A stretch of DNA of 43,709 nucleotides from a virus (lineage: Duplodnaviria > Caudoviricetes). The notes below the pieces were generated by a model. That model searched no databases and was not told where the DNA came from. It saw only the letters and a program-made list of their open reading frames with translations. Made by a program: the position numbers and the translations under genes. The stretch covers positions 1 to 43,709 of IMG/VR virus record IMGVR_UViG_3300010376_000062. The stretch is one strand, 5' to 3'. Below, one piece after another: positions 1 through 43,709 of this stretch (position 1 is the first letter of the stretch; each line of letters opens with the position of its first letter).

Positions 1-123
1 AGCCAGTCGTGGCTGTTCTTGGCGAGGACGACGACGTAGTCGTAGTGCTCGAAGTGCTGGAGGCCCATCTTCCCGTTCGTCGGGTCGAGCGACGAGGTGA
101 GGCCCGGCGCGGGCGCGTCGGTC
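1..123. repeat. Terminal direct repeat (identical to 43587-43709); circular assembly overlap
   Basis: The first 123 nt match the last 123 nt exactly, and an ORF reads through the junction in frame. Confidence 0.97.
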
Positions 124-572
124 GAGGCCTCGGCCTCCTGGCCGAGCGTGTAGAGCAGGTCCTCGAGCGCGACTGTGCCCGGGTGGGTGGTCGCGAGGAG
201 CGCGCTCAGCTCGTCGTGGGCGGCGGTCGCCATCCCGGCGACCGGGTCGAGCGCGAGCAGGAGCAGGTCGGCCTCCTCGTCGGTGACGTCGAGGATGACG
301 GTCGGCCACTCCGCCTGGTGGCCGCGCCGCTCGTGCCCGTCGATCAGCGTCAGCTTGCCGCCGTTCCGTTCCGAGTGGTAGGCGGTCAGGACGCCGGCGA
401 TCCCGACCGACTCCAGCAGCTCGCCGATCGCGGCCTGCTGCGCGTACGGGTGGGTGCGCCAGTTGGCGGTGTTGACGTGCAGCTCGTCGGAGGGGACGCG
501 CCGGAACTCGATGATCCGGTCGCGGATGCCCTCGGCGAGCGCCTCGCCGTTGTCGGCGCGCGGCCGCGGCAT
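1..572 (-). CDS. ParB/Srx-like N-terminal domain protein, 5' part (spans the origin and continues to 43460; 232 aa in total)
   Basis: Missing from the ORF track because it crosses the end. ATG at 572 overlaps the upstream stop (TGATG). Reads MPRPRADNG...ELHVNTANWRTHP...LLESVGIAGVL...LTLIDGHERR, i.e. the ParB-like NxRxH and IDGHxR motifs. Confidence 0.8.
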   Translation of the reverse strand, partial: MPRPRADNGEALAEGIRDRIIEFRRVPSDELHVNTANWRTHPYAQQAAIGELLESVGIAGVLTAYHSERNGGKLTLIDGHERRGHQAEWPTVILDVTDEEADLLLLALDPVAGMATAAHDELSALLATTHPGTVALEDLLYTLGQEAEASTDAPAPGLTSSLDPTNGKMGLQHFEHYDYVVVLAKNSHDW

Positions 573-1525
573 CAGGCCGCGTGCGTCGAGTCGAGGACGT
601 TCCGCACCTGCTCGTAGGCTGTCTCGCGGTCGGGGGCGGCGTCGATGATCGACGCCAGGCGGTCGACGGTCTCGTCGCGGCGCAGCCAGCCGCCGGTCCA
701 GTGGGTGACGCCCTCGCCGAGGCCGACGCTCTCGTCGAACGGCGGCGCCGGCGGCTCGAGGTGCCAGCCGGGGTGCGCGGCGACGAACTCGCGCACGGCG
801 GCGAGCGGGTTATTCCAGGCCCAGTCGCGCTCGGTGCGCGGGCCGTGGTGGCGGGCGGCGAGCTGCATCATGTGCCCGTCCTGGACGACGACGTAGCCGC
901 CGGGCTTGACGAGCGGCGTGTACGCCTCCAGCTCGGCGAGCACGTGCGCCTTCGAGTGGGCGCTGTCGAGGAGCAGCAGCACCGACTCGTCGAGGCCGAT
1001 CAGCTCGGTGACCAGCTTGACCGTTTCCGCCGCGACGGAGTCGCCCTTGACGATCGTCACGTAGTCGCTGAGCTCGTGGGCCATGATCTCGCGCGCGTGG
1101 TCCTGCTCGGGGCTGCGGGGCAGTTCGACGCCGATCACGTTGCCGTGGCCCATCGCGTGGCAGAGGGTCGCGTAGAAGATCAGCGAGCCGCCGTGCGCGA
1201 CGCCCGTCTCGAGGATCACGTCGGGCCTGAGCCGGTAGACCAGTTCCTGGGCGCGGAGCAGATCCTCGGGCAGCTGGATGACCGGGCGGCCGAGCCAGGA
1301 GAACGACCACTGGTACTTGACGTCCCAGGCGACCCTGAGCCAGGCGGTCGCGATCGCTTCGAAGGCGGCCGGGTCGTCGAACGCGTACGTGTGCTCGGTC
1401 TGCCAGCTCGCCTCGCCGGCGGCGCCCTGCCGGGTGACGGTGACGGTGCCGGCGGCCAGGTCGACGTCGAGCCGGCGAAGGTGCCCGAGCTCCGTCTCCG
1501 TCAGGCGATCCGAGTCAAGGTTCAC
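572..1525 (-). CDS. CmcI (cephalosporin hydroxylase)/rhamnosyl O-methyltransferase family SAM-dependent methyltransferase
   Basis: Family motifs SWLGRPVIQLPEDL, PDVILETGVAHGGSL, LLDSAH, GGYVVVQD, NNPLAAV. The GTG start has no SD, so it is uncertain. Confidence 0.88.
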   Translation of the reverse strand: MNLDSDRLTETELGHLRRLDVDLAAGTVTVTRQGAAGEASWQTEHTYAFDDPAAFEAIATAWLRVAWDVKYQWSFSWLGRPVIQLPEDLLRAQELVYRLRPDVILETGVAHGGSLIFYATLCHAMGHGNVIGVELPRSPEQDHAREIMAHELSDYVTIVKGDSVAAETVKLVTELIGLDESVLLLLDSAHSKAHVLAELEAYTPLVKPGGYVVVQDGHMMQLAARHHGPRTERDWAWNNPLAAVREFVAAHPGWHLEPPAPPFDESVGLGEGVTHWTGGWLRRDETVDRLASIIDAAPDRETAYEQVRNVLDSTHAA

Positions 1526-1631
1526 ACGAAGGAGAGTGCCGAAGCACTACGACGGAGCCCGAGCATGTGTCGTCCGAGGAGGCGGCGATGCCACTGGCCA
1601 AAGCGACAGGCGAACCCGACTCGGACGACAC
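1507..1631 (-). ncRNA. Candidate antisense sRNA / structured 5' leader of the leftward operon
   Basis: Starts just downstream of a leftward promoter. Has a 12-bp perfect closing stem (1567-1578/1620-1631) and a minus-strand AGTGC-UUCG-GCACT hairpin (1535-1548). Carries complements of early-gene RBS motifs. Confidence 0.55.
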
Positions 1632-1636
1632 GAGTG

Positions 1637-1666
1637 AGCATAGCGGGCGCCGGCGCGGGGCGTCTA
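1637..1666 (-). promoter_or_regulatory. Leftward sigma70-type promoter
   Basis: Minus strand TAGACG (1666-1661) -18 nt- TATGCT (1642-1637); near-identical hexamers to the rightward promoter. Confidence 0.6.
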
Positions 1667-1760
1667 TGCGGGCTTCGTTGTGTCCGTGCGGAACCCGTTG
1701 AGCACCCGTAAATCTTCCGTTATTCATGCTCAAAAAGGCGTGATTTCCAGGGCTTTTTGC

Positions 1761-1789
1761 TTGACGCCTTGAGCACCTATGGATATGCT
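1761..1789 (+). promoter_or_regulatory. Rightward (early) sigma70-type promoter
   Basis: TTGACG -17 nt- TATGCT in a locally AT-rich patch; predicted start near 1796. Confidence 0.75.
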
Positions 1790-1795
1790 TTGGCT

Positions 1796-2370
1796 ATGGC
1801 CAAAGCAACAGGAAACCCGCTGGAAACACCGGACGTATTGCGCGTGTTTCCTTTGCCGAGGCGGCGAATGGCGTACCAGCACCCACGCAGCGAAGACCGC
1901 ATGGCGGTCGGATTCGGTAGTGCCCGCCCGAACGTTGGGACGGCACCCGGGGAAGCTGTAACGGGCGGGAGCGCTGGCCGGATCGTCGGCCAGCCGCGCC
2001 GCTAGCTCGCAGAACCAGGCCCTTCGGGGAACGCGGCCTCCTGGACAGTCAGATCGAGCGGGACGACGACGTCGCCCGACCGATCGGCCAGTCGCCTGCG
2101 TGCGCGACCGGGATCGTCCCGGAACACGCGTGAGAGACGCCGCGAGGGTTCGCGGAACGGGAAGCGACAGACGGCCGATCGTGACCAGCCCCTTCGGGGG
2201 AGGGCGACGTCCCAGTTCGGCGGCCGGTGCCGCCGAGTCCCGTGACTGTGCTCGCAGCCCGTACGCGGGGAGGGCGAGCGGTAACCGATCCGAAAGGCCG
2301 TGAGAGGGCCTGGCGCCATGCGCGGTTCGACTCCGCCACGGCGCTTCGAGGGGCGCGACTCACGAACGCG
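1796..2370 (+). ncRNA. Candidate large structured RNA (early leader or stand-alone ncRNA)
   Basis: Nested helices, UUCG/UACG/GNRA loops and a T-loop hairpin (GCGG-TTCGACT-CCGC); no convincing ORF. Confidence 0.6.
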
Positions 2371-2406
2371 CGAGATCCGAGTCACACTCACACGAAGGAG
2401 CACGAG

Positions 2407-2673
2407 ATGCAGGAGCCGGACCGCAGCAAGGGGTACGTGAACCCGACGTACACGATCGACGAGCTGGTCGCCTGGGTGAAGGCGTACGCGCTCGAGCACT
2501 ACGAGGACGGCGGCTGGGACGTCGTCGTCGAGGCCTACGAGGACGCCGAGATCGCCGACGTGCTCGGCCAGGTGAACACGACGAAGGGGGCGCTCAAGAA
2601 GTTCGCGCCGCTGATCGACGTCTGGTCGGACCGGCAGGCCGACGCCCGCTACCACGCGTCGCAGGCGGGCTGA
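2407..2673 (+). CDS. Hypothetical protein
   Basis: AAGGAG SD then ATG 2407 (MQEPDRSKG...); phage-typical codon usage. Confidence 0.75.
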   Translation: MQEPDRSKGYVNPTYTIDELVAWVKAYALEHYEDGGWDVVVEAYEDAEIADVLGQVNTTKGALKKFAPLIDVWSDRQADARYHASQAG

Positions 2674-2678
2674 GCGAG

Positions 2679-2918
2679 ATGCTTCGCGAACTCGATCAGC
2701 GCACGAACGAGGGCGTGGTCGTCACGCTCGCCTGGGACGACGTCGACGACGTCGTCGTCCTGCACGTCACGAACCGGGAGGAGACGCTCACGGGCGCCGT
2801 CCCCGCCGAGAAGGCGCTCGACGCCTTCCATCACCCGTTCGTGTACCTGACGCCCGAGTCGGTCGACTGGACGGTGCCGCCCGAGGCGCCGCCGACGCCC
2901 GAGTCGCTGGCCGTCTAG
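2679..2918 (+). CDS. Conserved actinobacterial hypothetical protein (RELDxR...ALDAFHHPF type)
   Basis: Recognisable small-protein pattern; function unknown. Confidence 0.65.
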   Translation: MLRELDQRTNEGVVVTLAWDDVDDVVVLHVTNREETLTGAVPAEKALDAFHHPFVYLTPESVDWTVPPEAPPTPESLAV

Positions 2919-2920
2919 CG

Positions 2921-3002
2921 GACGTTGCGGCTCCCGCCCGTGAGGGCGAGGGGCCGGAGCACCCGCTCCGAGATCCGAGTCAACGCAGTTCACACGAAGG
3001 AG
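2921..3002 (+). repeat. Early intergenic hairpin/RBS cassette, copy 1
   Basis: GACGTT-stem(GTGA loop)-GGAGCACCCGCTCC-GA-GATCCGAGTCA...CACACGAAGGAG. Confidence 0.85.
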
Positions 3003-3008
3003 GCCCAC

Positions 3009-4172
3009 ATGGGCGCAGTTCCGAGGAAGCCGTCGCGCGCGCTGATTCGCGCGGCGGACGTCAAGCCCGAGCGGTTGCAGTTCCTGCTCGACGACCTGGT
3101 CGGGGATCGCTTCCCGAAGGGGTCGATCACGCTGATCGGCGGCCGGCCCGGCCAGGGCAAGTCGCTGGTCACGAACTGGCTGGCCGCCGAGGTCACGCAG
3201 CGCGGCGGCGCGGTCATCATGTCGAACCCGGAGGACCAGCTGGCGTCGATGAAGCTGCCGCGGCTGATGGCCGCGAAGGCGGACACGCGCCTCGTCCACC
3301 TGTGGCCGGGGAAGATGCGGCTGCCGCACGACGTCGAGCTGCTCGAGGAGCTCGTGCTGTTCCACGGCGTCGAGCTGATCACGATCGACCCGATCGCGAA
3401 GCACGTGGGCGGCTCAGACCCGAACACGGCGCTCGAGCCGCTGGCCGCGATGGCCGAGCGGACGGGGGTCGCGGTCGTCGGCGTGCACCACCTGAACAAG
3501 CGGCTGCCGAAGGACGCGCATCCGCAGGAGGCGTTCGGCGGGGCGTCGGGCGGCTGGCTCGGCACCGTGCGCTTCGCGCACGTGCTCGGCCCGACCGGGG
3601 CCGGCGAGGCCGAGACGCGGTTCATGGCGGTCGCGAAGGCGAACGCCGCCGACGATCAGATGCCCGCGGTCGAGTTCTACACGGACATGGTCGAGGTCGA
3701 CATGCCCGACGGCACCGTGGACGAGGCGCCGCGCCTCGTGTTCGTGAACGACTCGGCGCCGGTGCCCGCGGCCGAGGTCGTGCAGTTCAAGGGCGGCGAG
3801 GGGTACAAGGCCGAGAACCCGGAGAAGAAGGCGGTCGCGTCCGAGTTCCTGGCGCTGCTGCTCTTGCAGGCCGCCAAGGAGGGCCGCGAGGTCCCCGCGA
3901 AGGAGGTCTTCGACAAGGCGGCCGAGCACGGCGTCTCGAAGATGACCGTCCGCCGCGCGGCCGACGACCTGGACGTGAAGAAGCGCCGCGTCGGGTTCGG
4001 GCCGGGGAGCTACCTCGTCTGGGAGCTGCCGGAGGATCACCCGCTGCTCCGCACGATCGGGCCGAAGACCGAGAAGGCCAAGCCGGTCCGCGGCGAGGTG
4101 CTCGACGGCCAGATGGACGTCGACGAGGTGCTGCGGCAGATCCTGGAGGAGGCGGACGAAGATGCAGCCTGA
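3009..4172 (+). CDS. RecA-fold AAA ATPase (AAA_25/RepA-like helicase)
   Basis: Walker A GRPGQGKS, Walker B LITIDP, VVGVHHLNK motif; SD AAGGAGG before ATG 3009. Confidence 0.82.
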   Translation: MGAVPRKPSRALIRAADVKPERLQFLLDDLVGDRFPKGSITLIGGRPGQGKSLVTNWLAAEVTQRGGAVIMSNPEDQLASMKLPRLMAAKADTRLVHLWPGKMRLPHDVELLEELVLFHGVELITIDPIAKHVGGSDPNTALEPLAAMAERTGVAVVGVHHLNKRLPKDAHPQEAFGGASGGWLGTVRFAHVLGPTGAGEAETRFMAVAKANAADDQMPAVEFYTDMVEVDMPDGTVDEAPRLVFVNDSAPVPAAEVVQFKGGEGYKAENPEKKAVASEFLALLLLQAAKEGREVPAKEVFDKAAEHGVSKMTVRRAADDLDVKKRRVGFGPGSYLVWELPEDHPLLRTIGPKTEKAKPVRGEVLDGQMDVDEVLRQILEEADEDAA

Positions 4173-4650
4173 CGAGATCGTCGTCCCGGACGTGTTCGGT
4201 GAGATCACGGGCTTCCGGGCCTGGAAGATCCTGGGCACGCGGAAGCTGCCGCTGCTCGGGTCGGCCACGCACAAGGGCACCGTCTGGCACCCGGACCGCT
4301 GGACGCACGCGACCTGCGGCGGCGAGACGGTCTGCCACCGCTCGCCCGACCGGCGGGTGCCGGGCGAGAGCTGCGCGTGTGGGATGTACGCCGCCCGCGA
4401 TCGCCGCCACCTGTCGGGCATGTCGTACGTGCGCGAGCACGACGAGCACCCGGTGCTGATCGGCGAGGTCGGGCTCGCCGGGAAGGTGATCGAGGGTCCG
4501 CAGGGCTGGAAGGCCGAGCGCGCCCGCATCAAGCGGCTGTACGTGCCGTTCCACCACTACCGCTGGATCGAGCCGCTGGCGGCGCTCTACCAGGTGCCCG
4601 TGCTGCCCGACAACGTCCGCAGCGCAACGTCGAGCCTCGAAGGGAGGTGA
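4162..4650 (+). CDS. Phage hypothetical protein with Cys/His cluster
   Basis: GFRAW...ATC...CACGMYA...GKVIEGPQGWKAERARI; overlaps the upstream stop. Confidence 0.7.
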   Translation: MQPDEIVVPDVFGEITGFRAWKILGTRKLPLLGSATHKGTVWHPDRWTHATCGGETVCHRSPDRRVPGESCACGMYAARDRRHLSGMSYVREHDEHPVLIGEVGLAGKVIEGPQGWKAERARIKRLYVPFHHYRWIEPLAALYQVPVLPDNVRSATSSLEGR

Positions 4651-4655
4651 ACGAG

Positions 4656-4784
4656 ATGGAGATTGGCGAGCCGCAGAAGACGATCATCGTCGAGCCGCTC
4701 GAGGATCCGTTCGAGACGCCCGCACCGGCGCCCGAGCGCACGCCCGAGCCGGTGCCGGTCGAGCCGGAGAAGGTGCCCGCGTAA
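4656..4784 (+). CDS. Small Pro/Glu-rich protein
   Basis: GGAGG SD, MEIGEPQKTIIVEP... Confidence 0.65.
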   Translation: MEIGEPQKTIIVEPLEDPFETPAPAPERTPEPVPVEPEKVPA

Positions 4785-4803
4785 GCGGGCACCTCGCATA
4801 CCG

Positions 4804-4848
4804 CATACCTGCTCACCTTGCGTCGCCGCGCCAGGTTGAGCACCTATG
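4804..4848 (+). promoter_or_regulatory. 45-bp bipartite site, copy 1
   Basis: CATA-CCT-GCTCA N21 TGAGC-ACC-TATG. Confidence 0.75.
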
Positions 4849-4858
4849 AGAGAGGAGC

Positions 4859-5428
4859 GTGATGGCGGAAGAGCGGAGACGCCCGATCTCGTTCGGCGAC
4901 ATGCACACGCCGGGCGGGTACAAGAACGGCGAGGTCGCGTCGGCGCTGCAGAAGGCGATCCGGCGCGGGAACGAACGCGAGGCCCTCTTCTGGGCGTCGG
5001 AGCTCGACCTGGCCGGGTACGGCGGCTACGTCTGGAAGCGGCTGCGGATCATCGCCTCCGAGGACGTCGGGCTGGCCGACACGGAGGCGGTGCTCGCCGT
5101 GCACGCGCTCTGGCAGTCGTGGCTGGAGCACAAGAAGGCGACGAAGGAGAGCGAGCCGCTGCATCTCCTGCACGCCGTCTGCCTGCTCGCCAGAGCGAAG
5201 AAGTCGGGAGTCGTCGTGCACGCCTGGATGGCGTTCTACGAGGGCGACCGGCAGGCGATGGGAATGGAGATCCCCGACCACGCGCTCGACATGCACACCG
5301 CGCGCGGCCGCAGGATGGGGAGAGGGAAGCAGCACTTCCTGGACGACGCCGGGCAGCTCGCGAACGAGACGCTCGAGGATCCGTACTTCGCCGAGGGCGC
5401 CTCGGCGTGGATCAAGTCGAAGGGTTGA
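4859..5428 (+). CDS. Stand-alone MgsA/RarA C-terminal-like helical domain protein
   Basis: SALQKAIRRG...ALFWA...VWKRLRIIASEDVGLAD matches the post-AAA region of RarA; no Walker motifs present. Confidence 0.75.
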   Translation: MMAEERRRPISFGDMHTPGGYKNGEVASALQKAIRRGNEREALFWASELDLAGYGGYVWKRLRIIASEDVGLADTEAVLAVHALWQSWLEHKKATKESEPLHLLHAVCLLARAKKSGVVVHAWMAFYEGDRQAMGMEIPDHALDMHTARGRRMGRGKQHFLDDAGQLANETLEDPYFAEGASAWIKSKG

Positions 5429-5490
5429 CGTTGCCGGTCCCGCCCGCAAGGGCGAGGGCCGGGAGCAGCAGCCGCTGTTCCAGAAAGGAG
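5426..5490 (+). repeat. Early intergenic hairpin cassette, copy 2
   Basis: TGACGTT-stem(GCAA loop)-GGAGCAGC-AGCC-GCTGTTCC-AGAAAGGAG; lacks GATCCGAGTCA. Confidence 0.8.
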
Positions 5491-5495
5491 GACGC

Positions 5496-5732
5496 ATGAA
5501 GACCCTGATGATCGTCAGCCTGAGCGTCGCGCTCTCCGTCGCGATCAGCGTGCCCGCCACGCTCGCGCTCGGTCGCGCGCCGGCGCGCGCCGTCACGACG
5601 GCCGTCAAGACGCCGTCGTACGTGCCGCAGGTGATGGACGAGTACGAGAACTGGTGCGACCCGAACGCACGCGTCGCCCCGTTCCCTGGCGGCCCGCTGA
5701 TCTGCCCGGCGAGCCTGCACTTCACCCGCTGA
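5496..5732 (+). CDS. Small secreted/membrane protein
   Basis: N-terminal basic residue plus hydrophobic stretch; two Cys; strong SD. Confidence 0.65.
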   Translation: MKTLMIVSLSVALSVAISVPATLALGRAPARAVTTAVKTPSYVPQVMDEYENWCDPNARVAPFPGGPLICPASLHFTR

Positions 5733-5805
5733 TGTTGCCGGTCCGCCCGCAGGGGTAGGGCCGGGAGCACCCGCTCCGAGATCCGAGTCAACCGAACGAA
5801 GGAGG
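5730..5805 (+). repeat. Early intergenic hairpin/RBS cassette, copy 3
   Basis: TGATGTT-stem-GGAGCACCCGCTCC-GA-GATCCGAGTCA-ACCGA-ACGAAGGAGG. Confidence 0.85.
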
Positions 5806-5810
5806 ACGAG

Positions 5811-6662
5811 ATGGCTGAGAAGCCGTCGAGCCAGCCGCTGCCGGCGAACGGGCGCAAGCTCACGATCGGCTTCGGGCTGGTGAACGTGGCAGTGACGATG
5901 AAGTCGCTGACTGACAACAACCGGCCGGTGCCGGGGAAGGGGCTGTGCGCCGAGCACGGCGACTCGCTCGCGAGCGTCAGCCTGTGCAGCGCCGGGACCG
6001 AGCACGAGCACGTGGTCGCCTACGCGGAGAAGCTCACGGGCTACCCGCATCCGGACGAGCCGGGCCGCCTGGTCGTCGTCGACCCGGCGACCGTCAAGAG
6101 CCTCGCCGAGGCGACCGACGGGCGGGGCGCGATCGTGCGCGTCGTCGACGCCGCCGAGATCGATTCGGCGTACACGGAGAAGGCGTTCCTCGTCTACCCG
6201 CAGGCCGGGCAGGAGCAGGCGTTCGACCTGCTCGCCGCGCTGCTGCGGGCCGAGGGCAAGGCGGCGCTCGTCGAGGTCGTGATGAGCAAGCAGACCGAGA
6301 CGCTCGCCGTCCGCTGGCACGCCGAGCTGGACGTGCTCGTCGCGGAGACGATCCGCTACGAGCAGAAGATCCGGCACGCCGACGCCGAGCTGATCCGCCG
6401 CGCCGCGGACACGCGGCCCGCCGTCGACGAGCGGATGCTCGCGGCCGCGAAGCCGCTGCTCGACTCGCTCGCCGGCGTCTTCGACGCGAGCGAGGCCCAG
6501 GACACCTGGACGCCGCTGATGCAGGACGCGATCCGGGCGGCCGACAAGGGCGAGACGTTCGAGGCCCCGGCCGCACCGGCCGAGACGCCGGTGATCGACC
6601 TGATGGCCGCGATCCAGGCGTCGGTCGAGGCGAGCAAGCAGGCCGAGGAGGTGGCGGCATGA
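5811..6662 (+). CDS. ku: Ku DNA end-binding protein (NHEJ)
   Basis: LTIGFGLVNVAV N-terminal Ku signature; C-terminal VIDLMAAIQASV. Confidence 0.82.
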   Translation: MAEKPSSQPLPANGRKLTIGFGLVNVAVTMKSLTDNNRPVPGKGLCAEHGDSLASVSLCSAGTEHEHVVAYAEKLTGYPHPDEPGRLVVVDPATVKSLAEATDGRGAIVRVVDAAEIDSAYTEKAFLVYPQAGQEQAFDLLAALLRAEGKAALVEVVMSKQTETLAVRWHAELDVLVAETIRYEQKIRHADAELIRRAADTRPAVDERMLAAAKPLLDSLAGVFDASEAQDTWTPLMQDAIRAADKGETFEAPAAPAETPVIDLMAAIQASVEASKQAEEVAA

Positions 6663-7582
6663 CCGCCGCCTTCCGGCCGATGCTCGCGAAGGCGGGCAAG
6701 CTGCCGGTCGGCGACGACTGGCTATACGAAGTGAAGTGGGACGGCGTCCGCTGCGTCGCGACGATCGACGGCGGCGCGGTGACGATGCAGAGCCGGTCGT
6801 CGCTGACCGACTGGACGCAGCAGTTCCCGGGGATCGCGGCGGCGCTCGCGCGGCTGCCGTTCGATGCCGTGCTCGACGGCGAGATCGTGACGCCGGACGA
6901 GAACGGGTACACGTTCGGGCTCGCCGCGGGCGCCGGGTCGCTCGTCCCGGCGCGGCTGATCGTGTTCGACGTGCTCTCGTGCTTCGGCACGAGCACGAAG
7001 GCGATGCCGCTCTCCGACCGGCGCAAGGTGCTGCAGGTGATCGCGCCGGCGCTCGCTGCCGAAGGGGCGGGCGTGCTCGAGGTGTCGCCGTCGTTCAGCG
7101 ACGGCGAGACGCTGCTCGCCTGGGTCGCCGCCCGTGGGCTGGAAGGGATCGTCGCGAAGCGGAAGTCGTCCCGGTACATCGAGGGGCGGCGCGGCGACGA
7201 GTGGCTGAAGGTGAAGGTCCGGCGGGAGCAGGAGTTCGTCGTCTGCGGCTGGACGCCCGGCAAGAACGGGCGGACGGGGCGGATCGGCGGGCTCGTGCTC
7301 GGGCAGTACGACGAGGACGGAGATCTCGTCTACTGCGGCCGGGCCGGGATGGCCGAGGCGTACGACGGCGCGATGGAGCGGGCGCTGACGCAGCTGGCCG
7401 CTCCGTGCCCGTTCGCAGCGTTCCCGATCCAGGAGCGCGAGGCGACCTGGGTCAAGCCGGAGGTCGTCGTCCAGGTCGCGTACCAGCGCTGGACGGACGA
7501 AGGCCGGTTGCAGCACCCGGTGATGAAGGCGATCCGGGAGGACAAGCACCCGCGCGACGTGACCGTCGCCGGGCGCGAGTGA
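6659..7582 (+). CDS. ATP-dependent DNA ligase (LigD/LigC-type ligase + OB domain only)
   Basis: YEVKWDGVR (adenylated Lys), LDGEIV, VFDVL, EGIVAKR, WLKVK, GRLQHP; ATGA overlap with ku. Confidence 0.92.
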   Translation: MTAAFRPMLAKAGKLPVGDDWLYEVKWDGVRCVATIDGGAVTMQSRSSLTDWTQQFPGIAAALARLPFDAVLDGEIVTPDENGYTFGLAAGAGSLVPARLIVFDVLSCFGTSTKAMPLSDRRKVLQVIAPALAAEGAGVLEVSPSFSDGETLLAWVAARGLEGIVAKRKSSRYIEGRRGDEWLKVKVRREQEFVVCGWTPGKNGRTGRIGGLVLGQYDEDGDLVYCGRAGMAEAYDGAMERALTQLAAPCPFAAFPIQEREATWVKPEVVVQVAYQRWTDEGRLQHPVMKAIREDKHPRDVTVAGRE

Positions 7583-8052
7583 GCTACCGGCCGCCGTCGT
7601 GGCGACGGCTCGACCGCGAAGACGAGGCGCTCGAGCTCGGCGAGGACGCCGCGCGGATCAGCGCCGCGAACGACAGCAGGTTCCCCTGGCTGGCCGACTT
7701 CGAGTGCCGCGTCTGCGGCGAGATCGGCTGCCTGACCGACCACACGAAGGAGCGAACGATGACCGACATGCTGAACGACCTCGCCCCGACGAACGGCGAG
7801 AAGCCGAAGCTGGTGCCCTGCATCGAGTGCGGCGCCGACGCGCCGCGGTTCGGCAAGTACGCGGGCCGCTGCCCCGAGCACCGCGTCAAGGCCGAGCGGC
7901 CGAAGCGCCGCAAGGTGAAGGCGGCGCCCGGCCTGGTGCTCGTGCCGCAGCTGGAGTCGCCGCTCGGGAAGGCGGCGCTCCGCTACGAGCTGGCGAAGGG
8001 CGAGTACGAGGCCGCGAAGGCGGCGCTGCTGGAGCTGCTCGAGATCGACTGA
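7579..8052 (+). CDS. Cys-rich (Zn-binding) hypothetical protein; alternative internal start at 7759
   Basis: GTGA overlap at 7579; CxxC pairs; internal CACACGAAGGAG SD before ATG 7759. Confidence 0.6.
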   Translation: MSYRPPSWRRLDREDEALELGEDAARISAANDSRFPWLADFECRVCGEIGCLTDHTKERTMTDMLNDLAPTNGEKPKLVPCIECGADAPRFGKYAGRCPEHRVKAERPKRRKVKAAPGLVLVPQLESPLGKAALRYELAKGEYEAAKAALLELLEID

Positions 8053-8122
8053 CGTTCCCGCTCTCGCCCGTGACGGGCGGGGGCGGGAGCACCAGCCGGT
8101 GCTCCGATCCGAGTCAAGGAGG
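8050..8122 (+). repeat. Early intergenic hairpin/RBS cassette, copy 4
   Basis: TGACGTTCCCGC-stem-GCGGGAGCACC-AGCC-GGTGCTCC-GATCCGAGTCAAGGAGG. Confidence 0.85.
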
Positions 8123-8127
8123 ACGAG

Positions 8128-8310
8128 ATGCAGGTGAAGTTCGTGTTCGGGAAGGAGACGAAGGGCGCGATCCAGTTCAAGGAGGTGCCCGAGGGTGAGT
8201 TCGGCGTCGAGCGCGTCGGCTCGCTCTACGTGAAGAAGCACGCGCTGCCCGAGCTCGGCGGCGACGCGATCGCGAAGGGCCTCGTCGTGACGATCGAGGT
8301 CGCACCGTGA
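8128..8310 (+). CDS. Small phage hypothetical protein
   Basis: KETKGAIQFKE...VGSLYVKK; strong SD. Confidence 0.7.
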   Translation: MQVKFVFGKETKGAIQFKEVPEGEFGVERVGSLYVKKHALPELGGDAIAKGLVVTIEVAP

Positions 8311-8648
8311 TGCACGAACGCCGCGTCTGGGGCGAGCCGGTCGAGGTGACGCTCGACGAGTTCGCCGACAAGGTGACGCGGTTCACGTGGACGAACTGCA
8401 CAGCCTGGCGGGTCGGCGAGTACGTGTTCGTCAACGACGCGACCGGCGGCGACGGCGGCCAGGAGTACGCGGTGCTTAAGCAGGACCGCGCCGGCGACTG
8501 GTGGCAGGTCGAGTCGTGGACGTGCTCGTGGATGGACGTCGAGGATGTGCGGAAGCACTTCGGGCGGCTGGCCGAGCGGGCGCCGATGCATTGGCGTCGC
8601 GTCGAGCCGAGGTTCGAGAAGCACACGTCCTGCGCGTACTGCGCCTGA
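8307..8648 (+). CDS. Hypothetical protein
   Basis: Start overlaps the upstream stop; Trp-rich; typical codon usage. Confidence 0.65.
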   Translation: MMHERRVWGEPVEVTLDEFADKVTRFTWTNCTAWRVGEYVFVNDATGGDGGQEYAVLKQDRAGDWWQVESWTCSWMDVEDVRKHFGRLAERAPMHWRRVEPRFEKHTSCAYCA

Positions 8649-8667
8649 CGGTGACGAGAGGAGAGTG

Positions 8668-8817
8668 ATGGCCAAGACGAACCGTGAGAAGGCGGCCGAG
8701 CACGCCGAGAAGGCCGAGGGTCTGCTCAAGGGGTCGCAGGTGCTGAAGCTCGCGCATCTGGCGGACGCGCACGCGACGCTCGCTCTGTACTACCGCGACC
8801 TGCCCGATAGCGGATGA
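8668..8817 (+). CDS. Small helical hypothetical protein
   Basis: AGGAG SD, MAKTNREKAAEHAEKA...AHATLAL. Confidence 0.6.
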   Translation: MAKTNREKAAEHAEKAEGLLKGSQVLKLAHLADAHATLALYYRDLPDSG

Positions 8818-8888
8818 CGTTCCCGCTCCTGCCAGTAACGTGGCGGGGGCGGGAGCACCAGCCGGTGTTCCGATCCGAGTCAAGGAGG
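8815..8888 (+). repeat. Early intergenic hairpin/RBS cassette, copy 5
   Basis: TGACGTTCCCGC-stem-GCGGGAGCACC-AGCC-GGTGTTCC-GATCCGAGTCAAGGAGG. Confidence 0.85.
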
Positions 8889-8892
8889 AACG

Positions 8893-10206
8893 ATGAGTGT
8901 GTACGTGGAGGTGCCGATCGGCGACCTGAAGGTCGCCGAGGACAACGTCCGCCAGGACGTCGGCGACGTGAGCGAGCTTGCGGCGTCGGTGAAGGCGGGC
9001 GGCGTGTTGCAGCCGCTGCTGGTGAACGAGGCCGACATGGTCGTCGTCGCCGGCGCCCGCCGGTTGGCGGCGGCGAAGCAGGCGGGGCTGAAGGTCGTGC
9101 CGGTGATGAAGCGGGCGTTCAGCGACCAGGAGCGGCTCGAGACGATGATCGTCGAGAACCTGCAGCGGGAGGACCTGACGCCGCTCGAGGAGGCGAACGC
9201 GCTCAAGCGGCTGGTCGACCTCGGGCTGACGCAGCGGCAGGTCGCCGCCCGGGTCGGCCGCTCGCAGGCGCTCGTCGCGAAGCGGCTCGCGCTGCTGACG
9301 CTCCCGGCGACCGTGCAGCAGGCGGTTGATTCCGGCGGAATCACGCTGCCCGACGCCGTCGAGCTGGCGAAGCTGAAGGACACGCCTGACGTCGTCGAGA
9401 AGCTGGCGGTCAAGGGCAACTCGTACGGGCCGTCGATCAGCTCGAAGGTCGAGGCCGAGCTCGCGAAGCGCGAGAAGGCGAAGAAGCGGCAGGCGGCGCA
9501 CGACGCGCTCGTCAAGAAGGGCGAGAAGGTGCTCGACGCCCCGACCGACGAGTACGGCTACCGCGTGCAGCTGCCCGACGGCGTGCTCGAGGTGCGGAAG
9601 GAGGCGTACACCGCCGCGCAGGTCGAGATGGACCCGAAGGCGCACGCCAAGCTGGAGTGCCACGCGGTCGTCGTCGACCCGCGCGAGCCGCACGGGCCGA
9701 TCGAGGTGTGCACGAACCCGAAGAGCCACCCGTCGCGGGCCGAGAAGATGAAGGCCGCCCGCGAGCGGGAGGCGGCGAAGGCGAAGCGGGCGCAGGAGGC
9801 GTTCGACCGGATGACCGAGCGGCGCCGTGACTACGTCCAGGTGCTGATCAAGGGGCGCGCCGACAAGGACGCGCTGCTCGAGCTGGCGTACCACGCGCTG
9901 TCGTACGGCGAGCGGATGTACTACGGCGCCCAGGAGGACGAGGACGAGATGGCCGTCGAGCTGCTCAGGCTGGAGCCGCCGGCGGACGCGACGCCCGAGG
10001 ATGTCGACTGGAAGCTCGTGCTCGACCAGGAGGCGGCGAAGAGCGTGACGGCGCGGAACCGCGTCATGTTCGCGATCGCCGCGGCGACGTTCGAGATCGC
10101 GCTCAACCGCGACGGCAACTGGGCCGACGAGAAGCCGTGGTTCGAGTGGCTCGTCGGGCGCGGCTACGAGCTGAGCGCGCAGGAGAAGGAGGCGGTCGGC
10201 AAGTGA
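8893..10206 (+). CDS. parB: ParB/RepB/Spo0J family protein (CTPase + HTH)
   Basis: GVLQPLLV, VAGARRLAAA (GxRR), IVENLQREDLTPLEEA, HTH LTQRQVAARVGRSQALV. Confidence 0.9.
   Translation: MSVYVEVPIGDLKVAEDNVRQDVGDVSELAASVKAGGVLQPLLVNEADMVVVAGARRLAAAKQAGLKVVPVMKRAFSDQERLETMIVENLQREDLTPLEEANALKRLVDLGLTQRQVAARVGRSQALVAKRLALLTLPATVQQAVDSGGITLPDAVELAKLKDTPDVVEKLAVKGNSYGPSISSKVEAELAKREKAKKRQAAHDALVKKGEKVLDAPTDEYGYRVQLPDGVLEVRKEAYTAAQVEMDPKAHAKLECHAVVVDPREPHGPIEVCTNPKSHPSRAEKMKAAREREAAKAKRAQEAFDRMTERRRDYVQVLIKGRADKDALLELAYHALSYGERMYYGAQEDEDEMAVELLRLEPPADATPEDVDWKLVLDQEAAKSVTARNRVMFAIAAATFEIALNRDGNWADEKPWFEWLVGRGYELSAQEKEAVGK
9327..9343. promoter_or_regulatory. 17-bp palindrome copy 1 (inside parB)
   Basis: TGATTCC-GGC-GGAATCA. 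Confidence 0.65.
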
Positions 10207-10598
10207 TCGCCGTCTACGTGCCGGCCGGAGAGCCGGACTTCGCGTGGCGTGTCGGGGCGGGTCCCCGGCACGCCCGCTCGATCAAGCCCGGGTCCGGGAT
10301 CGTCGGCCAGTCGGTGCTGGAAGGGCAGATGATCGAGCTGTACTTCGAGGGCAACCTGTACGGCGCCGTGAACCTCGACCGCTTCGCGCAGCGGGTGCGC
10401 CAGGCGGCCGGGCGGATGGAGCAGTCGTACCCGACGATCGCGCGGATGCACGTCAAGCCCGAGGACGTGATCCAGGTCGGCTGGTTCGACGCCGACCAGG
10501 GCGTCGTCGTGGTGATGCCGGGCGGCGACGCGGCACGGATGCTCGCCAGTTGGCTCGACGTCGACGTGAACGAATTGCACAAGGAGTTGATCGCATGA
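10203..10598 (+). CDS. Hypothetical protein
   Basis: GTGA overlap with the parB stop; LYFEGNLYG motif. Confidence 0.65.
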   Translation: MIAVYVPAGEPDFAWRVGAGPRHARSIKPGSGIVGQSVLEGQMIELYFEGNLYGAVNLDRFAQRVRQAAGRMEQSYPTIARMHVKPEDVIQVGWFDADQGVVVVMPGGDAARMLASWLDVDVNELHKELIA

Positions 10599-10819
10599 CG
10601 GCGAGAGAACACGCAGAGAAGGCGAGCGAGCTGCTGGAAGGGATCGAGCGGATGGACGAACGGCTCGCGAAGCTGGACGAGATGGAGCAGCTGCAGATGC
10701 ACGCGACCGGCGGCGGCAGGCGGGCGAACGCGGATCGCGAGTACTCGTGCAGGCTGGCGACCGCGCACGCGCTGACGGCGCAGGCGCTGGTCGCGACGAC
10801 GGACGAGGTGGCGCTGTGA
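10595..10819 (+). CDS. Small helical hypothetical protein
   Basis: AAGGAG SD, ATGA overlap; MTAREHAEKA...AHALTAQAL. Confidence 0.65.
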   Translation: MTAREHAEKASELLEGIERMDERLAKLDEMEQLQMHATGGGRRANADREYSCRLATAHALTAQALVATTDEVAL

Positions 10820-11070
10820 CGCTGATCGAGCATCCGCGTCCGTGCCCCGACTGTGGCGTGCTGCCGGGCTGGACGCATGAGCGGGGCTGCGACGTCGAGC
10901 GCTGCTCGGTCTGCGGGCTGCAGGCGATCGGCTGCGGCCACGACGCCGAGCACGACCCGGCGGCGGCGTTCTGGACCGGGTACTGGCCGGGCGATGAGAC
11001 GGTGCGTCTGCTGCGGTTCGCCGACCAGAACGAGCTCGCCCGCTATCTGGCGGCGGCGCGTCGATCGTGA
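10816..11070 (+). CDS. Cys/His-rich Zn-binding protein
   Basis: CPDCGV...HERGCDVERCSVCG...CGH. Confidence 0.7.
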   Translation: MTLIEHPRPCPDCGVLPGWTHERGCDVERCSVCGLQAIGCGHDAEHDPAAAFWTGYWPGDETVRLLRFADQNELARYLAAARRS

Positions 11071-11294
11071 GCGGCGAGCCGCGCTACCGGCGTCCGTCGC
11101 CGGCGTGGTGCACGGAGACGGCGATCCGGCTGCTGCAGATCGGGTCGCGTGACTTCGACACGCTGGTCGACGGCGAGCGGCTGCTGCCCGGCGGCGACGC
11201 CGAGCTGCTCGTCCGGGCGGCGGCCGCGCTCGACGCGTACGGTCAGCGCATAGAGGCTCATCGTCGCGCGCCGCGTGACGTTGATCGCCTATGA
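11067..11294 (+). CDS. Hypothetical protein
   Basis: GTGA overlap; last ORF before the terminator. Confidence 0.5.
   Translation: MSGEPRYRRPSPAWCTETAIRLLQIGSRDFDTLVDGERLLPGGDAELLVRAAAALDAYGQRIEAHRRAPRDVDRL
11249..11293 (+). promoter_or_regulatory. 45-bp bipartite site, copy 2
   Basis: CATA-GAG-GCTCA N21 TGATC-GCC-TATG. Confidence 0.7.
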
Positions 11295-11346
11295 GAGCCG
11301 TAGACTGATTCGGGCTGCGGTGCGTCGCCCAGTCGCCGTGCACGAT

Positions 11347-11377
11347 GGCCCCGCCTTCGGGCGGGGCCGCTTTTTTT
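11347..11377 (+). terminator. Intrinsic terminator ending the early operon
   Basis: GGCCCCGCC-TTCG-GGCGGGGCC followed by GC-TTTTTTT. Confidence 0.9.
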
Positions 11378-11412
11378 GTGTCGCGGGCCGGGCGGGCAGG
11401 CAGAATCGGGCC

Positions 11413-11553
11413 ATGCCGTACGTGGTGAGGAAGCGCGGCAGCAAGTGGGCGATCGTGAACGCGAACACGGGCAGGGTCGCCGGGACGTCGTCGACGCGGG
11501 CGAACGCCGAGGCGTCGGCGCGGATCAGAAACGCCGCTCACAAGAAGCCGTAG
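11413..11553 (+). CDS. Small basic protein (leaderless candidate)
   Basis: MPYVVRKRGSKWAIVNANTGRV...; CAGAAT lies 6 nt before the ATG. Confidence 0.65.
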   Translation: MPYVVRKRGSKWAIVNANTGRVAGTSSTRANAEASARIRNAAHKKP

Positions 11554-11567
11554 AGGGGGCGCGTATT

Positions 11568-11999
11568 TTGGGCGCTCTGCAGGCGTGTCGTGTCCCGGGC
11601 TGTCCAAACGCCGCGCTCAGGGAGGCGACCTGGTGTAAGGCGCATACGCCGGGTCGCAGGGATGGCGTGCTCAGGAAGGTGCGGTTGCAGGTGCTGCGTC
11701 GTGACGGGTGGCGTTGTGTGCGTTGTGGGCAGTTGGCTACAGAGGTCGATCATCTGAAGCCTGCTGTGTTGGGCGGGCGGCTGGTGGTGAGTGCTGATGA
11801 GCTGGTTGCTGTGTGTGCTCGCTGCAATGTCAGAGGACAGTCGCAGTCGATCGAGTCGTCGCGTGCGAGTCGTGTGAGCCGCGTGATGAAAGGCCCGGCG
11901 CCCCCTGCGAGGAGTTCGCTCACCCACCTTCGCCTTTCCGGGAAAAAAACTCCGAAAAACGCGGTTTCGATGACACTCCGGGAATCCAGGGAGCGCTAG
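11568..11999 (+). CDS. HNH endonuclease (terminase-associated)
   Basis: VLRRDGWRCVRCG...EVDH...GG...LVAVCARCN, N-terminal CxxPGC..C..H; start (TTG) uncertain. Confidence 0.8.
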   Translation: MGALQACRVPGCPNAALREATWCKAHTPGRRDGVLRKVRLQVLRRDGWRCVRCGQLATEVDHLKPAVLGGRLVVSADELVAVCARCNVRGQSQSIESSRASRVSRVMKGPAPPARSSLTHLRLSGKKTPKNAVSMTLRESRER

Positions 12000-12003
12000 G
12001 CGG

Positions 12004-12486
12004 GTGCGCTGCGTCGCCACGACCGCCAAGGGCGCGCCCTGCAGGCAGTCGGCGATGGCCGGGACCGACCTGTGCGTGTCGCACCTGGGCCGGACCGGGC
12101 GGAAGACGAAGCTGACGCTGGAGCTGACCGAGCAGCTCGTCTCGATGCTGCGGGCCGGGGTGCCGGCGGCGACCGCCTGTGCACGGCTGAGCGTCTCGAA
12201 GTCGGCGTACCACGAGTGGCTGGCGGCGGACGACCCGCTCCACGCACGCTTCGCCGAACGCGTCCGGGAAGCGCAAGCGACCGGCGAGGCGCTGCTCGTG
12301 ACGCGGATCGCGGCGGCGTCGACCGAGAACTGGCAGGCGGCGGCCTGGCTGCTCGAGCGGACGGTGCCGGAGCGCTACGCGCGCCTGTCGCAGCGGGCGC
12401 TGGCGCCGGAGCAGGAGAAGCCCGACGACCCGTTCGCGGAGTTCGTGACCGATGAGCTCGCAGAGCGCCGCGGTCGACCGGCTTGA
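12004..12486 (+). CDS. terS: Terminase small subunit
   Basis: RCxAxTxxGxPC N-terminus, GRKTKLT-HTH, WQAAAWLLER; immediately before terL. Confidence 0.75.
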   Translation: MRCVATTAKGAPCRQSAMAGTDLCVSHLGRTGRKTKLTLELTEQLVSMLRAGVPAATACARLSVSKSAYHEWLAADDPLHARFAERVREAQATGEALLVTRIAAASTENWQAAAWLLERTVPERYARLSQRALAPEQEKPDDPFAEFVTDELAERRGRPA

Positions 12487-13894
12487 GAAGTTCGCGGGCT
12501 TCTGCTCGCTGCTCCGCCTGGAGAACGGTGATCCGTTCGAGCTTGAGGGTTTCCAGTGGCGGCTGCTGTTCGACTACTTCGCCGGCGTCGTCGAGACACT
12601 GGTCCTGCTCAGCAAGAAGAACGGCAAGACGACCCTGCTGAGCGCCCTGGCGCTGCACCACCTGATGACGACGACCGACGCCGAGTGCGTGATCGGCGCG
12701 GCCTCGCGCGACCAGGCCGGGATCCTGTTCGGGCAGGCGCAGGGGTTCGTCCGCCGCTCGCCCGGGCTGGCCGGGCACGTCGACCCGAAGCCGGGCTACC
12801 GGGAGATCCGCTCGAAGGCGAACGCCGGGAAGATCCGGGTGCTGGCCGCCGACGTCGACACGGCCGACGGGGTGATCCCGACGCTGGCGCTCGTCGACGA
12901 GCTGCACCGCCACCGCGACGCGGGCCTGTACGGCGTCTTCCGCGACGGGCTCGGCCCGCGCGACGGGCAGATGATCACGATCTCGACCGCGGGCGACAAC
13001 GAGGGGTCGGCGCTCGGGGTGCTGCGCGCGACCGCCCGCCACCTGCCGCACGTCGTCACGCAGCTCGACGGCCGCTACCTGTACGCGCGGACGGCCGACG
13101 ACTCGTTCGCGATGCACGAGTGGTCGCTGAAGGACGACGACGACGTCGACGACATGGAGCTCGTCAAGCTCGTGAACCCGCTCTCGGCGCAGACGGTGAA
13201 GAAGCTGCGGCGGCGGCACGACAGCCCGTCGATGTTGCCCTGGCAGTGGCTGCGCTTCGCCTGCGGCGTCTGGGCGGCCGGCGAGGCCTGGTGGATGATC
13301 CCGGACGTCTGGCGCGACAACGAGTCGCCCGAGGAGCTGAAGCCCGGCGACCGGATCGCGCTCGGCTTCGACGGGTCACGCTACGGCGACGCGACCGCCC
13401 TGGTCGGCTGCCGCCTCGAGGACGGCCTGGTCGAGCTGCTGAACGTCTGGGAGTGCCCGACGACGCCGCCGCCGGCGAACTGGGAGGTCCCAGCCGGCGA
13501 GGTCGACAAGGCGGTCGCGACGGCGATGGACCGCTTCAAGGTCGTCCGCGGCTACTTCGACCCGCCGCTCTGGCAGTCGGAGATCGACGGCTGGGCGATG
13601 GAGTTCGGCGAGACGGCCGTGATGCGCTTCTGGACGGCGCGGGCGCGGATGATGGCGGCGGTCGAGCGCTTCCGCACCGACAACGTCGCAGGGGCGGTGC
13701 CGCACGTCCCGAACGTCGTGTTGGACAAGCACGTGCTCAACGCGCAAGCTAAGGAGGTCCGTGGGGGGTACTGGCTGACCCGCAGAAGCGAACGCGAGAA
13801 GATCGACGCCGCCGTCGCGACGGTGCTCGCCTACGAGGCGCGCTGCGACGCGATCCAGAACGACGAGCGGCCGAGCAGGTACGCCTTCCTGTGA
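12452..13894 (+). CDS. terL: Terminase large subunit
   Basis: KKNGKT Walker A, LVDELH Walker B, ISTAG motif III, LGFDGS...DATAL nuclease, KIDAAVA. Confidence 0.95.
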   Translation: MSSQSAAVDRLEKFAGFCSLLRLENGDPFELEGFQWRLLFDYFAGVVETLVLLSKKNGKTTLLSALALHHLMTTTDAECVIGAASRDQAGILFGQAQGFVRRSPGLAGHVDPKPGYREIRSKANAGKIRVLAADVDTADGVIPTLALVDELHRHRDAGLYGVFRDGLGPRDGQMITISTAGDNEGSALGVLRATARHLPHVVTQLDGRYLYARTADDSFAMHEWSLKDDDDVDDMELVKLVNPLSAQTVKKLRRRHDSPSMLPWQWLRFACGVWAAGEAWWMIPDVWRDNESPEELKPGDRIALGFDGSRYGDATALVGCRLEDGLVELLNVWECPTTPPPANWEVPAGEVDKAVATAMDRFKVVRGYFDPPLWQSEIDGWAMEFGETAVMRFWTARARMMAAVERFRTDNVAGAVPHVPNVVLDKHVLNAQAKEVRGGYWLTRRSEREKIDAAVATVLAYEARCDAIQNDERPSRYAFL

Positions 13895-13953
13895 CTGAGT
13901 CAGTGAAGACGCCTCTGAAAGCCTGGATCCAGCGAATCCGGAGGGAGCAGCAG

Positions 13954-14085
13954 ATGACGGACGAGACGACGGAGCCGACGGAGCCGACCGAGCCGACCGA
14001 ACCGACCGAACCGACCGAGCCGACCGAGGACGAGACGACCGACGATGACGATGAGGGCGAGGGGTCGCCGGACGACACGGCCTGA
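13954..14085 (+). CDS. Small acidic protein with (PTE)n tandem repeat
   Basis: GGAG SD, MTDETTEPTEPTEP...; alternative start GTG 13891. Confidence 0.55.
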   Translation: MTDETTEPTEPTEPTEPTEPTEPTEDETTDDDDEGEGSPDDTA

Positions 14086-15569
14086 CCTCGACGGCGTCAG
14101 CCGCGCCGCGTCTCGCCGAGCGGACGCCGCTCGACTGGCGTGACCTGCTGCTCGCCCGGCTGAAGGCGCAGCAGGACCAGGTCGCGCTCTACGAGGCCTA
14201 CTACGACGGCCTGCACCCGCTCCAGTTCGCGACCGCGAAGTTCCGGGAGGCGTTCGGGACGCTGTTCCAGAACTTCGCCGACAACTGGTGCCAGATCATC
14301 GTCGACGCGCCCGTGGAGCGGCTGAAGATCGTCGGCTTCGAGGTCGGCGGCGACACGTCGACGGACGCCTGGGCGATCTGGCAGGCGAACTCGCTCGACG
14401 TCGAGTCGGTGATCGCCCACACCGAGGCGGGCAAGTCCGGCCGCTGCTATCTGCTCGTCGACCCGACCGGCGACGACGGGCCGCGGATCACCGCCGAGCA
14501 CGCCTCGCAGGTCGTCGTCGCCCACGACCCGGGCGACCGGCGCAAGCGGCTGGCGGCGCTCAAGGTCTGGGCCGACAACGACGAGGGCTTCCAGTACGCG
14601 ACCCTCTACCTGCCCGACGTCGTGCTCAAGTTCGAGGCCGAGCAGACGAACGGGCAGGAGGTCGAGTGGGTCGAGCGGAGCGGCGTCCCGCCCGAGGAGC
14701 CGAACCCGCTCGGCGTCGTCCCGATCGTGCCGCTCGAGAACAAGCCGGGCCTGCTCGGGACGGCGCACTCCGACCTGGAGCCGGCGATCCCGCTCCAGAA
14801 CGCCGTCAACAAGATCTGCAGCGACATGATCGTGAACAGCGAGTACGGCGCCTTCCCGCAGCGCGTCCTGACCGGCGTCGAGGTGCCGAAGGACCCGCAG
14901 ACCGGGCAGCCGATGTGGAACGCCGAAGAGCTGAAGGCCGCCATGTCGCGGCTCTGGCTGTTCGAGAAGGAGAACGTCAAGGCCCAGTCGCTGCCGGCGG
15001 CCGACATGCAGAACTTCGTCGTCTCGGTCGAGATGCTGATCCAGCACCTGGCCGCGCAGACGCGGACGCCGCCGCACTACCTGCTCGCGAAGATGGTCAA
15101 CGCCTCCGGCGACGCGCTCGCGACCGCCGAGGCCGGGCTGGTCAAGAAGTGCGAGCAGAAGACGCTGTTCTTCTCGGACAGCTGGGAGGAGGCGATGGCG
15201 CTCGCGCTGTCCGCCTCCGGCGCCGAGGTCGTCGCCTCCGACTGCGAGGCGAAGTGGGCGAACCCGGAGCGGCTCAGCCAGTCGCAGCTGACCGACGCCG
15301 AGATCAAGAAGAAGACGCTCGGCGTGCCGCTGCCGGTGATCTGGGGCGAGCTCGGCTACACGCCCGAGGAGATCACCGAGATGGAGAAGCAGCTCGAGGC
15401 CCGGCAGGAGGCGCAGCTCGAGGCGGCCGCCCTGCTCCAGGAGGCGCAGGTGCGGGCGACCGTCCAGGCCGCGCCGCCGCCGCCGGGCGCACCGGAAGTG
15501 ACCGCACCGCAAACGTCGGCGCCGACGCCGCCGGCGCAACCGCCAACGCAGGGAGGCAGCAGTGCCTGA
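14082..15569 (+). CDS. Portal protein (SPP1 gp6-like); start probably non-canonical CTG at 14082
   Basis: The frame is open upstream of 14313 and contains conserved YYDGxH and NWCxxIVDAxVERL; also NPLGVVPIVP and AFPQR. Confidence 0.9.
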   Translation: MTSTASAAPRLAERTPLDWRDLLLARLKAQQDQVALYEAYYDGLHPLQFATAKFREAFGTLFQNFADNWCQIIVDAPVERLKIVGFEVGGDTSTDAWAIWQANSLDVESVIAHTEAGKSGRCYLLVDPTGDDGPRITAEHASQVVVAHDPGDRRKRLAALKVWADNDEGFQYATLYLPDVVLKFEAEQTNGQEVEWVERSGVPPEEPNPLGVVPIVPLENKPGLLGTAHSDLEPAIPLQNAVNKICSDMIVNSEYGAFPQRVLTGVEVPKDPQTGQPMWNAEELKAAMSRLWLFEKENVKAQSLPAADMQNFVVSVEMLIQHLAAQTRTPPHYLLAKMVNASGDALATAEAGLVKKCEQKTLFFSDSWEEAMALALSASGAEVVASDCEAKWANPERLSQSQLTDAEIKKKTLGVPLPVIWGELGYTPEEITEMEKQLEARQEAQLEAAALLQEAQVRATVQAAPPPPGAPEVTAPQTSAPTPPAQPPTQGGSSA

Positions 15570-16104
15570 AGGCACGCCAGATCCACCCGTCGAGCAGGGG
15601 AAGAGCCCCGTCGCCGCGGAGGCCCAGGAGGCCGCCGGAGAGCAGAAGCCCGTCGCGGAAGAGCCGCAGGGCCGGACGTACTCCGAGTCCTACGTCAAGC
15701 AGCTGCGGAACGAAGCGGCGTCGTCGCGGAACAAGATCGGCGAGCTGGAGGAGAAGCTCCAGGAGATCGCCGACCGCGACAAGTCGCAGCAGGAGAAGCT
15801 CAACGACCAGCTGACGGCCGAGAAGGCGCGGGCCGACGCGCACGAGAGGAAGTCGCTCCGCTACGAGGTCGCCGCCGAGCACGGGCTCGACATGGCGACC
15901 GCGGAGTTCCTGTCGGGCACGACCCGTGAGGAGATGGAGCTTCAGGCCGAGAAGCTGCAGCAGCTGCTTGCCGACAAGGGCAAGCCGACCACCGCGGGCT
16001 TCGACGGTGGCGCACGGACGACCGCCCCGCAACGAGGGACACCGGAGGAGGAGCACAACAAGCTGCTCCTGCAGGCCCTGGGACGGGAGTCTCGTGCGAG
16101 CTGA
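15562..16104 (+). CDS. Capsid scaffolding protein
   Basis: YVKQLRNEAA..R, coiled coil, position between portal and capsid. Confidence 0.8.
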   Translation: MPEGTPDPPVEQGKSPVAAEAQEAAGEQKPVAEEPQGRTYSESYVKQLRNEAASSRNKIGELEEKLQEIADRDKSQQEKLNDQLTAEKARADAHERKSLRYEVAAEHGLDMATAEFLSGTTREEMELQAEKLQQLLADKGKPTTAGFDGGARTTAPQRGTPEEEHNKLLLQALGRESRAS

Positions 16105-16127
16105 CAGCTCGAGCTTGAGGAGGAGAA

Positions 16128-17069
16128 GTGGCGAACCAGATTCCGTTCGCGCAATCCCCGCCGAACGCTGGCGGCTACGTGCTGCCGTTCGATATCGGCG
16201 ACATCCTGGTCAACGGGATCCTGCAGGAGGCCGGGGCACCCCAGCTCTGCGGTGACGCCCGGGCGACCGGCGTCTACAAGACGCAGTTCCCGATCTGGCT
16301 GGGTCTGCCGACGGCCGGGCCGGTCGGTGAAGGCGCGGCCAAGCCCGCGACCGGGGCCGAGTTCAGCCAGGCGACGATGCTCGTGAAGAAGTTCGCCTCG
16401 ATCGTCCTGTTCACGGACGAGATGATCGAGGACGTCCAGTCGGGCGACATGAACGTGCTCGTCGACTCGGGCGTCCGCAAGGCGATCGCGCAGTCGATCG
16501 ACGCGCACATCAACGGGCTGCAGCTCGGCAACCAGATCACCGGCGTCTTCGACTCGATGCTTCGCGGCACGACCGCCACGGTCGAGTACGACCAGACGAA
16601 GGCGGACGGGCTGCCGCACGCGCTGTCGGCGGCGATGGGGATCCTCGAAGGGAACGGCTACGGCGACCAGGGTTCGATGGGCGTCGAGCTCGGCTTCGGC
16701 TTCGCACAGCTGCTGCGCGACGCCAGGTCGGCGGCCGACGCGACCCGCCCGGTGTTCGGGGCGGGCTCGTGGGGCGGCTTCGACCCGACGTACGGGCTGG
16801 CGACGTCGGTGTCGACGAACCTCGACAACCCGCAGGCGGCAGCCGGCGCGGGCAAGATCGTCGGCTTCGTCGTGCACAAGCCGAACCTGCACCTGCGGAT
16901 CCGCAAGGACGTCGTGCTCTCGACCTCGAGCGAGGCGACGGTCAACGACGGCACGACCGACCGCAAGCTGTTCCAGGAGAACCTGACCGCGGTCCGCTAC
17001 GAGACGCGGCTCGCGTTCATGGTCCACGACATCAACCGCGCCGTCGTCGCGATCACGAACGCGACCTAG
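16128..17069 (+). CDS. Major capsid protein (HK97 fold)
   Basis: GGYVLP, VGEGAAKP, KKFASIVLFTDEMIED, LFQENLTAVRYETR. Confidence 0.9.
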   Translation: MANQIPFAQSPPNAGGYVLPFDIGDILVNGILQEAGAPQLCGDARATGVYKTQFPIWLGLPTAGPVGEGAAKPATGAEFSQATMLVKKFASIVLFTDEMIEDVQSGDMNVLVDSGVRKAIAQSIDAHINGLQLGNQITGVFDSMLRGTTATVEYDQTKADGLPHALSAAMGILEGNGYGDQGSMGVELGFGFAQLLRDARSAADATRPVFGAGSWGGFDPTYGLATSVSTNLDNPQAAAGAGKIVGFVVHKPNLHLRIRKDVVLSTSSEATVNDGTTDRKLFQENLTAVRYETRLAFMVHDINRAVVAITNAT

Positions 17070-17107
17070 GAGCGACGTCCGAGCAGAGACGCGACGAAGG
17101 AGGAGCG

Positions 17108-17332
17108 ATGGCAGAAGGCAAGCTGACGGTCGAGGAGCAGCTGATCGAGGACGCGCCGGACGCGTACACGCACTCGATCGACCCGGCCGAGGCGACCTAC
17201 GAGACGTACACGCCGGAGGAGCCGCAGAACCCGCCCTCCGGGCCGCAGACGATCCAGACGCTGAAGCAGGTGCGGGAGCCGCTCGCCGCGGCGGCCGCGC
17301 CGGCGACGAAGACGAAGGCGAAGGCCGAGTAA
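17108..17332 (+). CDS. Hypothetical head-associated protein
   Basis: Strong SD; position after the capsid gene. Confidence 0.6.
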   Translation: MAEGKLTVEEQLIEDAPDAYTHSIDPAEATYETYTPEEPQNPPSGPQTIQTLKQVREPLAAAAAPATKTKAKAE

Positions 17333-17574
17333 TGCCGCTGCCCGATCCCGAAGGCACCCGGGTTCAGGCCCCGGCTCGCGCCGGGGTCGGGCTGCGGGAG
17401 CAGTTCGTGCAAGGGCGGGAGCGGCGGCCGCCGGCGAGCTGGCCGGAGGACTGGTGGCAGCGGAACTACGACATCCTGCTCGAGCCGCGGTTCGGCGCCG
17501 AGCCGGTCCCGTTGAGCGGCCGCCAGCTCACGCTCCCGCCCGCCCCCGCCGTGAGCGAGGTGGACGATGAGTAG
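17332..17574 (+). CDS. Hypothetical protein
   Basis: TAATG overlap. Confidence 0.55.
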   Translation: MPLPDPEGTRVQAPARAGVGLREQFVQGRERRPPASWPEDWWQRNYDILLEPRFGAEPVPLSGRQLTLPPAPAVSEVDDE

Positions 17575-18028
17575 CCCGCCGCCGGGACGGCCGACCGTCG
17601 ACCAGGTCGGGCGGATCCTGCTCGCCCGCACGAAGGACGACCAGGGGCACGAGGTCGGGACGTTCGACTCGACGACCCGCCCGACCGACGTCGAGGTCGA
17701 CGGGCACATCGACGCGGCGATGGCGCTGATCGCGCCGAAGCTGCCGCTGCTCGACAAGCTGCCGCCCGACCTGCTCCCGTCGGTCGCCGAGGTCGTCGCC
17801 TACCGGGCGGCGCTGCGGATCGAGAAGGCGTACTGGCCGGAGCAGGTGCGGCAGAACCGCTCGGCCTACGACCAGCTGAACGCCGAGTACCAGGAGGACC
17901 TGGCGAGCCTGATCGAGACGGCGGAGGCGGCCGCCGGCGGCAGCGAGTACGAGATGGCGCCGATCGTCAGCCTGAAGGTCGGCTCCTGGACGTCGATCCC
18001 GCAGGCGGGCGGGGTGTTCCCGGCGTGA
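17567..18028 (+). CDS. Head-tail adaptor (putative)
   Basis: Size, synteny, helical pattern. Confidence 0.6.
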   Translation: MSSPPPGRPTVDQVGRILLARTKDDQGHEVGTFDSTTRPTDVEVDGHIDAAMALIAPKLPLLDKLPPDLLPSVAEVVAYRAALRIEKAYWPEQVRQNRSAYDQLNAEYQEDLASLIETAEAAAGGSEYEMAPIVSLKVGSWTSIPQAGGVFPA

Positions 18029-18474
18029 GCGGGATCCACGTCGAGATCGCGGAGCAGGGTGTCCTGAAGGCGATGGGCGACCTAGAGCGGGTCGGCGTCC
18101 GGGCCGCCGACGTGAGGCCGCTCTGGGCGGAGCTCGACGGGATCTTCCACGCCGACGAGGCCCGCCGCTTCGGCGAGCAGGGGCCGGGCTGGCAGCAGCT
18201 CGCTCAGGCGACCGAGGAGAACAAGGCGCGGCTCGGGCAGCCGGACCGGATCCTGGTCGCGACCGGCGTGCTCGAGCGGTCGCTGACCGCGGCCGCGACC
18301 GGGCTCGGCGACTCGACCTTCGACGCGCTCCGCTTCGGCACCGACGTCGACTACGCCCGCTTCCACCAGTTCGGCACGTCGAAGATGCCGGTCCGCGAGG
18401 TGGTCGGGCTGTCGCCGGAGGCGATCGAGGCGATGGCGCAGGTGGTCAAGACGTACATCGGCGGGCTGCCGTGA
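18025..18474 (+). CDS. Virion morphogenesis protein (Mu gpG/P2 gpS-like)
   Basis: ILVATGVL..SL, FGTDVDYARFHQFGT.KMPVR. Confidence 0.8.
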   Translation: MSGIHVEIAEQGVLKAMGDLERVGVRAADVRPLWAELDGIFHADEARRFGEQGPGWQQLAQATEENKARLGQPDRILVATGVLERSLTAAATGLGDSTFDALRFGTDVDYARFHQFGTSKMPVREVVGLSPEAIEAMAQVVKTYIGGLP

Positions 18475-18488
18475 TTCCCACGGAATCG
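18472..18488. promoter_or_regulatory. 17-bp palindrome copy 2
   Basis: TGATTCC-CAC-GGAATCG overlapping a stop codon. Confidence 0.7.
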
Positions 18489-18493
18489 CGCCG

Positions 18494-19126
18494 ATGAGCA
18501 GCGCGCTGCAGCCGTCGATCTTCGGGCGGATCGTCGCCGGCGGCGACGTCGAGACCTGGTGCATCGACCTGTGCAGGAAGTGGATCGGCACCTACCTGGC
18601 CGAGGTCGAGCGGCAGCACGGGATCACGGCCGGGACGTACGCGCGGCCGAAGTCGTACGTGCGGACGATCAGCTTCGACAAGTGGCCCGAGGACCACCTG
18701 CCCGGGCTGATGCTGATCTCGACCGGGATCGCCCGGCCGCCGCGCAAGGAGGGCGACGGGACGGTGACCGCCGACTGGCTGATGGGGCTCGGCGTGCTCT
18801 GCTCGGCCAAGACGCAGCAGGCGTCGCACGACATGGCGCAGCTGCTGACGGCCGCCGTCCGGACGCTGTTCCTGCAGAAGCCGTCGCTCGACGGGCACGC
18901 CGACGGGGTCGCCTGGCTCGACGAGCGGCACAACGACTTGGCCTACGACGACCAGCGCTCGCTCAGCTCCGGGCAGGCGATCTTCCAGGTGACCGTGCAC
19001 GGGGTCGCGGTCGCGAACGCCGGGCCGTCGTACCCGCTCGCCCCGCTCGACCCGGACACGACGCCGTGGCCGGACTGGCCGACCGTCCAAACGGTCGAGT
19101 CGCATACACAGCCGAAGGAGGACTGA
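18494..19126 (+). CDS. Tail terminator/neck protein (putative)
   Basis: Synteny before the sheath gene. Confidence 0.5.
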   Translation: MSSALQPSIFGRIVAGGDVETWCIDLCRKWIGTYLAEVERQHGITAGTYARPKSYVRTISFDKWPEDHLPGLMLISTGIARPPRKEGDGTVTADWLMGLGVLCSAKTQQASHDMAQLLTAAVRTLFLQKPSLDGHADGVAWLDERHNDLAYDDQRSLSSGQAIFQVTVHGVAVANAGPSYPLAPLDPDTTPWPDWPTVQTVESHTQPKED

Positions 19127-19129
19127 GCT

Positions 19130-20389
19130 ATGAGCAGACCGGGTGTGGACGTCATCTCGCGGGCGCTCAGCCCGCCGCTCTCGCCGCCGACGAACACCGG
19201 GGTCGGCTTCCTGGTCGGCCTGACGCCGGCCGGGCAGACGCCGGCGCCGCCGAACGTGGCGCTCGTCCGCTCGCTGACCGAGTACGAGGCGACCTTCGGC
19301 GCCCGCGGCAGCGTCGCGGGCGACCAGGCGACCTACGACTCCGCCGACGCGTTCTTCCGCGAGGGCGGCAGCCAGCTGTACGTGTCGCGGACGAACCCCG
19401 GCACCGTGCTCGACGTCGAGGCGGCGTCGGCGTCGCTCGAGCCGCTGAAGGCCGGGAAGGCGAAGATCAGCGGCGGCAGCGTCGACACGCTGGCGCTCGA
19501 CCCGACGATCAAGGCGGCGCTCGACGCGCTCGGCAAGGACCTCGGGCCCGGGCAGGTCTGGATCGCCGACCACACGCTCGCCGGCGACGCCGCGAACCAG
19601 TCGGCGCTCCTGGCGCACGCCGCCGCGACGAACCGGGTCGCGCTGCTCACGACCGCCGACGGAACGGCCGCTGCCCTCGAGGCGGCCGCGGCCGCGCTCG
19701 CGACCGACGCGAACGCCCGCTTCGGGGCGCTGTTCGCCCCGTCGGCGATCATCCCCGGTGTCACCGCCGGGACGACGAGGACGGTCCCGTACGCGGCGGT
19801 CGAGGCGGGGATCATCGCCCGCAACGACGCCACGTTCACCGCCAACCAGCCCGCCGCCGGCGACCTCGGCCAGTGCGTGTTCGTGATCGACGTCGAGGCG
19901 ACCTACACGGACGCCGAGTACACGGCGCTGAACGACGCGTCGGTGAACATGGCCCGGGTCAAGTACGGCGGGGTCCGCACGTACGGCTACCGGACGCTCG
20001 ACGCGCAGAACGCGAACTCGCAGTGGGTCTGGTTCGGGAACAGCCGCCTGAACATGGAGATCACCGCCCAGGCCGAGGCGATCGGCGAGCACTACGTGTT
20101 CACGACGCTCGACGGGCAGGGGAAGACGATCGCCCAGTTCGGCGGCGACCTGTCGGCGATGCTGAACGCGTTCTTCCTCGCCGGCGCGCTCTACGGGGCG
20201 ACGCCGCAGGACGCGTTCCGGGTCGACGTCGGCTCGTCCGTGAACACGCCGACGACGATCGCGAACGGCGAGCTGCACGCGGTGCTGCTCGTGAAGATGA
20301 GCCCGTCGCCGGAGTGGGTCGTGATCGAGATCGTCAAGGTCGCAACGACGCAGACCATCGCCCCGGCGGGCCTGTCCGTCGCCGCGTGA
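19130..20389 (+). CDS. Contractile tail sheath protein
   Basis: MSRPGVDV N-terminus; FFREGG; C-terminal GALYG...AFRVD...NT...GEL...SPEWVVIEI. Confidence 0.88.
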   Translation: MSRPGVDVISRALSPPLSPPTNTGVGFLVGLTPAGQTPAPPNVALVRSLTEYEATFGARGSVAGDQATYDSADAFFREGGSQLYVSRTNPGTVLDVEAASASLEPLKAGKAKISGGSVDTLALDPTIKAALDALGKDLGPGQVWIADHTLAGDAANQSALLAHAAATNRVALLTTADGTAAALEAAAAALATDANARFGALFAPSAIIPGVTAGTTRTVPYAAVEAGIIARNDATFTANQPAAGDLGQCVFVIDVEATYTDAEYTALNDASVNMARVKYGGVRTYGYRTLDAQNANSQWVWFGNSRLNMEITAQAEAIGEHYVFTTLDGQGKTIAQFGGDLSAMLNAFFLAGALYGATPQDAFRVDVGSSVNTPTTIANGELHAVLLVKMSPSPEWVVIEIVKVATTQTIAPAGLSVAA

Positions 20390-20406
20390 GAAGGGAGGAG
20401 TGAGCG

Positions 20407-20814
20407 ATGCGGAAGGACCAGTGGAACACGACGCTCAGGGTCGACGGCCGCAACCTGGGCACGTTCGACGTCAAGACCGGCGGCGACACCGACACGACCG
20501 AGCTGACGTACAAGCCGGGCGGGATGCTGCCGACGATCTCGCTCGGCGGCCTCGTGACCGTCGCCCAGGTGGTCGTGAACCGGCTCTACCAGCTCGACCG
20601 GGACGCGCCGATCGTCAAGTGGCTGCTCGGCCGGGTCGGCAAGGGCACGTGCGTGCTCCAGCAGCAGGCCCTCGACATCGACGGCAACGTCTACGGCGAC
20701 TCGCTGACGTACACGGGGACGCTGAAGCGGGTGACGCTGCCCGAGGTCGACTCGAACTCGACCGACCACGCGCTGCTCGAGATCGAGATCACGCCGAACG
20801 GGTCGATCACGTGA
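20407..20814 (+). CDS. Tail tube protein
   Basis: Follows the sheath gene; 135 aa; YKPGGM...LGG, PEVDSNS. Confidence 0.75.
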   Translation: MRKDQWNTTLRVDGRNLGTFDVKTGGDTDTTELTYKPGGMLPTISLGGLVTVAQVVVNRLYQLDRDAPIVKWLLGRVGKGTCVLQQQALDIDGNVYGDSLTYTGTLKRVTLPEVDSNSTDHALLEIEITPNGSIT

Positions 20815-21356
20815 GCCTGCACGAGTTCGACGACGCCCCGACCGAGATCCGGCCGCTCGAGGTCGACGTCCAGGAGACGGCGCTGGAGGCGATCCGCCGC
20901 CGCCGTGAGGAGCACACGGCCGAGCAGGTCTACGACATGGTCGTGCCCGGCTACCGCGGCTGCCTCGTCCTGCGCTGCGCCCCGCTCGCCGGCGACTCGC
21001 AGACAAGGGCGCGGATGCGGATGGAGAAGATGGAGCGGCAGAAGAACCCGATGCGGGACTTCGCGCTCAACGCGGACACGCTGCTCGACGTCGTCGAGGA
21101 GGTGCTCGTCCGGCGCAGCCGCGACCTGCCGCTGGAGCCGATCGACCCGAGCGGCGAGCCGCGCCGCCTCGACACGCGGCTCGCCGAGCTGCTCCAGGTG
21201 AGCGAGGAGGCACCGACGCTGCGGCTGCTCGTGCGGGCGATCTTCGACCAGGTGCCGTCGCCCGAGATCGCGGTCGGGGTGGCGGTCAGCGAGTACCTGT
21301 CGTGGGCGCAGGGGGTGGACGCGGACGCCGACGAAGACCTGCTGGGGGAATCCTGA
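20811..21356 (+). CDS. Tail assembly chaperone
   Basis: Between tube and tape measure; ends ...LLGES over GGGGGAA. Confidence 0.75.
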   Translation: MSLHEFDDAPTEIRPLEVDVQETALEAIRRRREEHTAEQVYDMVVPGYRGCLVLRCAPLAGDSQTRARMRMEKMERQKNPMRDFALNADTLLDVVEEVLVRRSRDLPLEPIDPSGEPRRLDTRLAELLQVSEEAPTLRLLVRAIFDQVPSPEIAVGVAVSEYLSWAQGVDADADEDLLGES

Positions 21357-21550
21357 GCGGCGACCAGGTCGACATGGCCGCCGCGATGTGCCTGTTCGGG
21401 CTGCCGGGCTACCGCTTCCTGCTCTCGACTGACCGCGAGGAGCAGCTGCTGCTGGCCGCGATGCTGCGGCGGGCGGGCCACTGGCAGGAGCTGCTCCACC
21501 GCGACCTGGCGGTGCGGATCAGCAACCAGGTCGTGAAGGCGATCCGGTGA
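21344..21550 (+). CDS. Tail assembly chaperone -1 frameshift extension
   Basis: Slippery GGGGGAA (21344-21350); the -1 frame is open to 21550. Confidence 0.7.
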   Translation, partial: GGILSGDQVDMAAAMCLFGLPGYRFLLSTDREEQLLLAAMLRRAGHWQELLHRDLAVRISNQVVKAIR

Positions 21551-21557
21551 GCTAGCC

Positions 21558-23288
21558 GTGCCGCTCGACGCCCTCGAGTTCATCCTCTTCCTGCGGAACG
21601 TGCCGCAGTTCGTCGCCGACGCGGAGAAGGCCTCGGCGGCGGTCGGCGGGGTCGGCAAGTCGGCCGAGACGTCCGGGACGGCGGCCGGGCGCGGCTGGAA
21701 GGGGATGCTCAAGTGGGCCGCCGGTGCCTCGCTGATCTACGGCGGCGTCAAGTTCCTGCGCGACGCGAACAAGGCGACCGCCGACCTGGCGAAGGGCACC
21801 TACGCGCTGCAGACGCAGACCGGGATGGACACCGAGCGCTCGTCCGAGTGGATCGCGCTGACGAAGGAGCGCGGGATCTCGACCCGGCAGCTCTCGACCT
21901 CGATCGCGACGCTGAGCCGCCAGATCGACAAGTCGGCGCTCGGGACGTCGACGGAGACGCAGAAGGTGGCGGCGCTCCGGAAGCAGATCGACGCCGTCGC
22001 GGCCGCCGGCGGCAAGGACGCCCCGAAGCAGCTGGCGAAGCTGTCGTCCGCGATCGCCTCCGCGCAGTCGAGCGGCGAGAAGGCGCGGCTGACGCTGAAC
22101 CGGCTCGGGATCCCGCTCGACGCGATCCGCAAGGGCCGGACCGGCGACGTGCTGCTCACGATCGCGGACGCCTTCCAGAAGATGCGCGACCCGTCGGAGC
22201 GGGCCGCGCTCGCCCAGCAGCTGCTCGGGCGGACCGGGCAGCAGCTGCTGCCGGTGCTCTCGAAGGGCCGCGAGGCGGTGCTGAAGATGCTCGACGCGCA
22301 GAAGGCGTCCGGGCACTATCTGACCTCGTCGCAGCTGAAGGCCGAGCAGCAGCAGATCGCGCAGCAGCGGGAGCTCTCGAAGGCGTTCGAGGGGCTGAAG
22401 ACGCAGACCTCGCTGGCGCTGCTGCCGGTGATGACCGGGTTCGCCAAGGTGCTGCTCGTCGTCGCGAAGGCGCTCGAGCCGGTGACCTCGAACGCGAAGG
22501 CGCTGCGGGTCGTGATCGTCACGCTGGTCGTCGCGCTCGTCGCCTGGCGGGTCGCGATCATCGCCTCGACGGTCGCGACGCTCTCGCAGACCGCCGCGAC
22601 CGAGGGCTGGACGGTCGCCCAGTGGGCGCTCAACCTGGCGATGGACGCGAACGTGATCGGGATCGTCGTGATCGCGATCATCGGGCTGATCGCCGTCACG
22701 CTGATCGTGATCAAGCACTTCGGGACGTTCAAGCGGATCGCCGAGGAGGCCTGGCAGGCGCTGCTCGCCGGCGCCGAGTTCGTCTGGAACTGGCTGAAGA
22801 AGAACTGGCCCTACGTGCTCGGCGTGCTGACCGGCCCGTTCGGGCTCGCTGTCGTCCTGATCATCAAGCACTTCAAGACGATCAAGCAGTTCCTGGTCGG
22901 GTTCGTCAACGACGTGCGCGGGCTGTTCGACCGGCTGATCAACTACGTGAAGGGGATCCCCGGCAAGCTGATCGGGTCGCTGAAGAAGATCCCGGGCGGC
23001 GGCGCCGTGCTGAAGGCGGCCGGGACGGTCGGAGGCCTCGCCGGGCATCTCGGCCTGCAGGCCGGCGGGACGGTGATGCGCGGCGGCAACTGGCTGGTCG
23101 GCGAGCAGGGGCCGGAGGTGCTGAACCTGCCGTCCGGCTCGAGCGTCGTGCCGCTGACCCCGACGCAGCAGCAGGTCGCGATGGGCGGCCTCGGCGTCGG
23201 GACGATCGAGGTGCCGGTCTACCTCGACTCGCAGGTGCTCGCCCGGGCGGTCGCCCAGGTCGGCGCGAACACGATGGCGCGGCGATGA
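21558..23288 (+). CDS. Tape measure protein
   Basis: Ala/Leu-rich helical protein with hydrophobic segments; C-terminal AGG...LVGEQGPE. Confidence 0.88.
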   Translation: MPLDALEFILFLRNVPQFVADAEKASAAVGGVGKSAETSGTAAGRGWKGMLKWAAGASLIYGGVKFLRDANKATADLAKGTYALQTQTGMDTERSSEWIALTKERGISTRQLSTSIATLSRQIDKSALGTSTETQKVAALRKQIDAVAAAGGKDAPKQLAKLSSAIASAQSSGEKARLTLNRLGIPLDAIRKGRTGDVLLTIADAFQKMRDPSERAALAQQLLGRTGQQLLPVLSKGREAVLKMLDAQKASGHYLTSSQLKAEQQQIAQQRELSKAFEGLKTQTSLALLPVMTGFAKVLLVVAKALEPVTSNAKALRVVIVTLVVALVAWRVAIIASTVATLSQTAATEGWTVAQWALNLAMDANVIGIVVIAIIGLIAVTLIVIKHFGTFKRIAEEAWQALLAGAEFVWNWLKKNWPYVLGVLTGPFGLAVVLIIKHFKTIKQFLVGFVNDVRGLFDRLINYVKGIPGKLIGSLKKIPGGGAVLKAAGTVGGLAGHLGLQAGGTVMRGGNWLVGEQGPEVLNLPSGSSVVPLTPTQQQVAMGGLGVGTIEVPVYLDSQVLARAVAQVGANTMARR

Positions 23289-23968
23289 TCCCGGTCGGCT
23301 GGGTGAAGCTCGTCTCGACCGACCCGCCCCGGTCGATCCTCGTCCGGCTCTCCGACGCCCGCCCGAACGTGACCGCCGGGTACGGCGGCTGGCAGGAGAT
23401 CGCGCGGCCGCGCCGCTCGCCGCTCTCGGTCTGGCAGGGTTCGCCCGGGCTGCGGATGGACCTGCCGCTCCAGTTCGACAGCTGGCAGCAGGGCAGCGGG
23501 ACGCAGCAGCCGCCGTCGATCGAGAAGGACCTGGGTGCGCTCGAGGCGATGGCGACCCCGACCGCCTCGGACGGCTCGCCGCCCCGGATCACGCTCCAGG
23601 CGACCGGCGGGCTGCTGCCGCACAAGGGCAAGCACTGGGTGATCGACTCGCTGAACTGGGGCGACGCGCTCGCGAACGCGAACGGCGACCGGGTGCGCCA
23701 GCAGGTGACCGTCTCGCTGCTCGAGTACATCGCCGACACGCGGGTCGTCCTGTCGAGCGCCGCCAACCGGCAGCGGGCGAAGACGGCCGGCCCGAAGACG
23801 AAGCAGGGCGCGTCGGTCAAGCGCTACACGGTCAAGAAGGGCGACACGCTCTCGGCGATCGCCGCCCGGCTGCTCGGGAAGGCGTCCCGCTGGACGGAGA
23901 TCGCGACCCTGAACAAGCTGCGCGACCCGCACCGGCTGTCGGTCGGGCAGGTGCTGAGGCTGCCGTGA
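23285..23968 (+). CDS. Tube initiator/baseplate protein with C-terminal LysM
   Basis: YTVKKGDTLSAIAARLLG...W.EIA.LN.L.DP..L.VGQVLRLP. Confidence 0.85.
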   Translation: MIPVGWVKLVSTDPPRSILVRLSDARPNVTAGYGGWQEIARPRRSPLSVWQGSPGLRMDLPLQFDSWQQGSGTQQPPSIEKDLGALEAMATPTASDGSPPRITLQATGGLLPHKGKHWVIDSLNWGDALANANGDRVRQQVTVSLLEYIADTRVVLSSAANRQRAKTAGPKTKQGASVKRYTVKKGDTLSAIAARLLGKASRWTEIATLNKLRDPHRLSVGQVLRLP

Positions 23969-23982
23969 TTCCCACGGAATCG
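23966..23982. promoter_or_regulatory. 17-bp palindrome copy 3
   Basis: TGATTCC-CAC-GGAATCG; 28 bp identical to the context of copy 2. Confidence 0.7.
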
Positions 23983-23984
23983 CG

Positions 23985-24029
23985 CATACATGCTCACCCC
24001 GCCGACCCGCGCGAGGCTGAGCGCCTATG
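23985..24029 (+). promoter_or_regulatory. 45-bp bipartite site, copy 3
   Basis: CATA-CAT-GCTCA N21 TGAGC-GCC-TATG; supplies the ATG at 24027. Confidence 0.75.
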
Positions 24030-25898
24030 AGCGCGCTCGCCGCCGACGTCGACGTCGGCCAGGTGCTGCTGCGGGTCGTCGGCTCGAAGGTCGGCCGGGG
24101 CGCCGAGATCGAGGACCGGGTGACGAACGGGACGATCGCCCGGACGATGGACGGCGCCTCGACGCTGACGATCGTCGTCGACGACTCCGACCGGACGCTG
24201 CTCCGCTCCGGCGTCTTCAACACGCAGATCGACCTCCAGTACGGCGGCCTCTGGTGGCGGCTTGTCCAGGTGCAGAAGCAGGGGACGCAGCTGACGCTGA
24301 CCTTCGAGGACCGGATCGTCGCGCTGCTGCGGCAGATCACGACGCCGCGCAAGGCGGCCCGGGCGAAGATGACGAGGGCCGAGTTCGCGCTCTCGATCGT
24401 CCGCGAGGTCAAGCAGCCGGGCGGGCCGGTCCCGTTCGTCTGCCCCGAGCTGCACACGGTGCAGCCGATCGCCGCCGCCAGCCAGCGGCAGACGAGCTCG
24501 CAGCAGACCGCGCCGGGCGGCGGCGGCTTCGCCCCGGACGCGAGGCTGACCGTTAAGGGCGCGCCGGCGTCGGCGCAGCAGAAGGCGAACGCGCAGCGCT
24601 GCCTCGACGTCGCGAACTCGCTCGGCGCCTCCGGCCGGGCCGCGGTCGCGCTGATCGAGGCGGTGATCGTCGAGTCGACGATCACGAACCCGTCGTCGCC
24701 CTCGGCGGACGGCTACGGCTCGCGCGGGATTCTCCAGGTCCGCGACTCGACCGCGCAGGGGATGAACATCTCGAACACCGACATCGAGGCCTGCTGCAAC
24801 GCCTTCCTGACTCGCGGCTTCACCGGCCGCGGCGGCGCGATCGTGCTCGCCGCGAAGAACCCGTCATGGACGGCCGGGCAGATCGCGCAGGCCTGCCAGG
24901 GCTCGGCGTTCCCGACTCGCTACGACCAGTACCGGGCCGAGGCGGAACGCTGGGTGGCCGCCTACGGCGGCAGCCCGTCCGGCGGGACGGTCTCCACGAC
25001 GACGGTGGTGCCGTACACGTTCCAGCGCGGCGGCAGCGCCGGGCAGAAGGAGGACTCGTGGGCCTGCCTGCAGCGGCTCGCCCAGGAGGTCGGCTGGAAG
25101 TGCTTCGCCGCGGACGGCGCCGTCTACTTCGTCGCCGAGACGACGCTGGTCAAGGCGCGGCCCGCCGCCACGCTCAGCGAGGACACGGTCGGCGTCTCGA
25201 CGATCGACTTCGACGTCGACAACGGCAAGGCCTCGTCGCAGGCGACGGTGACCGCCCGCGCCTCGCGGCTCGCCTTCCCGCCCGGCTCGGTCGTCGTGCT
25301 CGACAACGTCGGCCCCGCCGACGGGCGCTGGCTCGTCGCCGACGTCAGCCGCGGCCTGTTCGACGCCCAGGCGACGCTGACCGTCAAGCGGGCGGTCAAG
25401 CCGCTGCCGGAGCCCGCCGCCGCCACGACGACGTCGACCTCGAGCTCCGGGGCCGTGCTCGGCTCCGGCTCGCCGCTGATCGACAAGGCCTACCAGGCGG
25501 CGCAGCAGATCGGCGCCAAGCGCTACCCGTACGTCTGGGGCGGCGGGCACGCGCACTGCGGCACGCCCGACCGGGGGACCGGCAAAGACCCGGGGATCGG
25601 CTTCGACTGCTCCGGCTCGACCTGCGCCGTGCTCGGGACGGCCGGGATGGGCTTCAAGCTGGGCGGCCCCGTCGATGTGTCCGGGGCGATCGCCGGGACC
25701 TGGGGCGACGCGGGCGAGGGGACGTACCTGACGGTCTGGGCGAACGCGATCCACGTCTGGATGGAGTTCAAGCCGCCCGGGCAGCCGCCGCAGCACTTCG
25801 GGACCGGCGACTGGGGCAAGGGCTGGGGCGGCGCCGGGTTCAACCCGCAGATGCACCCGAAGGGCGGGTTCACGCCCCGCCACTGGAAGGGCACGTGA
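24027..25898 (+). CDS. Baseplate hub with peptidoglycan hydrolase domains (C-terminal NlpC/P60)
   Basis: [16 protein letters not shown] hub motif; internal VES...GILQ lysozyme-like segment; PYVWGGGH...GFDCSG...HVW. Confidence 0.8.
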
Positions 25899-27676
25899 AC
25901 CAGTCGCTGCTCGGCGAGCTGCTCGCCCGCGACCGGCCGCCGGTCGCCGCCGTCAAGGGCGTGATCGCGAACAGCCCGGCGACGATCGCCGACGACCTGT
26001 ACGTGACCGTCAAGGCGTTCGACGGCTCCCGGCAGACATGGGGGCCGTGCCAGTGGGTGCCGTCGAACGGGCTGCCGGCGAAGGGCGACGAGTGCCTGCT
26101 CGTCCTGACCGAGGACGACCAGACACCCTGGGCGCTGACGACGGCGCCGGTCTACGGGACCGGCGAACCGGGGCCGGTCGGCCCGGAAGGACCGGCGGGG
26201 CCGACGGGTCCTCAGGGCCCGCAGGGCGATCCTGGCCCGACCGGACCGACCGGCGCCACCGGCGCGACCGGGCCGCAGGGCGCGCAAGGCCCGAAGGGCG
26301 ACCCCGGCGCGACCGGCAACACCGGCGCGACCGGCCCTGCAGGCCCGACCGGCCCGCCTGGCGCCGACTCGACCGTTCCCGGCCCGGCAGGCCCGCAAGG
26401 CCCGAAGGGCGACCCCGGCGCGACCGGCAACACCGGCCCGACCGGCGCGACCGGGCCGCCAGGCCTGACCTGGCGCGGCGCCTGGGCGGCGGCGACCGCG
26501 TACGTCGTCAACGACGCCGTCACTTACGGCGGCTCGAGCTGGCGCCGCAAGGTGGCCGGGACGAGCCCCGGTTCGCCGGACACCGACCCGACGAACTGGG
26601 AGCTGCTCGCGCAGGTCGGCGCGACGGGGCCGACGGGCGCGACTGGTCCTGCGGGGCCGACGGGCGCGACGGGCGCGCAGGGGCCGAAGGGCGACCCGGG
26701 CGCGACTGGCGCCACGGGGGCAACCGGGCCGCAGGGCAACCCCGGGGCGACAGGGGCGACCGGCCCGACCGGCCCGACCGGCCCGGGTGTCGCCGCGGGC
26801 GGTGCCGCCGGGCAGGTGCTCTCGAAGAAGAGCGCCACCGACTACGACACGCAGTGGGTCGCGCAGAGCGGCGGGATCCCGCCGGTCGTGAACGGCCAGT
26901 GGATCAAGGGCGTCGGCGGGGCGGCAGTCTGGTCGCCGATCGCCGACGCCGACGTGCCCGCGCTGGTGACCGGGTCGGGGCGGCTCGGCCAGAAGGGCGT
27001 CTCGATCACCGACTGGAACGCCGTCTACACGAACGGCTGGTACATGGCGGCCGGGGCGGCGAACGCGCCGAACGAGGCAGCCGGTGCCTGGTTGATCGGG
27101 ATCGTGACCGTCCACGACAACCAGTTCCCGTCGACGAACACCTGGGTCACGCAGCGGGTCTGGTGCTTCACCGACGACGGCAACAGCCTGGCCCGGATCT
27201 GGGAGCGGCGGGCGACCGGCGCCGGAGCGTGGGGCTACTGGCGGGAAGTGAACCCGATCCTGCCGGTGATCTCGTCGAACGCGCAGCACACGACCGGCAA
27301 CTACGGCTACCAGGACACCGGCCAGCGCGGCTCGCTGCCCTGGATGAACTGCTCGGGGCAGGGTCCCGGTCACGGCTACGACGGGCCGAACTGGCAGGTC
27401 AAGATCCTCGGCTATCTCTGGTCGAACCAGTCGAACGCGTACGGCAACTTCAAGCTGCGCTGGGAGGCCGGGTACAACGGCCAGGGTGCGTCGGCCTCCG
27501 CCGACGCCTACACGTCCGCGATCACCTGCCAGACGTCGCCCGTCCACTACGACTCCGGCTGGGTGGTGCTGCCGAAGTACGCCTACGACTGGATCAACCT
27601 GATCATCCAGACGCAGGCCGACAACACCGGCCAGCAGACCTACTCGCACCTGTCCGTCCTTGCCATGCAGCTCTGA
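25895..27676 (+). CDS. Baseplate spike (gpV-like N-terminus) fused to collagen repeats and receptor-binding domains
   Basis: [12 protein letters not shown]-fold pattern; long Gly-X-Y runs; [20 protein letters not shown] (CBM5/12-like); [11 protein letters not shown] knob-like segment. Confidence 0.72.
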
Positions 27677-27689
27677 AAGGGGAAAGCGG

Positions 27690-27869
27690 ATGCAGATCAA
27701 CGCGACCGTCAACTACGCCGAAGGCGACGACACGAGCCGCACCCCGGACGAGCTGGCGTCCGGGTTCCTGATGGCGGCTGGTGGCGACGAGACGAAGGAC
27801 CACTGCCTCGTCACCGTGTTCCTCCCGTCCGGGCAGTTCGGGACGACCGCCCCGCCGCCGCAACCGTGA
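27690..27869 (+). CDS. Hypothetical protein
   Basis: MQINATVNYAEG...; its stop overlaps the next start. Confidence 0.55.
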   Translation: MQINATVNYAEGDDTSRTPDELASGFLMAAGGDETKDHCLVTVFLPSGQFGTTAPPPQP

Positions 27870-28186
27870 CCGACGTGCCGCACTTCTCGCTGCCGTTCCG
27901 GTTCGCGGGCGGGAACGCCGCCGAGACGGAGCAGGACTCGCTCGACGAGATCGCCGACTGCTGCTACGCGATCCTCGTCTGCCCGGTCGGCTTCCGGGTC
28001 GAGCTGCCCGCGTTCGGGATCACCGACCCGGCGTTCACGCTGCCCGGGCCCGACGTGGACGAGATCCGGCTGGCGCTGGAGACTTGGGAGCCGAGGGCGG
28101 TCGCCGTGCTCGAGGAGCACCCGGACGCGATCGACGAGCTGGTCGCCCGAGTGCAGGTGTCGGTCCAGGTGAGATCGGAGGTCTAG
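27866..28186 (+). CDS. Baseplate wedge protein (gp25/GPW-like)
   Basis: HFSLPFRF, G.R.E.P.FG, WEPR. Confidence 0.8.
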   Translation: MTDVPHFSLPFRFAGGNAAETEQDSLDEIADCCYAILVCPVGFRVELPAFGITDPAFTLPGPDVDEIRLALETWEPRAVAVLEEHPDAIDELVARVQVSVQVRSEV

Positions 28187-29365
28187 ATGAGCTCGTACAT
28201 CCCGCTGCCGCTCGACACGTCGCCGGTCGACCTGGCCGGGGAGGCGTTCGACTACCTGCAGCAGCAGGTGCCGAACTGGCAGCCGTCGAACGGCAACCTC
28301 GACGCCTGGCTGGTCGAGGCGCTGGCCCAGATCGCCGCCGAGAACGCCACCCTGGCCGGCCTCGTCCCCGACCAGGTGTTCGCCTACTTCGGCGGCTCGG
28401 TGCTCGGGCTGCCACAGCACAACGCGCTCCAGGCGCAGGCGTCGACGACCTGGACGGCGGCCGATAACGCCGGGTACACGATCCAGGCCGGGACGGTGAT
28501 CGCGGTCACGCCGCCGGCGTCGCCGACCAGCTACGCGTTCGCGGTCGCCGAGGACGTGCTGATCCTGCAGGGGCAGACGCAGGCGGCCGGGGTCGTCTGC
28601 ACGGCGCTCGAGGCCGGGGCGGCCGCCTCCGACCTGACCGGGACGGTCTCGGTGATCGACGCGCTCTCATTCATCGCCACGGTGACGCTCGACCGGCCGA
28701 CCTCGGGCGGCGTCGACGCGGAGACGATGGACGCCTACCTGTCGCGCCTGTCGGCGTTGCTGACGCTGCTGACGCCGCGGCCGATCCTGCCGCAGGACTT
28801 CGCCGTGCTCGCCCAGCAGTCGATCGCCGGCGTTGCGAGGGCGACGGCGATCGACCTCTACAACCCGGGCCCGCCGATCGACACGAACTGCCCGCGCTGC
28901 GTGACCGTCGCGATCTGCGACGCGGCCGGGAACCCGTGCCCGGCCCAGGTGAAGTCCGACGTCGACGCGCTCCTGCAGTCGGCCCGCGAGGTCAACTTCC
29001 TCGTCTTCGTCGTCGACCCGACGTACACGCAGATCGACGTCAACTTCGCCGCGCACTCGTTCCACGCCTACGACCCGGCCGACGTGCAGGCGCGCGCGAT
29101 CGCCGCCGTGCAGAACTACCTGCTGCCCGCGAAGTGGGGCGTACCCCCGTTCGGCGACACGTCCGGCCGCTCCTGGCTGAACCGGCCGGTCGTCCGGCAC
29201 AACGAGCTGATCGCGGAGGTCGACCGCGTCGAGGGCGTCGACTACGTCGACACGGTGCAGCTCGCCGTCTCCGGGCAGGCGCTTGGGACCGCCGACGTCG
29301 CGCTGACCGGGATCGCGCCGATGGCGCAGGCCGGGACGATCACCGGGACGGTGACCGCGGAGTGA
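28187..29365 (+). CDS. Baseplate J-like protein
   Basis: GYTIQAGT, GGVDAET..AY..R, GVARA, VEGVDYV. Confidence 0.88.
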   Translation: MSSYIPLPLDTSPVDLAGEAFDYLQQQVPNWQPSNGNLDAWLVEALAQIAAENATLAGLVPDQVFAYFGGSVLGLPQHNALQAQASTTWTAADNAGYTIQAGTVIAVTPPASPTSYAFAVAEDVLILQGQTQAAGVVCTALEAGAAASDLTGTVSVIDALSFIATVTLDRPTSGGVDAETMDAYLSRLSALLTLLTPRPILPQDFAVLAQQSIAGVARATAIDLYNPGPPIDTNCPRCVTVAICDAAGNPCPAQVKSDVDALLQSAREVNFLVFVVDPTYTQIDVNFAAHSFHAYDPADVQARAIAAVQNYLLPAKWGVPPFGDTSGRSWLNRPVVRHNELIAEVDRVEGVDYVDTVQLAVSGQALGTADVALTGIAPMAQAGTITGTVTAE

Positions 29366-30024
29366 GCGTGCCGCCCGCACAGCTCGCCCCATCGAGCTTC
29401 GCGGAGCGGCTGTACGCGGCGCTCGAGCCGCTCGCCGACCAGGACGAGCAGAACGGCTGGGCGCTGCTGATCTACTGCAACGCGATCGGGGCGATGTTCC
29501 AGCAGGTCGAGGAGCTCGTCCGGGACACCGACGCCGGCGACCCCGGCTGGACGCTGCTGCTCGACCTCAACCGCTGCCCGACCGACGCCCTGCCCTGGCT
29601 CGCCCAGTTCGCCGGCGTCCGGCTGCTCCCGAACTCGTCCGACGCCGACATGCGCGCCCGGATCGCCTCGACGGACGGGTTCCGGCGCGGCACCCGGGCG
29701 GCGATGGTCGGCGCGGCCGCCGCCACGCTGACCGGCGCCCAGACGGTCGTCTTCCGGGAACGGGACGGGGCCGCGCAGGGCTTCCCGGCGGCGCCTGACT
29801 ACGCCTACTACGTGACCGTGCGGACATACGCCCCGCAGACCCCGGACCCGGCGGCGACGCTGCGGGCGCTGCTGGCGCAGAAGCCCGGCGGGATCGTCCT
29901 CGCCTACGACGGGACCGCGACCGGCCAGATCTACGCGCAGCTGCGCGACAACCACGTCGACTACGCGGCCGTCAACACCGTCTATCCGAGCTACGCCGCC
30001 GCCCGCGACGACATGCCAGCGTGA
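29362..30024 (+). CDS. Baseplate/tail protein I (P2 gpI-like)
   Basis: CP..ALPWLAQFAGV, RRGT; follows baseplate J. Confidence 0.78.
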   Translation: MSVPPAQLAPSSFAERLYAALEPLADQDEQNGWALLIYCNAIGAMFQQVEELVRDTDAGDPGWTLLLDLNRCPTDALPWLAQFAGVRLLPNSSDADMRARIASTDGFRRGTRAAMVGAAAATLTGAQTVVFRERDGAAQGFPAAPDYAYYVTVRTYAPQTPDPAATLRALLAQKPGGIVLAYDGTATGQIYAQLRDNHVDYAAVNTVYPSYAAARDDMPA

Positions 30025-30034
30025 GGAGGAGCCG

Positions 30035-30820
30035 ATGAGCCAGCCGACCCCCGAGCAGCAGAAGGCGACGACGCCAACCTGGGGGCTGCCGTACCCGAAC
30101 GAGACGGACCCGGCCGACGTGCCGACCGACCTGGCGGCGCTCTGCAACCGGCTCGAGACGGTGCTCTCGCAGATCCGCTCGGGCGGCTCGATCCCGGGCG
30201 AGGTGAAGATGTGGTCGGGCTCGGCGCTGCCGGCGCCGGCGACCTACGGCACCTGGGTCTGGGCCGACGGAGCCGCCTACGACGCCGCGACCTACCCGAT
30301 CGCCGCGGCCGCGATCGCCGCCGCCTGGAAGACGCACGGCGGCAAGGCCGACCCGGGAGCGGGCAAGTTCCGGGTGCCCGACCTGCGCGGCCAGACGCCG
30401 ATCGGCCTCGACGCGATGCCGGGCGGCGCCCGCGCCAACCGGATCACCCGTTCGATCGCCGCGACGCTGGCCGGTGTGACCGGCGAGGAGTACCACGCGC
30501 TCGTCGTCGCCGAGCAGCCCGTGCACAACCACGGGATCAGCGACCCCGGCCACGCGCACGGCGTCAGCGACGGCGGCCACTACCACACGCTCGGCGGCGG
30601 CACGAACCAGTCCGTCAACCAGCCCGGCACCGGCGCCCCGGGCGGCTACGGCGGCGGCTTCCTCCCGTCCGGCGACGGCAACACGAACAGCGTCACGACC
30701 GGGATCGGCGTCGCCGCAGCCGGGACCGGCGTCTCGGTCGGCAACTCCGGCTCGGGCGGCGCGCACGAGAACCTGCCGACGACGACGTTCGTGCCGTACA
30801 TCGTCAAGCTCGACAACTAG
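30035..30820 (+). CDS. Tail fibre protein with collar domain
   Basis: PGEVKMW, W..ADG, FRVPDLRG, HxH repeats, AHENLP...YIVK. Confidence 0.82.
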   Translation: MSQPTPEQQKATTPTWGLPYPNETDPADVPTDLAALCNRLETVLSQIRSGGSIPGEVKMWSGSALPAPATYGTWVWADGAAYDAATYPIAAAAIAAAWKTHGGKADPGAGKFRVPDLRGQTPIGLDAMPGGARANRITRSIAATLAGVTGEEYHALVVAEQPVHNHGISDPGHAHGVSDGGHYHTLGGGTNQSVNQPGTGAPGGYGGGFLPSGDGNTNSVTTGIGVAAAGTGVSVGNSGSGGAHENLPTTTFVPYIVKLDN

Positions 30821-30829
30821 GAGGAGGCG

Positions 30830-31261
30830 ATGAGCAGCTACTACGCGAACCTCGACCTCGAGAGCTACGACGCGCAGCAGGCGAACTACGCCGAGCAGAT
30901 GAACGCCTGGAACGCGCAGAAGACCACGATCGAGGCGGCGAACGAGCAGACGCAGGCCGACTACGAGGCGGCGCACGCCGCCTGGGAGCAGACCCCGGCC
31001 GACAGCGAAGGCAACCCGATCGCCGAGCCGGTCGCCCCGACCCCGCAGCCGGTCCCGGCGCAGCCGGTCGCCCCGTCCGAGCCGACGACGACGTACACGA
31101 CCCGGACGGTGACCACGCCCGAAGAGCTGACGACGCCGCACGGCGTCGCGCTCGTCCTGCCCGGCCTCCTGGTCGTCACCAGCTCGAGCGGCGAGGACCG
31201 GGCGATGAACGCGGACGACTTCGCCCGCGCGTACACCGAGACGAGCGAGGTGACGCCATGA
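30830..31261 (+). CDS. Hypothetical protein (possible fibre chaperone)
   Basis: GGAGG SD; position after the fibre gene. Confidence 0.55.
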   Translation: MSSYYANLDLESYDAQQANYAEQMNAWNAQKTTIEAANEQTQADYEAAHAAWEQTPADSEGNPIAEPVAPTPQPVPAQPVAPSEPTTTYTTRTVTTPEELTTPHGVALVLPGLLVVTSSSGEDRAMNADDFARAYTETSEVTP

Positions 31262-32208
31262 GCGAGTGGTGGGAGAAGGGCTACCCGGGCGGGCCGATGG
31301 TCAGCGTGAAGGGGTTCCCGCGGCCGCTCTACCCGCCCGACGCGAAGGGCTACCCGCCCTCCTCGGACGGGCCGGACGTCGAGGCCTACAAGCGGACCGT
31401 CTCGCGGGCCGGGCGCTGGCCGTGGCAGACGTTCGACCGGGCCTACTCGAACGGGTTCGCGCACGGCAAGCCCGGCGGCAACGTCCCCGAGACGGGGATC
31501 GCCGGGTGCCAGCGGCAGCTCGGGATCCAGGCGACCGGGTTCGTCGGCCAGGCGACGTTCAACGGGCTGCGCTCGATCCGGATCCCGGCCGGGCTGCCGC
31601 ACGCCGGCGAGCCGGCGATGGACGCGACCGCCGTCAAGCTGATCAACCAGGCGTACGACCAGTTCCAGAAGCCGCCGCCGAGCCAGAAGCCGCCCGCTCT
31701 CTCGCGGAAGGCGATGCCGTCGCCGAACTGGAGCTCCCGCGGCGGCTCCGCGGTGCGGCTGATCGTGCTGCACACCGCCGAGGGCGCGACGACGATCGAG
31801 TCGCTCGGGAACTGGTTCGCGAACCCGGCGAACGCCGTCAGCTCGCACACCGGGATCGACGACAAGCTCGGGATCGTCGGCGAGTACGTGCAACGCTCCG
31901 GCAAGGCCTGGACGGCCGCGAACGCGAACCCGGTCGCCGTCCAGACGGAGCTGTGCGCGTTCGCCAAGTGGTCGACCGCCGAGTGGAACAAGCACCCGAA
32001 CATGCTCGAGAACTGCGCCCGCTGGATCGCCGAGGAGGCGCGCGCGTACGGGATCCCGGTCGTCAAGCTGTCCGCCTCGCAGGCCCAGTCGGGCGGCCGC
32101 GGCGTCTGCCAGCACAACGACCTCGGCTCGTGGGGCGGCGGCCACTGGGACTGCGGCAGCGGCTTCCCGATCGACAGCGTGATCGCGAGAGCAAAGGAGC
32201 TGCTATGA
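31258..32208 (+). CDS. Endolysin: PG-binding-like N-terminus + N-acetylmuramoyl-L-alanine amidase (Amidase_2)
   Basis: SPNWSSR, LIVLHTAEG, SSH, AWTA, E, QH.DL...HWDCG. Confidence 0.85.
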   Translation: MSEWWEKGYPGGPMVSVKGFPRPLYPPDAKGYPPSSDGPDVEAYKRTVSRAGRWPWQTFDRAYSNGFAHGKPGGNVPETGIAGCQRQLGIQATGFVGQATFNGLRSIRIPAGLPHAGEPAMDATAVKLINQAYDQFQKPPPSQKPPALSRKAMPSPNWSSRGGSAVRLIVLHTAEGATTIESLGNWFANPANAVSSHTGIDDKLGIVGEYVQRSGKAWTAANANPVAVQTELCAFAKWSTAEWNKHPNMLENCARWIAEEARAYGIPVVKLSASQAQSGGRGVCQHNDLGSWGGGHWDCGSGFPIDSVIARAKELL

Positions 32209-32324
32209 GCGACGAAGAGCCGCCCGTCGACGTCGACCAGGTGGAAGGGCTCGAGTGGCCGGGACCGGCCGACGAGCCGGACGAGGAGCCGAGCCACGCC
32301 GGGCCTGAAGGCGACGGCCTGTGA
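32205..32324 (+). CDS. Small acidic protein
   Basis: AAGGAG SD; overlaps both neighbouring genes. Confidence 0.5.
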   Translation: MSDEEPPVDVDQVEGLEWPGPADEPDEEPSHAGPEGDGL

Positions 32325-32527
32325 CGCACCACCCGCTGACCGGCCTCGTGTTCCTGGCGCTGCTCGGGCTGATCGCGATCACCGGGATGATCGTCGGGGC
32401 GATCCTGGCCGCGAACGACTACAGCTCGGCCGGCGCCTTCTCGATCGCCTCGGCCTGCGTCGGCGTGCTCGGCACGCTCGCGGCGCAGCAGGTGCACCTG
32501 AACGGGCAGCCGCCGCCCGACGAGTGA
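32321..32527 (+). CDS. Holin-like protein (2 TM)
   Basis: Two hydrophobic segments, next to the lysin. Confidence 0.6.
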   Translation: MTHHPLTGLVFLALLGLIAITGMIVGAILAANDYSSAGAFSIASACVGVLGTLAAQQVHLNGQPPPDE

Positions 32528-32709
32528 TCGGCTACTCCGACCCGGTGCTGATCACCGCGGTCTTCGTCGGATTCTTCCTCGTGCTCGCGCTGATCGTGGT
32601 CGGCCGGACGATGTTCCGGCCGAGGGACCCGCCGAAGGCGCACCGCTTCCGGGTCGGCGTGTTCGTCGAGCGCGACCGCGACGAGGAGAAGCCGCCGCCG
32701 GGCCCGTAG
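32524..32709 (+). CDS. Lysis-cassette membrane protein (1 TM)
   Basis: One hydrophobic segment and a charged tail. Confidence 0.55.
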   Translation: MIGYSDPVLITAVFVGFFLVLALIVVGRTMFRPRDPPKAHRFRVGVFVERDRDEEKPPPGP

Positions 32710-32901
32710 AGGCCCAGAGCCGCCGAAAACCGGCAACCAATCACCCGCCCGACTTCGTTTCGTCGCCTCTCCGTCGCTTACACGCGGCCGGATTCGCCGG
32801 GCGGCGACGGAAAATCGCGCAACGTGCGGCTCCGGCGTCAGGCCGGGAACGGGCGTTCCCGTCAGAGGCCGTCAGAGGCCGACATGTAGTGCACGCCCGC
32901 C

Positions 32902-32931
32902 TTGCGTCGTCGTGTGGTGACGATGTAGTGT
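32902..32931 (+). promoter_or_regulatory. Putative promoter of the xis-int operon
   Basis: TTGCGT -18 nt- TAGTGT, flanked and overlapped by ATGTAGTGnnCGCC direct repeats. Confidence 0.5.
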
Positions 32932-33048
32932 CCGCCGTTCGTCCATGCCGCGAGCGAGGGGCTAAGCCGGAGAAGGCAGACCGTTCGCCCGACTAGCAGT
33001 TGCGGCTGGTGAAGCCGACTCGCCCAGGGCGGCATGGGTGGCTAGGGG

Positions 33049-33465
33049 GTGCACGTGGCACTCGATCTGTTGACGATCGCCGACTTCGCCGCCGAGACGA
33101 AGGTGTCGCGGCGAACCGTCGAGCGCTGGATCTCGGAGGGCAAGCTCGCGGTGGTGCTGCTCAACGGCACCCGGACGGCCGGCTCGGTCCGGATCAAGCG
33201 CAGCGAGGCCGAGCGCTTCAAGCGCCGCCGCGCCGTCCGGTTCGCGAAGAAGGCCGCCATCGACGCCGCCGTCGCCGTGCTGCTGTTCCTGGCCGTGACG
33301 GCCGTGCTCGCGGCCGCGAGCTGGGACCCGGCCGAGCGGGTGATGACCAGGCTCCACGTCGGCTGGTGGCCCGGGATCGACCACCGGGACCATGACCCGC
33401 ACGGGATCGAGCCGAGGGGCGGCGACCACGACCTCGACAACGCCTACACGCTGGTACGGGCGTGA
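33049..33465 (+). CDS. Excisionase-like HTH protein with C-terminal hydrophobic segment
   Basis: LLTIADFA...VSRRTVERWISEGKL (HTH_17 pattern). Confidence 0.65.
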   Translation: MHVALDLLTIADFAAETKVSRRTVERWISEGKLAVVLLNGTRTAGSVRIKRSEAERFKRRRAVRFAKKAAIDAAVAVLLFLAVTAVLAAASWDPAERVMTRLHVGWWPGIDHRDHDPHGIEPRGGDHDLDNAYTLVRA

Positions 33466-33665
33466 GCGCCGTGGCCGAGCGCTACGTCGACGCCGCCGAG
33501 CTGGCCGGGCTGATGGGCGTCTCCCGGAACACGATCAAGCGCTGGACGGCCGAGGGGATGCCGTCGCAGACCTGGGGGCTGCGGGTCCGCCGCTACCGGC
33601 TGTCGGAGGCGACGTCCTGGGCCGCGAAACGAGGTAGAGTCGGTGAAAGCCGGGATCGCACGTGA
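33462..33665 (+). CDS. Excisionase/AlpA-like HTH protein
   Basis: YVDAAELAGLMGVSRNTIKRW...GMP...RRY. Confidence 0.75.
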   Translation: MSAVAERYVDAAELAGLMGVSRNTIKRWTAEGMPSQTWGLRVRRYRLSEATSWAAKRGRVGESRDRT

Positions 33666-33700
33666 CCGCGACCCGGGAACCGACCAAAGGAGTAGCCCTC

Positions 33701-34786
33701 ATGCCGAACCAGCTTCCGTCTGGCCGTTGGCGCGGCCGGGTCTGGCACCCGCGCCTCCGCAAGCAGGTCTCCGTCCGCCAGGTGATCGGCGGCCCCGACA
33801 CCTACGAGAGCGAGGCCGAGGCGAAGCTCGCCGAGGCCGAGGCCCGCACGCTGCTCTCCAAGAGCGCCCGCGCCGGCGTCACCGTCTCCGAGTGGTGGGC
33901 CGAGTGGACGACGAACCCGATCTGGCAGCGACCGTCCGAGTCGACGAACATCAACTACCGCGCCCGGACGAAGGCCTTCGTCGAGCGCTACGGGTCGCTC
34001 GCGATGCGGGCGGTCGGCGACGACGAGGTGGCCGAGTGGCTGCGCGGCAAGCACGCCTCGACGGTCAAGGAGCTGCGGGTGATGTGGAACGACGCCGCCT
34101 CCGCCGCCGCCGGGAGGCTCGTCCGCGAGAACCCGTTCGCGAACCTCGGCCTGCCCAGCTCGCGCGGCCGCCGCGACGTGCAACCGCCCGACGAGGCGCA
34201 GATCCAGACGTTCATCCAGCTCGCCGAGGAGCTGACGCCGCCCTCGTTCGCCGCCTATCTCGACGTCGCGATCGGGACCGGGATGCGGCCCGGCGAGCTG
34301 GACGCACTGCGCTGGACGAAGTGCGACTTTCAGAAGGAAGAGATCCGAGTCGACGAGCAGTGGAACAAGATCTCGCGCCAGTTCACGAAGCCGAAGGCGC
34401 ACCACATCCGCACGATCGGGATGACCGAACGGGCGCGAGATCGGCTGCTCTCCCTGCCCCGCGAGGGCGAGCACTGCTTCCAGACGCTGCGCGGCTCGCA
34501 CTACTGCCCGTCGACGCGGACGCACCACTGGAACCGGGTCCGCGCCGCCGCAGGCCTCGGCAACTCGGAGCTGTACCTCGTGACACGGCACTTCTTCGGC
34601 TGGTACTCGTTGAACGTGCTCGAGCTGCCCGACCACGTGATCGCGCTCCACCTCGGCCACCGTGACGGCGGCAAGCTCGTCCGCACCCTGTACGGGCACC
34701 CGGACGAGCGGCTCGCCCGGCAGCGCGTCCGCGAGGCCTACCGCACGGCGCCGCCCGCGCCCCGCCAGCTCAGGATCGTCTCGTGA
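33701..34786 (+). CDS. int: Tyrosine recombinase/integrase
   Basis: N-terminal arm-binding SGRWRGR; TGMRPGEL, TRH, LGH, catalytic Tyr in LYGH; AAGGAG SD. Confidence 0.88.
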   Translation: MPNQLPSGRWRGRVWHPRLRKQVSVRQVIGGPDTYESEAEAKLAEAEARTLLSKSARAGVTVSEWWAEWTTNPIWQRPSESTNINYRARTKAFVERYGSLAMRAVGDDEVAEWLRGKHASTVKELRVMWNDAASAAAGRLVRENPFANLGLPSSRGRRDVQPPDEAQIQTFIQLAEELTPPSFAAYLDVAIGTGMRPGELDALRWTKCDFQKEEIRVDEQWNKISRQFTKPKAHHIRTIGMTERARDRLLSLPREGEHCFQTLRGSHYCPSTRTHHWNRVRAAAGLGNSELYLVTRHFFGWYSLNVLELPDHVIALHLGHRDGGKLVRTLYGHPDERLARQRVREAYRTAPPAPRQLRIVS

Positions 34787-35016
34787 GCGAGTGGACGATC
34801 GAGCAGGCGGCCGAGCTGCTCCTGGAGCAGGTGCTCGACCTCCTCGACGGGGCGGACGACGACGACGTCGTTCGCCCCGAGATGGTGCTCAAGGCCGTGA
34901 ACCAGGTCTGGTCGCCCGGGCACATCGTCGACTGGCCGGAGATGACCGCGCGCGAGCTGCGCGAGGCGATGCGCGAGAAGCGCTCCGCGCTCGCGGGCGG
35001 GGAGAAGATCCCATGA
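34783..35016 (+). CDS. Hypothetical protein
   Basis: GTGA overlap. Confidence 0.6.
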   Translation: MSEWTIEQAAELLLEQVLDLLDGADDDDVVRPEMVLKAVNQVWSPGHIVDWPEMTARELREAMREKRSALAGGEKIP

Positions 35017-35246
35017 GCGACCCCCGCTTCGCCGAGCCGGTCACCGGCAACGAGGTCGCCGGGCTCGTCGTCGCCTTCAAGGCGCTCGTCGTCCGTGCCG
35101 GCGGCCGCGTCGAGATCAGCGAGGCCGAGCTGCTGCACGCCAGCACGCTGCTCGCCCGCGTCGACGCGACACCCGAGGTGATGACGGTCGAGGTCGTGGA
35201 GGGCGAACCACCGGAGGTGCCGCGGTTCGCCGCGGAGGGCGCATGA
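35013..35246 (+). CDS. Hypothetical protein
   Basis: ATGA overlap, GGAG SD. Confidence 0.6.
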   Translation: MSDPRFAEPVTGNEVAGLVVAFKALVVRAGGRVEISEAELLHASTLLARVDATPEVMTVEVVEGEPPEVPRFAAEGA

Positions 35247-35629
35247 GCCGCGTGCCGGGCACGTTCAAGAACGCGCCACCGTCGCTGCGCCGCGATCTCA
35301 GCCCCCAGGGCCGCGAGGCCGAGCTGCTGTTGATCCGGCAGGGCGCGCTGCACACGGAGCGGCACACGCTCGGCGAGTGCACGGTGATGGTCTCCCGTGA
35401 GCCGTACGCCGTGCACGGCGAGGCCGAGTACCGCTGGCACCTGTCGATCGCGCACCCGTCTCGCTACCCGACCTGGGATGAGATCAAGGCCGCGGCCTAC
35501 GGCAGCGAGGCGCTCAAGGGCGTGATGCTCGCGCAGGTGCTGACGCCGGGCGACGGCTCGCCCTGGGTGAACCTGCACGACAACTGCTTCCACCTGTACG
35601 AGATCCACGACCAGGCGCTCCGAGCATGA
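35243..35629 (+). CDS. Conserved phage protein (WHLSI...RYPTWDE...VNxHxNCFHL family)
   Basis: Recognisable motif set; function unknown. Confidence 0.7.
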   Translation: MSRVPGTFKNAPPSLRRDLSPQGREAELLLIRQGALHTERHTLGECTVMVSREPYAVHGEAEYRWHLSIAHPSRYPTWDEIKAAAYGSEALKGVMLAQVLTPGDGSPWVNLHDNCFHLYEIHDQALRA

Positions 35630-35639
35630 GGAGGGAACC

Positions 35640-35849
35640 ATGAGGAGCTTCGTCTGCACGCTGCACGTCGACGCCCCGGACGGCGACAGCCGCGAGGAGA
35701 AGGAGGTGCGAGATCTCGTTTGGCGGGCGCTGATCGCAATCCCGCCGGAGCAGCTGGCCGGTGCGATCGTCTCGCTGCCGTACGTCGTCGGCCCCGGCCC
35801 GCAGTCGATCCACGTCGACCAGATGAGCCTTCCGGGGGACGTGGGATGA
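35640..35849 (+). CDS. Hypothetical protein
   Basis: GGAGG SD. Confidence 0.55.
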   Translation: MRSFVCTLHVDAPDGDSREEKEVRDLVWRALIAIPPEQLAGAIVSLPYVVGPGPQSIHVDQMSLPGDVG

Positions 35850-36060
35850 TCGCCAAGTCACGCCTGAAGTCACGAGGTGCCCGTATGCAGGGAAAGGTCC
35901 ATATCGGGCGCATAAGGAAGCCCGTGGGCCCTGCTGGGCCACCGCGGGCCACAGAAGGCCCAGAACGGCTCATTAGCAGGGCAAAGGGGTTCGGGGCGCC
36001 GGAGAGCCTCAAACCCCGATGGCGCCTCGCTCGGGCCCGTCTGCGGGCCTTCTAGTCACG

Positions 36061-36093
36061 GTCCCTAGTCACGCCCCCCTCGTGACTAGGGAC
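36061..36093. repeat. Perfect 13-7-13 inverted repeat within an AGTCACG repeat cluster
   Basis: GTCCCTAGTCACG-CCCCCCT-CGTGACTAGGGAC. Confidence 0.8.
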
Positions 36094-36224
36094 TGCGGCC
36101 TGAGCCTGACAGGTCGGGCACCATCGGTCGAGCGGCGCGTGGTAGAGGGCTACTCCGCGCCGCCGGGCCCCCGGCCGGTCACGCGGCGCGGGGGCCGACC
36201 TTTTCACGTGACAAGCGGGTGGGC

Positions 36225-36383
36225 GTGACGGCTCAGCAGGAGGTCTACGTGCGCCTCGTCGAGGCGTGCGGGCCGCTCGCCCTCGGCCCGACGACGGTCG
36301 ACGAGTACGTCGCGCCGATCTTCGCCGTCGTGCTGCGGGCGAAGAACCTTGTCCCCTCCGAAGGGAGTCGGCATGACCCGTAG
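36225..36383 (+). CDS. Small hypothetical protein (52 aa)
   Basis: Own translation MTAQQEVYVRLVEACG...; typical codons; overlaps the next start. Confidence 0.45.
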   Translation: MTAQQEVYVRLVEACGPLALGPTTVDEYVAPIFAVVLRAKNLVPSEGSRHDP

Positions 36384-36852
36384 AGCCGCGATCGCGTTGC
36401 TCTCCGCCTACCTGTTCCTGGTCGCGCTCGTCACCGCGGCCGTCGCCGCCACCGACCACGCGACGCACCAGCTGCGCGTGGTCGGGCACGGCCAGATCAA
36501 GTTCGCCGGCGCCGGGCCGGAGCTCTGGGCCTTCCGCTTCCGCCGCCAGCGGCGCGTCGCGAACACGCTCCGCGGCGAGCTGGCCGCCCGGCTCGACCGG
36601 CTCGTCTGGCTGGTGCAGGCGTTCGAGTGCGTGCACCAGTACGAGGGGTCGTGGACGGCGAACTCCGGCAACGGCTTCGCCGGCGGGCTGCAGTTCGGCC
36701 CGGCGGAGTGGCAACGCTGGGGCGGAAGCTACGCGCCGTCCGCCGACCAGGCGACCCCGTCGCAGCAGATCGCGGCCGCGATCGGCTACCACGCCGTCTC
36801 GGGCTTCTACCCGTGGCCGAACACCGCCCGGGCGTGCGGGCTGATCCGGTGA
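36373..36852 (+). CDS. Resuscitation-promoting factor (Rpf)-like lytic transglycosylase, secreted
   Basis: Signal/TM N-terminus; CVHQYEGSW.ANSGNG..GGLQF...W...GG.YAP.A..ATP.QQI..A...PWP. Confidence 0.8.
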   Translation: MTRRAAIALLSAYLFLVALVTAAVAATDHATHQLRVVGHGQIKFAGAGPELWAFRFRRQRRVANTLRGELAARLDRLVWLVQAFECVHQYEGSWTANSGNGFAGGLQFGPAEWQRWGGSYAPSADQATPSQQIAAAIGYHAVSGFYPWPNTARACGLIR

Positions 36853-37028
36853 AGAAGATGCTCGTCCCGGCGCGCGCGGTCCGCGAGGGCGACGTGCTGC
36901 CGACGCACCCCGGCCGGGTCGTCAAGCGCGTCGACGCCCTGCCTGGCAAGGCGGTCGGGATCGTCTTCGACAACGGCGAGCGGCACGTCACGCAGATCAC
37001 CACGCGGGTCGTGGTTGAGCGTGAGTGA
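36849..37028 (+). CDS. Small hypothetical protein
   Basis: GTGA overlap. Confidence 0.5.
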   Translation: MKKMLVPARAVREGDVLPTHPGRVVKRVDALPGKAVGIVFDNGERHVTQITTRVVVERE

Positions 37029-37146
37029 CCGCGTCCCGTCCGAGGACTACCTCGGCGCGGAGGGGATCGCGATCGCCGTCGTCGGCGGCCTGATCCTCTG
37101 GGCGCTCGTCATCCTCCCGGTCGCCTGGTGGATCGGATGGCTGTGA
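37021..37146 (+). CDS. Small membrane peptide (41 aa)
   Basis: Own translation ...GIAIAVVGGLILWALVILPVAWWIGWL. Confidence 0.5.
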   Translation: MSDRVPSEDYLGAEGIAIAVVGGLILWALVILPVAWWIGWL

Positions 37147-37352
37147 GGGTCACGATCGGCGACCGGGTGCGGACGCCGTCGGGCGAAGAGGGCGTGGTCG
37201 TCGACATGCGCCGCCCGCTCGTCCGTTCCGGGTTCTCGGACTGGTCGACTGGACGACGGCCGGAGCCGCCGCGTTGGAACGTCGTCGTCCGATTCGAGGA
37301 CGGGCGGCAGTGGCACTACTGGGCGAGTCAGCTGGAGGTGGTGACGAAGTGA
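37143..37352 (+). CDS. Small SH3-like hypothetical protein
   Basis: IGDRVRT..G.EGVVV...VVRFEDG...LEVV. Confidence 0.55.
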   Translation: MRVTIGDRVRTPSGEEGVVVDMRRPLVRSGFSDWSTGRRPEPPRWNVVVRFEDGRQWHYWASQLEVVTK

Positions 37353-37636
37353 AGCCCGAGATGAAGCCCGAGCGCATAACCGGCGCTGTCGCGGCGACTC
37401 CGGCGATCGAGGTCGAGGTGCAGCGGGCGCTCATGCCTCGGGCGCTTATACCGCGCGGGCTCCCGTATGCAGCGTCCGGCGGTTGGGTGCGCTGTGTCGT
37501 CGTCACGTTCGAGGCACCTGACGGCTCGAGGGAGCCATGGTCGCTTGACGCAGAAGGCGCGCTGAGGCTCGCGCGGCTGCTCCGTAAGCACGCCGGGATC
37601 GTGATCCGCAAGCAACGCGAGGACGAGGAGGAGTGA
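37349..37636 (+). CDS. Hypothetical protein
   Basis: GTGA overlap; atypical codon usage. Confidence 0.45.
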   Translation: MKPEMKPERITGAVAATPAIEVEVQRALMPRALIPRGLPYAASGGWVRCVVVTFEAPDGSREPWSLDAEGALRLARLLRKHAGIVIRKQREDEEE

Positions 37637-37637
37637 C

Positions 37638-37850
37638 GTGAAGGTCTGGACGAAGGCTGGCGGCAAGGTGGTGTTCGTCGCCGAGCTGGTGCTGGAGGGG
37701 CACGACCTGGCGGTGGTGGACGTCGCCAACGGCAACGTCGTCTCGCTGAGCGAGCTGTTCCGGACGTACCGCGAGAACGCGGAGCAGACCGAGATGGGCC
37801 GGGTGCGGATCACGATCGAGCCGGACGAGGGGCCGCCGCCGAGGAGATAG
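37638..37850 (+). CDS. Hypothetical protein
   Basis: GGAGG SD, typical codons. Confidence 0.55.
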   Translation: MKVWTKAGGKVVFVAELVLEGHDLAVVDVANGNVVSLSELFRTYRENAEQTEMGRVRITIEPDEGPPPRR

Positions 37851-38183
37851 CTGGCTGACACCAGGGCGCGCACCGCTACGGGCGGGCGTGCAACGCGACT
37901 CCGCGCCAGAGCAAGGCGACGGCCGAAGCCATCGCAGAAGACTGGGTGGGACCTCAGGGAGCCTGCCGCTTGACCGTCGCTGGTGCCTTCTCCGCGGAGT
38001 GACGGCGTGCTCGAGGACTCCAGCGTAGAGGCCAGGGTGGACGCCGCCCGCGATCCGGGCGGCGCGAGAGGCGTGGTCCCCGGACGGCGGCAGGCGGAGG
38101 GGCCGACCGTGGAGGCTCGCCCGAGGTCTGCCCCCGGAGAGATTCGCGTGTGTTCAAGCCGCTCGGTGGGGCACACTGCAGCC

Positions 38184-38414
38184 GTGATGGTCGTGGCGGC
38201 ACCACGCCTGGGTGAGCAGCTCCGCGAACTGCGCCGGCGGCGGGGGCTGTCGCTGCGCGAGGTCGCCCTGGCGGTCGAGGACCTGTCCTGGCAGGCGCTC
38301 TCGCGGGTCGAGCGCGGTGACCGGCAGCCGACCACACGGACGCTCGAGGCGCTCGCGGGCGCGTTCGGGGTGAGCTTCGTTGTTGACCGAGACGGGATCC
38401 GAATCGAGCACTGA
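38184..38414 (+). CDS. XRE-family HTH regulator
   Basis: LGEQLRELRRRRGLSLREVA...LSRVERGDRQP...LEALAGAFGV; leaderless candidate. Confidence 0.85.
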   Translation: MMVVAAPRLGEQLRELRRRRGLSLREVALAVEDLSWQALSRVERGDRQPTTRTLEALAGAFGVSFVVDRDGIRIEH

Positions 38415-38655
38415 GCCGTCCTGCCTCCACGGCCAGCTCTGGCTTGGCCGTGACGGATGGTGGCGGTGCGAGCGGTGCGACCCGCCGTGCTGGGAAGCGG
38501 AGGTCGTCGCGCGAGGCGAACGGCACGAGCAGTTGGTCCTCGGTGACGATCACCCGTACGCTGCGTGAGGGCGGCCCGCCACGGCCCTGCCTCTCTCCCC
38601 CGCCGTGCGCGGGCTGGCCCCGTCGGCCGTCCGGTCCTGCGGGCACGATCGGGGT

Positions 38656-39168
38656 GTGAGCGCGACGGCTGAGCAGGTCTCCGACGAGCAGTACGACTGG
38701 GACGCCGTCCGGGCCCGCCTCGAGGCCGAGATCGACCGCGGCTTCCCGGCCGCCTGGCAGCCGGAGGAGCCGGACGAGCAGATCATCGGCCGGGTCGTCG
38801 CCGTCCGCCCCGCTGTGCCGACCCGCCAGTACGGGACGGCGCCGGTGGTCGAGCTGGAGGACCCCGTCGGCGGCCGCCACTCGGTCTGGCTGCTGCACAA
38901 GGTGCTGCGGCTCTCGTTCGAGCGGCAGCGGGTCGCGCTCGGCGAGACGGTGATGATCCGCTACCTGGGCAAGGTCTACCCGGAGGGCGGCGGCAACGCG
39001 TACGACAACTACTCGCTCGCCGTCGACCGGCCGGTCCCGCGGGGCCAGCCGGACTGGGACGCGATCGCGCGCGCCCACGGCGACCAGGAGGCGTTCCGCG
39101 AGCCGACCGGCGACCCGGGCCCGCCCGCCGACGTGCCCGAGCGCGTCGACGACGACATACCGTTCTGA
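38656..39168 (+). CDS. Single-stranded DNA-binding protein (OB fold, putative)
   Basis: Acidic C-terminal DDDIPF; OB-like beta pattern. Confidence 0.7.
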   Translation: MSATAEQVSDEQYDWDAVRARLEAEIDRGFPAAWQPEEPDEQIIGRVVAVRPAVPTRQYGTAPVVELEDPVGGRHSVWLLHKVLRLSFERQRVALGETVMIRYLGKVYPEGGGNAYDNYSLAVDRPVPRGQPDWDAIARAHGDQEAFREPTGDPGPPADVPERVDDDIPF

Positions 39169-39170
39169 GC

Positions 39171-40211
39171 GTGAAGCGCGTCCTGTTGACGGGTGCCGGC
39201 GGCTTCGTCGGGCATCACACGCTCGGGCACCTGCTCCAGCAGACCGACTGGGACGTCGTCTGCACCGACTCGTTCCGGCACATGGGCAAGACCGACCGGC
39301 TGCGCGAGGTGCTCGACGAGGACCCGGGGCAGGCCCGCCGGGTGAAGGTGCTGACGCACGACCTGCGCGCCCCGATCTCGGAGCAGCTCGCGCACGAGAT
39401 CGGCCCGGTCGACTACGTGATCGCGATGGCGTCGGAGTCGCACGTCGACCGCTCGATCGAGGCGCCGCGCCCGTTCGTCGAGAACAACGTCGCGGTCGCG
39501 CTGACGCTGCTCGAGTACGTGCGCGAATGGGATCCGCCGCCGAAGCTGGTGCACGTCTCGACCGACGAGGTGTACGGCCCGGCGCCGCTCGGCGTCGACC
39601 ACGTCGAGGGGGCGCCGCACCGGCCGTCGAATCCGTACAGCGCGTCGAAGGCCTGCCAGGAGGCGATCGTCTACGCGTACTGGCGGACGTACGGGCTGCC
39701 CTGCGCGGTCGCGAACTCGATGAACATGATCGGCGAGCGGCAGGACCCGGAGAAGTTCGTGCCGCTGGCGCTGGAGCGGATCCTGCGCGGGGCCGAGGTG
39801 CCGGTGCACGTGCGCGCGGACGGGACGCAGGGCTCGCGCTTCTACCTGCACGCCCGCAACTACGCGAACGCGCTGATCTTCCTGCTCGAGCAGGTCGAGT
39901 TTCCGCTCTACGACGGCGAGAACGAGATGGAGCGCTTCAACGTCGTCGGGCAGGAGGTCGAGAACCTGGAGATGGCGTTCCTGATCGCCGAGTGCGCCGG
40001 GTTCCCGCTCCGTTCGCGGGCGGTCGACTTCCACACCTACCGGCCCGGGCACGACCTCCGCTACGCGCTCGACGGGGAGAAGCTCCGTCGGCTCGGCTGG
40101 GAGCCGCCGCTCGCCCTGGAGGAGTCGCTGCGGAACACGGTCGCCTGGACGATCGCGCACCCGGAGTGGCTCGCGCATACACGCTCACAGCTGCACGCCG
40201 CGCCTGCTTGA
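39171..40211 (+). CDS. rmlB: dTDP-glucose 4,6-dehydratase-like (RmlB/RfbB) SDR
   Basis: TGAGGFVG, ASESHVDRSI, STDEVYG, PYSASKA, RPGHDLRYALD. Confidence 0.9.
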   Translation: MKRVLLTGAGGFVGHHTLGHLLQQTDWDVVCTDSFRHMGKTDRLREVLDEDPGQARRVKVLTHDLRAPISEQLAHEIGPVDYVIAMASESHVDRSIEAPRPFVENNVAVALTLLEYVREWDPPPKLVHVSTDEVYGPAPLGVDHVEGAPHRPSNPYSASKACQEAIVYAYWRTYGLPCAVANSMNMIGERQDPEKFVPLALERILRGAEVPVHVRADGTQGSRFYLHARNYANALIFLLEQVEFPLYDGENEMERFNVVGQEVENLEMAFLIAECAGFPLRSRAVDFHTYRPGHDLRYALDGEKLRRLGWEPPLALEESLRNTVAWTIAHPEWLAHTRSQLHAAPA

Positions 40212-40220
40212 GCACCTATG
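40176..40220 (+). promoter_or_regulatory. 45-bp bipartite site, copy 4
   Basis: CATA-CAC-GCTCA N21 TGAGC-ACC-TATG; supplies the ATG at 40218. Confidence 0.75.
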
Positions 40221-41369
40221 CTGCCCGTCTTCAAGGCGCAGATCGACGACGACACGATCGCGGCCGCGGCCGCGGTGCTCGGCTCCGGCTGGCTCGGGAT
40301 GGGCGGCGTCGTCGAGTCGTTCGAGCACGAACTCGCGCGCTTCCTCGAGCTGCCGGACGAGCGCAAGGTCGTTGCCGTCAACACCGGCACGTCGGCGCTG
40401 CACCTGGCGCTGCTCGCGGCCGGGGTCCGCGCCGGCGACGAGGTGATCACGCCGGCGTTCAACAACCTGGGCGACTTCCAGGCGATCGCCGCCTGCGGCG
40501 CCGACCCGGTCTTCTGCGACGTCCACGACGACGACCTGACGCTCGACCTCGACAGCTGCTGGTCGCTGCTCGGGCCGCGGGTGAAGGCGATCCTGCCGCT
40601 GCACTACATGGGCTTCGCCTGCGACGCCGCCGTCTACGACTTCGCCCGGGCGAACGGGCTGCGGGTCGTCGAGGACGCCTGCCACGCGATCGGCAGCCGC
40701 TGGCCGGTCAACGCCGGGATGGCCCGGCGGCGGATCGGCGCGGTCGGCGACCTGCAGTGCTTCAGCTTCGACCCGATCAAGACGATCACCTGCATCGACG
40801 GCGGCGCCGTCACCTGCGGCGAGGACGAGGTCGAGACGATCCGCCGCGCCCGGCTGCTCGGCGTCGCGCAGCCGCCCGAGCGCCGCTACGTCGAGGTCGG
40901 CCGCTCGCTCGCCGCCGCCGACGGCCGCTACGACGTGCACGGGCCGGGGTTCCGCTACCACCTGGCGAACGTGCACGCCGCGATCGGGCTCAGCCAGCTC
41001 GAGCACCTGCCCGCCTGGATCGACGCGCGCCGCTCGTACGCGACGTACTACAACGACGCCTTCGCCGAACTGCCGCTGCGGACGCCGCCGGGCAGCCTGG
41101 ACGGGGTCAGCCTGTTCGGCTACGCGGTCCGCGTCCCCGGCGCGCGCCGCGAACAGCTGCGGGCGCACCTGCGCGAGCGCGGCGTCGACAGCGGCGTCCA
41201 CTGGCGGCCCGGCCACTGGCTGAGCTGGTTCAGCGGCTGCCGCGGCGCCGACCGGCTGCCGGTCTCCGACTGGGTCGGCGACGAGATCACGACGCTGCCG
41301 CTCTGGTCGCTGATGAGCGAGGACGACTGCGACCAGGTCGTCGACGCGGTCGGGAGCTTCTACGCGTGA
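40218..41369 (+). CDS. DegT/DnrJ/EryC1/StrS PLP-dependent sugar aminotransferase
   Basis: NTGTSALHLAL, GDEVITP, VVEDACHAIG, FSFDPIKTIT..DGG (PLP Lys), GFRY. Confidence 0.93.
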   Translation: MLPVFKAQIDDDTIAAAAAVLGSGWLGMGGVVESFEHELARFLELPDERKVVAVNTGTSALHLALLAAGVRAGDEVITPAFNNLGDFQAIAACGADPVFCDVHDDDLTLDLDSCWSLLGPRVKAILPLHYMGFACDAAVYDFARANGLRVVEDACHAIGSRWPVNAGMARRRIGAVGDLQCFSFDPIKTITCIDGGAVTCGEDEVETIRRARLLGVAQPPERRYVEVGRSLAAADGRYDVHGPGFRYHLANVHAAIGLSQLEHLPAWIDARRSYATYYNDAFAELPLRTPPGSLDGVSLFGYAVRVPGARREQLRAHLRERGVDSGVHWRPGHWLSWFSGCRGADRLPVSDWVGDEITTLPLWSLMSEDDCDQVVDAVGSFYA

Positions 41370-42028
41370 GCTACGACCTGGACTGGTACGAGATCGTCGA
41401 GGCCGAGCACGAGATCCAGAACCCGCTGCGCGCCGCGACCGTCCGCGCGCTCGGCGAGCAGCTCGAGCTCGGGCCGGAGTCGCGGCTGCTCGACGTCGCC
41501 TGCGGCACCTGCGGACCGGCGCTCGTGCTCGCCCAGGCGTTCGGCTGCCGGCTCGTCTGCGTCGACAAGAGCGCCGCCTTCCTGGCGACCGCCCGCGTGC
41601 GGATCGCCGGCGCGGGCCTCGAGGAGCGGATCGACGTCGTGCTCGCCGACGCCAGCGAGGTGGTCGAGCGGCACCGGGCCTTCGACGCCGCGCTCTGCCT
41701 GGGCGCGTCGTTCGTCTTCGGCGGCCTGGTCGCGACGCTGGAGCGGCTGACCGCCGCCGCGCCGCTCGTCGCGGTCGGCGAGCCGTACCGGCACCTCGCC
41801 GAGACGGTCCGGCTGGCCGAGACGGCCGGGGTGAAGGTCGAACGGGTGCTTGCCTCGACCGAGCAGGACTGGCTCGCGTACGAGGCCCACCGCTCACGGA
41901 CGCTCGAGCGCTGGCTCGACCTGATCAGGCCCGAGAACGCCGACAGCTACCGGCGGCGGGAGCGGGCCGCGCAGCTGCGGCGCCGCAGCGAGCGGCGCGG
42001 CTGGGCGATCCTCGTCTGCCGCGCCTGA
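41366..42028 (+). CDS. Class I SAM-dependent methyltransferase
   Basis: HEIQNP, LLDVACGT motif I, VDKS, ADAS, FDAALCLGA. Confidence 0.85.
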   Translation: MSYDLDWYEIVEAEHEIQNPLRAATVRALGEQLELGPESRLLDVACGTCGPALVLAQAFGCRLVCVDKSAAFLATARVRIAGAGLEERIDVVLADASEVVERHRAFDAALCLGASFVFGGLVATLERLTAAAPLVAVGEPYRHLAETVRLAETAGVKVERVLASTEQDWLAYEAHRSRTLERWLDLIRPENADSYRRRERAAQLRRRSERRGWAILVCRA

Positions 42029-42042
42029 TTCCTACGGAATCA
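42026..42042. promoter_or_regulatory. 17-bp palindrome copy 4
   Basis: TGATTCC-TAC-GGAATCA; both ends serve as stops of convergent ORFs. Confidence 0.7.
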
Positions 42043-42120
42043 CCAGAAGTGGATCAGCGCGATCACGGCGACGACCGCCAGCACGACCTGGGAGACGGCG
42101 GGCAGGCTGATGCCCTGCAT
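42040..42120 (-). CDS. 26-aa hydrophobic peptide (leaderless candidate)
   Basis: MQGISLPAVSQVVLAVVAVIALIHFW; TACGCT lies 6 nt before the ATG. Confidence 0.5.
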   Translation of the reverse strand: MQGISLPAVSQVVLAVVAVIALIHFW

Positions 42121-42138
42121 GGGGCAAGCGTAGAGGCG

Positions 42139-42173
42139 CGAACGGCCCGACGGGGTCTTTGCCGGGCCGTTCG
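42139..42173. terminator. Stem-loop downstream of the leftward operon
   Basis: CGAACGGCCCG/CGGGCCGTTCG 11-bp perfect stem; no clear U-tract. Confidence 0.4.
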
Positions 42174-42208
42174 GCGGACGTCTCGGAAAGGACGGTCCGC
42201 CGCCAAGC

Positions 42209-42985
42209 TTACGAGTAGCGGCGCTGCACGTTGATCACGGTCGCCTTCGCCTTGCCCCAGTTCAGGGTGCCGCCGCCGGCGAACCGCTTCGTCGGCGCGT
42301 CGACCGTGACCCACTTGCCCCACTTCTGGACCATCGCGCGGGCGGCGTGCTCGACCGCCTCCGGGGTGCGGACACCGGCCTCGCCGCCCTTCGCCGAGCC
42401 GAGCAGCTGCGAGTCGAAGACGAAGCGGTCGTCGCGCCAGATGATCCGGTGCTTCAAGAGCGCCTGGAGGGCGACGTCGACGTCGTAGTGCTGCTCGACG
42501 TTCGGGTCGGCCCGCAGCTCGTGCCCGCGCCGGAAGCCGTAGATCTCCCGCACGTACGCGTTCAGCGCGAACGGGCGGTCGTTGTTCAGGTAGGTCGGGA
42601 CCATGTGGTGCCCGAAGCCGAACAGGTAGGCGCCGGCGTCGCGGGCGCAGACCGCCGTCACCTCGAGCAGGCCGCGTATCAGCTCCGGGTCGCGGTAGGT
42701 GCGCGCCCGCCAGCCGACCAGGCAGCGCAGCGCGTGCACGTCGTCGGCCGACCAGTAGACGAACTCGGCCAGGTCCTGATCGTGGAGCCAGTTCTCGATC
42801 TGCGAGAGCTGCGCGAACTGCGGGTGCGGCAGCAGCTGCTCGTCCGGGACGACCCGGGCGTACGTGTCGACCTCGCGCTCGTCGACGGTGACCGTCGCGT
42901 ACGGGAAGAGGGCGAGCGCGTTCCGGCCGATCGAGTCCGAACGGCCCCGCGAGATGATCACGACCCGGACGTCAGGCGCTGTCAC
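42209..42985 (-). CDS. GREB1/TAGT-like GT-A glycosyltransferase
   Basis: VVIISRGR, E...Y, NW, SADD (DxD-like), YDVDVALQAL...IIWRDDRF, GG..., QKWG; start likely GTG 42985. Confidence 0.72.
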   Translation of the reverse strand: MTAPDVRVVIISRGRSDSIGRNALALFPYATVTVDEREVDTYARVVPDEQLLPHPQFAQLSQIENWLHDQDLAEFVYWSADDVHALRCLVGWRARTYRDPELIRGLLEVTAVCARDAGAYLFGFGHHMVPTYLNNDRPFALNAYVREIYGFRRGHELRADPNVEQHYDVDVALQALLKHRIIWRDDRFVFDSQLLGSAKGGEAGVRTPEAVEHAARAMVQKWGKWVTVDAPTKRFAGGGTLNWGKAKATVINVQRRYS

Positions 42986-43055
42986 TTCGAAAAAAGCGTT
43001 ACGGGCTGCTGGAAAATCCAACGCCAGTCGGCAAGCGGGTTGTGGCGGCGTGGCG

Positions 43056-43463
43056 TTACGGTTGCTCCCGGGCCGCTGGCTGGACATTTCGACGCCGGCG
43101 ATAGGCGCGCTGTCGGCAGGCGTTCGAGCAGTAGACGCGGCCCTTGAGGCCGGGCCAGACGCGCGTTCCGCAGCCGGGGCACGGCTCGGCCGACTGGTAG
43201 GCGACCTCGGCGCGCAACCGTGCGACCTCGCGGCGGAGCTCCGCGGCGGTCGCGAACTCCGGTCGGCAGTGGAGCAGCCCGTAGAGCGTCCAGTCGAGGT
43301 GGGCGTAGGTGTGCAGGCGCGACCAGCCGAGCGAGAACGCGATCGGCAGGACGATGCTGGTGTAGGCGACGCGCTCGTCGTCGTCGAAGCGTTCGAGGTT
43401 GCTGAGGGCGTAGTCGAGCGCTGGCTCCCAGTCCTCGTTCCCGAAGACGTCGAACAGGCTCAT
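43056..43463 (-). CDS. Protein with C-terminal Zn-finger (CxxC...YCSxxCRQRAYR)
   Basis: CPGCG...YCSNACRQRAYRRR; ATGA overlap. Confidence 0.7.
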   Translation of the reverse strand: MSLFDVFGNEDWEPALDYALSNLERFDDDERVAYTSIVLPIAFSLGWSRLHTYAHLDWTLYGLLHCRPEFATAAELRREVARLRAEVAYQSAEPCPGCGTRVWPGLKGRVYCSNACRQRAYRRRRNVQPAAREQP

Positions 43464-43709
43464 TCGCCGGGGCGCAGCCGCGCGAGGAGCTGCTTGGCGT
43501 CGATGACGCGGCCGAGGCCGAACTGGCTGCGCCCGTCGGCGAGCCGGAACTCGACCTGTTCGATCCCGAGGAGATCCTGGAGGGCGAGCCAGTCGTGGCT
43601 GTTCTTGGCGAGGACGACGACGTAGTCGTAGTGCTCGAAGTGCTGGAGGCCCATCTTCCCGTTCGTCGGGTCGAGCGACGAGGTGAGGCCCGGCGCGGGC
43701 GCGTCGGTC
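43460..43709 (-). CDS. ParB-like protein, 3' part (continuation of 572-1)
   Basis: In frame across the junction; C-terminal EHYDYVVVL...DW...GRVID domain. Confidence 0.8.
   Translation of the reverse strand, partial: TDAPAPGLTSSLDPTNGKMGLQHFEHYDYVVVLAKNSHDWLALQDLLGIEQVEFRLADGRSQFGLGRVIDAKQLLARLRPGE

Follow-up and report, generated by a model that had tools for sequence, protein, structure and literature searches.

A predicted antisense RNA with a loop complementary to a tag at early-gene Shine-Dalgarno sites of a high-GC phage

Why should a phage keep, within the start of a leftward gene, one more copy of a sequence that otherwise lies directly at the Shine-Dalgarno (SD) sites of its early genes? 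The initial annotation of this locus had answered with a single antisense RNA, encoded opposite positions 1507-1534 and complementary to the ribosome-binding regions of at least six early genes. The window, by which we mean the whole 43,709-nucleotide stretch of DNA analysed, corresponds to a virus record of 43.7 kb that is complete, bears terminal repeats and has 71% G+C; we infer a high-GC actinobacterial host, and among homologues of the leftward ParB-like protein one with 50% identity carries the label Gaiellaceae. A rightward early region encodes an AAA_25 helicase-like protein, an MgsA C-terminal domain, Ku, an ATP-dependent ligase and ParB, while structural genes, a tyrosine integrase and a leftward operon headed by a CmcI-like methyltransferase form other modules. 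For comparison we used three phages with available DNA and a helicase more than 60% identical, namely L109 (genome G001, 76%), L130 (a 4.7-kb fragment, 70%) and L110 (genome G002, 63%), which together with the window make a group of four.

The only promoter called in positions 1-12500 is the rightward early promoter (TTGACG-17-TATGCT, + strand, 1761-1789). It is followed at 1790-2400 by a 600-nt structured non-coding early leader, which ends in a T-loop-like GGTTCGA hairpin just before the first tag; L109 and L130 retain a similar hairpin, and the leader drew no Rfam or tRNA call.

Tagged early-gene starts and a displaced copy

The + strand sequence reported for 1507-1534 was confirmed, as were all six of its reported matches near early genes. 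The 11-mer GATCCGAGTCA occurs exactly six times in the window, on the + strand only; with up to one mismatch there are eight matches against 1.18 expected, a count that none of 100 shuffles reaches, and the two-part tag pattern occurs three times against 0.00 expected. Five copies, starting at 2374, 2972, 5780, 8106 and 8872, terminate in an SD with the start codon 5-7 nt downstream. All on the + strand, tag 1 (2374-2400) precedes an 88-aa gene without a family (2407-2673), tag 2 (2972-3002) the AAA_25 helicase-like gene (3009-4172), tag 3 (5780-5804) the Ku gene (5811-6662) with the ATP-dependent ligase gene after it, tag 4 (8106-8121) a 60-aa gene without a family (8128-8310) and tag 5 (8872-8887) the ParB gene (8893-10206). 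Six tagged genes had been proposed, but only five carry a full tag, the match at 7741-7752 (+ strand, before an ATG at 7759) being the SD half alone.

Spacer length between the tag halves ranges from zero to more than 20 nt, and four of the five tags form the 3' end of a larger unit made up of a GC-rich hairpin, a short linker and the tag. The hairpins of these units, all on the + strand, lie at 2923-2962, 5734-5770, 8054-8092 and 8819-8858 (tags 2 to 5); a further one, at 5429-5468, belongs to an untagged member of the repeat family (5429-5490, + strand), in which the hairpin and an SD without the tag core precede a 78-aa gene (5496-5732). Their base is conserved and their top variable, and they are also found in the relatives. 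Most tags have a conserved hairpin of ~17 bp 10-25 nt upstream. The unit hairpins before early genes could be processing sites or terminators, and the early RNase III sites of T7 are a precedent for processing hairpins in such a position. Several tags are also preceded by a CUCC stretch that could pair with the SD in cis, and the repeats of the window are visibly homogenised (48 nt, 98%). A promoter role for the tags was rejected because the promoter scan calls none there.

The copy at 1507 has neither a unit hairpin nor a usable start and is the sole copy enclosed by a helix. As had been said of it, it makes a poor + strand ribosome-binding site, with a GTG 1 nt past its SD. A rightward gene beginning from it was likewise discarded, since only 0-1 nt separates the SD from the start codon in three of three cases.

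The predicted leftward RNA and its predicted pairing

The leftward promoter that had been proposed can be read as a promoter-like site at 1666-1637, but it matches only 8/12 consensus positions, is sub-threshold and goes uncalled by the promoter scan. From this predicted sigma-A-like promoter (minus strand, -35 TAGACG at 1666-1661, -10 TATGCT at 1642-1637, spacing 18) RNA would start near 1631; the corresponding site reads TTGGCC-17-TACACT in L109 and, in L130, TTGACC-16-TACACT. On the minus strand the predicted RNA has a hairpin 1 (1567-1631) with a 12-bp basal stem, conserved in L109 and L130 and replaced by a different 5' hairpin in L110, and a hairpin 2 (1482-1565; z -4.3) closed by a 15-bp helix between 1565-1551 and 1496-1482. 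The UUCG hairpin noticed earlier beside the copy is present, and hairpin 2 encloses both the UUCG arm and the anti-tag. The anti-tag (minus strand, 1505-1536) joins an extended anti-SD to the complement of the tag core; at its apex a 7-nt loop, UUGACUC, is predicted, the sequence of which complements the core GAGUCAA. This loop starts with a YUNR U-turn motif, typical of antisense recognition loops.

A 171-nt minus-strand stretch folds at z -4.1, a value equalled by none of 200 shuffles. By a simple count that ignores bulged helices (it gives 12 for L109 and 10 for L130, though RNAfold gives 16 bp), the helix enclosing the 1507 copy has 16 bp against 6-9 bp around the five tags, and an enclosing helix of at least 16 bp is found at 0.2% of 1500 random sites. 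There is no U-rich end 3' of hairpin 2 in the window. An Rfam scan of window positions 1-12000 at E<=10 returned sub-threshold chance matches and no c4 match, six related loci gave nothing at gathering score, and a tRNA/tmRNA search found none. A leaderless upstream ORF through the RNA, considered in the window and L109, was dropped because L130 has no start codon there.

The anti-tag overlaps the CmcI-like O-methyltransferase gene (minus strand, 572-1525; Pfam PF04989, E 5e-54). The GTG inside it, which lacks an SD, is in frame with CmcI in all three CmcI-bearing phages (window, L109 and L130); in the window and L130 no other in-frame start precedes the domain, and L109 has later GTGs as well. 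The anti-tag is the 5' end of the CmcI frame in three of the four phages, which supplies another reason for its conservation and counts against the RNA model.

The predicted duplexes have energies of -43.1, -47.9, -36.0, -30.2 and -30.2 kcal/mol for tags 1 to 5. It had been expected that the tagged starts would rank top among possible targets, and the five full tags take ranks 1, 2, 3, 5 and 6 of 100 predicted starts in the window and ranks 1-5 of 80 in G001, but the half-site at 7741-7752 is absent from the top predicted partners of the anti-tag RNA. An untagged late-gene start at 17108 ranks fourth in the window, which again speaks against the RNA model. Genome-wide, duplex ranks are 1, 2, 3, 4 and 6 for the window tags and 1, 2, 3, 5 and 7 for those of G001, and the three tags of G002 are its top three non-self sites among 14,954 windows. 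When tags and loops were compared across phages, 12/12 window-type tags preferred window-type loops (-30 to -48 versus -18 to -28 kcal/mol) and all three G002 tags preferred the G002 loop, so that own-group preference is 15/15 in prediction; among the window-type tags, some are predicted to pair better with a loop other than the cognate one. After both folds are paid for, predicted net binding is -2.3 to -18.8 in the window, 0 to -11.1 in G001 and -1.1 to -6.4 in G002, and for several pairs such binding of folded partners would be weak, a further point against the RNA model. In all four phages the SD itself lies within the stretch that the anti-tag covers, and since pairing is predicted there, translational repression would be the expected outcome. 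L109 and L130 have a small hairpin inserted between the halves of the helicase tag; such hairpin-forming spacers, together with G-U pairs at duplex edges, fit RNA pairing.

Relatives and the start-associated sequences of cluster K

Do the relatives keep the extra copy? All three retain the tags and one hairpin-borne anti-copy (z -3.3 to -4.8), in each case behind a promoter-like site. The extra copy is not tied to a start in any of the four phages, lying on the same DNA strand as the tags in three and inverted in G002, and the anti-tag strand folds better than its complement in three of four, the exception being L130, whose hairpin folds better on the other strand (-40.4 versus -37.8). L109 and L130 share the tag core of the window with altered stems. 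In G002 tags are found before helicase, Ku and ParB, and all three differ from the window core by two substitutions and an insertion; the G002 anti-copy, which lies inverted with respect to the tags, in a helix of 17 bp with a U-rich 3' tail and no CmcI gene, matches its own tags, for one of the three through a change that extends the pairing. Co-variation of tag and anti-tag, suggested beforehand as a check, is thus found in these matched G002 changes and in a 2-nt indel between the window and L109 that is common to anti-tag and helicase tag. A three-sequence consensus fold, with two-sided changes in 9 of 48 pairs, was set aside as covariation proof because it is misaligned at the UUCG insertion of the window. 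DNA-level homogenising of repeats could mimic the co-variation of tag and anti-tag, but the inversion of the G002 copy, the variability of the spacer and the lack of a unit hairpin at the extra copy argue that it is not the whole story.

A fourth locus (L129, 37% identical) has no shared tag. Pattern scans for relatives yielded one related contig among 104 viral loci, only G002 again among 116 loci and none among 10 genome loci; single-protein scans with CmcI and terminase yielded none, a Ku alignment recovered only the two known relatives, and no close isolated phage was found. Many assembled relatives are represented by their proteins, with helicases 50-81% identical. Among 79 loci with a leftward ParB-like gene a pre-SD motif is present in six distant phages, in none of which did reading the matches reveal a hairpin anti-copy, and four of these motifs look like repeated promoters. 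In the distant phages L158, L208, L209 and L222 a full sigma-70-like promoter and SD cassette stands before each early gene.

The closest analogue of the window system is the start-associated sequence (SAS) of cluster K mycobacteriophages, which has the same design. In the sections of PMC3203893 that deal with these repeats their function is called unknown, and one copy in the opposite orientation, unconnected with any start, is reported for each of four K1 phages; the corresponding sections of PMC11373665 still call the role unknown. These accounts identify no RNA partner and allow for either an RNA or a protein as binder. Like SAS, the window tags are asymmetric SD-containing repeats in one orientation, a few nt before the starts of non-structural genes, and their conservation goes beyond rRNA pairing. 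They differ in sequence, the 13-bp SAS consensus GGGATAGGAGCCC being unrelated to the window tag, and in number, with five copies against 11-19 SAS. The window tag consists of two parts separated by a spacer of variable length and stands behind an RNA hairpin, whereas the ESAS is a promoter/inverted repeat; where an ESAS would have a 17-bp DNA inverted repeat and an upstream promoter, the window has GC-rich hairpins and no promoter call. SAS-type repeats also occur in cluster EF Microbacterium phages according to the SAS portion of PMC7302621; in Microbacterium phage AnnaSerena we counted 10 SAS, none of them accompanied by an inverted copy.

The 39.6 kb of Adephagia that we examined hold 16 sense SAS and one inverted copy, located in the gap of genes 92/93, where it forms the loop of a long hairpin (z -5.7) on the transcribed strand, behind another hairpin. 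For this gap the expression data covered in PMC11373665 report the beginning of late transcription in the interval separating gene 92 from gene 93 and list no lysogen expression; the same part of that source lists Adephagia gp39 with an Hfq-like fold, a counterpart of which was not found in the window phage. Anaya, Validus and Biglebops, examined at their right ends, share the Adephagia arrangement. Omnicron, AlleyCat and Rando14 have their inverted SAS in another stem, of 15-16 bp, lying ~1.1 kb from the left end, with a compensatory change between AlleyCat and Omnicron, and Fionnbharth has it in a third stem, of ~24 bp, before the primase gene and not in a late leader, which does not favour the RNA model. 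In total an inverted SAS lies in a hairpin loop on the transcribed strand in 8/13 cluster K phages, with three unrelated stems and sites, a tally in which AlleyCat, Rando14, Adephagia and Anaya were chosen as likely positives and the other nine include four with the copy. Hairpin-borne anti-SAS are absent from TM4, ZoeJ, ShedlockHolmes and Nibb, all of which have SAS, and degenerate in Bryler, the single inverted copy of ZoeJ serving a leftward gene. These cases and AnnaSerena count against the RNA model; an anti-copy occurs often, yet SAS can be present without one. With a 31-nt query, 159 records of Mycobacterium phages were matched, a figure that includes duplicates and one or more chance matches. 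The SAS before Adephagia gene 47 (L235, 16160-16200) is embedded in an inverted repeat that is conserved, with matching sites in TM4, Bryler and Nibb, and whose minus strand folds with G-U pairs; this is possibly a second anti-SAS source or an RBS-sequestering fold.

Competing explanations, related systems and genome setting

Conservation, co-variation and ranking speak for one antisense RNA acting on a shared early RBS tag, with five targets in place of the six first proposed. Judging from these sequence comparisons, we think it rather probable that the copy at 1507-1534 is the pairing module of a predicted antisense RNA that co-represses the five tagged early genes, likely for lytic shut-off. 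A host sigma-A-type promoter would give a leftward RNA from about 1631, which would fold into two hairpins, the second exposing the loop UUGACUC; this loop would seed on GAGUCAA, and pairing would extend across the SD with the variable spacer looped out, blocking 30S loading on the messages for the helicase-like protein, Ku, ParB and the two proteins without a family. With the RNA accumulating as genome copies increase, early protein synthesis would stop.

The annotation had offered lysogeny or an early-to-late switch as the occasion, and of these lysogeny is the weaker timing. The same RNA and pairing could serve it if a constitutive prophage RNA silenced leaky and superinfecting early transcripts, the tag then defining an immunity group. 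That job fits the leftward promoter, divergent from the early promoter in the usual immunity position, the tyrosine integrases encoded by the window and G001, and the predicted cognate/non-cognate specificity, which resembles immunity groups; C4 and CI are precedents in the relevant parts of PMC12197685 and PMC4825925, C4 setting P1 versus P7 immunity. The integrases and the divergent promoter keep lysogeny open, but we consider it unlikely as the main job. G002, complete by CheckV (100%), keeps the system without a PF00589 (integrase) or PF07508 (serine recombinase) match, plasmid-type lysogeny being possible; paired putative DNA operators flank or occupy the early promoter and point to a protein repressor; and the Adephagia gap has no listed lysogen expression in the part of PMC11373665 noted above. 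Lytic shut-off is favoured by G002, by these operators and by late transcription at two of the three cluster K sites.

Other accounts do without antisense repression. Tags that are double-stranded DNA protein sites or translation enhancers, with the 1507 copy an additional site or leftover and the hairpin a leader of the leftward operon, would explain why the extra copy is a direct repeat of the tags in three of four phages, and this account agrees with the recombination-type homogenising, with the several SAS phages that lack an anti-copy and with the repeated promoters before early genes of distant phages. It is nevertheless improbable, as the changing spacer suits a DNA site badly, the extra copy alone is helix-enclosed and has no unit hairpin or usable start, the G002 copy is inverted together with its hairpin, and three unrelated cluster K hairpins present the same anti-SAS loop. 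Control might also run in reverse or mutually, the tagged mRNAs pairing over the SD-less CmcI GTG and blocking it, or inducing a cleavage after which the leftward modification operon would have a leaderless message. The position of that GTG and the missing U-rich end after the window hairpin would suit this scheme, but G002 keeps the hairpin without CmcI and with a U-rich 3' tail, and the control of one gene needs no five SD-fused tags, so we give it little credence as the sole explanation; control between tagged mRNAs and the CmcI-like gene may run both ways, and may act alongside the shut-off that we prefer. It is equally doubtful that the RNA pairs in order to activate or mature messages, by opening a local fold or by guiding a nuclease or phage protein in concert with the unit hairpins. 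The conserved hairpin ahead of most tags and the CUCC stretches would be accommodated, but an anti-tag that covers the SD in all four phages blocks and does not free it, and no RNA-binding partner was found, a search for a phage RNA chaperone leading to the tagged 60-aa protein, which belongs to no named family and for which the model is of low confidence (pLDDT 54).

The P1 C4 and P4 CI RNAs had been named as analogues, which is apt for the way the window RNA would work but not for family membership. In the c4 RNA of P1/P7 (RF01695) loops pair with two-part RBS elements and block translation, and the window folds and duplexes are predicted to do likewise, displaying in a loop the complement of a two-part RBS element. 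However, c4 controls one antirepressor operon next to its gene, whereas the window targets would be five genes on the opposite strand, 0.9-7.4 kb away; no icd/ant or antirepressor family was found among the scanned window ORFs (55 Pfam, 32 PHROGs), and the Rfam covariance model does not place the RNA in RF01695. C4 is a cloverleaf processed by RNase P, and a cloverleaf is not seen in the window RNA. The c4 passages of PMC12197685 let sequence set the specificity between relatives, and c4 and c4-a1b1 target motifs are listed in the motif section of PMC2864571. The CI RNA of satellite phage P4 and Gifsy-1 IsrK are leader-derived RNAs that pair with repeated phage sequences and thereby control replication genes, as set out in the part of PMC4825925 devoted to them; P4 CI acts on flanking seqA/seqC in its own transcript and causes termination, whereas the window targets are dispersed, on another transcript and SD-fused. 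None of the top 14 duplex sites in the window lies on the RNA's own strand. Multi-target bacterial sRNAs such as GcvB, RsaE and RNAIII use anti-SD or C/U-rich loops and a shared seed against many RBS targets, but they are host-encoded with short imperfect seeds, whereas the window phage has a dedicated tag of 16-31 nt that co-varies with the RNA. PMC4351075 deals, in its repeat section, with a different repeat, and our searches of the open-access literature turned up neither an anti-SAS RNA nor a phage RNA whose targets carry dedicated tags at dispersed sites.

RBS address tags with one hairpin RNA that shuts the set off may form a general phage layer, arisen several times and accounting for SAS function; we hold this wider claim tentatively. 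If true, it would do with RNA what a repressor-operator regulon does, and would supply a mechanism, so far missing, by which early protein synthesis is ended. The phage antisense RNAs of the papers cited control one neighbouring operon, whereas the window RNA would span dispersed genes. The SAS repeats, described in 2011 and in 2024 still called unexplained, would become testable in cultured phages on M. smegmatis, and tag/RNA pairs without predicted cross-reaction would offer natural orthogonal translation-control parts for high-GC bacteria.

Several further features of these genomes were observed. Four inverted pairs of the form CATA-n3-GCTCA / TGA-n-C-n3-TATG with a fixed 21-nt gap lie at 4804-4848, 11249-11293, 23985-24029 and 40176-40220, and a half-site at 1770-1781 is an arm inside the spacer of the early promoter; the pairs also occur in G001 and L130, and in G002 with a 22-nt gap and a shifted consensus. 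They look from their sequence like a dispersed operator or stoperator set, for which ParB (a weak KorB match) and an HTH_3 protein are candidate binders. A 75-aa HTH_3 (Xre) protein is encoded at 38187-38414 (E 1.5e-12) and has no tblastn match in G001 or G002.

The Ku and ATP-dependent ligase genes (5811-7582) form an end-joining pair kept in G001 and G002. A sugar/DNA-modification cluster extends over 39171-43709 and 1-1525, with an epimerase, a DegT aminotransferase, methyltransferases, a ParB-like protein and a 258-aa protein whose G002 homologue has a weak match to a TET-associated glycosyltransferase; the set of ParB-like, 258-aa and MgsA C-terminal proteins is found again in many phages that are only distantly related. 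Two tandem excisionase-like HTH genes precede the integrase at 33049-34786, all rightward and after the lysis genes, and a protein with an Rpf-like transglycosylase domain (PF06737) is encoded at 36373-36852. In G002, low-complexity repeats fill the region between the RNA and the early promoter (L110, 4860-5640) and have at their end a poly-A-rich motif that is also found in L109, in L130 and at position 11941 of the window; the repeat region or its motif may be a genome end or packaging site.
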